Translations under genes and position numbers: made by a program | Shown: piece by piece, positions 1 to 64,000 of the stretch | How the letters are laid out: every line of letters begins with the position of its first letter | Numbering within the stretch: position 1 is the stretch's first letter | Notes under the pieces: model-generated | Told to the model about the DNA's origin: nothing | The model's database searches: none | Seen by the model: the letters and a program-made list of their open reading frames with translations, nothing else | Virus record (IMG/VR): IMGVR_UViG_3300036900_000256 | Span: 10,453-74,452 of that record | Strand: one strand, 5' to 3' | DNA from: a virus | Length of the DNA stretch: 64,000 bases

Positions 1-308
1 CCTCCTCGGCGCAGCGCCCACCACGCGGTGAGAACGCACTTCTGCCATTCCTCGACGTGCTCAAGCAGTTCGGTGCACAGCACCAGGTCGTAGGTCCGGT
101 CGGGTTGCCAGGTGCAGGCATCAGCCACGAAGTCGACCCCTGGGCCGGGCTCCGCGTCGAGACCGAACCAGGTGGCGCCGGGAAAGTGTGCTCGGGCGGT
201 GCCGTTGATGTCCGCGCCGCCGAGGTCGAGCGCGACGCACCCCGCGCCTGCCCCGATGCCCGCGGCGTCGCGCATCGTCGCGACCGCTTCGTACGCCTCG
301 GTGTGCAT
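1..308 (-). CDS. Class I SAM-dependent methyltransferase (runs off the window edge)
   Basis: Hand translation from ATG 308 (not in ORF track): MHTEAYEAV...VALDLGGADING...GVDFVADA...YDLVLCTELLEHVEEW. The start overlaps the stop of the upstream gene. Confidence 0.75.
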   Translation of the reverse strand, partial: MHTEAYEAVATMRDAAGIGAGAGCVALDLGGADINGTARAHFPGATWFGLDAEPGPGVDFVADACTWQPDRTYDLVLCTELLEHVEEWQKCVLTAWWALRRG

Positions 309-970
309 CAGGCCATCGCCTCGGGTTGCCACACCGTGGAGTGCGCGTCGCTGATGTCCGCGCGGAGCGGCGCGTAGAAATAGCAGGCCAGCGACTTCCG
401 CAGGTGGTCGCCGAGGATCGGTTCGGGGTGCCCGTGCCAGGACGCGTCCGAGGTGGCGAACAGGACGGTGCGGTTGAACTCCGGCAACACCTCCACCTCG
501 CGGTGCTCGCCGAGGAACAGGGTGCCGCCCCACTCCGCCCGCCAGTCGCGGTTGAGGAACACCATCAGGTTCAGACGCCGCTCCAGCGGCAGGTCGGGGT
601 GGACGTTGAAGTCGACGTGGCTGGCCAGCCTGCCGCCTTCGGAGGTCATGTGCATCCCGCCGCCGACGGTGTCCGCGGTGAGCGGCCCGATCCCGGTCGC
701 CTGGGCGAGCGCGGCGCACACCTCGGGCGAGCGGACGTGGTCGAACCAGGCGCTCGTCTCCGGCCCCCAGCACGCGTCGCCCCCTGCGCGTTTGCCCCAT
801 TCCTTGGGGTCTGGGTAGGTAACCCAACGGCGGTCGTCCGGTGCCGGGAACTCTGCGGCGATCGCGTCCAACCAGGCCGGGTGCCACAGCCCGTCGAGTA
901 CCACGTGTGGGAACGGCGCGGCACCGGCGAACCGGTCCGCGTCCACGTTGATGCTGGTCAGATCACCCAT
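308..970 (-). CDS. 2OG-Fe(II) dioxygenase, prolyl-hydroxylase-like
   Basis: PFPHVVLD, HxD (HVDFN), RRLNLMVFLN, distal His (SWHGHPEP) and RxS (RKSLACYFY). Likely start is MGDLT at 970. Confidence 0.85.
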   Translation of the reverse strand: MGDLTSINVDADRFAGAAPFPHVVLDGLWHPAWLDAIAAEFPAPDDRRWVTYPDPKEWGKRAGGDACWGPETSAWFDHVRSPEVCAALAQATGIGPLTADTVGGGMHMTSEGGRLASHVDFNVHPDLPLERRLNLMVFLNRDWRAEWGGTLFLGEHREVEVLPEFNRTVLFATSDASWHGHPEPILGDHLRKSLACYFYAPLRADISDAHSTVWQPEAMA

Positions 971-1334
971 GACGCTGCTCCAGGGGCAGGGCGATCGCGA
1001 CCTGACCGAAGACCTTCGACGCGCGTGCGAACATCCCGCCGAGCCGGTAGAACGCGGCCTGCGCCTCGCGCGACGGCACACCGGGCACGAAGGCGTGGCC
1101 GGTCTCGACGAGCGCGTCCGACATGTCGCGGAGCAGAGCGCCGACGTTGACGATCTCCTGCTGCGGCGTCTCGTTGTCGACGACGTCGGCAGCGACAGGT
1201 GGGGTGAACGACTGCCCCCAGGTACGCTGGCAACCTGGGCAGATCCACTGCTGGCCGGGGAGGATGTCGCTCGGCGGCGCGCACCGATGCTCGGGCTTAC
1301 TGTCCGGCTGGGCCACATCGGGCTGATCGGTCAT
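963..1334 (-). CDS. Hypothetical protein with CxxC
   Basis: MTDQPD...WICPGCQ; overlaps neighbours at both ends. Confidence 0.55.
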   Translation of the reverse strand: MTDQPDVAQPDSKPEHRCAPPSDILPGQQWICPGCQRTWGQSFTPPVAADVVDNETPQQEIVNVGALLRDMSDALVETGHAFVPGVPSREAQAAFYRLGGMFARASKVFGQVAIALPLEQRHG

Positions 1335-2356
1335 GACGCCTCCTTGCGGGTCACGGCGGTGGTCAGGTTCGACAGCAAGGCGTCTTCCCACAGGTGCCCG
1401 TTGCCTTCGATCGTGTGCTGGGCGGCTAGGTGGCGGGCGGCGGCGCTCATCTCGGCCCGCATCGATGTGTCGAGCACGAGGTCGGTGAGTGCCTTCGACC
1501 ACTCGTGCGGGCGGGTCACGAGCAGCCCGGTCTCGCCGTGCCGCACGAACGCTGGGTAGGGGCCGACGTCGGAGGCGACGATCGGGAGCCCCCGCGTAGC
1601 CGCTTCTAGCGCCTTCAACCAGGACTTGGACTGGTTGAACACGTGCGGGTGCAGCGGAGCCAGGGCGATGTCGAACGCGCCGAGCGCCTCGTAGTAGTCC
1701 CAGATGCCGTCGACCCACCCGGTGACGCGGAGCCGGTCGCGGGGGAACTTCCGCTGCGACGGGAAGGTGCCACCGATCGCGTGGTAGACCGCCGCGGGGT
1801 TGCGTTTGAGCCAGCGCGCCAGCTGCGGGGCGGCTTCATCCCAGTCCATCGCGTGGGTCGAAGACCCTGCCCAGCCGACGACGAACCGGTCGTCGGCGCG
1901 CTCCGGCGCGGGCAGGTCGAGGACCCCGGCCGGGATGAAGTTCGGGATCACGACGACGTTCGGGTTGATCGGCCGGACGATGTCGGCCAGCGGCTCCGTC
2001 GACACTGTCACCAGGTCGGCCAGCCGCAGGTTCGTGCGCAGGTTCTGGCCGACGCCGGGCTGCGAGAAGAACGCATGCGACTCCTCTGAGCTGGGCGGCA
2101 CCTGCCACAGGTCGTCGTCCAGCTCGAACACCATCAGCGGCCGCTTCGGGTGCTGGGCGATGCGCTGCCACCGCACGCTCGGGTCGTACATGCACACCCG
2201 CTGCCCGATCACCACGTCCGCAGTGTCGAGCCACTCGTCGGGCATCTGCATCGAGGTGAGCACCTCGTGCCCGCGGCGGCCGAGCTCGTCGGACGGCATC
2301 TGCATCCGGTACCAACCGCAGCCGCTGCTGTCCGCGCTCCAGCTGAAGATCTTCAC
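1331..2356 (-). CDS. Glycosyltransferase, GT4/GT-B type
   Basis: GCGWYRM, ELDDDLW, VTVST, VGWAGSSTH, FNQSKSWLKALEA..GLPIVASD. GTG start at 2356. Confidence 0.85.
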   Translation of the reverse strand: MKIFSWSADSSGCGWYRMQMPSDELGRRGHEVLTSMQMPDEWLDTADVVIGQRVCMYDPSVRWQRIAQHPKRPLMVFELDDDLWQVPPSSEESHAFFSQPGVGQNLRTNLRLADLVTVSTEPLADIVRPINPNVVVIPNFIPAGVLDLPAPERADDRFVVGWAGSSTHAMDWDEAAPQLARWLKRNPAAVYHAIGGTFPSQRKFPRDRLRVTGWVDGIWDYYEALGAFDIALAPLHPHVFNQSKSWLKALEAATRGLPIVASDVGPYPAFVRHGETGLLVTRPHEWSKALTDLVLDTSMRAEMSAAARHLAAQHTIEGNGHLWEDALLSNLTTAVTRKEAS

Positions 2357-2549
2357 GGCTGGGGCCCCACCGGGGAAACGTCCTGGATCGGCATGCGCGC
2401 TCCCGTGGTGGCCGGAAATCTTCCCGTTGAAATGGTAGATGACCGAAGAATCCGCCGAGACCATGCCCGATCACGGTGCATGCTTACGGTGTTCCTCGTG
2501 CCGACGCCACGGCCGGACCGCCGCATCCTCGCGCCCTAAAGGAGCCCCG

Positions 2550-4082
2550 ATGCCACTCCCCCCGGCCGTCGGCACGGTCACGATCGACTTCGACATCCGC
2601 CACCCGCAGACCGGCACACCGGGCAACGGCACCGTGCTGGTCACGCTGCCCTACGCCCTGCGGGACACCACGGATCACGTGATCCTCGGCGCGGGCACCA
2701 TCACTGCGCTGTGTGTCGACGGCGTCGGCTCGGTCACCATCCCGGACCCGAATGACACCGATGTCAGCCCCCAGGGTTGGGCACCGCACATCAGCGTCCT
2801 GACCGACGTTTACGCCGCCGAGTACGACATTGTCATCCCGGACGGCTCGGCCGGTCTGACCCTGCACCTGTCGAACCTCGCCCCCGCCGAGACCCCGCCT
2901 CAGGTGTTCGCCTACGCGCTCGTGTCACAGCTCGCCGGTTACCTGCCACTCACGGGCGGCACGCTGTCCGGCCCAGCCTCGTGGAACGGCACCCCGTCCG
3001 CGTCCGGGCACCTCACCACCAAGGCCTACGTCGACAGCCTCATCGTCTCGGGCGGGGTCCCCGACGCGACCACCAGCAGCAAGGGCGTCGTCCAGCTCGC
3101 TGGAGATCTCGGCGGTACTGCAGCCGCGCCCACGGTTCCAGGGCTGGCCAGCAAGTACGTCAAGCCCGGCTCAGGAATCCCCTTGGGTGACCTGACTGCT
3201 GCCGTGCAGACCAGCCTGGGCAAGGCAGACACGGCCGTCCAACCAGGCGCACTCGCGGCGGTGGCCACGTCCGGCGCGAAGGCCGACGTCGGCCTCGGCA
3301 ACGTCGACAACACCAGCGACCTGGGCAAACCGATCTCCACCGCGACCCAGACCGCGCTCGACGCCAAGGTCGCGAAGGCCACCCTCACGGCCAAGGGCGA
3401 CCTGTACATCGCGACCGCCTCGGGCACGGTCGTCCGGCTACCGGTCGGCACCGACGACCAGGTGCTGACGGCCGACTCCGCCCAGACCGCGGGCGTGGCC
3501 TGGGCAACCCCGTCGGGCGGCACCGTCGACATCCCGTCCACCGCCGCCCAGCAGGGTTTCGTCGGCTGGACCGGCGACCTGCTCACCTGGACGACCAGGT
3601 CAGGTGTCGGCGACGGCGACGTCTCCCTCGTCCGCCTGCCTCTACCAGCAGGTAAGGCCGTCACCACACTGTGGGTCGCCGTCAGCACCGCGGGCACCTA
3701 CTCCGCGACCGGGAAGCCCAACCAGCTCGGCATCTGGGACGACGACGGGACCCTGCTGTCCCTCACCCCTGACGACTCGACCCTGTACACCAGCAACGGG
3801 TGGCGCTCCGGCACGCTGACGACCCCCGTCGCCTCGTCCGGGACCCTCCGGTACTGCTACGTCGGTTTCATCGTCGGCGGCCAAACCGGGCTACAGCTCT
3901 ACTACCCCACCGCGGCCAACCTCGTCGGCTCCACATCCGAGGGGAACGTCCTCAACGGGGGGCCGATCACCCGACGACGCGCCGTGTACCTCACCGGCCA
4001 GTCCGCGCTGCCCAGCAGCTTCAACCCGACCACCGTCGGCACCGTCACTGCCTACATGCCCCTTCTCGCGATGTCCGCGTAA
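2550..4082 (+). CDS. Virion fibre/decoration-like protein
   Basis: Fibre-type segments [51 protein letters not shown] before ATG 2550. Confidence 0.65.
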
Positions 4083-4127
4083 CCACCACACAAAGGCGCT
4101 GATCAGCGCGAACAGTTGGAGCCGAAC

Positions 4128-4673
4128 ATGACCACCACACCGGCTGGGACCGAAATCGTGCGGTTCGCCTACGACGAGCCGCGCAACACGGCAGACATCG
4201 CGCGCGAGCAGCAACTGTGCTTCCGCTTGCGCATCGAGCACTTCACGATCCGGCAGATCGCTGAGCTGACCGGGCTCGGCGTGGCCACGGTGCACAAGCG
4301 CATCACGGACGAGATCACCGAGACGGTGGCCCCGTACCGGGAGCAGTACAAGTCGATGGCGCGGGAGCGGCTGGACAACATGTCGCGGAAGGTGCTGGAC
4401 CTGATGTCCCAGCCCCGCTACCTGGTGCATGAGGGCAAGGTGGTGAGGGTCGACGGGGCTCCGGTCCTGGACGCGGAGTACCAGTTGCGGTGCCTGGACA
4501 GGTTGATGGCGATTGAGCGGCAACGGGCGCAGATGGAGGGCTATAACGCGCCGGTGAAGGTGGACGCGACGGTGACTGAGGTGACTCAGGAGGACATCGA
4601 GGCGGCGGCGATGATCCGGGAGGCGAAGGCGCGGGCGGCGGCGCAGCGGGAGCGGTTGCAGGCTGAGGCGTGA
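4128..4673 (+). CDS. Putative terminase small subunit (HTH)
   Basis: N-terminal HTH (FTIRQIAELTGLGVATVHKRI), helical body, upstream of the large terminase. Confidence 0.6.
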   Translation: MTTTPAGTEIVRFAYDEPRNTADIAREQQLCFRLRIEHFTIRQIAELTGLGVATVHKRITDEITETVAPYREQYKSMARERLDNMSRKVLDLMSQPRYLVHEGKVVRVDGAPVLDAEYQLRCLDRLMAIERQRAQMEGYNAPVKVDATVTEVTQEDIEAAAMIREAKARAAAQRERLQAEA

Positions 4674-4723
4674 GCACCGGCGAGCGTCGATACGGGAGAT
4701 CCTCCTGCACAATGGGTGTTTCA

Positions 4724-4771
4724 CCGCAGATTCTTCGGCCACCTCGCGGGGTTGAGCCGAAGAATCTGCGG
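4724..4771. promoter_or_regulatory. Inverted pair of CCGAAGAATCTGCGG sites
   Basis: ccgcagattcttcgg (4724) and its exact reverse complement ccgaagaatctgcgg (4757), intergenic. Confidence 0.6.
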
Positions 4772-4795
4772 CCCGCCTCGCAGGAAGGCCCGATC

Positions 4796-5071
4796 ATGGA
4801 CAGCCCCAAACTCGGCACCGACGTCCTCTACACACTCAACGAGGGCGACATCGAAACGATCCGGCAACTCGTACCCCGCATCAACTCGGCAGCCGGACAG
4901 AACCTCAACCAACCCACCGCAGGCGAGCAGTACCCCGCCAAGGTCGTCCGGTGCTGGCCCAACTCGTCAGCCGCGAACCTGAAAGTCTTCCTCGACGGTG
5001 GCGCGACCGCCGAACTGTGGGCCACCTCCCGCGTCGAGGGCACCGGGCCGGGCACCTGGCAGCGGCCGTGA
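4796..5071 (+). CDS. Hypothetical protein
   Basis: MDSPKLG...; SD upstream; stop overlaps the next start. Confidence 0.6.
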   Translation: MDSPKLGTDVLYTLNEGDIETIRQLVPRINSAAGQNLNQPTAGEQYPAKVVRCWPNSSAANLKVFLDGGATAELWATSRVEGTGPGTWQRP

Positions 5072-5229
5072 ACCCGCCGCTCCTCGCCGCGATCACACTG
5101 CTCGCCCTGCTGTGCTGGGGCTTGGCCAAGGTGACCTCGGAGCAGGTTGGGCGCGTCCTCAACGTGCTCGCCGTCGCCCTTGTGGCAGCGGCGCTGGCCG
5201 TCCTCCTGTACACGACCGTGACCCTGTAG
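5068..5229 (+). CDS. Small membrane protein
   Basis: Two hydrophobic segments; GTGA overlap with the upstream gene. Confidence 0.5.
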   Translation: MNPPLLAAITLLALLCWGLAKVTSEQVGRVLNVLAVALVAAALAVLLYTTVTL

Positions 5230-5241
5230 ATCGGAGACGAC

Positions 5242-5451
5242 GTGGCGGCTGACTACGGGCATCGCACCGCCGAGGAGGACCTCGCGGAGGCTGAGTCCGC
5301 GCTGCGCCTGGCAGGCTCCGGCGGCCAGACCACCCCACCGGAGGCCATGGCGCTCGTCGGGATCGGGTACGCCCTGACCGCCCTTGTGCGCAGGCAGGGC
5401 GAGTTCTACCGCGAAGTGGTCGACGTGCTGGATCAGGCCAGAGGCGACTAG
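5242..5451 (+). CDS. Hypothetical protein
   Basis: GGAG SD; fills the gap before the terminase. Confidence 0.5.
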   Translation: MAADYGHRTAEEDLAEAESALRLAGSGGQTTPPEAMALVGIGYALTALVRRQGEFYREVVDVLDQARGD

Positions 5452-5454
5452 TCG

Positions 5455-7083
5455 ATGGCCGCCGTCCAGGACCCCGAAACCCCCGCCCCCTCCGAGGAGG
5501 AGCGCGGGGGTTTCGACCTGGACGCGTACCTCTGCCAGTTCGACCCCCGGATGCTGGAGATCCCCGAGTGCAGGCGCGAACTCTGCCGCTACGAGCCGCT
5601 CCTCTATGCGCTGCTCTATTTGCCGCACCACCTTCGTGGCAGCGAGGACGGGGCGCGGATCACCCTCTCGGAGTTCCACATCGAACTCGCCGAGGCGGCG
5701 AAGAGGTGGGCGCTTCCTACCATGGAGCCGCGCGCTGATCGGGACGCGTACGTTTGCCCGCGCGAGGCGGGGAAATCAACTTGGTTGTTCCTGATCCTGC
5801 CGCTCTGGGCTGCTTCGTTCGGCCACAAGAAGTTCATCGGGGCATTCGCCGATGCCGGGGCGCAGGCGGAGATGCACCTGCTGTCGTTCAAGCAGGAGCT
5901 GGACAACAACCTGTTATTGCGTACGGATTTCCCCGACTTGTGCAGGCCGGGCCGCCGTCCGGGTGGCATGACCGAGTCCGACACGAAGCACATGTACATC
6001 GCTGGATCAGGGTTCGTATTCGCGGCGAAGGGTGTGGACGCGAAGGCGTTGGGCATGAAGGTCGGCGCGCGGCGTCCGGACCTGCTGATTCTCGACGACG
6101 TCGAGCCGGACGAGTCGAACTACAGCGACTACCAGAAGGACAAGCGGCTCGCGACGATCCAGAACGCGATCCTGCCGCTCAACATCCGGGCGCGCGTGGT
6201 CATCGCCGGGACGGTGACCATGCCCGGCTCGATCATCCACGACCTGGTCAAGACCGTGTCGATGCCAGGCGAGCCGCCAGCGCAGTGGGTGACCGACGAG
6301 AAGATCCGGGTGCATTACTACCGGGCGATCGTCACCGACGAGGAGACCGGGGCACGGCGGTCGTTGTGGCCGGAGAAGTGGCCGTTCGAGTTCCTGGTCA
6401 GCATCGAGCACACCCGCGGCTACAAGCTGAACTACGACAACAACCCCATGGCCAGGGACGGCCAGTACTGGAACGAGACGGACTTCGTCCACATCGAGCT
6501 GCCCGCGCTGACCGCGATGCTGCTGTCCATCGACCCGGCGGTGAAGTCGAAGAAGACGTCGGACTTCACCGCGCTGGCCGTGATCGCCTACTCCGCGCAC
6601 CACCGGCGGTGCATCGTCCTCGACGCCTGGGCAATCCGGGTACCGCCCGGCGCTGCACTGCGGAAACGGGTGCTCGGGATCCTGGAGCTGCACCCGGAAA
6701 TCCGGGGCATCGTCGTGGAGGACAACCAAGGCGGCGAAGTGTGGGACGCGTCCGTGCTGCACAACATGCCCGTGAAGGTGCGGACGGTGGGCCAGCACGA
6801 ACCCAAGGAAGTGAGGGCAGCCCGTCTTCTGGGGTTCTACCAGAACCGCCCCCGCCGCCTGCCCGGCAGACCGGCAAGCCCGATCGACGACCTGCCGTTC
6901 GTGGTGCATGCCCGCCCGCTACCCGCGCTTGAGGAGCAGATGGTCGGGTTCCCCAAGGCCGCGCACGACGACTTGGTCGACGCGGTGGGGACCGGTGTGG
7001 ACATGTTCTTGAAGAAGCGGAAGCGCAACGGCGTGGAGCGGATCATGCCGGGCATGGACGATGAGGACGATCTAGCATCCTGA
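5455..7083 (+). CDS. Terminase large subunit
   Basis: Walker A PREAGKST, Walker B LLILDDVE, nuclease SIDPA..SDFTA and C-terminal HDDLVDA. Confidence 0.92.
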   Translation: MAAVQDPETPAPSEEERGGFDLDAYLCQFDPRMLEIPECRRELCRYEPLLYALLYLPHHLRGSEDGARITLSEFHIELAEAAKRWALPTMEPRADRDAYVCPREAGKSTWLFLILPLWAASFGHKKFIGAFADAGAQAEMHLLSFKQELDNNLLLRTDFPDLCRPGRRPGGMTESDTKHMYIAGSGFVFAAKGVDAKALGMKVGARRPDLLILDDVEPDESNYSDYQKDKRLATIQNAILPLNIRARVVIAGTVTMPGSIIHDLVKTVSMPGEPPAQWVTDEKIRVHYYRAIVTDEETGARRSLWPEKWPFEFLVSIEHTRGYKLNYDNNPMARDGQYWNETDFVHIELPALTAMLLSIDPAVKSKKTSDFTALAVIAYSAHHRRCIVLDAWAIRVPPGAALRKRVLGILELHPEIRGIVVEDNQGGEVWDASVLHNMPVKVRTVGQHEPKEVRAARLLGFYQNRPRRLPGRPASPIDDLPFVVHARPLPALEEQMVGFPKAAHDDLVDAVGTGVDMFLKKRKRNGVERIMPGMDDEDDLAS

Positions 7084-7095
7084 CCGGCCAGCCAC

Positions 7096-7126
7096 CCATC
7101 CGGCAGGAGGATCCCCTGCCGGATGG
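7096..7126 (+). terminator. GC-rich stem-loop after the terminase gene
   Basis: ccatccggcagg / cctgccggatgg 12-bp stem. Confidence 0.5.
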
Positions 7127-7191
7127 CGTGATGACCGAAGAAGCTTCGGCGTGCGGTTATTCTGACGACAACACATCCGGGAGGCCGCCGC

Positions 7192-8841
7192 GTGAATGCC
7201 CCACTGGCCATGCAGGAGTCCGTCGACAAGATCCTCGGCGTACTCGAAGCCGAACGCGCCACCAACCCGGACCTCCAGCACGGACTCGACGAGCTAGAGA
7301 ACGCCGCAGAGGCCTACCACAAGGCCGAAAGGTACTTCGAGGACACCGTGCCCGAGGTGTTCGCCTCACTGCGCCTGCGTCGCGCGATGCAGGCCACCGG
7401 CACAGACTTCCGGATCAACTTCGCGAGGATCCCCGTCACCTCGGTGGTCAACCGGCTGGAGATTTCGTCTACCGCGTGCCCCACCGACGACGAAGCCACC
7501 GCGTGGATCCAGCAGCAGTGGGAGGGCAACGACCTCGACCTCGAAGCCCCCAACTTCCACCTGCGGGCGTGCGAGTACGGCGACTCCTACGCCATCGTGT
7601 GGCCACAGCCTGACGACGAGGACACCGAGGACACCGCCAGCGTCGAAGCCATGGGCGAACTGGATCGCGGATCGGAATCCACAGACCGTATCGACGTGGG
7701 GATCAGCTACAACAGTCCGCTGTGCTGCCGGATCATCTACGACCCCGAGCACACCCGACGCAAAGCGTTCGCGATCAAACGGTGGGACATTCCCGGCGGC
7801 GCGGTACGAGTCGACCTGTACTACGCGGACAGGTTGGAGCGGTACGTCACGAAACCGAAGACGAACAACCCGGAGGCCGGGGACTTCTACCGGTTCCACG
7901 ACGACGACATCGACGACGTGTGGCCTGCCCCGAACCCGTACGGCGAAGTCCCCGTGTTCCATTTCCGGAACGACCGCCCGTACGGCACCCCCGAGCACAA
8001 GGGGTTCTACGGCACCCAGAACGCGCTCAGGAAGCTGTTCATCAGCCACATGGCCACGGTCGACTACCAAGCGTTCCAGCAGCGGTATGCGCTCACCGCA
8101 GGGGAGTCCGATACCAGCGAAGCGGCGGCTGGTGACGAGGACGAGTTCTCGTTCGGCGACGACGCGACCGGGGCCACCAAGACCACCGGCGGGTCGTCCC
8201 GATCCCAACTCAACGCCGGGCCCGGCGAGCTGTGGTGGATGCGTGGCGTCACCCAGGTCGGCGCCTTTCCCGAGGCCGACCCCGACGTGTTTATGAAACC
8301 GGCCAAGGACTACCTGCGGTTCGGCGCCCAAGCCACCGATACCCCGGTGCGCCTGTTCGACGTGCTGACTGGGCAGCAACCGTCGGCCGCGTCGCAGAAG
8401 GAAGCCGACGGCCCGCACACCAAGAAGGTCCGCAACCGTGCGCTGTCGTTCGGTGGGACCTGGCGGGGCATCTGGGAGTGCGCGCTACGCATGGCCGGGT
8501 TCCCCCGCCTGCGCGTGGTCGTCAACTGGGCGCCACCCGAGCACGTGTCCGGCCTGGAGGGCTGGCAGACCGTGCTCGCCCAGATCGAGGCCGGTGTGCC
8601 GCCGCGTGTCGCGCTGCACGAGGCGGGCTACACCAACGAGCAGATCGTGTCCTGGTTCGGTGAGGAGGACGACGACCTCCCGGCCCAGTTGGAGATGCTT
8701 AAGGAGATCGCGCTGGTGCTGCAGGCGCTCGGCGCGGCCAGCGCGTTCGACGTGATTGACGCCGTGCAGCTGCGCACCCTGATCGCCTCGCTCCTCGACC
8801 GTGCCACCAAGGTCGAGACCACGGATGAGGCTGACGAGTGA
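7192..8841 (+). CDS. Portal protein (SPP1 gp6-like)
   Basis: 549 aa after terminase; NPYGEVPVFHFRN..YG and DYQAFQQRY segments typical of actinophage portals. Confidence 0.88.
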   Translation: MNAPLAMQESVDKILGVLEAERATNPDLQHGLDELENAAEAYHKAERYFEDTVPEVFASLRLRRAMQATGTDFRINFARIPVTSVVNRLEISSTACPTDDEATAWIQQQWEGNDLDLEAPNFHLRACEYGDSYAIVWPQPDDEDTEDTASVEAMGELDRGSESTDRIDVGISYNSPLCCRIIYDPEHTRRKAFAIKRWDIPGGAVRVDLYYADRLERYVTKPKTNNPEAGDFYRFHDDDIDDVWPAPNPYGEVPVFHFRNDRPYGTPEHKGFYGTQNALRKLFISHMATVDYQAFQQRYALTAGESDTSEAAAGDEDEFSFGDDATGATKTTGGSSRSQLNAGPGELWWMRGVTQVGAFPEADPDVFMKPAKDYLRFGAQATDTPVRLFDVLTGQQPSAASQKEADGPHTKKVRNRALSFGGTWRGIWECALRMAGFPRLRVVVNWAPPEHVSGLEGWQTVLAQIEAGVPPRVALHEAGYTNEQIVSWFGEEDDDLPAQLEMLKEIALVLQALGAASAFDVIDAVQLRTLIASLLDRATKVETTDEADE

Positions 8842-9890
8842 CCGGCCCGACGCCTCCCATCCCGCCGTCGGAGGACGTCTCTCCAGCGATGGCGCAGGTG
8901 CTCGTCCACGCGGCCGAGCTGTACCTGCTGGAGCAGGCCGCGGTCGCTGCGGTCGCGGGCCCGGTGCGCGCCGCGGTGCGGTCGCTCCTCGGCCGGTTCA
9001 GCCGCCGGTGGATCGCCATGTTCGGGTCCACCACCACGGCGGCGGACCCGCTGCGGTTGCGCTCTTACCTGACCGACCTGCAGGGCGACCTCAAGCAGTT
9101 GCCCGGCCGGTTGCAGCGGTCCCCCGCGCAGGTGCTGCTGGAACACGCGCTCGACGCCCTGGACCTCGGGGTGCACCAGGCCGCCGACGAGGTCGCGCTC
9201 GACGTCGACGTCGAGTCCGCGATCGACCGGGGGCTGTCCGACGACGTGCTGGCCGCGATCGGCGAGTTGGACGACGCGATCACGGCGAAGCTCGACGCGG
9301 CGGCGCGCGCGGCCGAACGGTTCGAGGACGACCGGTTCGAGCAGGTGCTGACCCAGATCCTCGCCCCCGCCCAGCAGGCCGCCACCACTGCGGAGCGCAC
9401 CACCACGTGGGTGGAGAACAAGGCGGCGAACGATGGCATCGCGTCCGTGGCCGGCGATCTGCTCGCCCCGCTGCTGTGGGTGGCTGAGCGCGACGCGTGC
9501 GTGCACTGTCTCGGCTTGTCCGGCGAGGTCAGCGCCGACGGCGCGTTCGACGGCACCAAGACGTTCGGGAAGAAACCGCTGGCGGTGTGGCCGGGCCCGG
9601 ATCTGACCGGCCCGCCACGGCACCCGAACTGCCGGTGCCGCGTGCAGCCGTGGCTCGGCACCGAGGCGACCGAGGTCGACTTCCCCGCCGCGCTCAAGCG
9701 CGAGGCCGCCCGGTCGATCCTGACCGGCTGGCGTCTGCCATCCGAGTCCGAGCACGTCCGGCTCGACGCCGCCGAGCGGCTGCTCCAACGCGGCACCACA
9801 CTGCCCGCGTCCGTGCAGGCCCGCGCCCGCGCCGCGGTGAAACGCCGCCGGTTCGCAACGTTCCCACGCATCAAGACCACCACGAGATGA
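8838..9890 (+). CDS. MuF-like minor head protein
   Basis: WVAERDACVHC and PPRHPNCRC motifs; follows portal. Confidence 0.8.
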   Translation: MTGPTPPIPPSEDVSPAMAQVLVHAAELYLLEQAAVAAVAGPVRAAVRSLLGRFSRRWIAMFGSTTTAADPLRLRSYLTDLQGDLKQLPGRLQRSPAQVLLEHALDALDLGVHQAADEVALDVDVESAIDRGLSDDVLAAIGELDDAITAKLDAAARAAERFEDDRFEQVLTQILAPAQQAATTAERTTTWVENKAANDGIASVAGDLLAPLLWVAERDACVHCLGLSGEVSADGAFDGTKTFGKKPLAVWPGPDLTGPPRHPNCRCRVQPWLGTEATEVDFPAALKREAARSILTGWRLPSESEHVRLDAAERLLQRGTTLPASVQARARAAVKRRRFATFPRIKTTTR

Positions 9891-9898
9891 GGACCGTC

Positions 9899-18259: not shown

Positions 18260-18735
18260 TGCCGACCACTGTGAAACGCGCCAACACGACCCTGGTCGCC
18301 ATCGCCTGGCTCGGTGGTGTCGAGGGGCTCACGCCGAGCATGGTCGCCTCGTCGCTCCCTGCCGACAACAGCTCTTGGGCTGCGTCCGGGTTCGTCACCG
18401 TCCGACCGACCGGCGGCACGTCCTCGGTGGACAACCCCGTGCGGCGGCCGGTCGTCACGGTCGACACCTACGCGGTCAACCCGCTCTCCGACTCGCGCGC
18501 CCCGATGGGGCAGGCCAACAACCTCGCCGAACTGGTCGTCAACGCCTGCTGGCAACGAACCCGCGCGGAACGCCTCGCGGTGCAACGCCTCCTCACCCTC
18601 CCGCACGGGCACCCGGCCGCGCGGGTACTGGCCGCGATCGTCCGCACCGAACCCCGGCCCGCGTACGGCGAACTCGGCCGGTACGCGCACTTCGTCACCG
18701 ACGTCGAGCTCGACTGGATCGAGGTACCGGCATGA
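18259..18735 (+). CDS. Tail terminator (putative)
   Basis: Size and synteny; PVVTVDTYA..ANNLAE. Confidence 0.6.
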   Translation: MPTTVKRANTTLVAIAWLGGVEGLTPSMVASSLPADNSSWAASGFVTVRPTGGTSSVDNPVRRPVVTVDTYAVNPLSDSRAPMGQANNLAELVVNACWQRTRAERLAVQRLLTLPHGHPAARVLAAIVRTEPRPAYGELGRYAHFVTDVELDWIEVPA

Positions 18736-18968
18736 CCGGCCGCCTGTTCGCCTACGACCTCCCGGTCGCGCAGAGCCTGATGACGCTCAACGGCCTGGTG
18801 CTGGTGCACGACAACGAGCACGAGATGGGGTTCCTCCTCTCCGGCGGCCGCGTGGTCGATCTGCCGCCGTGGGTGAAGCCCGAGGAGCAGTTGCGCCTAG
18901 CCAACCACCCCCAACTGTCGAGCGTCCGTTTCCCCTTGGACCGGAAGGACTTCCGCGATGCGAGTTAG
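18732..18968 (+). CDS. Hypothetical protein
   Basis: ATGA overlap with the upstream gene. Confidence 0.5.
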   Translation: MTGRLFAYDLPVAQSLMTLNGLVLVHDNEHEMGFLLSGGRVVDLPPWVKPEEQLRLANHPQLSSVRFPLDRKDFRDAS

Positions 18969-19176
18969 GACCACGTTCCGGCCCGACCAGGAGGTCGAGG
19001 TCGACCAGGCCGAATACGAGGACCTGAAGCAGCAGGGGGTCCTCCTGCCCGGCCTGGTGTCCGAAGCCGACGACGCCACGAACACCGACAACAGCGGCGG
19101 CGCACCTGGTGGGACCGGGTCGACCGACGAGACCGAACCCGGCACGCCCGGCGGCACAACCAGGAATAGGAGCTGA
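18958..19176 (+). CDS. Hypothetical protein
   Basis: Short ORF directly before the tail tube gene. Confidence 0.5.
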   Translation: MRVRTTFRPDQEVEVDQAEYEDLKQQGVLLPGLVSEADDATNTDNSGGAPGGTGSTDETEPGTPGGTTRNRS

Positions 19177-19178
19177 TC

Positions 19179-19736
19179 ATGGGCGTCACCACGACGAACT
19201 TCATCCAGGGCCCGGCAACCCTGTACGACGGCGCGTACGGCGCGGCCGAGCCCGCAGACGCCGACGTCAACGCCACCCCAGCCGCGTCCGCGTGGACGGA
19301 CCGTGGCGGCACAGACGGCGGCGTGAAGCTGGTCGTCGACCAGAAGTGGTCCGAACTGACCTGCGACCAGATCGTCGACCGGGTCGGCTCCCGGCTGACG
19401 AAGCGCGACTTCATGGTCTCCACGAACCTCGCCGAGGGCACCCTGGAGAACCTGTCCATGGCGCTCAACGGCGGCACCGCGGCGTCCGGAACCGGCTTCA
19501 AGTCGTGGGAGCCCAACGCGGCCAGCTCGGCGACGCAGCCGAACTATCGGGCGTTCCTACTCGACGGCATCGCACCGAACTCCCTGGTGCGCAAGGTGGT
19601 CCTGCGTCGGGCCGTCAACGTCGCCAAGGTCGAAATGGCGTGGATGAAAGACAAGCAGCTCCTCATCCCGTGCGAGTTCACCGGGCACTACGTATCCCCG
19701 TCGATCCGGCCCATCCGGCTCATCGACGGCACCTGA
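19179..19736 (+). CDS. Major tail (tube) protein
   Basis: NFIQGPATLY, WTDRGGTDGGV; followed by a 12-bp hairpin at 19743-19773. Confidence 0.8.
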   Translation: MGVTTTNFIQGPATLYDGAYGAAEPADADVNATPAASAWTDRGGTDGGVKLVVDQKWSELTCDQIVDRVGSRLTKRDFMVSTNLAEGTLENLSMALNGGTAASGTGFKSWEPNAASSATQPNYRAFLLDGIAPNSLVRKVVLRRAVNVAKVEMAWMKDKQLLIPCEFTGHYVSPSIRPIRLIDGT

Positions 19737-19819
19737 TCGGCGGCTGCCGGGTCGTGCCCCCCGACCCGGCAGCGCCTCACCCCCGTTCCCCGCCAGCCTC
19801 AACCACCAGAGGAAACGCC

Positions 19820-20233
19820 ATGGCCACCACCACGACCCGCGCACCCCGCAAGCCGCGCACCACTCCGAGGAAGGCAACCGTGCGGTCGGTCGCCGTCCCG
19901 ACCGGCGGCATCGAGCCGTTCCGGTTCGTCACGCCCGACATCGAGCCCGAGGTTGAGCTCGTCGAACTGTTCTCCATCGACGACCGCTCCTACTTCATCC
20001 CCAAGGAGATCTCGCCGTCGGTGTCGCTGCGGTTCATGCGGGCCGCCCGGTCGACCGGTATGGAGATCGCGATGGCGGATCTCCTGGAGTCGATGCTCGG
20101 CGAGGAGGCCTTCGAAGCACTGGCCAACTACAAGCACATCACCACCCAGCAGTTCGCCGACCTGATGGATCTGGTGCGCCGCCACGCGATGGGTGCGATC
20201 ACCGGCCCAAAAGGCAACTCGAAGAGCGCGTAG
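19820..20233 (+). CDS. Tail assembly chaperone (G)
   Basis: Between tail tube and tape measure genes; slippery site near its 3' end. Confidence 0.75.
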   Translation: MATTTTRAPRKPRTTPRKATVRSVAVPTGGIEPFRFVTPDIEPEVELVELFSIDDRSYFIPKEISPSVSLRFMRAARSTGMEIAMADLLESMLGEEAFEALANYKHITTQQFADLMDLVRRHAMGAITGPKGNSKSA

Positions 20234-20544
20234 CCGAGCTGTCGTGGGTGCTGGACCACCTGGATGACCTGCACGCGGACTTCCTGGCCATCTGGGGAAT
20301 CGACCTCCACCGCGACACGACCCTCACCGGTCCCGAGTTCTTCGAACTGGCCACCAGGACGTTCGCGTTCGAAGGGGTGATGGCGGCCCGGCTCCGCGCG
20401 GAGGACGAGACCAACGGGTACAGCGCCCCGTCAGCCCAGCCGGAGCGGATCTCTTCCACCACAACGGAAGCACCACCCACCGGAGCACGCGAGGTGGAGG
20501 TGCGCCACATGCGGATGCTCCACCCGGACCTGATCGACATGTGA
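20206..20544 (+). CDS. Tail assembly chaperone -1 frameshift extension (GT)
   Basis: C CCA AAA heptamer at 20206-20212; the -1 frame is open into ORF 20248..20544. Confidence 0.75.
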   Translation, partial: PKRQLEERVAELSWVLDHLDDLHADFLAIWGIDLHRDTTLTGPEFFELATRTFAFEGVMAARLRAEDETNGYSAPSAQPERISSTTTEAPPTGAREVEVRHMRMLHPDLIDM

Positions 20545-20575
20545 CTGAGAGGAGGTGGGCAGCATGGCCAGCAAG

Positions 20576-21055
20576 TCAGTCAACCGCGAGCGGCATGTAA
20601 GCCGCGCGCCCGTCGCGCGCTGCTTCGGCTGCTTCGAGTTCGGTGTCGAAGGTGCCGAGATGCGTGTTGCGCACCTTCGCCTTCCAGCGGCCGGAAGCTG
20701 CCCGACTGACTCCCCGGTACATCGAAGTGAGCGCCGCGCCAGTCGAGTGCACCGTGTGAACCCGGTTCTGTGCCTGGCTCCTGGCCGGAATCACGCGCAA
20801 GTTCGCCCTCGTGTTGTTGAGCGGGTTGCGGTCGATGTGATCTGCCGTGGACGGCGCACCGTGTGCAAGGCACAGCAGCTGGCGAGCCATCAGCACTGTC
20901 TTCCGAGCTGGCCGTGGTGTGCACCGGGCCGCATAGCCCTCATCGGTCAGGAACCACCGATGTTGGTTCAGCGCCTCGAAATCGACCGCATCAACCTCGG
21001 TGTAGGCCACAACCTCGCCATGCCAACGGCCACCTCGCCACAGCGGAATCTGCAT
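20576..21055 (-). CDS. HNH-AP2 homing endonuclease
   Basis: DHIDRNPLNNTRANLR (HNH) plus SMYRGVS..RWKAKV..HLGTFDTELEAA (AP2). Confidence 0.85.
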   Translation of the reverse strand: MQIPLWRGGRWHGEVVAYTEVDAVDFEALNQHRWFLTDEGYAARCTPRPARKTVLMARQLLCLAHGAPSTADHIDRNPLNNTRANLRVIPARSQAQNRVHTVHSTGAALTSMYRGVSRAASGRWKAKVRNTHLGTFDTELEAAEAARDGRAAYMPLAVD

Positions 21056-21093
21056 GAACCCACGGTACCGCTTGGGATCGGGGTGTTTCAGCC

Positions 21094-24000
21094 ATGAGCG
21101 AGGGCTTCAAGATCGCCTCAGCGTTTGTCGAGGTGACGCTGAAGGACAACACCGACGCGGACATGGACAAGCTCCGTGAGCGCATCCGCGCGGCGAGACC
21201 GTTCGAGCTGCCCACCACCTACAAGGCGCCGGAGGGGCCGCCGCCGAAACCGCGCCGCCAGGACCCGGTCGAGATCCCGACCAAGCTGAAGGACCCGGTC
21301 GACGAAGCCTTCAGGCAGCAACTCAACAACGACCTCCGCGCGGCCGCCCGTCAGCTCGCGAAGCTCCCGATCAACGCCGACACCGAGAACCTGCGCTCCG
21401 AGGTGGCCGCTCGTGTCCGGGAGATCAGCGACACCCTGAAGGCCGACATCCCCGTCGACCTGGCCGACGCGACCGCGTGGCGGGAGAAGGTCCGCGCCGA
21501 GGTCGACGCGGTCTCCGACCGGGTCCGGTCGCAGATCGAGGACAAACCGCCCGCGCAGGTGCCGACGAAGCTGTCGGACCCCGTGAACGAGGCGTGGAAA
21601 GCACAGGTCAACGCCGATTTGCGTGCGGCGGCGCGGGACCTGGCGAAACTCCCGGTCGACGCGGACACAGAGCACCTGCGACGCCAGGTCGCCGAGTCCA
21701 TCCGGCAGATCGAGCAGACCCTCAAGGCCGACATCCCGGTGGACGCCGGTGACGCGTCGGCGATGCGGGCCAAGGTCCGGGCCGAGGTCGCGGCGATCTC
21801 CCGCGCGGTGAAGGTCGACGTCCCGGTGGACGTCGACACCTCCTCGCTGGGGCGGGCGCGCGGGCAGATCGTGTCGGCGGCGAACGACATCGAGTCCCGT
21901 GTCGGCGGGTCCGCGAGCCGGGCCGGGGCGCACCTGGGCACGATCGGCCGGTACGCGGCGATCGGATTGGGCGGTATCCCCCCGCTGGCCGCGGCGGGCG
22001 CTGGTGCGATCGCCGCCATCGGCCCGGCGGCGATCGGGGCGGCGGGGGCGATCGCGACCATCGGGTTCGCGTTCGGCGGCGTCATGGGCGCACTCAAGGG
22101 GTACACGGCGGACCAGAACGCGGCGGGTGCCGCGTCGGCGGGGTCGGCGGCGACGCAGCTGTCCAACGCCACGGCGATCCGGGACGCCACACGCGGGATC
22201 GCAGAGGCCGAGAAGGACAAGGCCCGCGCCTATCAGGACGCCGCCGACCAGATCACCGGGGCCGAGCGGCGGGTCGCGGACGCCCAGCAGACCGAACGGC
22301 AGGCGCAGCTCGCCCTGACCGACGCCCGACGAGCCGCCGCCGACCAACTGGAGGACCTGAACCGGCGACTGGAGGACACCGCCCTCAACGAGGAAGGTGC
22401 CGCGCTGGCCGCTGAAGCCGCCCAGGAGCGGCTGCGGAAGGTCATCGCGAACCCGCTGTCGACGGACCTGGAGAAGCGGCAGGCCGACTACGAGGTGCGG
22501 CAGGCCCTGGACCGGCTGGCGGACCTCAAGGCCGCTGACGAGCGGATGCGCCGCGACGTCGAGGAAGCCAACGCGCGCGGTGTCGAGGGTGACCGGCAGG
22601 TCGTGTCCGCGAAGGAACGCGTCTCCCAGGCCACCCAGGGTGTGACCGACGCGCAGACCGAGTTGGGGCGGGCGCACGCGGACGCGGCGGAGAAGATGGC
22701 GGACGCGGACGAGCGGGTCGCCCGCGCGGTGGAGCAGTTGGCCGATGTGCAGGCGCAGCAGGCTGCCTCGGCGGCGGGGGCGGCTGGTGCGACGTCGAAG
22801 TACGCGGAAGCGATGGCCAAGCTCTCGCCCGCCGCACGGGAGTTCGTCGAGCAGCTGATCTCCATGAAGCCGTTGGTGGACGACCTGTCCAAGACGGCGC
22901 AGACGGCAATGCTGCCCGGTTTCACGCAGATGCTCAAGGACTCCACGGTCCTGTTCCCGATCTTCAAGCAGGGCATCGCGGACATCGGCGGGGTGCTCGG
23001 CGACACCGCACGGCAGGCCGGGGCGCTGTTCCAGTCCCCGGTGTTCCAGCAGCAGTTGGGCCAGAACTTCACCAACGCCCTACCGGTGATCCGGGCGGCG
23101 TCGGAGGGGTTCCTCGAACTCTTCCGGATGATCATCGAGTTGGGGTCCAAGGCCGGGCCGGTCATGGACGCCATCGCAGGCGGCATCACCGCCCTCGTCG
23201 GCGGCCTGGGTGACTTCTTCCAGGCCATCGGCCCCGCGATGGGCCCCATCGGGGAGATCCTCACCGCCGTGTTCCAGGCGGTGGCGTCGCTGCTCGGGCC
23301 GCTGGGCCAACTGGTCGCGATGATCGTCACCTCGTTGGCGCCCGCGTTCACCGCCCTCGCCCCGGTCGTCGCCCTGTTCGCCCAGGTGGTGCTCGCCCTG
23401 CTCAAACCGGTCATCGAGGCGCTCGGCCCGATGCTGGAAACCGTGGTCGGCGCACTGAACGGTGTACTCGAAGCACTGCTGCCGGTCATGCCCGCCGTCG
23501 GCGAGTTCTTCGCCGCCCTGGGCCCGCTGATCGGGTTGCTGGCCCAGTTCGTCGGCCAACTCCTTGAGGGCCTGGCGCCGGTGCTGCAGACGGTCGCCGA
23601 GGCGTTGACCCCGGTCGTGGAGGTCCTCACCGATTCCCTCGGCCCGGTGCTGCCGCTGATCTCGGAGGCGTTCGGCGAGTGGTGGAAGGCGTTGTCGCTG
23701 CTCATCGAGCCGATCACGACGCTGATCACGACGTTGCTGCCGCCGTTGTCGGAGATGCTGACCCGTTACCTGGAGGCGTTGCAGCCGATCTGGCCCGAGA
23801 TCCAGAAACTGGCGGAGGCCATCTCGGGGGCGCTGACGCAGGCATTGTTGGACTTGGCGCCGAAACTGCCGGAGATGATCGACAGCTTCATGAAGCTGTT
23901 CGAGGCGGTTGCCCCGCTGATGCCGGATCTGATCAAGTTGGCGACCCTGTTCGCCGAGACGGTGCTCCCGGCGGTTCTGGGGTTGATCGTCGGGGTGCTG

Positions 24001-24783
24001 TCGTTGGACGCCACGATCATGGGTGGTCTCGCGGACGCGATCCGGTGGTGTGTCGATCACATCGGACCGGCGTGGGAGTTCATCAAGAACACAGTGGCCT
24101 TTCAGATCGACCAGATCAAAATGGTGATCAACTGGTTTTCCGAGTTGCCGGGGATGATCAGCGACTGGTTCGGGCGCGCGAAGGACGGCGCAGTCGACAA
24201 GTGGAACCAGCTCGTCGACTGGGCGCGCGGTATCCCCCGAATGATCACTGACGCGCTCGGGAACCTCGGCAACACCCTGTGGGACGCGGGCACGGACCTC
24301 GTGCGCGGCCTGTGGGGCGGCCTGCAGTCCATGGGTGGCTGGCTCACCAGCCAGGTGTGGTCCTGGATCAAACGGGTCATCCCCGGCCCGATCAAGGACG
24401 CGCTCGGCATCAGCTCGCCATCGAAGGTCGCCGAAGAACTGTCCGCCGAGGTGCCCGCGGGCCTGGTCGTCGGCATGGACGGCGGCACCCAACAGGTGCA
24501 GGCGGCGTCGCTGCGGCTGGCCAGCGGCATCCGGTCCGGCCTCGCGGGCGGGCTCGGCGGAGACGGCGCGGCACTCCCGCTCGGACTCGCCCCTGGAGGC
24601 GCAGTCGACGTACCCGGTCAGCAGCCGTTGGGCAGCGCCGGTCTCACCGTGCAGGGCGACATCGTCGTGCACCTGCACGGGATCGTCGACCTCACCGACC
24701 CCACCTCCATGAACGCCGCGGCCCGCGAGCTGGTGGAGCGGATCCGCGACGCGATCCGCGTAGTCGAACGGAGCACGACGTGA
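21094..24783 (+). CDS. Tape measure protein
   Basis: 1229 aa, helical, Pro-periodic amphipathic repeats, C-terminal LGISSPSKV. Confidence 0.92.
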   Translation: MSEGFKIASAFVEVTLKDNTDADMDKLRERIRAARPFELPTTYKAPEGPPPKPRRQDPVEIPTKLKDPVDEAFRQQLNNDLRAAARQLAKLPINADTENLRSEVAARVREISDTLKADIPVDLADATAWREKVRAEVDAVSDRVRSQIEDKPPAQVPTKLSDPVNEAWKAQVNADLRAAARDLAKLPVDADTEHLRRQVAESIRQIEQTLKADIPVDAGDASAMRAKVRAEVAAISRAVKVDVPVDVDTSSLGRARGQIVSAANDIESRVGGSASRAGAHLGTIGRYAAIGLGGIPPLAAAGAGAIAAIGPAAIGAAGAIATIGFAFGGVMGALKGYTADQNAAGAASAGSAATQLSNATAIRDATRGIAEAEKDKARAYQDAADQITGAERRVADAQQTERQAQLALTDARRAAADQLEDLNRRLEDTALNEEGAALAAEAAQERLRKVIANPLSTDLEKRQADYEVRQALDRLADLKAADERMRRDVEEANARGVEGDRQVVSAKERVSQATQGVTDAQTELGRAHADAAEKMADADERVARAVEQLADVQAQQAASAAGAAGATSKYAEAMAKLSPAAREFVEQLISMKPLVDDLSKTAQTAMLPGFTQMLKDSTVLFPIFKQGIADIGGVLGDTARQAGALFQSPVFQQQLGQNFTNALPVIRAASEGFLELFRMIIELGSKAGPVMDAIAGGITALVGGLGDFFQAIGPAMGPIGEILTAVFQAVASLLGPLGQLVAMIVTSLAPAFTALAPVVALFAQVVLALLKPVIEALGPMLETVVGALNGVLEALLPVMPAVGEFFAALGPLIGLLAQFVGQLLEGLAPVLQTVAEALTPVVEVLTDSLGPVLPLISEAFGEWWKALSLLIEPITTLITTLLPPLSEMLTRYLEALQPIWPEIQKLAEAISGALTQALLDLAPKLPEMIDSFMKLFEAVAPLMPDLIKLATLFAETVLPAVLGLIVGVLSLDATIMGGLADAIRWCVDHIGPAWEFIKNTVAFQIDQIKMVINWFSELPGMISDWFGRAKDGAVDKWNQLVDWARGIPRMITDALGNLGNTLWDAGTDLVRGLWGGLQSMGGWLTSQVWSWIKRVIPGPIKDALGISSPSKVAEELSAEVPAGLVVGMDGGTQQVQAASLRLASGIRSGLAGGLGGDGAALPLGLAPGGAVDVPGQQPLGSAGLTVQGDIVVHLHGIVDLTDPTSMNAAARELVERIRDAIRVVERSTT

Positions 24784-25988
24784 CCGACTACGGGCTTGTC
24801 AATGTCGGCCGCCTCGCCCTGCGGGAGGCCATCAGGGCGTTCGACGACAAGGTGAACGCCACCACCAGGGCGCGCACCGCGACGATCAGCGGGCAGGAAT
24901 CACTTCCGCCGCTCACCGCCGCCCAACTCGCCGCGCTCCAGGACGACATCCCCGCTCTGATGGACTCGTTCGTGCCGGTGACATTCACGAACAAGTCCGA
25001 CCGCAACGGCTACTACCTGGTGCGCGATGCCGGCGCGAAGTTGTTGTCGTGGACCGGGGAGCTGGTCACCTGCGACTGGGACCTCGCGCTGGAACGACAA
25101 GGCACCGACACCGAGGTCGACATCGAGTCGCGGCTGTCCGGGTCGGCCACCCGCAACAACTCCTTCGCCGCGACCGGTGACCGGTGGCACGCCCCACCGA
25201 TCGGGCACTACGCGTATTACACCGGCTCCACCCAGCCGTCCACTGTGGTGCGGACCGGCGCAGACGGGGCAATGACCGTGTACCGGGGTGTGCCGGTCAC
25301 GGTGAACCCGCGGTGGGGTTGCCCGGTCGGGTCGTACCTGACCGGGCGGTGCCGGTACCTCGACCCGAACGGCATCGAACGCGCCGGGACGAACACCTCC
25401 ACGGCGGCGTCCGGGTGGGAGGTCAACAACGCGCTCGTGCGCGTCCGCCCGCTCACCGCGTCCGGTGTGCTGCAGGTGTCCGCCTATACCGGCGGCGCGT
25501 GGCAGACGAAGAACTGGGACATCCAGTCCGGCGGGGTGTCGATCGGCGTGTTCGACTCGGCGACGGTGTTGCAGAACGAACCCGAAGCGGTCGTCGTGCG
25601 CCTGCTGCGGTCGCAGTCGTCCGGCCGGTACGTCGTGGACGTGACGCTGCGCCGCGGCTCCCGGTTCGCCGAGCTGTACGTGCAGGCCTCCTACTCGGCC
25701 ACCCTGAAGGTCGTCAGGGGCACCACCGAGGCAGGTACCGCCGCCACCGGGTACGTCCGCGCGACGGCGAACGACGCTGCGGGGAACCGGTACATCGTCG
25801 GCTCGACGCTGACCCACACCGCGGATACCACGAACGGCGGCCTGTCGCTCGCCGCGACCACCACCCTGGACGCGTTCATCGGTGTGCTCGCCGCCGGATC
25901 CGGGGCCGTCGCCGGGGACCAGGCCGCTGATCTCTACGCCCAGTACCTCGGTGCCCCCTCCGAACTCGTGCAGGCGGTGCGCCGATGA
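24780..25988 (+). CDS. Minor tail protein
   Basis: GTG 24780 overlaps the tape measure stop; beta-rich. Confidence 0.7.
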   Translation: MTDYGLVNVGRLALREAIRAFDDKVNATTRARTATISGQESLPPLTAAQLAALQDDIPALMDSFVPVTFTNKSDRNGYYLVRDAGAKLLSWTGELVTCDWDLALERQGTDTEVDIESRLSGSATRNNSFAATGDRWHAPPIGHYAYYTGSTQPSTVVRTGADGAMTVYRGVPVTVNPRWGCPVGSYLTGRCRYLDPNGIERAGTNTSTAASGWEVNNALVRVRPLTASGVLQVSAYTGGAWQTKNWDIQSGGVSIGVFDSATVLQNEPEAVVVRLLRSQSSGRYVVDVTLRRGSRFAELYVQASYSATLKVVRGTTEAGTAATGYVRATANDAAGNRYIVGSTLTHTADTTNGGLSLAATTTLDAFIGVLAAGSGAVAGDQAADLYAQYLGAPSELVQAVRR

Positions 25989-28732
25989 CCGTCCAGGAGA
26001 GCCTGCAGAAGCTCGGCCAGTGGTCGCTGAAGCTCGACCCTGGCACCCCGCGCGACGTCCTGGGCCGTATCGGCTACTTCGGGCACATCGCCATCAGCAC
26101 CGGCCGCACGGACCCGCGGGTCGCGAAGGACTCCCTGCTGCGCTCGGCCCGGTACGTCGGGGTGGTGCGCGGCATCTCCCTCACCGACGAGAACAGCGCG
26201 GCCGCGCCGACAATTTCCGGGCCTGGCATGGCGATGTGGCTCGGCGACGAGGACAAGAAGGGGTCGGTGCTGGAGAACGCGACCCCGTTCGCCTCCGGGT
26301 CGTTCACCTCCGTCGTCCGCGCGCTGCTCCCCTCCTCGGGCTCGGTCACCGAGGGCACCCTGTACTCGGTCGCAGGTGTTTATACCGGCACCCACCAGTT
26401 CCAGGACCCACGCACCGCGATCGACTACGTGTGCGAGACGTTCACCTCATCGGACACCGACCCTGTCGGGTGGCGGGTCAACGGCGACGGCACGCTCGAC
26501 GCGGGCAAGGCGTCCCAGCTGTTCACCACCAGCCCAAGGTGCGCGATCATCCGGCGCGGCGCCGGGGTCGACCTGTCCATGCGGGCTCTGCGTGGCAAGG
26601 CGCAGCTCGCGAAGGACGTCGACGACTTCACCACGCGGGTGGTGCTGATCGCGTCCGGCAACGGCGCCTCGGTGGCCACCGGTACGGCGGACATCGCGCC
26701 CGGCCTCAACACGTTCAAAGACGTGCACGGCAACACCGTGGTCATGACCCGGTTGGTGTCCGAGTCCGCCACGGTGCAGGGCAACGCCGCGGCGCGCGCC
26801 CAACTCGCGCTCAATCAGTTCACCGCGGATCGCCGCTCCGTCCGGCTGACCACCGACGAGGTCGACATCAAGGGCACTGCCGCCGTCGGCGACTACGTGT
26901 GGGTCCACAACGACGCCGTCGGCCTGGTCGACCCGGCCAACGAGGTCGTGTTCCGCGGCATGCGCCTACAGCCGGTTCAGTTGCGGCTGATCGAGATGAC
27001 CTGGCCGATCGAGACCGGTATGTCGGTGGCCTACCGGGATCAGGCCGGGGTGTGGACCGATCTCACCGACTATGTGAAGTTCGAGTCCGGGCAGACCAGC
27101 CTCACCGTCGGCGGCTACCAGCGCACGCTCACCAGCGGCGGTGAGGCAGTCGGGTCGCGGCCGGTGGCGGACACCAGCATTCCGGCTGCGCCGACGTTCG
27201 TGACCCCGTTCCGGCAGGCCGTCTACCAGTCCGGCACGACCGGCACGACGAAGGCCCAGGTCCAGGTCGAGTGGGTCAAGCCCGCTAACACCGACGGCAC
27301 GCTGGTGCTGGACGGCGACCGCATCGAGATCCAGTACCGCACCGGGTCGACGCCGATCTTCCCCGCGACGCACTCCCAGATGTCTGCCTACACCCACGCG
27401 CAGCTCGCCGCGGGCACACACGACCAGCCGATCACCTACACACCCGGCCCGTGGCAGTCCACTTACACCAGCTTCGACGACACCAGCCAGCTGATCCAGG
27501 AGCTGACCCCAGGCATCCCCTACGACGTGCGGGTGCGGGCCTACGACTCGTCGAGCCCGCCGAACGTCGGCGACTGGTCAGCCACGACCACCGTGCAGAC
27601 GGTCGGCGACACGATCGCACCCTCCACCCCGGCACCACCGACCGTGGCGGCGTCACGGATCGCGGTGCAGATCATCCACAACCTGGGGCGGTCCGACGGT
27701 GGCACGTTCAACCTCGAACCGGACCTGAACCACCTGGAGATCCACGCCCAGTACACGCCGTCGTATACCCCGGACGACACCACGCGCATCGGGAAGCTGC
27801 TCGCTACCAGCGGGATGATGCTCGGCGAGATCCCCGCCGTCGGCACGTTCCCGGTCGAGTTCACCGACCACGTCTACATCAAGGTCATCGCGGTCGACGA
27901 CGCAGGCAACAAGTCCTCGCCGTCCACCGCAGCGGTGTCGACCATTCTGCTCATCGACGACGCCCACATTTCCGACCTGACCGTCACCAAGGTCACCGCA
28001 GGCACCATCAGCGCTGACTGGCTCGTCGCTGCCACGATCATGGCCGGAACAGCGGGAGCCGGTCGCGTGCAATTGGTGCCGACTGGCCTTGAGGCTTACA
28101 GCCCAACAAATGTAAAAACTGTTGATATTAAGACAGACGGAACCATCTTGATCACCGGGAAGCTTCAGACCGGGGTTAGTTCTGTTGCAGATCGTGTCGT
28201 GGTAGACCCGGCATTGATCACTACCGGTGGCATTAGCGTTCCTGCGGTTGCATGGTATGACGACGGTGACCCCAATAACTACGTACGAGCTTCAACACTC
28301 AATACCAACTATATCCTTGGGGTTCGAAGCAAGACTGACGAGACCCTTCGCGGTGGTAATGTCTATTTCGACCTTCCCGCCGGAGGCGGCTCGGCTTATT
28401 TGGGATACACAACACCATCCACAGACTGGTACTACCAGATCGGTTCAGACGGTGCCCACCACTTGAAGGGGATCTTCCGGAAGACTGAAACTTTGGGAGG
28501 GCTTGGCGCACTACATGTTGACCAGGTCGGAGCATCCGGTTCGAGCATGAGTTATTCGTACGGCCCGACATACGCTTCGACACCTCTTCCATTCGTGGAG
28601 ATTCAGGGAACCAGTGGAAGTCCTCCTACGGCCAGTTCTCACGCATTGACTGCCAGGTCTGCTTCGGGATTCAGTATCCAATATCCTGCCGGAAACTGCG
28701 ATGTTTTGGTGTGGGCGGTGCGCTATGGCTGA
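25985..28732 (+). CDS. Minor tail / tail-tip protein with fibronectin-III-like regions
   Basis: LTPGIPYDVRVRAYD, YIKVIAVDDAGNKS, ISDLTVTKVTAGTI. Confidence 0.75.
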   Translation: MTVQESLQKLGQWSLKLDPGTPRDVLGRIGYFGHIAISTGRTDPRVAKDSLLRSARYVGVVRGISLTDENSAAAPTISGPGMAMWLGDEDKKGSVLENATPFASGSFTSVVRALLPSSGSVTEGTLYSVAGVYTGTHQFQDPRTAIDYVCETFTSSDTDPVGWRVNGDGTLDAGKASQLFTTSPRCAIIRRGAGVDLSMRALRGKAQLAKDVDDFTTRVVLIASGNGASVATGTADIAPGLNTFKDVHGNTVVMTRLVSESATVQGNAAARAQLALNQFTADRRSVRLTTDEVDIKGTAAVGDYVWVHNDAVGLVDPANEVVFRGMRLQPVQLRLIEMTWPIETGMSVAYRDQAGVWTDLTDYVKFESGQTSLTVGGYQRTLTSGGEAVGSRPVADTSIPAAPTFVTPFRQAVYQSGTTGTTKAQVQVEWVKPANTDGTLVLDGDRIEIQYRTGSTPIFPATHSQMSAYTHAQLAAGTHDQPITYTPGPWQSTYTSFDDTSQLIQELTPGIPYDVRVRAYDSSSPPNVGDWSATTTVQTVGDTIAPSTPAPPTVAASRIAVQIIHNLGRSDGGTFNLEPDLNHLEIHAQYTPSYTPDDTTRIGKLLATSGMMLGEIPAVGTFPVEFTDHVYIKVIAVDDAGNKSSPSTAAVSTILLIDDAHISDLTVTKVTAGTISADWLVAATIMAGTAGAGRVQLVPTGLEAYSPTNVKTVDIKTDGTILITGKLQTGVSSVADRVVVDPALITTGGISVPAVAWYDDGDPNNYVRASTLNTNYILGVRSKTDETLRGGNVYFDLPAGGGSAYLGYTTPSTDWYYQIGSDGAHHLKGIFRKTETLGGLGALHVDQVGASGSSMSYSYGPTYASTPLPFVEIQGTSGSPPTASSHALTARSASGFSIQYPAGNCDVLVWAVRYG

Positions 28733-29303
28733 TCCTGTGACGCTGGTTCGCGTTACTCACGGAGAGGTGACAGAACAGGGGGACAACTGGAAAGTTGACC
28801 GATTCAAAACGATGTCTGATGGAAGCGTGGAGGAGGGATGCCACATCATATCCAAGGAATGTTTGGAGTGGCGCGCAGCGGAATACGGGATTCCGCAGCA
28901 AGACCTCAATACCCTTCTGGATATCGTCCTGGCGGAGCCGTATATGACAGATGAGGATTGGGCCACCGGCCCTAATCTGCACACAGCTTCGTCTGTCGCC
29001 GAGGCACGAGATGCACATTTGGCCAGGGTGATTGCAGTGAAGCTCCGGCTTCGAATCAGCACCCAGTCGAAGGATCCGAACAAGGTGTATGCCGTAATCA
29101 AGGCTAAGAAGCCTGGCGCCAAGGACGAGGTGATTACTTTTCTGGACATTATTCGCGCGGGATCTCCTATAGAAGACGAGACCCTTGATGCGAAGCGGGA
29201 AATGGTCAAGAGTTCGCGAAGGTCAGTTAGGGAAGAAAACAACAAGGCCAAGCCTACTCGTCGTGAGCGTTTTCGCCGAGAAGTAGAGAAGCGCAAGGAG
29301 TAG
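28725..29303 (+). CDS. Hypothetical tail-associated protein (lower GC)
   Basis: ATG 28725 overlaps the upstream gene; AT-richer codons. Confidence 0.6.
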   Translation: MADPVTLVRVTHGEVTEQGDNWKVDRFKTMSDGSVEEGCHIISKECLEWRAAEYGIPQQDLNTLLDIVLAEPYMTDEDWATGPNLHTASSVAEARDAHLARVIAVKLRLRISTQSKDPNKVYAVIKAKKPGAKDEVITFLDIIRAGSPIEDETLDAKREMVKSSRRSVREENNKAKPTRRERFRREVEKRKE

Positions 29304-29308
29304 CCCTG

Positions 29309-30298
29309 ATGTCCAGCACGACTGCCCGCATCGGCCTGGTCAAGGAGGTCGGGAGCGAGAACTACAGCGTTGTCACGGTCGACAACAACCTCGACCTCGT
29401 CGACGCCGCCGCCGGGTTCCAGGCCTGCACCTCGTCTACCCGCCCGTCCGCCCCGTACAACGGCAAGGGCATCCGGGAAACTGACACCGGGTCGTACTAC
29501 ATCAGCAACGGGTCGGCGCCCGCGTCGGGCAGCTGGCGTCCCATTTGGGGCGTGGACGGCCCGGTGATCGTCGGCGCGGTCGGTGCGTCGGCACCCCTCC
29601 GTGGGGAAACCACCTCCACCATCAGCGGCAACCGGTTCATCGACACCCGCAAATCCGGTGAAGCCCAATCGGGTTGGATCGTTGACTTCGACGGCAAGAT
29701 GCAGTGGGGTCCAGGCGGTTCAACGAACCCCGACACGAACCTTTATCGATCGGCGGCGGACACCCTTCGTACCGACGACAACCTCTACGTCGGCGGTACG
29801 CTGACTGTAATCGGCGCAGTCACTGGTTCGGTCGCGCGCGGGGTCATCGGTGGTCGGCGGATCACCGGCGCCAACAACCTCGGGTCCGCGATCGGTGCTA
29901 CCGAGACAATGCCGACGAACCTGAACTCCGGTGCAGTCGCCCTCGGTGCGAACCGGCGACTCCTGATTCATACCCGATTCAAGTGCCAGGGTTCCGTGTC
30001 CACCGACTCGTGGCAGATCCGTGTGAAGGAAGACCCCAGCGCCGCCGGTACGGGCGGAAACACAATCCGGCAGTTCGTCATCCAGACCATCGACTCCAGT
30101 CTCGGATTCACCTATGACGTGTGGGCCGACTACGAAACCAGTTCGGCTGTGACCCGGTACTTCAGCGTCACCTGCAACCGGGTAGCCGGTACCGGAACGT
30201 TGCAGTTCTCGGGCGGTGAAGTCACCAGCACCAACCTCGTCGGTGTCGTCGTCTACGACATGGGCGTCTCCGGTCTGCTGACCACCACAGCGAGCTGA
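29309..30298 (+). CDS. Tail fibre / receptor-binding-like protein
   Basis: CTSSTRPSAPYNGKGIRETDTG and DTNLYRSAADTLRTDD segments typical of actinophage fibres. Confidence 0.65.
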   Translation: MSSTTARIGLVKEVGSENYSVVTVDNNLDLVDAAAGFQACTSSTRPSAPYNGKGIRETDTGSYYISNGSAPASGSWRPIWGVDGPVIVGAVGASAPLRGETTSTISGNRFIDTRKSGEAQSGWIVDFDGKMQWGPGGSTNPDTNLYRSAADTLRTDDNLYVGGTLTVIGAVTGSVARGVIGGRRITGANNLGSAIGATETMPTNLNSGAVALGANRRLLIHTRFKCQGSVSTDSWQIRVKEDPSAAGTGGNTIRQFVIQTIDSSLGFTYDVWADYETSSAVTRYFSVTCNRVAGTGTLQFSGGEVTSTNLVGVVVYDMGVSGLLTTTAS

Positions 30299-30323
30299 CC
30301 ACCAACAACCACGGGAGTCCAGC

Positions 30324-30623
30324 ATGGAATACCACCAGAAACGGCAGCGCTACCAGGTCGTCACCTGGGACGGGACGAACCAGGCAGAGATCGAAGCATT
30401 CGTGACGTCACGCCTCCCGAACGACGACACCGCCGAATTCATCCTGGACGACGACAACGTTCTCCTGGTCCGGGTGAACGGGATCCGCCGCTACCCGGTC
30501 CCGCTCGGCCAGTGCCTCGTGTTCGGCCCGTACTGGTCGTCGGATTCCACAACGGGAACGCTCAATGTCATGTCGACCGCCGCATTCGCCGATCGCTTCG
30601 AAGAGGTCCCCGTCGGGACGTGA
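30324..30623 (+). CDS. Hypothetical protein
   Basis: GGGAG SD; WDGTN motif. Confidence 0.55.
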   Translation: MEYHQKRQRYQVVTWDGTNQAEIEAFVTSRLPNDDTAEFILDDDNVLLVRVNGIRRYPVPLGQCLVFGPYWSSDSTTGTLNVMSTAAFADRFEEVPVGT

Positions 30624-30699
30624 CCCGGTCCGTGCGGAACTGGTAGCCGAGCGAGAAGGACACCCCATGACGACCCTCGACCCGAACCAGGAGGTGTGA

Positions 30700-31128
30700 G
30701 TGGATGGCCTGGCACCGATGCTCACACACGCCATTGGTTCCCAGGCGGCCGACCCCGCTGTGGTTGTGGGTACCCCGTGGTGGGTCGCCGCTCTCCTCAT
30801 GGTCGCTCCGGTCGTCGGGACTGTGCTCGTCGCGAGAGCCCCTGTGTGGGTCGAGAAGGTCAAACAGCGCGGCAAGCAAGACCCACCCGCAACACCCCAG
30901 GCTGCCCCGTCCGTACCGGCGGCAGCCGACGCCCGCGCGGACGCCGCGTTCGACCTCGCCGAGAAAACCCTCCGCGACGCGTGGCGCGAACGGGACGCCG
31001 CGAACCGACGGGCCGAGCGCTTGCAGAACCAACTCGACGCCGAGCAAGAGCAAAACGGGGAGCAGGCCGTGACCATCGCGGAACTCCGGGCAGAGATCGC
31101 ATCAATGAGGGGACGGCGCACGCGGTGA
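30700..31128 (+). CDS. Membrane protein with coiled coil (lysis region)
   Basis: AGGAGG SD, one TM helix, C-terminal coiled coil. Confidence 0.6.
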   Translation: MDGLAPMLTHAIGSQAADPAVVVGTPWWVAALLMVAPVVGTVLVARAPVWVEKVKQRGKQDPPATPQAAPSVPAAADARADAAFDLAEKTLRDAWRERDAANRRAERLQNQLDAEQEQNGEQAVTIAELRAEIASMRGRRTR

Positions 31129-31991
31129 CCCAGCCACCAGAAGACGACACACAGCCCCTCACCGACGCGCGGTCCGAGGTGCACCAGGCGATGAACGGCG
31201 GCGCCCCGGAGCAGGTGGCCGCGGCAGCCGCGACGGAGGGGCGCCGTTGGTTCAGCCGGTCGGTGCTGGCCGCGTGCCTGGTGTCGATAGTGGTGTCGGC
31301 GTGTTTCAGCCTGGCTGCGTTCATCATCGCGGGCCGGACAGGGAAGCTGGTCGACGAGCAGGCGGTAAAGGTGGCCACCGTGCAGAAGTTGGCCGAGGAT
31401 GCCAAAGCTCAGGGCGACTTGGCGAACCAGATGTTGTCGCAGCGCGGTCAGGCGACGGTGCCGATCCCGAAACCCAACCCCGACGACAACTCCGAGGTGC
31501 TCGTCGCGTCCGCCACCGCACAGGTACTCGCGTCTCTCCCTGATACCCGGCCAACCGCTGTGCAGCTCGGCGAAGCGGTCGCTCTGTTTGTGGCGGCGCA
31601 CCCGATCGAACCGGTCGGGCCGTCCCCGCAGCAGATCGCCGAAGGCCTTGCCGGGTACCTCGCGGTGAACCCGCCCCCGGCTGGGCCGACCGGGGCGACT
31701 GGGGTTCCGGGCAGGGACTGTGACCCCGTTGCCATACCGGAGTGCAGGGGTCCTCAGGGTGACAAGGGGGACCCGCCGACGGCGGCCGAGATCCGCGCCG
31801 CGTTGGACCGGTACATCCGCGCTCACCCCGACATGCTGTGCCCGAACGGCGGAACTTTCACCGCGTTGAAGGTGCAACTGGCCGACAAACGGGGCACTGC
31901 GGATACCTGGCAGTGCGTGGTGGCCGTGTCGACACCACCGTCCACAACGGACCCAACACCTCCCGGCCTCCCGCTGCTACCCACCAAGTAG
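31125..31991 (+). CDS. Membrane-anchored protein with short collagen-like repeats
   Basis: TM helix; GPTGATGVPGRD and GPQGDKGDP; paired Cys residues. Confidence 0.65.
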   Translation: MTQPPEDDTQPLTDARSEVHQAMNGGAPEQVAAAAATEGRRWFSRSVLAACLVSIVVSACFSLAAFIIAGRTGKLVDEQAVKVATVQKLAEDAKAQGDLANQMLSQRGQATVPIPKPNPDDNSEVLVASATAQVLASLPDTRPTAVQLGEAVALFVAAHPIEPVGPSPQQIAEGLAGYLAVNPPPAGPTGATGVPGRDCDPVAIPECRGPQGDKGDPPTAAEIRAALDRYIRAHPDMLCPNGGTFTALKVQLADKRGTADTWQCVVAVSTPPSTTDPTPPGLPLLPTK

Positions 31992-31998
31992 GTGACTC

Positions 31999-32991
31999 AT
32001 GATCTTCGGTGTCGACGTCAGCAACCACCAAACGCACTTCGACTTCGCCGCAGCCGCGCGAGAGGGGTTCGACTTCGCGTTCGTCAAGTGCAGCCAGAAC
32101 GACAACTTCCGAGACGGCCGGTTCGTCCAGCACGCCAACGCTGCCCGCGCGGCCGGACTCCTCGTGGCCGCCTACCACTACCAGGGCACCGCACCCGTCG
32201 CCCGCCAGCTGTCCACCATCAAGGCCATGGCCGGGACGGACATCCCGATCATCCTCGACGTCGAGGACGGGTCCGGCGGGATCGACATCACCCGCGCCCT
32301 GGTAGCCGCACTGCGCGCCGAGGGCTACCAGGTGCCGCTCACGTACTTACCGCGCTGGTACTGGTCGGGGCATCTCGGCTCACCGAACCTGTCCGGGCTG
32401 CCGCCGCTGTGGGTGTCCTGGTACCCGGACTACACGGTGCGGCGCAAGGAGTCCGGGATCGACACAGTGCCGAACTCCGTGTGGAACGGCTACGGCGGCC
32501 TCGACGTCGCCGTCGTGCAGTTCACCAGCTCGGGCGCGGTGGCGGACTACCCCGGCGGCTCGATCGACCTCAACGCGTTCGCGGGCACCCGCGCGCAACT
32601 CGTAACCCTCCTGGAAGGAGAAGACGACGTGAACCTCAGCGACCCGCTACCCACGTACGACGACAACAGCACCACCGTGGAGGAGACCCTCTTCGGCGCG
32701 CATTACCACGCCAAGCAGGCCGATCAGCGAGCCGCACGAATCGAGGTCCAACTCGCCGCGCTAGGCGGCGCACTGTCCGACGCCGAGACGCACATCCTCG
32801 CCGCGAACAGGGAATCCGACGAGAACAGCACGGCAGCCGTGCTCGCGGCCATCCGCGCCCAACCGACCGGCGGCCAGGTCGACGTCCCCGCGCTCGCCGC
32901 CGCACTCCGCGTCGGCCTCGGCGACGAGATCGCCGACGACCTGGCCGACGAACTCGGCCAGCGATTGACCGGTACCCAGGAGGAAATCTGA
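31999..32991 (+). CDS. Endolysin, GH25 muramidase
   Basis: FGVDVSNHQ, FAFVKCSQ, AAYHY, LDVE, QFTSSG, IDLN. Confidence 0.9.
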   Translation: MIFGVDVSNHQTHFDFAAAAREGFDFAFVKCSQNDNFRDGRFVQHANAARAAGLLVAAYHYQGTAPVARQLSTIKAMAGTDIPIILDVEDGSGGIDITRALVAALRAEGYQVPLTYLPRWYWSGHLGSPNLSGLPPLWVSWYPDYTVRRKESGIDTVPNSVWNGYGGLDVAVVQFTSSGAVADYPGGSIDLNAFAGTRAQLVTLLEGEDDVNLSDPLPTYDDNSTTVEETLFGAHYHAKQADQRAARIEVQLAALGGALSDAETHILAANRESDENSTAAVLAAIRAQPTGGQVDVPALAAALRVGLGDEIADDLADELGQRLTGTQEEI

Positions 32992-33362
32992 TGGGCAAGC
33001 TCTTCGGGCGTGAGCCCGCGTACTTCATGGCGTTGATCAGCTCGGCGATCGCGCTGGCCACCGGCCTCGGACTGGACCTGTCGATCGACCAGCAAGGCGC
33101 GCTCAACGCGTTCGTCGCCGCGGTGTTCGCCGCGGTCACCGCGTGGAAGCTGGCCCGCAACGGGTCAGTCGCCGCGCTGGTCGGTGTCGGCAAGGCGGCG
33201 ATCGCAATCGCCTTGGCCTTCGGCTTCCACCTGTCCCCGGAGTTGCAGTCCAGCACCATGCTGTTCGTTGAGCTGTTGCTGACCGGGCTCCTGGTCTGGC
33301 CGAACGTCACCGCGCCGATCAGGGAAGACGGCGTCGTGCTCGGATCCCGCCCGACCAACTGA
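32991..33362 (+). CDS. Holin
   Basis: MGKLFGREPA..., multiple TM helices, coupled to the endolysin. Confidence 0.75.
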   Translation: MGKLFGREPAYFMALISSAIALATGLGLDLSIDQQGALNAFVAAVFAAVTAWKLARNGSVAALVGVGKAAIAIALAFGFHLSPELQSSTMLFVELLLTGLLVWPNVTAPIREDGVVLGSRPTN

Positions 33363-33460
33363 TCCCGCCCCCTAGACCTGCCGTGGCGTCGGCAGGGCCG
33401 GGCCCGGACCAGCGCCCTGGTCTGGGCCCGGCATCCACACCACCACCTGAGGAGATTTTG

Positions 33461-34066
33461 ATGGACATCGGTGTCGTCATCCCTACCCACCCGGCGCGGA
33501 TCACCAACGGGATGACTGCGCGCGCGGTGCAGTCGGTGTGGGCGCAGACGCTCCCGGCCGCCGAGGTGCACGTCACGGTCGACCTGATCGGCGGCGGCGC
33601 GTGGACGACGCGCGACCGCGGACTCCAGGCCGTCCGCGCGGAGTGGGTGGCGTTTCTCGACTCCGACGACGAGCTGATGCCGCACCACCTGGAGGTTCTG
33701 ACGCGCGGTGCGCAGGAGTCCGGGGCGGACTACGTGTACAGCTACTACCAGGTGCGCAACGCCTACGGGCAGGACATCGACTGTGACCCGCTCGGCCACT
33801 TCGGCAAGGTGTTCGACCCTTCCAACCCGTTGCAGACCACGATCGTCACCCTGGTCCGGACCGAGCTGGCGCAAACGGTGGGGTTCCATGCCCCGCCGAT
33901 GGACTCGAAGGTCGGCGGCCAGCGTTACGGTGAGGACTACGCCTTCACCTTGGGGTGCGTCGCGGCCGGGGCGAAGATCGTGCACATCCCCGAGCGCACC
34001 TGGTTCTGGGTCCATCACGGCCGGAACTCCTCCGGGATGCCGGGCCAGGGCGACGCCGCGGCCTGA
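33461..34066 (+). CDS. Glycosyltransferase family 2
   Basis: VVIPTH, WVAFLDSDD (DxD), GEDYAF. Confidence 0.85.
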   Translation: MDIGVVIPTHPARITNGMTARAVQSVWAQTLPAAEVHVTVDLIGGGAWTTRDRGLQAVRAEWVAFLDSDDELMPHHLEVLTRGAQESGADYVYSYYQVRNAYGQDIDCDPLGHFGKVFDPSNPLQTTIVTLVRTELAQTVGFHAPPMDSKVGGQRYGEDYAFTLGCVAAGAKIVHIPERTWFWVHHGRNSSGMPGQGDAAA

Positions 34067-34142
34067 CGATGCCCGGACATAGACCGACCCCCGGCGATGA
34101 GACCAGGGGTCGGCATGACCTATTTTCGCACTGCTGTTCGAC

Positions 34143-34643
34143 TCAGCCGATCGTGGCCAGCGCAGTCTCGTATTCCTTCGCCTGCTCCGGGGTCAGCAAC
34201 CCGGACACCCTCACCAACACGGGCCCCTTGGTGTAGTCGTACTCCTGGGCCAGCAGACCGCCGAGGTTCTTCAACTTCGCCTGGATGTCGTCCGCGCGTG
34301 CCTGGGCAGCCGCTTCGTCGGCGAACACTTCCACCCCGCCGCCGCGCTCGGTCGCCGTCTCGCCCTCGGGCACCTGATCGGCGGGCACCCGCGTGTCGGC
34401 GAACGCGGTCTTCGACAGGTAGCCGTTGGGCCGACCGAGCAGATGATTCGGGTCGTCATCCGCGTTGAACGTCTTGGTGAACCGCATCGTGGAGACCTTC
34501 GCCCCCAGTGCCTTCGTGATGCTGTCGGCGGTCTTCGGCGGGTCTGCGGTTGTGCCGGATGACGACTGGCCGCTGCACCCGGTGAGGAGTGCGACTGCCA
34601 GGAGCAGGACACCGCCGAGGGCGGTCCGCAAGTAGTTACGCAT
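34143..34643 (-). CDS. Lipoprotein
   Basis: Signal peptide with lipobox LTGC; DDPNHLLGRPNGY. Confidence 0.75.
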   Translation of the reverse strand: MRNYLRTALGGVLLLAVALLTGCSGQSSSGTTADPPKTADSITKALGAKVSTMRFTKTFNADDDPNHLLGRPNGYLSKTAFADTRVPADQVPEGETATERGGGVEVFADEAAAQARADDIQAKLKNLGGLLAQEYDYTKGPVLVRVSGLLTPEQAKEYETALATIG

Positions 34644-34673
34644 GGTGGGAATGTCGCATGGTTCCGCCGCTTG

Positions 34674-34919
34674 TTACCCCTGCGGCGTGTTGGGCACCTC
34701 GGGCATCACCCGGGCCAGCACGGTCAGTTTCGACGCCTCGACCCCATGTCCACACTGCATGCTCAACACCAGGGTCACCCACCACCCGCCCTCCGGGCAG
34801 GGTCGCCGCGGGTGCCTGTCTCCTTCGATGACGACCGTGTCAGGGCATTTCAGCAGGTGGCAGTCGGGTTCATGCTCCCGCAGGAAGGCGAACGCATACG
34901 CGCGGGCTTCCTCAGACAT
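34674..34919 (-). CDS. Hypothetical Cys-containing protein
   Basis: GGAGG SD, ATG 34919, coupled to the HTH gene. Confidence 0.45.
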   Translation of the reverse strand: MSEEARAYAFAFLREHEPDCHLLKCPDTVVIEGDRHPRRPCPEGGWWVTLVLSMQCGHGVEASKLTVLARVMPEVPNTPQG

Positions 34920-35211
34920 CGCGCTCCTCCGTGAAAGTAGGCCAGGTTCGGTTGCGGTTGTCCCTGTGCCACTCCCGGATCTGCTTCGCGATTCCCCCGG
35001 ACACGAACACCACGTTGCGCACCCGGTGCGTCGGGATCTTCCCCGCGCGTGCCTGCTGGTGGAGCGCGGACATGGTGAGTCCAAGCTGATCAGCGAGGTC
35101 CCGGAGCGCTACGTCGGGCAGGTGTTCGTTCTGCATGGTCGTGGAGTATTCCCCGGGGTACGCGCCACGCGGCGGAGCCGGTGGATCTTGTAGCGCGATT
35201 GGGGGTGGCAT
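34912..35211 (-). CDS. HTH (excisionase/MerR-like) regulator divergent from the transfer operon
   Basis: LRDLADQLGLTMSALHQQARAGKIPTHRV. TACGAT lies 7 nt before ATG 35211, suggesting a leaderless start. Confidence 0.6.
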   Translation of the reverse strand: MPPPIALQDPPAPPRGAYPGEYSTTMQNEHLPDVALRDLADQLGLTMSALHQQARAGKIPTHRVRNVVFVSGGIAKQIREWHRDNRNRTWPTFTEERDV

Positions 35212-35233
35212 GGCAGTAATCGTAACCCATCTA

Positions 35234-35252
35234 CTACACTCTCGTGTAGGAT
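35234..35252. promoter_or_regulatory. Palindromic operator overlapping divergent promoters
   Basis: CTACAC-tctc-GTGTAG, overlapping TAGGAT (-10-like) at 35247. Confidence 0.5.
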
Positions 35253-35299
35253 CAGGACCTTAGCGCATCGTGACCGTTTACTCACGAGGAGACACGCCC

Positions 35300-35716
35300 A
35301 TGACCAGCGGAACCAAGACCACCGACGCGCACCTCGTCACCGACATCGTCATGCTCGCCACCCACAACAACACCCAACACGTGCTACTCATCCAACGCGG
35401 ATGGCCACTCCCCGGCGGGTACGTCGACCAAGGCGAGACGTTCGAACAGGCCGCACGCCGTGAACTCGCCGAGGAAACCGGGCTCGTCGCTGCCGACCTC
35501 ACCCGGATCGGAATCTACGACGAGCCGGACCGCGACCCGCGCGGCCGTGTGGTCAGCGTCGCCTACGTCGCCCAACTCGACCACCTGCCTGCCGTGGTCG
35601 CCGGGGACGACGCCCGTGTGGCCCGCTGGGTCCCAGTCGCCCAGCTCCGCGGGCTCGACCTGGCGTTCGACCACGAACAGGTCCTGGTCGATGGGCTCCT
35701 CACCCCCCGCTCCTGA
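35300..35716 (+). CDS. Nudix hydrolase
   Basis: Intact Nudix box GYVDQGETFEQAARRELAEETGL; RDPRGRVVS, LAFDH. Confidence 0.88.
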   Translation: MTSGTKTTDAHLVTDIVMLATHNNTQHVLLIQRGWPLPGGYVDQGETFEQAARRELAEETGLVAADLTRIGIYDEPDRDPRGRVVSVAYVAQLDHLPAVVAGDDARVARWVPVAQLRGLDLAFDHEQVLVDGLLTPRS

Positions 35717-35753
35717 CCCGCAGACCACCACCAGCACCCGGAAGGACACACCC

Positions 35754-36741
35754 ATGGCAGAGCAGCAATCCTCGTCTCCCGCCCGGCGGGAGCGGGAGAG
35801 GAACGGCGGGTGGACCGACGCCGAACTGGCAGCCGAGGTCGCGGCCAAGGCCAGGCAGGCACGCGAACGCTGACCCGACCGCAGACGCACCCACCTACAT
35901 CCGGAAGGACACCACGATGAGCGCGACCAGAGTCGACACCCCCGCGACGCTGCGCGCCGAGCTGGCCGGCGACGCGCTGATCGCCGCCTGGGTGCGGGCA
36001 GGTTGGACCGGCGAACGGATCGTCGCGACGTTGCGGATGGGTCGCTCCAAGGTGCTGCCGAAGGTCGCGCAGGTCCGTGAGGAGTTGGCCGCGATCGGGT
36101 GGCGGCCGCCCGTTCGGCTCGACGAGATCGGCCGCCGCACCCGCTAGCCCCCGGTCGGGGCGGGAGGAATCCCGCGAAGAAGACCCCGCCCCGACCGGGC
36201 CCCAACCCAGCCATCACAAGGAGAAGCGATGACGACCGACTGGTCCGACATGACCCCCGAAGAGCGTGGCAACGCGTTTCGCGCGCACCACATCGACGGC
36301 ATGCCTTACCCGTCCGAGACGGACGTCGACGAGGAACTCGAACAGCTCTTCGACGACAACTGACCCGACCATCACCTGACTGGAAGGTCCCACCATGCTC
36401 CCGGGCACGCACACCCTGGGCAACACGGCCCGCACCTCCGCGATGGCGGGGAGCGCGCCGTGACCGGCCTGACGATCCTCGCCCGCCGCCTGCTGTGGTC
36501 GTGCTCCTACCACGCCCACCTGGCCGCCCTCGCGGTCCTCGACACGGTGCGTTACCTGCTCACCGCCGCCACCCTGCTCACCCACCGGGCACATACCGCG
36601 GTCGCCGAGCACGGCGGAACCGTCGCCGACGTCCTGGACGACGGCCGCGCCTGGGCCGACCGGGCCGAGTTCGACCGCGCCAAGTACCTGCGGCTGGTCG
36701 ACCAGCTGCTCAACGGAATCGACCTGAAGGAGAACCCGTGA
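35754..36741 (+). other. Four small ORFs of the transfer operon (35754-35873, 35917-36147, 36229-36363, 36460-36741)
   Basis: Each has an SD-like sequence (GAAGGA, AAGGAG or GGGGAG). A 15-bp inverted repeat lies at 36150-36199. Confidence 0.5.
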
Positions 36742-37100
36742 CCACCGCCGCCGAGAGGGTGTCGGAGCTCGCCGACGCGGAGCTGTTCACCTCGACCGCC
36801 CTGCACGACTTCGTGATCAAGGTCCGGGACCTGTGCCGGGACGTGGCCTACATCCTGCAGTTCCAGGCCGACACGCTGCAGGCGTCATTGGCGACCCTGC
36901 CCGTCGTGGGCTCGAAGTACGGGTCGCTGGCCTCCAGGGTCCGCGCCCGTTCGGTCGCGTGGTGCATGCGGTCCGCGGCCGAGGCGATCCAGCACGCCGG
37001 GAAGTTGACCGTGAAGGCGTGGTCCCTGTTCCAGAAGTACTACGTCGCCGAACAACAGAAACCGGCCGCCGGGAAGAAGCAGTTCCAAGTCAACTCCTGA
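36738..37100 (+). CDS. TraA-like plasmid transfer protein
   Basis: AAGGAG SD; 120-aa helical protein directly before TraB; SRVRARSVA..AAEA resembles Streptomyces plasmid TraA from memory. Confidence 0.55.
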   Translation: MTTAAERVSELADAELFTSTALHDFVIKVRDLCRDVAYILQFQADTLQASLATLPVVGSKYGSLASRVRARSVAWCMRSAAEAIQHAGKLTVKAWSLFQKYYVAEQQKPAAGKKQFQVNS

Positions 37101-37117
37101 TCCGGAGGGAAGCAGCA

Positions 37118-39088
37118 GTGACGAAGAAGCATCTGGCGAAGGCCGCGCAGGAGCGGGCGGTGGCCCAGGCCACCAGTCGCGGTTCCGTGCTGGTGCGCCC
37201 GACGATGGCGCTGGTCGGCGAGCTGGGGCTGTCGGTGGCGCTGTGGTGCGCCGCGTCGCCGGAGTCGCTGCCGTGGATGACACCCGCCCTGTCGCTGTCC
37301 ACGGCGGCGCTGACCGCGCTGGTGTGGCACACGGGCCGGGACCAGACCCCGGTCGGACGCATCCTCGGGGTGGGGTCCACCGTGCTGACCGGGGCGCACC
37401 TGGTCACCGCGACCATCCTGGGCCCGTTCACGTCGCCGCTGTGGGGGGTGTGGTGCTGGTTGGGCGGCACGACCGCGGCGGCGTGGATGTACCGGCTGTG
37501 GATCGCCCGTGACGACGCCACTGTCGAGGGCGCCAAGCGGCGCGTGTCGATGTGGGACGAGGCGGCGGAAAGGGCCGGTGGGGCGTTGGAGGGCTCCCGG
37601 TTCCGGGCGAAGGAGGCCACCGCCGACCGGATGGCCGGGCCGCTGGAGTTGGAACCGGGGCAGACGGTGAAGGACGCGCAGATGAGTCTGGCCGCGTTGG
37701 AGAGCGTGCTGGGCCTGCCGCCCGGTGGTGCCCGCCTGACCCGCGACCCGGGCCATGCCGCCCGCGGCGAGCTGACGTTGGTGCGGTCGAACGTGCTGAA
37801 GGAGGACCTCGGCTACCGGGGTCCGTCGGCGCTGGGCGGTACCCCGGCCGCGCCGTACCGGGTGGGTCGTTACGAGCACGGCCGGGACGCGGTGCTGCCG
37901 TTGCAGGTCCCCGGCCGCGGCGAGGTGCATCTGATCATCCAGGGGATGACCGGCAGCGGGAAGACCAAGGGCGCGCACCAGCTGTTCGCCGAGGAATTCA
38001 CCCGCGTCGACACGTACACGATCTACGTGGACACGGTGAAGGGCGCCCAGTCGTTGGGCCCGCTGGCGCGGGGGATCCGGTGGGCGATGCGGACCGAGGC
38101 CGAGGCGCACGCGCTGATGAAGGTGCTCAAGGCGCGGGTCATCCCGGTGCTGGCCCAATACCTCGGGTCGCGTGGGCTGGAGAACTGGGAGCCGGGCTGC
38201 GGTTATCCGCGTATCCGGATCCACGTAGAGGAGGGCGCCGGGCTGTTCCTGGGCAACGACGCGTTCATCCGGGTCATGGAGCGTGCCCGGTCGGTCGGTG
38301 TGCAGGTCACGCTGTCCGCGCAGCGGTTCTCCTACACCACTCTGCCGGTGGCGGCGCGCTCCCAGTTCGGCGCGGTGCTGGCCTTCGGGGTCGCCGAGGT
38401 CGAGGACGCGAAGTTCGCCATGCCGGACAAGGTGTTCGAGGCCGGTGCGGACCCGTCGCAGTGGGGCAACAACATGCCCGGCCTCGCCTACCTGGTCGCC
38501 CCCGGTGTGGAGGAGAACGACTATGTGGTGCCGCTGCGGGTGGAGAAGATCGCGCGTGCCGAGTTGGAGGTTCTGGCCGAGTACGCCCGCGTGCACGGTG
38601 CCGAGTTGCCGTCGTTCGTCGCGGAGGCGTTCGGCGAGTTGTACACGTCGCGGGTTCCGGTCGAGCAGATGCTCGCCGAGGGCGCGGTCGTGTTCGCGGC
38701 CGACGAGGACGAGGACTGGGACGACGAGGAGGACGAGGAGGACGAGGACATGCGGGAACCCCCGTGGCAGCCGTCGGAAGCCGACCCGGAGCCGGACGTG
38801 CAGCCGGACATCGACGACCCGATCACCGCGGTGCCGGAGATGCAGTTGGGCGACCGGCCGGTGAAGCTGCCGCCGGTGCAGGCGCGGGAGATGTTCGAGG
38901 CGCGGTTGCGCAGTCTGCAGGAGTCGGGCGCGTCGGCGGTGACGGTGAAGGATCTGACGCCGGTGGCGTTGGAGGCGGGGATGACCGCGGCGTGGTTGTA
39001 CAAGTTGCTGCGGGAGCGGGTCGACTCGGGTCATCTGGAGCGCACAGACGCGGGGTGGCGGTTCGCCCGTGCCCTCACCAACGCATGA
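37118..39088 (+). CDS. traB: TraB-type FtsK/SpoIIIE conjugative DNA translocase
   Basis: N-terminal TM helices, Walker A GMTGSGKT, Walker B IRIHVEE, SAQR, acidic linker, C-terminal winged helix (TAAWLYKLLRERVDSGHL). Confidence 0.82.
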   Translation: MTKKHLAKAAQERAVAQATSRGSVLVRPTMALVGELGLSVALWCAASPESLPWMTPALSLSTAALTALVWHTGRDQTPVGRILGVGSTVLTGAHLVTATILGPFTSPLWGVWCWLGGTTAAAWMYRLWIARDDATVEGAKRRVSMWDEAAERAGGALEGSRFRAKEATADRMAGPLELEPGQTVKDAQMSLAALESVLGLPPGGARLTRDPGHAARGELTLVRSNVLKEDLGYRGPSALGGTPAAPYRVGRYEHGRDAVLPLQVPGRGEVHLIIQGMTGSGKTKGAHQLFAEEFTRVDTYTIYVDTVKGAQSLGPLARGIRWAMRTEAEAHALMKVLKARVIPVLAQYLGSRGLENWEPGCGYPRIRIHVEEGAGLFLGNDAFIRVMERARSVGVQVTLSAQRFSYTTLPVAARSQFGAVLAFGVAEVEDAKFAMPDKVFEAGADPSQWGNNMPGLAYLVAPGVEENDYVVPLRVEKIARAELEVLAEYARVHGAELPSFVAEAFGELYTSRVPVEQMLAEGAVVFAADEDEDWDDEEDEEDEDMREPPWQPSEADPEPDVQPDIDDPITAVPEMQLGDRPVKLPPVQAREMFEARLRSLQESGASAVTVKDLTPVALEAGMTAAWLYKLLRERVDSGHLERTDAGWRFARALTNA

Positions 39089-39112
39089 TCAACTCTGAGT
39101 CGGTGGTCGGCG

Positions 39113-39333
39113 CCGTGACAACCCGCAGACCTGTCACGGGCGCCGAGACGGACACAGAGTCCCTGCTCAGGGCCGTGACACCGCCGTGACACCGCCCGTG
39201 ACAGCCGACGTGACAGCCCGTGAACGGCCGTGACACCGCCGTGAATCGGCCCGTGACAGCCGTGACAACCCCGTGAATCCCGTGACAGCCGCCCAGTCAC
39301 GGCCGTGACCAGCAGAAAGGCAACCCCGTGACC
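39113..39333 (+). repeat. clt-like array of 8-bp CCGTGACA repeats
   Basis: 8 exact and 6 variant direct copies plus 2 inverted copies, immediately 3' of traB. Confidence 0.85.
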
Positions 39334-40725
39334 ACCGCCCCCACCGCGCCCGAAGGCGGCTGGACGAGCCGACGCGCCCGCCACCGGGCGGAGCGCGCGC
39401 ACGCCATGAACCTCCACACCGACGCCCGCAAGAAGCGCGCCGCCCAGACCGCGACCGAACGCGCCGCCGGGCACGCCGAGGACCCGATGAGCTGGCCGCT
39501 GCGGATCCTCGCCACCGCGGTCGCCCTGGTCGTACTCGCCGTCGCGGTCGTGATCGGCGTCGTCGTCATCGGCGCCCAGATCGGGTTCTACGAGACCAAC
39601 CTCACCGTCAAGACCATCAGCTTCGCCGCGCTCGGCATCGACACCCCGCTCGACCTGCCGACCTTCACCCCGCTCGCGACCGAAGGCGTCGTGTGGGCGA
39701 CCACCCTGCTCGCGGTGGTGATGGTGCTGCTCAACCGGACCGCGACCCTGTGGACGCGGTCGATGTGGTTTTTCGCGTCGATCGCCGCGTTCGTGAACAC
39801 GTGGCACGCGGTATTCGAGGAAAAGGATCTGTTCGGCGGTGTGCTCCGGGGCGGGCTTTCCCTCGCGGGTCCTTTCCTGGTGCATCTGTTCATTTTGTGG
39901 TGCCGTCATCTGCGGACCGGCCGGACGCTGGCGCAGGCGCGTATCGACACGGCTGTCCGCTGGGACGGAATCCGTTCGGTCCTATTGGCGCTGGGGCTTC
40001 TGCTCGGCCGTCATGTGGCGCACCCCGTCATCGCGGCCCGCGCGTTGGGTTACCGGCTCGGCGTGGGCAACTGGTCCTACACCGACGCGTGGGCGGCCGC
40101 GTCGGTCGGTTACCGGCGTCGCGTGCAGGCCCGGCTCGACGGGGCGGACACCAACCGGCCCGGTCGCCTCCGGAGTGCGCGACCGGAGGCGACCGGCAGC
40201 GGCGACACCGACGACCGACCGACCGACCCGGCCGCCGTGGTCGAGGACCCGCCTCCGCCGGTCGGCCTGCGCCCGGCGTTCACCGACGAGGAGGCCGAGT
40301 TGCTGGTCGCCCGGCTCATGGACCCGACCTTGACGGTCGCCGCGTTCGATGACCAGCCCGAACCGGCGACCGGAACAGGCGACCGAGAGGCGACCGAGAG
40401 GCGACCGGACGCGACCGACGCAGCGACCGGACCGGCGACCGGCACGCGACCGAAGGCGACCGAACGCACGACCGACACCAGGGCGGGAGGCGACCGGTCG
40501 CGACCGGTCGGCCGCGACCGGAGGCGACCGACGACACGACCGGACACGACCGGAGTCGACGTCTCGGACCTACTCCCGGTCGCCCGCGAGGTGGCGACCG
40601 AACTGGGCGACCGGCTCAGTCGGGACGCGCTCTTGGAGGGGCTGCGGTTGCGGGGCCTGTCGGTCGGTGGTCTGCGTCGGGCCGCGATCTACAACGCCGT
40701 GAAGGACGAACGGGGAAAGGCATGA
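39328..40725 (+). CDS. Spd-like (SpdB2/DUF2637-type) multi-pass membrane spread protein
   Basis: About 4 TM helices (TPLATEG, FVNTWH), low-complexity linker, C-terminal helical domain LSRDALLEGLRLRG. Confidence 0.6.
   Translation: MTTAPTAPEGGWTSRRARHRAERAHAMNLHTDARKKRAAQTATERAAGHAEDPMSWPLRILATAVALVVLAVAVVIGVVVIGAQIGFYETNLTVKTISFAALGIDTPLDLPTFTPLATEGVVWATTLLAVVMVLLNRTATLWTRSMWFFASIAAFVNTWHAVFEEKDLFGGVLRGGLSLAGPFLVHLFILWCRHLRTGRTLAQARIDTAVRWDGIRSVLLALGLLLGRHVAHPVIAARALGYRLGVGNWSYTDAWAAASVGYRRRVQARLDGADTNRPGRLRSARPEATGSGDTDDRPTDPAAVVEDPPPPVGLRPAFTDEEAELLVARLMDPTLTVAAFDDQPEPATGTGDREATERRPDATDAATGPATGTRPKATERTTDTRAGGDRSRPVGRDRRRPTTRPDTTGVDVSDLLPVAREVATELGDRLSRDALLEGLRLRGLSVGGLRRAAIYNAVKDERGKA
40367..40553 (+). 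repeat. Second short-repeat array (CGACCG[G/A]) inside the spd-like gene
   Basis: 16 copies, mostly at 10-14 bp spacing, in mixed reading frames. Confidence 0.75.
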
Positions 40726-40756
40726 CCGGGCCGTTGAATTGACACGATCGAATGCA

Positions 40757-40791
40757 AAGGCCCCCGCTCTCTTCGCCTGAGCGGGGGCCTT
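40757..40791. terminator. Terminator between the transfer operon and the convergent early arm
   Basis: aaggcccccgctc / gagcgggggcctt stem. Confidence 0.7.
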
Positions 40792-40823
40792 CTGCGTGTC
40801 CGGCTCACAAGCTCGCCGGGAAT

Positions 40824-41327
40824 TCAGCCTCGGCTTCGTGATCCCGCGCCGGGCCGGTGCCGCTGCCACGCGTTGATCACGTCGGTGTCCCACACCGCCG
40901 CACCCGACCCGAAGTCGAACCCGATCCGTGCCGGGGCCTGTCCCCGCGCGACGTAGCCCTCGAACGTGGACCGCTGGCACCCGGCCAGTTCGGCGCACTG
41001 GTCCGCGGTGAGGGTCGGCCGCTGCCGCAGCGCGGTGTCGTCGTCGTGCACGATGCGGGCGAGCAACGCGTCATAGGCGGCACTCAGCGCCTTCCATCGG
41101 GGACCGGGATCGAGCAGCAGCAACAGGTTCATCCCGGCCATGTCCTCGTAGAACGTCTTCGTCCTCAGCGCGTCGACCATGCGCAGCGTGGGGTGTCGCC
41201 GGTGCATCTCCTCGCGGACTGCCCCGTCCGTCATGCCTCCGGCGCGGACGAAGTCGCGTAGCTGGTCGTCGGTGTGGGTGACCAGTTCGCGGGCGGTGGG
41301 GAAGTCGCTGTCGTAGTCGTCGATCAC
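40824..41327 (-). CDS. Protein with C-terminal AlpA/MerR-like HTH
   Basis: LTADQCAELAGCQRSTFEGYVARGQAP..W....INAWQRHRPG. Confidence 0.65.
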   Translation of the reverse strand: MIDDYDSDFPTARELVTHTDDQLRDFVRAGGMTDGAVREEMHRRHPTLRMVDALRTKTFYEDMAGMNLLLLLDPGPRWKALSAAYDALLARIVHDDDTALRQRPTLTADQCAELAGCQRSTFEGYVARGQAPARIGFDFGSGAAVWDTDVINAWQRHRPGAGSRSRG

Positions 41328-41338
41328 AGGGTTCCCTT

Positions 41339-41758
41339 TCAGTCGTCGCAGGCGGAGCAGGGGTCGGTGAACCTGACGTCGTGGCGGCAGCGGTCGTCCT
41401 GCTCGACGACGATGCGGGCGGGTGGGGCGAGCCGGTGGTGTTCGTCGCGTAGCGCGACCGCGATGTGCCATTTGCTCCACAGCGGGGCCATCGGGTCGGC
41501 CCATTCCAGCGGGTCGGCCTCGGCGGCGTCGACGGCGAGGCGGAGCAGTCGGGCCAGGACGGGGCGGGTCTCGTCGGCGAGTGCGGCGTCGAGTGCGTCC
41601 TGGTGGACGCCGGTTGTGGTGGTGTGGCCGTTGAGCGCGGCCCACCGGGCGGCGGTGATGGCGTGCCAGACGTCGAGGGCCTGCTGGGGGTCCTCGTTGA
41701 GCCACACGGACTCGCGCTTCTGGTTGCGGGCGGTGGGGGGTTTGCTGATCTGCGCCAT
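41339..41758 (-). CDS. Hypothetical protein (leaderless)
   Basis: TTGCTG-N17-TAAGGT promoter ends 6 nt before the ATG. Confidence 0.6.
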   Translation of the reverse strand: MAQISKPPTARNQKRESVWLNEDPQQALDVWHAITAARWAALNGHTTTTGVHQDALDAALADETRPVLARLLRLAVDAAEADPLEWADPMAPLWSKWHIAVALRDEHHRLAPPARIVVEQDDRCRHDVRFTDPCSACDD

Positions 41759-41866
41759 GCCCCAACCTTACAGGTCTGACCTGTAGTCAGCAAGGGGACG
41801 CCGGAAGCGGTGGAACATGGCGCTGCCCCTGGGCCGACGAAAGAACCCAGGGGCAGCAGTCAGTGG

Positions 41867-42121
41867 TCAGGCGGTGCTGCGAGCCCGGGTCCGCGCGTTA
41901 CGGCGCTTCAACGACCGACGCTCCTCCTCCGACGTCCCACCGAACACACCCGAGTCGATCCCCGCATCCAACGCGAACGCCAGGCAATCGCTGATGACGG
42001 GACACCGCCCGCACACGTCCTTCGCCAGGTCGATCTGCACCAGCGCGGGGCCGGTCGAACCGACCGGGTGGAACAACTCCGGATCTTCATCCCTGCACGC
42101 GGCTTCATGTCGCCAGTCCAT
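41867..42121 (-). CDS. whiB: WhiB-family transcription factor
   Basis: WRHEAAC..DPELF..AKDVCGRCPVISDCL..GVFGGTSEEER. Confidence 0.93.
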   Translation of the reverse strand: MDWRHEAACRDEDPELFHPVGSTGPALVQIDLAKDVCGRCPVISDCLAFALDAGIDSGVFGGTSEEERRSLKRRNARTRARSTA

Positions 42122-42133
42122 GGTGTTCCCTCC

Positions 42134-42679
42134 TCAGATCAGTGCGGTGAGCAGGGCCGACACGAACAGTGCGGCCACATGGGCGGTCTGGTCCAACGCA
42201 TATCGGCCGGTGCCGAGCACGTCACGGTCAAGCGGCACCATGCGCGTCTCCCCCCACTCCTCGCCGCCGCCGCCCGGTGTGCGCGCCGGGACCAGGCGGT
42301 GGGCCAGCACGGTGAACCCGCGCCGAGGGGCACCCAGGTCGTGGAACTCCTGCTTGCCGAGTCGGGCCGCTGCCCAGCGCACCGTCCACCGGCGGTCGAT
42401 GACGTAGTGGGAGACGAACATCCACACCTGCCCGGCGATCAGCCCCGCCCAGGAGACGTGCGCGCCGAGCAGACCGACGGTTGCGGCGAGGAACGGCACG
42501 GCGGTGACGACGTGCACCGCGCAGTGGCGAGCGCACGCCCACTGGCCCGGCCGGTCGTGGTCGCCCTTGTGGATGGCCTGGTGGTCGGTCTGGAACCAGT
42601 GGTCGGCCAGGCCGTGGGCGGCGAGCAGGGCGGCAAAGACGATCGCCGCGGCGAGACCGGGGTAGGGGTCGGGCATCAT
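42134..42679 (-). CDS. DUF3307-like membrane protein
   Basis: HGLADHWFQT, SHYVIDRR, LDQTAH. Confidence 0.7.
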   Translation of the reverse strand: MMPDPYPGLAAAIVFAALLAAHGLADHWFQTDHQAIHKGDHDRPGQWACARHCAVHVVTAVPFLAATVGLLGAHVSWAGLIAGQVWMFVSHYVIDRRWTVRWAAARLGKQEFHDLGAPRRGFTVLAHRLVPARTPGGGGEEWGETRMVPLDRDVLGTGRYALDQTAHVAALFVSALLTALI

Positions 42680-42764
42680 GGGTTTGCTCCGTTCGCGGGG
42701 TGTGGTGGGGCCGGGTCCGGCGGGTGGCTGTGCAGGCATGCCCGCCGGGCCAGGTCAGGTGGGG

Positions 42765-43217
42765 CTACTTCGCCTGGACGATGACCGGCGACCCCTGCGG
42801 GATCGGGATCACCTGGACCTTCCCGTCCTTGATGGCCTGGTTGATCGCCTGCTGCTGCTGGTACGCCTGGTACCCGGCGAGGCCGCCGGGGAAGTTCACC
42901 GCCGCCAGCTTGTCCACCTCGGCCGCCTGGTTCCGCAATTCGGCGGCCTGCTTGTCGGTGAGCCCCTGCACCAACGACGGTTGGATGCTCGGCTTCTGCA
43001 ACAACACCGCGTTCACGGTGATCAGGTCGACGCCCTGGGTGAGGGTCTTCAGGATCGCGAGCAGCAGCTCGCGGTCGGTGTCGCTGGTCGCGTTCGACGC
43101 GACAATGCGCGCCGCGGCCCGTTCCAGGCGGGCGAGCCGCGCCCGGTCTTTCTCGGCGGTGTACGCGGGTTTGACCAGGGTGGCGCCACCGCCGCCGAGC
43201 ACAGCGTCGGCACCCAT
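42765..43217 (-). CDS. Hypothetical protein; C-terminus resembles an SPFH tail
   Basis: VNAVLLQKPSI..QQQQAINQAIKDGKVQVIPIP. Confidence 0.4.
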   Translation of the reverse strand: MGADAVLGGGGATLVKPAYTAEKDRARLARLERAAARIVASNATSDTDRELLLAILKTLTQGVDLITVNAVLLQKPSIQPSLVQGLTDKQAAELRNQAAEVDKLAAVNFPGGLAGYQAYQQQQAINQAIKDGKVQVIPIPQGSPVIVQAK

Positions 43218-43726
43218 CACGCCACCACCTTGAGAACGGGCCACACCGGTTTGTCCAGCCGGGCACGCTGGGCAGCGGGCAGGTCGAACAACGGTTCGCC
43301 GAGCCGGTCGAGCCCGGCCGCGCGCAACCAGTAGGCGTCGCACTGGTTGTCGTCGGCGAACTCCACCCCGGCCCGCTTGTACGCGGCCAACGCCATACCG
43401 GTCTTGTCACCGCTGCCACTGCCCGTGGCGTACGCCTTCAGCGTCGCCGGGGCGATCAACACGTAGGGCACGCCGTGCTCCAGCAGCACCGCCCGCACCA
43501 CCCCGTGGACCATGCCCGTGATCCCCGCGCTCTTCGCGTGGGTGGGCAGATCCTCGATCACCGCCAGCGTCGTACCGGTTCCGGCTGCGAGAGCGACTGC
43601 TTCGGCGATGTGGAGCAGGCGCCGGTCGCCCTCGGCGGGCCGGGTCTTGACGGTGGCGGTGGACCCGTCGGCGTAGGCGATACCGGTGCCGGTCAAGGAC
43701 AGGTCGAGCCCGATGACGGTGATCAT
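43217..43726 (-). CDS. RuvC-like Holliday junction resolvase
   Basis: VIGLDLSLTGTG, VIED, LKAYATGSG..DK, DNQCDAY. Confidence 0.85.
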   Translation of the reverse strand: MITVIGLDLSLTGTGIAYADGSTATVKTRPAEGDRRLLHIAEAVALAAGTGTTLAVIEDLPTHAKSAGITGMVHGVVRAVLLEHGVPYVLIAPATLKAYATGSGSGDKTGMALAAYKRAGVEFADDNQCDAYWLRAAGLDRLGEPLFDLPAAQRARLDKPVWPVLKVVA

Positions 43727-43974
43727 GTCTGCTCCAGGAGTCCGCGGCGGTGGGCAGTAAGCACGGCCTGCGCGGTGGTGTTCGCGCCGAGCGTGGTCTT
43801 GGCGTCGGCGATGACGTGGGTGGCGGTGCCGTAGGGGATGTCGGTGTGGGTGGCGGCTTGCTGCAGGGTGTCGCCGGCGGCGAGCCTGCGGAGGAGGTCT
43901 AGCGCGCGGGGTTCGGGGCGGGGCAGCAGCGCGTAGGCCTCGATTTCGGCGATGGCCAGTCTGAGCGCGTTCAC
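43723..43974 (-). CDS. LuxR-type HTH protein
   Basis: LLRRLAAGDT..LGANTTAQAVLTAHRRGLL. Confidence 0.6.
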   Translation of the reverse strand: MNALRLAIAEIEAYALLPRPEPRALDLLRRLAAGDTLQQAATHTDIPYGTATHVIADAKTTLGANTTAQAVLTAHRRGLLEQT

Positions 43975-44417
43975 CCGGTCACCTCCGGGTTTGCCAGGCG
44001 GAGCAGGGGGTCTCCGTGGCACGCCTGGTCCAGGGCGCACCAGCAGGCGACGTCCTTGCCGACGAGGTCACCGCGCAGCAGGGCGGCCTTCAGGGCGACG
44101 TGTTTGACGATCAGGAGGTTCGACCACAGCTTCGGGTCCAACGTGTCCTGCGTGGCCCAGTCCGCGAAGCACTGTGTGGCCGTCGTCGCGGCTGCCGTTT
44201 TGGTGGGGTGGTAGGAGTGCACGGGTCCGGCGTCGGACCAGAACACCACCCACGGGTTGGTCAGGCCGCCGTCGTGCTCGACGATGAACGGGTTGCCGTA
44301 CACCGAGGGGCGGGAGACGACCACCGCGCCTTCCGGCTTCCGCCACCCTTTGACTCGGCGGAGCTGGATGCGTTGGGGGTTCGTGGCCGGGGTTGGGGTG
44401 TTCGGGTCCTCACCCAC
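43971..44417 (-). CDS. DUF4326 family protein
   Basis: KGWRKPEGAVVVSRPSVYGNPF..LVGKDVACWC...CHGD. Confidence 0.8.
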   Translation of the reverse strand: MGEDPNTPTPATNPQRIQLRRVKGWRKPEGAVVVSRPSVYGNPFIVEHDGGLTNPWVVFWSDAGPVHSYHPTKTAAATTATQCFADWATQDTLDPKLWSNLLIVKHVALKAALLRGDLVGKDVACWCALDQACHGDPLLRLANPEVTG

Positions 44418-44733
44418 GACGGGCCTCCCCGCGAGTCCACTTCGCCAACTGGAACAAGATCGGCTGACTGCGGCGGGAGAACTCCGCCTCGCCGGACTCG
44501 AACATCCCGGCCGCGCGCTCGCAGTCCTCGCGGGTTTCGTAGCCCAGGCCGTGGCAGTTGTCGACGCCGCGCAGCTCCTCCTGGAAGTCGACGACCGTGT
44601 ACAGCACGGTGTCGCGCGCTTTGAACGGCCTGGTCGCGACGACCCATCTCCGGTTGCTGCTGACGGCCTGGACGGTGTAGCTCTGGCGTTCGTCGCTGAA
44701 GGTCAGTTTGTCGCCGGGCTGGATGCGGATCAT
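44410..44733 (-). CDS. Hypothetical protein
   Basis: Coupled ORF. Confidence 0.55.
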   Translation of the reverse strand: MIRIQPGDKLTFSDERQSYTVQAVSSNRRWVVATRPFKARDTVLYTVVDFQEELRGVDNCHGLGYETREDCERAAGMFESGEAEFSRRSQPILFQLAKWTRGEARRG

Positions 44734-46484
44734 CGGCCGGTCTCCTTGTCGGTGTAGGTGGTGCCCGCGACCCGGTCGGCCTTCGCGCGGGCGGCTCGGG
44801 CTTGGTGGCGGGTGACCGAATCGACTGGGGTTGGGGTGGAACTAGCCTGCGGCGCGACCCTGGGCCCGTCGTACTCGTTCCGTGACCACTGGATGGCGAA
44901 CGGGTAGCCGACGGACTTGGTCGCGTCAGTGCGCGGCGTGTGGCTGCCGCCGTGCCAAGAGTCATGGCCGGGCGCGAGTTCGCAATCGACGCCCGTCGCG
45001 CCCTCGGTAGCGCTGCACTCGTCGCGGAGTTTCGCCCGGAGTGCCGTCAGGCCCGGTTCATCCCTGCGGGCGTCGGGCGTATCAGCCTCGGCGTCCAGCC
45101 AGATCCGCACCCAGTCACAGCCGGACGCGTGCCACACACGCCCCATGCCTTGGTGTCCGCAGTCGCAATCAGGCGTGTCGATGCCACTGTGTGCGCCGTC
45201 GCGGGCCATGCGCCTGCCCAACTCCGAGTCGGCGTCGACCTCCACGACCGTGGCGGCTGCGGTGTGCTGGTCCGCCCAGTCCTCCACCTCCGACCCGGTC
45301 CCCCGATGCCTTGCCTTGCACCCGGAGCAGAACGCCTGCCACCCGGACTCGTCCGATGACAACGTGACGAGGTGCTCGACTGTGGCTGATTCGTCTACGG
45401 GTACCGGGACAGCGACCCGTGAGTGCGCGGCCCGGTTCTGCCCGCACTCGTGGCACAGCTCGGTCGCGACGTACGGGTGGGCAACGATGAGGAACGGGTC
45501 CTCGTCGGGGCCGTCGTCCAACTCGCGCGCCGGGTCTACGGGTACCGGAACAGCAGCGGGAGCGACGGCCAACAGACGTTCAAGCGCCTGAGCTGCCAGA
45601 CGCCACGTGAAGTGCTGGGCCGACGCGTGGCACTCGGCGGGAGAATCGCACTCGTCTACGAACTCCTCGCCGTCGTCGAACGACGCGATGGACTGCTCGG
45701 CGCGCTGACGGAAGTCGGCCGCGAGGTGCGCTGCAGCATCAGTCAGATTCCGCTTCTGCAGGAACGCGACATCACGCTCCAACCACCGGACACTGCCCCG
45801 CAACGCGCGGTTGGCGGACACCAGGCGGCGGTTCTCCGCCAACACCCGGTCGTGCTCGGCGCGGAGTTCGTGGTGCTCGACACGGACGCCGGACAGTGTG
45901 GACAAGGTGGCGTCAAGGCTGCTCTGGAGGGCGGCACCGCGACGGGCCGACTCGGCGAGCTTGGAACACAGAGACCCGATGGTCGCCTTGTGCTCGCCGA
46001 TCACCCGTGCCCGCGCAGGGACAAGGTTGTCCGCATACCGGAGTTCCCGCCGGTACGCGGCGACCTTGCGGGCCATGCCGCGCAGCATCAACAACAGCGC
46101 ATGCCGCTCCACCTGCAGGCGCATGGCTTCCAGTGCCCAGTCCTGACGGGACGACCGCTCACGGTCCCGATCGGCCAGCAGCGATGCGTTGTCGTCCTCC
46201 AAGCGCTGGTTCAACGTGACGCTGTTCGCCAACTGCGCGCGTGCTTCGTTGCGCTGCTCCCGCACCCTGCGGAAGTCGCCCGTCAGGTTCTCGACGGAGC
46301 CGCGGGCTTGGTCGAGGTCGGCACGCAACCCCGACAGCACCGGCTCCACCACAGCCAGCGCGATATCGGCAGCCGCCGCATTGTCGACGTCATAGCCGCC
46401 GAACTCGTTGGGGTGGACGAATTCCGACGGCAACCCGTCGAACTCGCGGATGAGCTGGGCGCGGAGGTCTAGGGGGTCGGTCAC
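44730..46484 (-). CDS. Mosaic hypothetical protein (coiled coil plus several Cys/His microdomains)
   Basis: 584-aa ORF coupled at both ends. Confidence 0.6.
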   Translation of the reverse strand: MTDPLDLRAQLIREFDGLPSEFVHPNEFGGYDVDNAAAADIALAVVEPVLSGLRADLDQARGSVENLTGDFRRVREQRNEARAQLANSVTLNQRLEDDNASLLADRDRERSSRQDWALEAMRLQVERHALLLMLRGMARKVAAYRRELRYADNLVPARARVIGEHKATIGSLCSKLAESARRGAALQSSLDATLSTLSGVRVEHHELRAEHDRVLAENRRLVSANRALRGSVRWLERDVAFLQKRNLTDAAAHLAADFRQRAEQSIASFDDGEEFVDECDSPAECHASAQHFTWRLAAQALERLLAVAPAAVPVPVDPARELDDGPDEDPFLIVAHPYVATELCHECGQNRAAHSRVAVPVPVDESATVEHLVTLSSDESGWQAFCSGCKARHRGTGSEVEDWADQHTAAATVVEVDADSELGRRMARDGAHSGIDTPDCDCGHQGMGRVWHASGCDWVRIWLDAEADTPDARRDEPGLTALRAKLRDECSATEGATGVDCELAPGHDSWHGGSHTPRTDATKSVGYPFAIQWSRNEYDGPRVAPQASSTPTPVDSVTRHQARAARAKADRVAGTTYTDKETGR

Positions 46485-46873
46485 GATGCACGCTCCCGGC
46501 GCAGAGCCTCACGGCGGTCGATGGCTTCGATGTGCGCCACAGCCACGGCGGCGACCTGCACCAGCTCCGCGCGGAGCGCCCCCGGTTCCTCCTCGGCGAG
46601 CGCTTCGAAGACCTCCTCCAGCAGGATCCCGTCCCAGGCGGCGTTGCGATCGGACGGCGTACCGAGGATGTTCCCCACCTCGACCCGGTTGGCGTTCTTC
46701 TGCTTCCAGTAGGACGCCATGGCCGCGTAGTGCGCTCGGTCCCGGCGGTTGTCATCGAACACGTCGGGGTGGTTCTGCTCGCCCCACTTGGCGTCCTGGC
46801 GGAGCCGCTCGGCGTGGACCTCGGCGAGCACCGCCCGCGTCGCCGGTTGGGTGGGTACAGACTCGCTGCTCAC
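46481..46873 (-). CDS. MazG-like all-alpha NTP pyrophosphatase (putative)
   Basis: ILLEEVFEALAE..LRAELVQVAAVAV gives an EExxE..ExxQ pattern. Confidence 0.5.
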   Translation of the reverse strand: MSSESVPTQPATRAVLAEVHAERLRQDAKWGEQNHPDVFDDNRRDRAHYAAMASYWKQKNANRVEVGNILGTPSDRNAAWDGILLEEVFEALAEEEPGALRAELVQVAAVAVAHIEAIDRREALRRERAS

Positions 46874-47833
46874 GGCGTCAACTCCTTCCGGACGGCCTTC
46901 AGCACGGCACGCACTTCTTCCTCGGTCGGCTCCATGCCCTCGGCTCGCAGGACATGCCGCACGTCGTACTCGTCGACACCGTCGGCGATGTCGTCGAGCA
47001 CCAACCGAACGGCCTCCTCACGATCAATCCCGGTCACGACTTCGCTCCGTTCAACGCGTCGGCGATGGTCTTCCTCACGTGACACACCACCGGGTCCTCA
47101 CCCCGGTGCCAGTGGTGGTGTTCCCGGCACTCCATGGACTGCTCGCCCTGCTCCGCACAGCACAGCTGGCACACCGTCCCCAGCAGGTTCTCGTCGCACG
47201 CGGGGTTCGTGCCCTCGTAGCCAGGGGCCACCACCGCAGGGTCGCCGTCGGCATGATCGTGGGAGCACTCCCCGTAGATCCGGAGATTCGCGTGGTCGAC
47301 CAGCAGCGCCTCCACTGCGGCGCCGAGCGCCCCGGCGTCGTTAAAGAGCGGGTCCACCGAGTCGTCAAACGACGCGCCGATGTGCTCCGTCATGTGCAAG
47401 CGCACCAGATCCAGCCGTGCCCGGATCGACTCCACCGTGTGGTCGACCTCGGGGGCGGAGATGGCGGTCATCCCGACACCGCCTCACGCGCCAGAACGTC
47501 CGCGAGCGTGACGCCGTTGACGGTCATCAGCGGAGCGACGCGTTTCGCCAACGCCAGCGCGGTCTCCAGGTCGAACCGGTGCCGCGCCTTCCACTCGGCC
47601 TCGCGCTCGGAGGGCAACGGCTCGAAGGCCCATTCGCCGTCCTTGTCGAGCACCGAGAACCCGTCGCTCACCGAGTACAGGCCAGGGCTGCGCTCCTCTA
47701 CTCGCACGGTGAAGTGGCGGGCGCTCCGGTGGTCGGCGGGCAGGCACGAGACGGCGTAGACCGTGGCTCGCACTGTCGGTTCCGGAGTGCCGGAGGCCAT
47801 CGGCGAAGCCGCCCGAGCATTGGGTGTGATCAT
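46870..47833 (-). other. Three small coupled hypothetical ORFs (46870-47037, 47034-47471, 47468-47833)
   Basis: 4-nt stop/start overlaps. Confidence 0.5.
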
Positions 47834-47901
47834 CGGTCCTCCTGGGGGTCACGCCGCAACAGCGGCGGAAGCGACGGGCGGGAAGAAGCAGTGCCGCGGG
47901 C

Positions 47902-48951
47902 TCACCCGGTACCGCCACGCAGATCGGTCGCCTGGGCAGCCGTAAGCAGGCCCTGCTCAACCCAGTGGTCGAACAGATCAATCTGGCCGACCACCTCGGG
48001 AGCGCACCTGGCGCACAACCGCCCAGGCGCGGAAGCCGGGGCGTCTTTCGGTCCGGCACCGTCCTTACCGGCCCCCCACCTGCACCACGGGATGTCCGTG
48101 GCCTCGACCTGGTCCTCAAGGGCGCGGATCTTCGCTGCGACCTCGGGGTAGAAAAGCTCGATCGCCGATAGTTCTCCCGGCTTGGCGTAGGCCCCGCAAA
48201 GGCAGTCGCCGGACATGTGCAGGTTGATCGACACCTCGGACTTCGGCAGAGCGCCGGGGTGGCACAGCATGTGCCGGGCGTGCTCGTGGTGCTCCTGGCA
48301 CTGGAAGCGCTCGCGGTACTCCCGCATGTGCCCTTCGGTCCAGTGCACGATCGGGGACACCCAGATCACCGCGCCGTCCTCGTCCAGCTCGGACGCGTTG
48401 CGGTGGCGGCGGTCGGACTCCGACCAGCGGGTGCCCGCGACGAACGCGATCTGCCCTGCGCGACCGCGGGGACCGACCAGGTTGCGGCGGACCGTGTCGA
48501 GGGCGCGTTCCTTGAGTCGCTGGTACATCACGTCGTGGGCGCCGGATCCGGGGAACCCACGCCACGCGATCTGCCCGTTCTTGACGGTGCGGACCTCGCC
48601 GAGGACCAGCTGCTCATAGGTGTGCGGCGGGACGGCCGACACGACCGGCAGCGTCCACTCGGCGCACACGGCGGTCACGTACTGCGCGGTCTGCGGGATG
48701 CCGATCGAGGTGAGGATGTGCACGGCGCAGTCCATGCGGTCCTTCACCAAATGGGCGAGCAGGCTGGAGTCGCTGCCACCGGAGAACAGCAACAGGAACT
48801 TCTCTGGTTCGTACCGCTCGGCGGCTTCGTCAAGCAGAGCGTGGCTGCGAGCGATCGCCTCGTCGAGGGTCAACGCTGCGTACTCGCGGGCCTTCGGCGG
48901 CGCGACGGCCAGCGCGTCGGGGAAGCCGGGAATGATGTCGAGTTGGCTCAC
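47902..48951 (-). CDS. PAPS reductase-family (PP-loop) protein
   Basis: LFSGGSDS, GTRWSESDRR, SPIVHWT, SGDCLCG. Confidence 0.8.
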   Translation of the reverse strand: MSQLDIIPGFPDALAVAPPKAREYAALTLDEAIARSHALLDEAAERYEPEKFLLLFSGGSDSSLLAHLVKDRMDCAVHILTSIGIPQTAQYVTAVCAEWTLPVVSAVPPHTYEQLVLGEVRTVKNGQIAWRGFPGSGAHDVMYQRLKERALDTVRRNLVGPRGRAGQIAFVAGTRWSESDRRHRNASELDEDGAVIWVSPIVHWTEGHMREYRERFQCQEHHEHARHMLCHPGALPKSEVSINLHMSGDCLCGAYAKPGELSAIELFYPEVAAKIRALEDQVEATDIPWCRWGAGKDGAGPKDAPASAPGRLCARCAPEVVGQIDLFDHWVEQGLLTAAQATDLRGGTG

Positions 48952-51900
48952 CCGGTACCGCCTTGGGCGTCGGTTCTGGCGTCACACGCAACGGACACGA
49001 GGTCTCCGGCGACCGACATGATCAGCGTCGTGATCCGGCCGGTGTTCTCGAAGCGCTGCCGGAACGTTGTCCACCAGTCGATCCCGCCTTGCGTGGCGTA
49101 GATCCGGCACTCGTTCACCTCGACGGCGGCGGTCATCCGGCACCGCCAGTGCTCTCCGGGGAGGAGGGCAGCACGACGTGTGCGGCTTCCCCGTCGCGGA
49201 CAAACCACTCCAACGGCGGCGGGGACAACGGGGAGAAGTGGCTTGGGTGCGCGGCCACGTACGCGGCCTGGCGGGCGACGAGGACGAGGATGTAGTCCTC
49301 GCCTCCGATCGGGGCTGTGATGATCGTGGGCCCCTGCGGGGTGCTCATGACCCACCACCCGACACGGCAGGAACCTCGGACAGTGCGCGGAGGTGACGGG
49401 TGTAGACGCGGTTCTCGCCGCCTTGGTCCCACGACACGACAGCGGTGCGGCCGTCGACCGCTGACACCGTGCCAGGCGCCCCAGCGGGGACCGTGCCGAG
49501 CGTCAGGGTCCACGCGACGCGGTCTCCAGGCGCTGGCCACTGACGGGACGCTGGAGAGTCGTTCGCGGGGACCGGGACCACCATGCGCTTCGGGTCGTCG
49601 AACACGTCCCACCCCCGGCTCAGCGCGGGCAGGCACGGCCACGACACCGTCTCGCCCTCCACCCAGCACACCGAGCAGATGAACGCGCCCGGCGTGGAGT
49701 CGGACCACACCGGAGTGTGGAAACGGGCAGGCAGAGCGGCCTTCTGCTCCATCGTGAGGTCGGTCAGCGCCTCGTAGGTGGGCTGGTCGGAGGGGAGCGT
49801 GATGAACGGGCGCTCGTCAGCCATGGCTGGGCTCCTCGGCGGGCAGGGTCGCGGCGATCTTCTGCGCCGCGCGCTGGCACTTCGAGCACTCCGGGGTGCC
49901 GGACAGCCACCCCCTGCGGCCGTCCCACAGCACCGTCGCCCGCCCGCACAACGCGGCCGGGCGTCCGGCGCCCCACATCGGGCCCCCGGTGTAGTCGCCG
50001 GGCACCAAGTGCTTCCTGTTCCGGCTGCGGGTCTGGCCCGTGTCGATGCACCACCCGTGGCCCTCCGGGACCGACGTGCGGTGTACACCCCACGTCGGGG
50101 TGTGCGGGCAGTCCATGACCAGCCGCTCCTTGACCTCGGCCCGGAGGCCGAGCCGCATGCTGAACCCGGCGGCGCGCTGCTGCTGCCGTAGAACCCGGTT
50201 GGGCTGGTAGTCGGCCCAGGCCTGATCTTCGGTGGCCAGCAGGGTTTCACCGCCCATGTGCAGGGTGAGGGTGACGCCGGAGCAGCACCCGCACGGGGCG
50301 TGGCAGTACCAGGACGCTTGGTCGGGGTCGACCAGTTGGCCGTTGATCTCGAACTTGATCGCGCTCACCCGGTCACCGCCGCAAGCTCCCGCAGAACCGC
50401 CACGTCCACCGCGATATCCGCGTGGTCCTCCGCATCGGACAGGCCAGGGACCACAGTCAGCGCGGTGTGGCCGGTCCCGAGCGAGATACCGAGCTTCATC
50501 GGCTGCCCGCGGTAGGAGCCGCGCAGGGCCAGCGAGACGGCGGTCTCGCCGTAGTAGTCGAACCGTTGGGCGGTGAGGTGCGCTCCCTCGACGGTGCCCA
50601 CGAGGCCGACCAGGTCGGCGACGGTGGAGGGGTGGCGGAGGTGGACGTCCGCCACCTCGGCGCTGACGCGGTAGATCTCGGTTGGGCAGGTGACGTGGGC
50701 GTCGAGGTAGTCGGCGACCAAGCGCAGCCGATCGGCAGTGGTCAGCTCGGCAGGCGACGCTTTGGTGGGTGTGCCGGTGATTTCGGCGACGGCTTCAGCG
50801 GACAGGGCACGGGCGGTATCGAGGTCGGTGCTCACTTGTGCTCCCTCAGGGGATCGGCGGCGCGGGACGGCGGGCGGGGTGGAGTCGGTCACTTCCACCT
50901 CGGTTCGGAGATCGGCTCGCGGATGGCCGCCGCGACGGACGCGGCCTTGGCCGGGGGTTCCGCCAGCAGGCGCACCTTGAGTCGGGCGATGAGCGCGGCA
51001 GGCGTGGTCATCAGTCGGTGTCCTCTCCGGCCCCGTCCGGGCCGGTCGGTTCGGTGGCCGTGACCGGGCCGAACTCACGGGCGATGTCAGACAGGTGCCA
51101 GTGCTGCAAGCACCCGTCGGAGTTCACGGCCCGGATCGCATAGGTGCCGTCGGTGTTGCGGTCCCAGGCGTCGCGCTGCCGGTCCCACACCACAGGCGGG
51201 GCGACCTCGTCGCGGCTGGTGTCCCAGACCGTGTTCGCCCTCGCGATCTGGGCCGCGATCACCGTGGCGACCCAGGCACCGAACGGGATCGCGCACAGCG
51301 CGGCGATCACGCTGACCGTCACACCCCACCCGAACGTGTAGGCAAGGGAACCCGCGAACGCGGGGAGCCACAGGAACGCCCCCAGAACGCGCAGCGCCTT
51401 CACCGGGCCACCGCCCGGCGGGCGGCCAGTTCGCGGGCGAGGTATTGCTCGACGACCGCGATGTCATGGGTGCGCTGTGCCAGCTGCTCCAGCTCGGCGG
51501 GCGAATGCGGCTCCCATGTCCGCCCCTGCAGCGCCTCCAGCGTGGCGTGCTCGGCACGGACCTTGGCGGCCAGGAAAGCAGCGACCGGGTCGGGGTCGGG
51601 GATGGTGGGAGTGCTCATCGGGCACCGGCCAGCACCATCGGGGTGTGGGCCGGGCGGACGTAGATACCCCAGCAGCCCTTGGCCCCGCAGTACGGGTCCC
51701 ACCCGTACCAGCAGTCGCAGTCCTCAGCGGACGGATCAAAGTACTTCGAGCCCTTGGTGCGTGCGTCGGCGAGGTTCGCTTCGCTGTACTCGTCGTGCGA
51801 CAGCAGGTGTACGGCGTCGGGGTGTGCGGAGTCGTAGGCGGCGATGGTGATCCGCTCGATCCCGGCCTTGGTGATCTCGGCGGTGACTTCGATGACTCTG

Positions 51901-52577
51901 GTTCCGCCGTGGCGGGTGCGGGTGGTGGCGACGATCTCGCGGATGACGTCGACCCCGGTGGTGGGCAGGGCGAGTTCGGCGGCGAGACCTTCGAGGTCAT
52001 CGCCTTGGTCGAGCTGGGCGCGGAGGCCGTCGACCCGGTGCTCTGCGGACAGGTTGTCGGCGGCGTCGGAGCTGGCGGCCAGTTCGTCGAGGTAGTCAGA
52101 GATCAGGATGCCGAGCAAGTTGGTGGTGGACATGCTGTGTCCTCTCTGGGCGGACGTTCGGGCGTCGCAGGCAGGTCAGGCGTAGGTGCGGGTCTCGGCG
52201 GCGGTGAACCCCGCCCGGTCGAGCAGCGCCTCGGTGGTGACCTGGTCTGCGGCCTCCTGCCACACGGCGTGGTAGGTGGTGGTGTCCGGGTCGTCCGGGG
52301 TGGTGTCCGAGGTGAACCGGTTGCGGTCGTGCTCGAACTGGACGGTCAGGCCGCGCTTGCGCCATGCCGACACGAGGAACGGGCGGATCAGGTCGTAGGC
52401 GGCCTGGTCGAGGAGTTCGCGGTGTGCGCTGACGAAGCCGCGGTCGAGGCTGTAGACGGCGGCCTGGTCGGACTCGTCCCAGGCGTAGCCGGGGTTGTCG
52501 GCCACGACGGGCATCCGATGAGGCGTGGTCTGCGGTTCACGAACCGCGATCCACTCGGGGCAAAATGAAACGCTCAT
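48948..52577 (-). other. Run of small hypothetical early ORFs (48948-49136, 49133-49348, 49345-49824, 49817-50368, 50365-50835, 50889-51011, 51011-51403, 51400-51618, 51615-52133, 52176-52577)
   Basis: Mostly overlapping stop/start codons with SD sequences; no function recognised. Confidence 0.5.
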
Positions 52578-52628
52578 GCCGTCCTCCGAGGGTTCGCCGA
52601 TCCGGCGAGTAGGGGGTGTGTTGACACG

Positions 52629-52657
52629 ACACTATGCCTGCACCGCAGGCATGTCAA
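52629..52657 (-). promoter_or_regulatory. Sigma70-type promoter with operator in the spacer
   Basis: TTGACA-N17-TAGTGT on the minus strand; ATGCCTGC-acc-GCAGGCAT palindrome at 52634-52652. Confidence 0.75.
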
Positions 52658-52701
52658 TAGGCCAGCTTGTACGGCTACCGCGATCGTGCGACCATGCTGC
52701 C

Positions 52702-52923
52702 ATGGAAGACAACCTCGCCCGTATCGCAAGCACGTACTGGCGTGCGAAAGCCCGAGCCGACACCCTCCGCACGGACCTCGTGGACGCAGTCGTCCAGGCG
52801 TACCGGGACGGCGGGGCCACCATGGACATCGCGCGACGCGCAGGCATGGACCGCGAGTCCATCCGACGTATCCGCAAAGCAGCCGAGGAAAGGGGGGACC
52901 TGCCGATGAGCAACAAAGCTTGA
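52702..52923 (+). CDS. Small HTH protein
   Basis: ATMDIARRAGMDRESIRRI; isolated plus-strand gene in the early arm. Confidence 0.65.
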   Translation: MEDNLARIASTYWRAKARADTLRTDLVDAVVQAYRDGGATMDIARRAGMDRESIRRIRKAAEERGDLPMSNKA

Positions 52924-53346
52924 CTAGTGCTGGCCACGAGTCACCCGTCTGATCTCGCGTCGGGCATTACGTATCAAGCCGCGAACCTGCTTCGTCGTCA
53001 GGACCACCACCGAGTCGTACACCCCGATCACCCGCGCAGAAGTGACCGACCACGACGGCACCGGGTCGTCGATGTCGGTCGTTTCAACCATGTCCCCGAT
53101 CGGATCCACCCGGTACAGACCACCGCGCGGGTATCCAGCGGCATAGAGGCGGGCGTACTCCCGGTCGGTGGTGATGTAGACCCGTGTCGGGTCGAGACTG
53201 TCTGTTGCCAGCGGTGTGGCCGCGCGGCGTGCCTCGCAGGTGGCGCACCCGTCGACAAGATGCGCGTTGTCACCAAGTGGTCGGGGTGTCACCAGGTCGC
53301 CGATCGTGAGGCCGGGTGCGCCGCCGTGCCAGTAGCGCGGGTTCAC
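52924..53346 (-). CDS. Arr-like ADP-ribosyltransferase-fold protein
   Basis: YWHGGAPGLTIGDLVTP..VYITTD..LYRVDPIG parallels the Arr FHGT..GDLL / YFT / IYxVEP motifs. Confidence 0.55.
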   Translation of the reverse strand: MNPRYWHGGAPGLTIGDLVTPRPLGDNAHLVDGCATCEARRAATPLATDSLDPTRVYITTDREYARLYAAGYPRGGLYRVDPIGDMVETTDIDDPVPSWSVTSARVIGVYDSVVVLTTKQVRGLIRNARREIRRVTRGQH

Positions 53347-55547
53347 GTTTCGCCGCCGACGGGCAGTTGGCCGATGCCAGGGCAGGTGCCGAACCGGTAG
53401 CCCTGTCGGGTGCGTCGTTTGTGCTGGCCGAGGACACCGCTGGCTCGGAGTGCGTACTCGTTACCGCACACGGGGCAGACACCGCGTGGGAGCGGACCGG
53501 GTGCCCGGCCACGGCGCGGGCGAATGTCAGCCACCGTTGGCCTCCTCTGCGCAGCATTCGGCGAGGTAACTGCTGGTGTCGCGGCGGATCGCGGCCCCGG
53601 CTTCGTACGGCTCGCGGCACCTCACGCAGCAGCCTGCGTACTCGGCGACGAACCAGGGGTTGGTGGTGCCGAGCAGCCGGTCGCGGAGGGCCAGGCGCTC
53701 GGCGTCGGCCTGCTCCTGGACGGTTTGGCCGCCGCGGTGGGTTTTGCAGGCGCACTGGTCGACAAGCAGGTCGGTGAGGTCGCAACGTTCGGTGTCAGGC
53801 ACGGCCGCACCACCTGCGGACGGCGGCGGCAATCCGGTTCTGGTCGCGCTGTTTCCGTTCGGCGGCGGCGCGTTCACCGAGGGCTGCAGTGCGCTGTTCG
53901 AGTGCGTCATCCGCCATCGCCGTACGGGTCACCTCGACGAACAGTTGAGACTCGTCGGCCCAGCGACTGGTGGCGTACAGCACCCCGCGGTCGCGGTCGA
54001 CGTGCAGGATCCTCGCGACTGGTTCGCCATCGGTGTTGTGGACCAGGCGGCCGATCAGGTCACGGTCCTGGCCGTCAAGGCTCCCAGGCTGCAGCTCGTC
54101 GGCTTGGCGCACGGCGCGCACCTCCTCCAGGAGCCCGGCCGTCCGCTGGCGTCGTCCGTCCGCGGTGAGGCGGGCGCACTCGGGTTGGCACCACGGGCTG
54201 ATCGCGGGAACGGTCGGGGTACCGCAGCCTGGGCGCAGGCAGATCGGCCGGTCGTCGAGGAGCGTGTCGATGCGGGCGAGAGTGCCCGGCAGGGTGCGGT
54301 AGCCGCCGCCGACTCCGATCATGGTGTCAGCCACCGTTGGCCACCATCTGCCGGAACGGGCGCAGGCACATCGGACCCCACGGCGGAGGAGGAGTCGGTG
54401 CTCTCCCGGCGGCGATGTCGTCGCGCCACTGCGCCACCAACTCGTCCGCCATCTCACCGTCCTGGAGGACGTCGTCCAGCCACGGGGCCATCCGGTCGGC
54501 CAGGTCGGGGTTGAGTACGCGGATGGTCTCCAGGAGCACCGCGGAGTTGAAGTAGGCCACGGCCCAGGCGTGGTTGAGAAGGATCTTCCGGTCGGTGACT
54601 TTGCTGGTATCGGCGATCTGTTCCATCAGCAGGCCGTAGTTGTCGATCGCGTTCTTGACGTGGGTTTCGGCGTTCAACGGTTCGCCTCCTCGGCTTCGCG
54701 GGCGAGGAACTCCCGCACGGTGTGGGTGTGGTCGGTGTTGCACACCCCGAACGAGGTCGGGATGCCGCGCTCGTCGGTGGTCTCGGGGTGCAGGTGCCAT
54801 TTCGTGGGCTCGTCGGGCATCTGCTCGCCAGCCGGTACGAACTGGACAGCGAGCTTGATGCCGACGTCGTCGACCCGCCAGATCGACTGGGCGCGTGCCC
54901 GGCATGGGCGCCTGGTGTGCCACCACTTGCCGGACGGGATTTCCTCGGCTGGCCGCCCGCAAGCCCCGCAGCGGCCTTGTCGGGGCCACGCTGCCGGGTC
55001 CCACCGCGTGCTGGCGGGCTCAGCGGCGGCGAGAGCCACCACGGGCGGTGGGGGTGTGGTCGTCATCGGATCCCGCCCCCTGGCGCGCTCACGACCGCTT
55101 CAGCGGCCAGCGCGGCGGTGATTCGCGCGTCCCGTGCTGCGACCCACGCCTGCATCTCGGCGACCGGCCACAGCACCGCGCTCTCCGGGTAGCAGTTCGG
55201 GTGCAGCTTCCCCAGGCCCGGCACGGGGATCCGGCGGCCGCCGCACCCGATGCAGATCGCCATCAGTCGCCGTCCCGAGCCACACGCAACCGACGCCCGG
55301 ACTGGTCCGCAGGCTCGCCGGGGACCGCGACTGGCCGCTCCAGATCCGCGCGCCGAACAGCGCGCGCGAGGTTCGGCCGGCACACCAGGCAGGGGACCGG
55401 GTGGTCGGCCTCGTAGTAGTCGAGCCACCCGTTCTTGCAGCGGTGGACCTCGGGCTCGGTTTCGGGCTCGTCGCCGAAGCGGTCGGGCATGGGGACGCAC
55501 CTCCTCGCGGGGCGCAGGTAGTGGACGGTGGCCAGGCGCTCGGTCAT
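53343..55547 (-). other. Run of small hypothetical ORFs, many with CxxC (53343-53534, 53527-53802, 53795-54334, 54327-54677, 54674-55066, 55063-55263, 55263-55547)
   Basis: Coupled ORFs. Confidence 0.5.
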
Positions 55548-56230
55548 GACGCCTCCTGTAGTTCGCCTCGGCGGCAGAACGTGCACAGGGGTTTGCCGTC
55601 CGGGCCGCGCCCTGCGGCGAAGAGCGGATGCGTCGCGCAACGACGCGCGCCGCTGGGTACCGGACTTTCCTGATCAACTTCCGCATCGGGTGTCTTGGAG
55701 CTGGCAGGTTCCTGTCCCAGATCGGCCCGAGGTGCCGCTTGCGGCGACTCGGTTCGTCGGGGGCCTGGGGGCGGCGCGCCCCCAGTTGTTCTGGCCCTGT
55801 TGTGGTCTTGTTCTGGTCGTGTCTGATGGGTCTGACGGGTCCCGTCAGATGGGTCTGACCCCCCCGTCAGACCGGTCTGACGGGTTGCCTCGTCCGGATC
55901 GTCCTCCGACCCGTATGACCGGTCTGACGGGTCAGGGATGTATGGCACCCGCTTCTTCTTCTTCCCGTTCGGCCCCTCGGTCCTGATCCACCCCGTGGAC
56001 TCGGCCTCCTTCAACAGCTCGAATACGCGCTGCCGCGACCGCTTGCACTCGACGCCGAGCCGTGCAGCCGACGGCGTCGCGTTGTCCCCGGAGCCATCCA
56101 TGTAGGTGCCGATGAGCAACAGGAAGGACTTCACGTGCCACGGCATGTCCCGGTCGGCGCGAAGGGCCTTCTCCCATTCCCACCGGGTGCTGGCTCGGCG
56201 AGGCCCACTGCTGCTCTGGTCGTCGTTCAC
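55544..56230 (-). CDS. Putative replication initiator (N-terminal winged HTH)
   Basis: PSAARLGVECKRSRQRVFELLKEAESTGWI; contains an iteron array. Confidence 0.65.
   Translation of the reverse strand: MNDDQSSSGPRRASTRWEWEKALRADRDMPWHVKSFLLLIGTYMDGSGDNATPSAARLGVECKRSRQRVFELLKEAESTGWIRTEGPNGKKKKRVPYIPDPSDRSYGSEDDPDEATRQTGLTGGSDPSDGTRQTHQTRPEQDHNRARTTGGAPPPGPRRTESPQAAPRADLGQEPASSKTPDAEVDQESPVPSGARRCATHPLFAAGRGPDGKPLCTFCRRGELQEAS
55818..55931. repeat. Iteron-like dyad repeats (putative origin)
   Basis: Four 22-bp units; the 55863-55884 unit is the perfect palindrome CCCGTCAGACC-GGTCTGACGGG. Confidence 0.7.

Positions 56231-64000: not shown

Follow-up and report, generated by a model that had tools for sequence, protein, structure and literature searches.

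Analysis of a soil-derived genome of a tailed temperate phage of ~74 kb (74.4 kb) reveals a block of genes that resembles the DNA transfer regions of actinomycete plasmids and AICEs. On balance, we lean towards the explanation that a dsDNA transfer module of plasmid and AICE type belongs to the phage genome as one of its conserved parts and is used for pumping the phage circle between hyphae. What is new is that the phage TraB, judged by its sequence, forms a clade distinct from the TraBs of plasmids and AICEs. The module recurs, intact, in phages and prophages with otherwise different genomes. The 64-kb stretch of DNA that was analysed is called the window below, and its features are listed in Table 1.

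The phage genome and its host

The two ends of the record overlap by 40 bp, so that the record is probably a closed circle and the genome probably whole. The window represents most of the probably circular 74.4-kb genome of a temperate siphophage, the host being a high-GC mycelial actinomycete, most likely of the family Pseudonocardiaceae. Completeness of the record is estimated by CheckV as 72%, and two assemblies, the record and that of a soil metagenome run, break at the same palindrome. This soil metagenome is the single run listed with the sequence of the record, and the record probably came from it; no RNA run carrying the sequence is listed. No tRNA genes were found in the record, and a sigma-70 promoter scan, which is uninformative for actinomycetes, returned nothing.

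The temperate Caudoviricetes gene set is complete (terminase, portal, capsid, tape measure/tail, lysis and integrase), and an Xer-like recombinase is present. In this record (G000) as in a second IMG/VR genome (G001) described below, long uninterrupted ORFs encode TerL, portal, major head protein, tape measure, minor tail and endolysin. Hallmark matches from TerL through to endolysin agree with the first-pass annotation, in which the head, tail and lysis genes had looked intact. Neither ParA (PF13614) nor ParB (PF02195) was found when the phage was searched for them. A 20-kb part of the window, run by megablast against 50,697 phage records, gave no match, and scans with a 584-aa early protein and the endolysin detected no close relative of the phage backbone that could serve for an empty-site comparison.

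Gene content of the module

The module is located between the endolysin gene and the leftward early arm, and its GC content agrees with that of the remaining genome. It comprises, in order, a Nudix gene, five small ORFs of which one is TraA-like, traB, a repeat array, a gene for an SpdB-like protein with four TM helices and a closing hairpin. The block is present as originally proposed, between the lysis genes and the early arm. It had also been suggested that the block lacks Rep, integrase, relaxase and bounding repeats, and our searches concur: no family of integrase, Rep or relaxase matched any of the block ORFs tested, and no convincing direct repeats or att-like sequences flank the block.

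Table 1. Features of the transfer module and hallmark genes of the phage, with positions in the window.
Feature	Position	Strand	Evidence or remarks
TerL	5455-7083		phage hallmark gene
Portal	7192-8841		phage hallmark gene
Major head protein	15450-16499		phage hallmark gene
Tape measure	21094-24783		phage hallmark gene
Endolysin	31999-32991		phage hallmark gene
99-aa ORF, possible small HTH (excisionase-like) regulator	34912-35211	-	divergent from Nudix gene; GC3 frame plot supports coding
Nudix hydrolase	35270-35716	+	Pfam PF00293 E 4.9e-23; phrog_1198 E 4.7e-26
Small ORF, 39 aa	35754-35873	+	GC3 frame plot
Small ORF, 76 aa	35917-36147	+	GC3 frame plot
Hairpin, 15-bp stem	36150-36199		dG -37.5 kcal/mol, z -3.6; between 76-aa and 44-aa ORFs
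Small ORF, 44 aa	36229-36363	+	GC3 frame plot
Conserved ORF, 93 aa	36460-36741	+	GC3 0.94; dN/dS 0.39
TraA-like gene, 120 aa	36738-37100	+	NCBIfam NF041213 plasmid_TraA E 1.2e-10, 41.7 bits (cut-off 80)
TraB, predicted membrane-anchored FtsK-type dsDNA translocase with C-terminal winged helix	37118-39088	+	
clt-like array	39113-39332	+	~16 copies of (C)CGTGA(C/A)A, spacing 9-12 bp, plus two inverted copies
SpdB-like membrane protein, 465 aa	39328-40725	+	4 TM helices, disordered linker, C-terminal HTH-like domain (translation)
Second array, inside SpdB-like gene	40367-40613	+	~18 GCGACCG copies, spacing 10-13 bp, all three reading frames
GC-rich closing hairpin	40758-40791		dG -35.3 kcal/mol, z -5.2, 0/200 shuffles as stable
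Tyrosine integrase	61584-63254		phage hallmark gene

The translation of the divergent 99-aa ORF contains an HTH-like stretch, 'LRDLADQLGLTMSALHQQARAGKIP', which appears excisionase-like when judged by eye, and the ORF has no family match at E<=0.01. Thus the divergent HTH regulator of the first-pass annotation is retained as a divergent ORF with a by-eye motif, but it is not recognised by any HMM. The Nudix gene has homologues near traB in two of the related elements, L063 (47%) and G002 (38%), and it occupies the place of the Pif-type conjugal-immunity genes of AICEs. Pif-type Nudix genes provide conjugal immunity in AICEs, pSAM2 included (PMC2440964). The three small ORFs that follow (35754-36363) have no family matches and share a repeated motif of RBS and ATG. 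The hairpin between the second and the third of these interrupts the gene run, which makes it doubtful that the block is one operon, as was earlier assumed. The 93-aa ORF is 84% identical in the fragment L065 and 48% identical in L063.

At its far end the module is closed by the hairpin at 40758-40791, which faces the convergent early arm and has no T tract. The hairpin is strong and stands where a terminator had been noted to close the block.

TraA and TraB

The TraA-like gene directly precedes traB, which is the position of traA in pSN22 and pJV1, and it starts with a GTG that overlaps the stop codon of the 93-aa ORF. Orthologues before traB are matched by the same profile (NF041213) in G001 (E 8e-13), G005 (E 1e-13) and G002 (E 8e-5). 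A TraA-like gene had been claimed for the block; the candidate is the 120-aa gene and not the 93-aa ORF.

TraB matches NCBIfam NF041214 plasmid_TraB with an E-value of 3.2e-110 (369.5 bits) over profile positions 17-635 of 639, and phrog_24831 with an E-value of 5.7e-94. It is ~30% identical to the TraB of 51 actinomycete plasmids. The score is below the equivalog cut-off of NF041214 (369.5 vs 800 bits), and by its sequence TraB is a clear homologue of plasmid_TraB, yet a member of a divergent subfamily that could have taken on another job. Pfam FtsK_SpoIIIE does not match TraB, and a profile comparison with PDB FtsK reached only E 0.077. Together with the plasmid comparison and the tree described below, the NF041214 match bears out the proposal that TraB groups with conjugative TraBs, apart from chromosomal FtsK.

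The AF2 model of TraB (pLDDT 78.6) shows helices at residues 23-132, a motor at 170-520 and a winged helix at 586-649. The best PDB match of the model in Foldseek is the FtsK motor 6t8o (E 1.4e-16, TM 0.68 by target). The predicted architecture fits that of the family, with an N-terminal membrane segment, an FtsK-like ATPase with Walker A and B motifs and a C-terminal winged helix. Residues K282 and T283 of Walker A and E371 and E372 of Walker B are invariant among 26 TraB homologues. The dN/dS is 0.17 for the TraA-like gene and 0.20-0.24 for traB, and values of ~0.2 indicate that both genes are under purifying selection.

Repeat arrays and the membrane partner

Nine of the ten exact CCGTGACA octamers in the 64-kb window fall within 39113-39287, the 175 bp directly after traB, in agreement with the 8-bp repeat array that had been noticed at this place. 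If only the core CGTGA[AC] is considered, there are 16 copies in 39114-39332. Plasmid clt regions consist of direct 8-bp repeats that are recognised by the cognate TraB (PMC4447253), and by analogy the CCGTGACA array is a probable set of docking repeats for TraB, that is, the clt of the phage.

An array is present at the same place after traB in six elements (G000, L066, G001, G002, G005 and L063). The fragment L066 shares the array of G000, and the other four have a GGGTGAnA array there. The CCGTGACA arrays of G000 and L066 are paired with a winged helix of the type 'EAGM[TS]A.WLYK...DAGWRF', and the GGGTGAnA arrays of G001, G002, G005 and L063 with the type 'AAGRSPAWVYK...DTGFRF'. The array sequence thus appears to covary with the winged helix of TraB, in two lineages only, which amounts to one independent change.

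The SpdB-like protein encoded after the array is 71% identical in L066 and G001. No Pfam or NCBIfam family among those searched, DUF2637 included, matches it, and its nearest ESM Atlas clusters are DUF2637 (0.92) and HTH_SpdB_C/SpdB_N (0.88-0.91). The earlier description of the protein as Spd-like fits its position, its topology and this language-model look-up, but has no HMM match behind it. The membrane gene downstream of traB comes in two unrelated types, and BLASTP detected no similarity of the SpdB-like protein to the type-2 downstream protein or to the spd-region protein of pSN22. The GCGACCG array inside the gene is kept in L066 and G001 despite poor conservation of the encoded peptide, and type-2 downstream genes have a GACCCGAC array in its place.

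A TraB clade carried by phages

In our tree the TraB clade comprises 26 sequences, is monophyletic with an SH-aLRT support of 100 and is a deep sister to the TraBs of plasmids and AICEs. Among 29 close homologues, the context could be read for this record, G001, G002/G346, G005 and L063, with L065 and L066 as fragments. All five readable contexts are siphophage-like elements whose structural (head/tail) genes are not homologous to one another. G001 is an IMG/VR genome with direct terminal repeats, rated 100% complete by CheckV, with TerL, portal, major head protein, tape measure and endolysin. G005 is an integrated prophage of Lentzea cavernae CGMCC 4.7367 (portal, head protease, major head protein, tape measure and endolysin), and G002 is an integrated prophage in the genome of a second Pseudonocardiaceae isolate, also rated 100% complete (TerL, head protease, major head protein, tape measure and endolysin). 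L063 is a 231-kb metagenome contig, the flank of which contains homologues of G001 genes.

The module of traA, traB, array and membrane gene is conserved and intact in the five elements with their different phage backbones, and so occurs in at least four other, otherwise different phages or prophages. Within the genome, the module is placed differently in G000 than in G001. G001, G005 and L063 show the canonical layout of GntR gene, traA, traB, array and membrane gene, with the GntR gene in its canonical place, divergent from the module. In the window, no GntR-type TraR/KorA repressor is found beside traB; a short GntR (TraR/Kor-type) gene is located outside the window, at position 8919-9335 of the record, 38 kb from traB. 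The first-pass annotation had allowed that the block might be a decayed insertion confined to this phage. Conservation of an intact module under purifying selection on five different backbones argues otherwise, and we reject a decayed AICE insertion on the grounds of the intact ORFs, the dN/dS of ~0.2, this conservation and the lack of att-like flanks.

Clade TraBs are present in 2 of 401 Pseudonocardiaceae genomes, both times inside prophages, and ordinary TraBs in 31. Searches of 50,697 phage records by tblastn with this TraB and the TraB of pSN22 found no full-length TraB; the similarity that was detected was partial and confined to the ATPase, in FtsK-like genes that Bacillus phages and cluster-J mycobacteriophages carry. 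As no cultured phage among these records has a full-length TraB, no virion of the TraB-clade group has been seen. When IMG/VR was scanned with a pattern made from TraB as a single protein, nothing was returned, and a pattern from aligned ordinary TraBs of Pseudonocardiaceae gave at least one further IMG/VR contig, in an exact-pattern step that is no census.

Comparison with known transfer systems

The FtsK/SpoIIIE C-terminal winged helix reads 8-bp motifs. The phage TraB resembles FtsK/SpoIIIE in the fold of its motor domain, its membrane anchor and its C-terminal winged helix, which is likewise predicted to read 8-bp motifs. Unlike the motifs of FtsK/SpoIIIE, those of the phage are clustered at one locus and not spread and skewed along a chromosome, and traB sits on a phage.

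The module shares with Streptomyces plasmids (pSN22, pJV1, pSVH1 and pIJ101) and the AICE pSAM2 a full-length TraB homologue, and with plasmid transfer regions a TraA-like gene directly upstream, 8-bp direct repeats near traB as the candidate clt (PMC4447253) and a membrane partner downstream. The Nudix gene is common to pSAM2 and other AICEs (PMC2440964), and a divergent GntR gene, as in plasmid TraR-TraA-TraB regions, is found in the relatives G001, G005 and L063. In contrast to these regions, the phage module resides in a 74-kb genome with full virion and lysis genes and has no Rep or integrase of its own; its TraA and TraB are under the NCBI equivalog cut-offs, its TraB falls in a separate clade, the GntR gene of this phage is displaced and short, and the membrane partner lacks sequence similarity to the spd-region protein of pSN22. 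AICEs are compact (about 10-25 kb) and encode Int, Rep and Tra of their own but lack virion genes (PMC3218068), unlike the present 74-kb element, which has head, tail and lysis genes and a block without Int or Rep.

The closest precedent for a conjugating phage genome is pZL12, and the idea is thus not without precedent. This Streptomyces plasmid-phage (phage ZL12, GQ919031; Zhong et al. 2010, J Bacteriol 192:3747, cited in PMC3583192, PMC4487206 and PMC7157519) was tested and is reported to conjugate and to have a lytic cycle (PMC3583192), and it is described as a singleton and an extrachromosomal ParAB plasmid-prophage (PMC4487206, PMC7157519). Like the phage described here, it is a tailed-phage genome of a mycelial actinomycete, and the FtsK/TraB-type tra gene of pZL12 adjoins membrane genes. 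However, pZL12.71c is only 25% identical to the phage TraB over 248 aa (pairwise E 2e-4) and lies far outside the TraB clades. The phage-plasmid type of pZL12, P1 and N15 is not matched, as our phage has a tyrosine integrase and no ParA/ParB was found, and the relatives G002 and G005 are chromosomally integrated. Conjugal movement has been reported or predicted for the 'conjugative prophage' Phi1207.3 of Streptococcus pyogenes and for E. coli conjugative phage-plasmid cointegrates (PMC4260502; bioRxiv 10.1101/2025.03.14.643293), but these have other hosts, ssDNA/T4SS or unknown machinery and no TraB/clt.

Proposed role of the module and alternative explanations

In the explanation towards which we lean, membrane-anchored TraB hexamers would bind the CCGTGACA array through their C-terminal winged helices. 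The FtsK-like motor would then drive circular phage DNA, either excised or incoming, through hyphal contacts and septal cross-walls in unprocessed, double-stranded form, with the help of TraA and the SpdB-like membrane protein. The Nudix protein, if Pif-like, would keep one carrier from transferring futilely to another. Once inside the recipient, be it a compartment or a mycelium, the phage genome would integrate via the tyrosine integrase or turn lytic. The module would thus serve the phage circle itself, in a capsid-independent transfer from hypha to hypha, and TraB-carrying phages may also spread without particles. The computational checks named with the first-pass annotation all came out in its favour, the array being matched to the DNA-binding domain of TraB, and its interpretation is partly supported. 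We infer the DNA binding, the pumping of the phage circle, its timing and its benefit to the phage from the genes, their family and fold, the array and its conservation.

The same plasmid TraB performs both transfer and intramycelial spread. It is possible, though unlikely, that the TraB pump works within one mycelium only, as a viral movement or segregation device with no transfer between individuals. It would then either move replicating or excised phage genomes across cross-walls into adjoining compartments or, FtsK-like, see to it that spores and hyphal fragments inherit a genome that is not integrated. Plasmid TraB and Spd proteins also drive intramycelial spreading (PMC4447253), an SpdB-like partner is conserved beside traB, and the record, with its Xer-like recombinase, resembles a free circle in its sample. 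As plasmid TraB does both steps, nothing here separates them, but a segregation device would be needless for the two clade members that are stably integrated prophages, and the absence of a ParA/ParB match also speaks against it. We give little weight to a passenger role, in which the module would be a transfer cassette of AICE or plasmid type that works for itself or for the host (for example, in chromosomal mobilisation via clt-like sites) and does nothing for phage spread. Against it, the module has neither integrase nor Rep of its own and no flanking repeats, and its TraBs are not scattered AICE captures but form a phage-specific clade that in Pseudonocardiaceae genomes is confined to prophages. 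Besides, a clt on phage DNA makes the phage genome the cargo of TraB first of all. Nevertheless, TraB systems are able to mobilise chromosomal DNA (PMC11571958), phages carry many morons, and the differing genome positions and the two unrelated downstream membrane genes would suit a passenger.

It seems quite improbable that the phage parts are defective or domesticated, so that these would be conjugative elements or plasmid-prophages with conjugation as their only working route. The CheckV value for this record, the lack of a known isolate virion of the group and the phage/plasmid border blurred by pZL12-like elements would be compatible with it. However, the hallmark ORFs of G000 and G001 are long and uninterrupted, G002 and G005 have four hallmarks each and a head protease, G001 (with its terminal repeats) and G002 are rated complete, and the overlapping ends suggest that the present record is probably whole. 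Re-use of a TraB-like ATPase for superinfection exclusion, genome entry or defence, with the repeats as a regulatory operator or an origin, is highly improbable, as the TraB match is full length with membrane part and winged helix included, the TraA partner and, in three relatives, the canonical layout are conserved, and the architecture of the array is that of clt (PMC4447253). The points on its side are the FtsK/HerA-type ATPases of defence systems among the lower-ranked fold matches, the FtsK-like genes without an assigned role that occur in Bacillus phages and cluster-J mycobacteriophages, and the TraB score under the equivalog cut-off.

A bolder extension of hypha-to-hypha pumping is tentative, and we rate its chances somewhat short of even: the anciently separated, phage-specific TraB clade might be a viral cell-to-cell movement system, by which chromosome-integrating temperate siphophages of mycelial actinomycetes routinely spread naked dsDNA from hypha to hypha, independently of receptor and capsid. 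Each phage would then have its own TraB-clt specificity pair, and the second array, which runs through three frames inside the SpdB-like gene, would be a docking site for the HTH domain of the SpdB-like protein itself.

Implications

By the usual view, phages need particles and surface receptors to spread, whereas cell contact is what conjugative elements need. If TraB-clt works in the phage, both routes, particle and contact, would be open to it. The phage could then bypass receptor-based resistance, a single entry could lysogenise whole mycelia, and the border between prophage and AICE would be blurred in the bacteria that make most antibiotics. The two array types, CCGTGACA and GGGTGAnA, with their winged helices would offer natural pairs of TraB and 8-bp site in which the reading of DNA by FtsK-type pumps could be studied. 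Direct tests are within reach, as Lentzea cavernae CGMCC 4.7367 and another sequenced isolate of the Pseudonocardiaceae each have a member of the clade integrated in the genome.

A temperate siphophage genome on a probably closed circle

PHROGs and Pfam searches of the window give the layout of a temperate siphophage of the normal type, with a rightward late arm and a leftward early arm (see the table). GC content lies between 0.65 and 0.71 throughout, and there is no GC break at the module region (34912–40791). In the 10.4 kb preceding the window lie genes for an XRE-DUF5753 regulator and an RNA ligase, together with a GntR gene and a second tyrosine recombinase, which is Xer-like. The TraB phages all share a regulator of the XRE-DUF5753 type accompanied by small Xis-like ORFs, from one to several in number (68–1198 of the whole record; 21401–22477 of G001, an IMG/VR genome; 39457–41484 of G002, a provirus). 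In G001, and in the present phage when read over the circle junction, the set adjoins the integrase; it may serve as an immunity and excision switch. The early arm also encodes a PAPS-reductase-domain protein, possibly with a DNA-modification or anti-restriction function, and a DUF3307 membrane protein (phrog_2470), genes for which also lie a few kb from traB in G002, the Lentzea prophage and a Nocardiopsis locus.

The IMG/VR record, whose bases 10453–74452 make up the window, totals 74,452 bp and is labelled 'linear' with a CheckV completeness of 72%. Its last 40 nt (window 63961–64000) match its first 40 nt (1–40 of the whole record) at 38 of 40 positions, and this end repeat sits inside a palindrome with an 18-bp stem. 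The sole public run containing the sequence is a soil metagenome, whose independent assembly yielded contigs of 25,252 and 49,167 nt with the same break point, and the end genes of the record are adjacent genes in a related genome with direct terminal repeats. The end repeat, the shared assembly break and this adjacency point to a genome that is probably circular and closed, about 74.4 kb in size, and neither linear nor 72% complete.

Features of the phage genome and of the module (window coordinates unless marked; "record" denotes whole-record coordinates)
Feature	Position	Strand or arm	Evidence or remark
Rnl1-type RNA ligase	record 2502–3698		PF09511; before the window
Second, Xer-like tyrosine recombinase	record 5577–6674		before the window
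GntR gene, short	record 8919–9335		PF00392, E 2e-20; before the window
Large terminase (TerL)	5455–7083	rightward late arm	PHROGs/Pfam
Portal	7192–8841	rightward late arm	PHROGs/Pfam
Head morphogenesis	8838–9890	rightward late arm	PHROGs/Pfam
Major head protein	15450–16499	rightward late arm	PHROGs/Pfam
Tape measure	21094–24783	rightward late arm	PHROGs/Pfam
Minor tail	25985–28732	rightward late arm	PHROGs/Pfam
Endolysin	31999–32991	rightward late arm	PHROGs/Pfam
Glycosyltransferase	33383–34066	rightward late arm	PHROGs/Pfam
99-aa ORF	34912–35211	leftward	excisionase-like HTH motif, by eye only
Nudix hydrolase	35270–35716	+	E 5e-23
Two small ORFs	35754–35873, 35917–36147	+	GC3 frame plot
Hairpin, very stable	36150–36199		dG -37.5 kcal/mol
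Two small ORFs	36229–36363, 36460–36741	+	GC3 frame plot
TraA-like gene, 120 aa	36738–37100	+	NF041213 E 1.2e-10, under the 80-bit cut-off
TraB	37118–39088	+	NCBIfam plasmid_TraB
Membrane protein, 465 aa	39328–40725	+	four hydrophobic helices
Hairpin facing convergent early arm	40758–40791		dG -35.3 kcal/mol, z -5.2
Early arm	starts ~40824	leftward	
DUF3307 membrane protein	42134–42739	-	phrog_2470
PAPS-reductase-domain protein	47902–48951	-	
RecE-like exonuclease	58849–59898	leftward early arm	PHROGs/Pfam
Tyrosine integrase	61584–63254		PHROGs/Pfam

Composition and conservation of the module

Gene content of the module was resolved by a GC3 frame plot and family searches. The first-pass annotation had placed a block of TraA, TraB, repeat array and membrane gene between the lysis genes and the early arm; gene calls and family searches confirm this block with corrections. 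It had also described the block as free of Rep, integrase, relaxase and bounding repeats, and indeed family searches of 34912–40791 gave zero matches to the three gene families and repeat searches found no convincing flanking direct repeats.

The TraA-like gene lies immediately 5' of traB in the L. cavernae prophage, G001 and G002, in the fragment L065 and in L063 (the end of a 231-kb metagenome contig), and Nudix homologues are close to the module in L063 and G002. A divergent GntR gene is present about 2 kb upstream in G001, L. cavernae and L063, in the place of TraR/KorA in pSN22. This is not so in the present phage, where the short GntR gene is displaced by 38 kb; the homologues divergent before traA-traB in the other three are full-length. 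Comparison with the nearest relatives gives traB a dN/dS of 0.20–0.24; the value is lower for the TraA-like gene (0.17) and higher for the membrane gene (0.41). In G001 (55806–56306), the L. cavernae prophage (49433–49897) and L065 (2–457), the TraA-like gene is preceded by a peptidase-M50B-like (HExxH) membrane gene; the window yielded no homologue of this gene.

TraB belongs to a phage-type clade

The NCBIfam plasmid_TraB profile is covered whole by the traB product (E 3.2e-110; 369.5 bits, the equivalog cut-off of 800 bits not being reached), which is about 30% identical to the TraB genes of 51 actinomycete plasmids. Its family is already present in PHROGs as phrog_24831, annotated 'unknown function'. 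Modelled with AlphaFold from 26 homologues (pLDDT 78.6), the protein is predicted to begin with hydrophobic helices and to end in a winged helix, with a motor domain and a disordered acidic linker between them; FtsK motor domains are the top PDB matches of the model (E 1.4e-16).

Among 5.8 billion proteins searched, 29 were close homologues at 44–74% identity, with both Lentzea cavernae and Saccharothrix violaceirubra represented, and the loci of homologues were obtained by pattern scans and genome searches. All readable contexts of the clade are phage-like, namely those of the present phage, G001, G002, L. cavernae and L063. G001 is a 59.7-kb genome with 127-bp terminal repeats (CheckV 100%) which carries TerL, portal, major head protein, tape measure, endolysin, DnaB and integrase. 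G002, a 79-kb provirus carrying TerL, head protease, major head protein, tape measure, endolysin and integrase, is 100% identical to a stretch of the complete 7.35-Mb chromosome of a Pseudonocardiaceae isolate. In L. cavernae, endolysin, tape measure, major head protein, head protease and portal are located 4–25 kb from traB, with an integrase 43 kb away on the opposite side, while the flank of L063 carries homologues of G001 genes. Homology among the structural genes of the present phage, G001 and G002 is undetectable, so the module occupies different backbones.

In a maximum-likelihood tree, 26 phage-type TraBs form one clade (SH-aLRT 100), whose sister is a clade with pSN22, pJV1, a Nonomuraea plasmid and chromosomal (AICE-type) TraBs. 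Two IMG/VR contigs (35 kb, 40% GC) carry a TraB-like gene with 32% identity, sister to the phage-type clade. Of the 401 Pseudonocardiaceae genomes sampled, only two hold the phage-type clade (>1000 bits), one in the G002 prophage and one in the L. cavernae prophage, and 31 hold ordinary TraBs (at most 366 bits).

An octamer array follows traB and varies with its winged helix

CCGTGACA has ten exact matches in 64 kb, nine of them inside a stretch of 175 bp, and the CGTGA[AC] core is found sixteen times inside 220 bp, a clustering that far exceeds chance. An array of 9–16 octamers follows traB in all six elements with readable 3' sequence, starting at most ~100 bp past the traB stop codon and ending at the start of the membrane-protein gene. 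The CCGTGACA type is found in the present phage and its closest relative, the fragment L066 (TraB 80% identical); the GGGTGA(C/G/A)A type, followed by few inverted copies, is found in G001, G002, L. cavernae and L063. When the two types, CCGTGACA and GGGTGACA, are set against the TraB winged helix (residues about 586–656), the helix changes with the array, from 'EAGM(T/S)A.WLYK...DAGWRF' with CCGTGACA to 'AAGRSPAWVYK...DTGFRF' with GGGTGAnA, which represents one independent change only. The clt regions of plasmids consist of 8-bp direct repeats, the sites that the matching TraB recognises (PMC4447253), and such covariation is therefore what is expected of cognate TraB-clt pairs. G001 has the GGGTGAnA array and the matching helix, yet its downstream membrane gene is of the type of the present phage, so the intergenic array goes with TraB and not with the neighbouring gene.

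The gene after traB encodes one of two unrelated types of membrane protein, each with four hydrophobic helices, a long low-complexity linker and an HTH-like C-terminal end. Neither type was recognised in HMM searches; a language-model look-up placed the type of the present phage nearest to DUF2637 and SpdB clusters, as a lead only. In both types the linker-coding region holds a second dense array. It consists of 15–18 copies of GCGACCG at 10–13 bp spacing in the present phage (window 40367–40613), L066 (2059–2279) and G001 (629–942), and of 14–20 copies of GACCCGAC in the type-2 genes of three loci (L014:11317–12489, L007:12223–13329 and L063:12250–13425). The motif occupies all three reading frames in both types and is conserved as DNA, the encoded peptide being poorly so. 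The second array may be a DNA-level site or a product of replication slippage.

A candidate conjugative phage

The same machinery, TraR-TraA-TraB-clt-Spd, is found in Streptomyces plasmids and AICEs. The proposal that a temperate phage carries it as a conjugation module is supported as far as sequence reaches, and the best-supported reading is that TraB acts on the array to pump circular phage DNA between hyphae or compartments. TraB would load on the octamer array and move the circle from hypha to hypha or from compartment to compartment, TraA and the SpdB-like protein would help transfer, and the Nudix protein may act like the conjugal-immunity factor Pif (PMC2440964).

It is also conceivable, if rather unlikely, that the pump is used inside one mycelium only. 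That the module is a selfish passenger cassette appears improbable, that the element is a conjugative element with defective phage parts more so, and that TraB is a re-purposed ATPase highly improbable; all three are made less likely by the phage-specific TraB clade, by the intact virion genes and by the fact that the candidate clt is carried on the phage's own DNA.

Experimental precedent for a conjugating phage genome is the plasmid-phage pZL12, as cited in PMC3583192, PMC4487206 and PMC7157519. pZL12 is an extrachromosomal ParAB singleton, whereas the present phage has an integrase, no ParA or ParB was found in it, and two of its relatives are integrated. The Tra candidate of pZL12 shares 25% identity with the phage TraB over 248 aa only and lies far outside the TraB clades in the maximum-likelihood tree. 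Full-text literature searches turned up no integrating phage described as having a TraB/clt module, and the 50,697 deposited phage records searched held no full-length TraB. The interest of transfer by TraB in such phages is raised by the existence of culturable lysogens of the TraB clade; one of these prophages is integrated in the culturable Lentzea cavernae CGMCC 4.7367.
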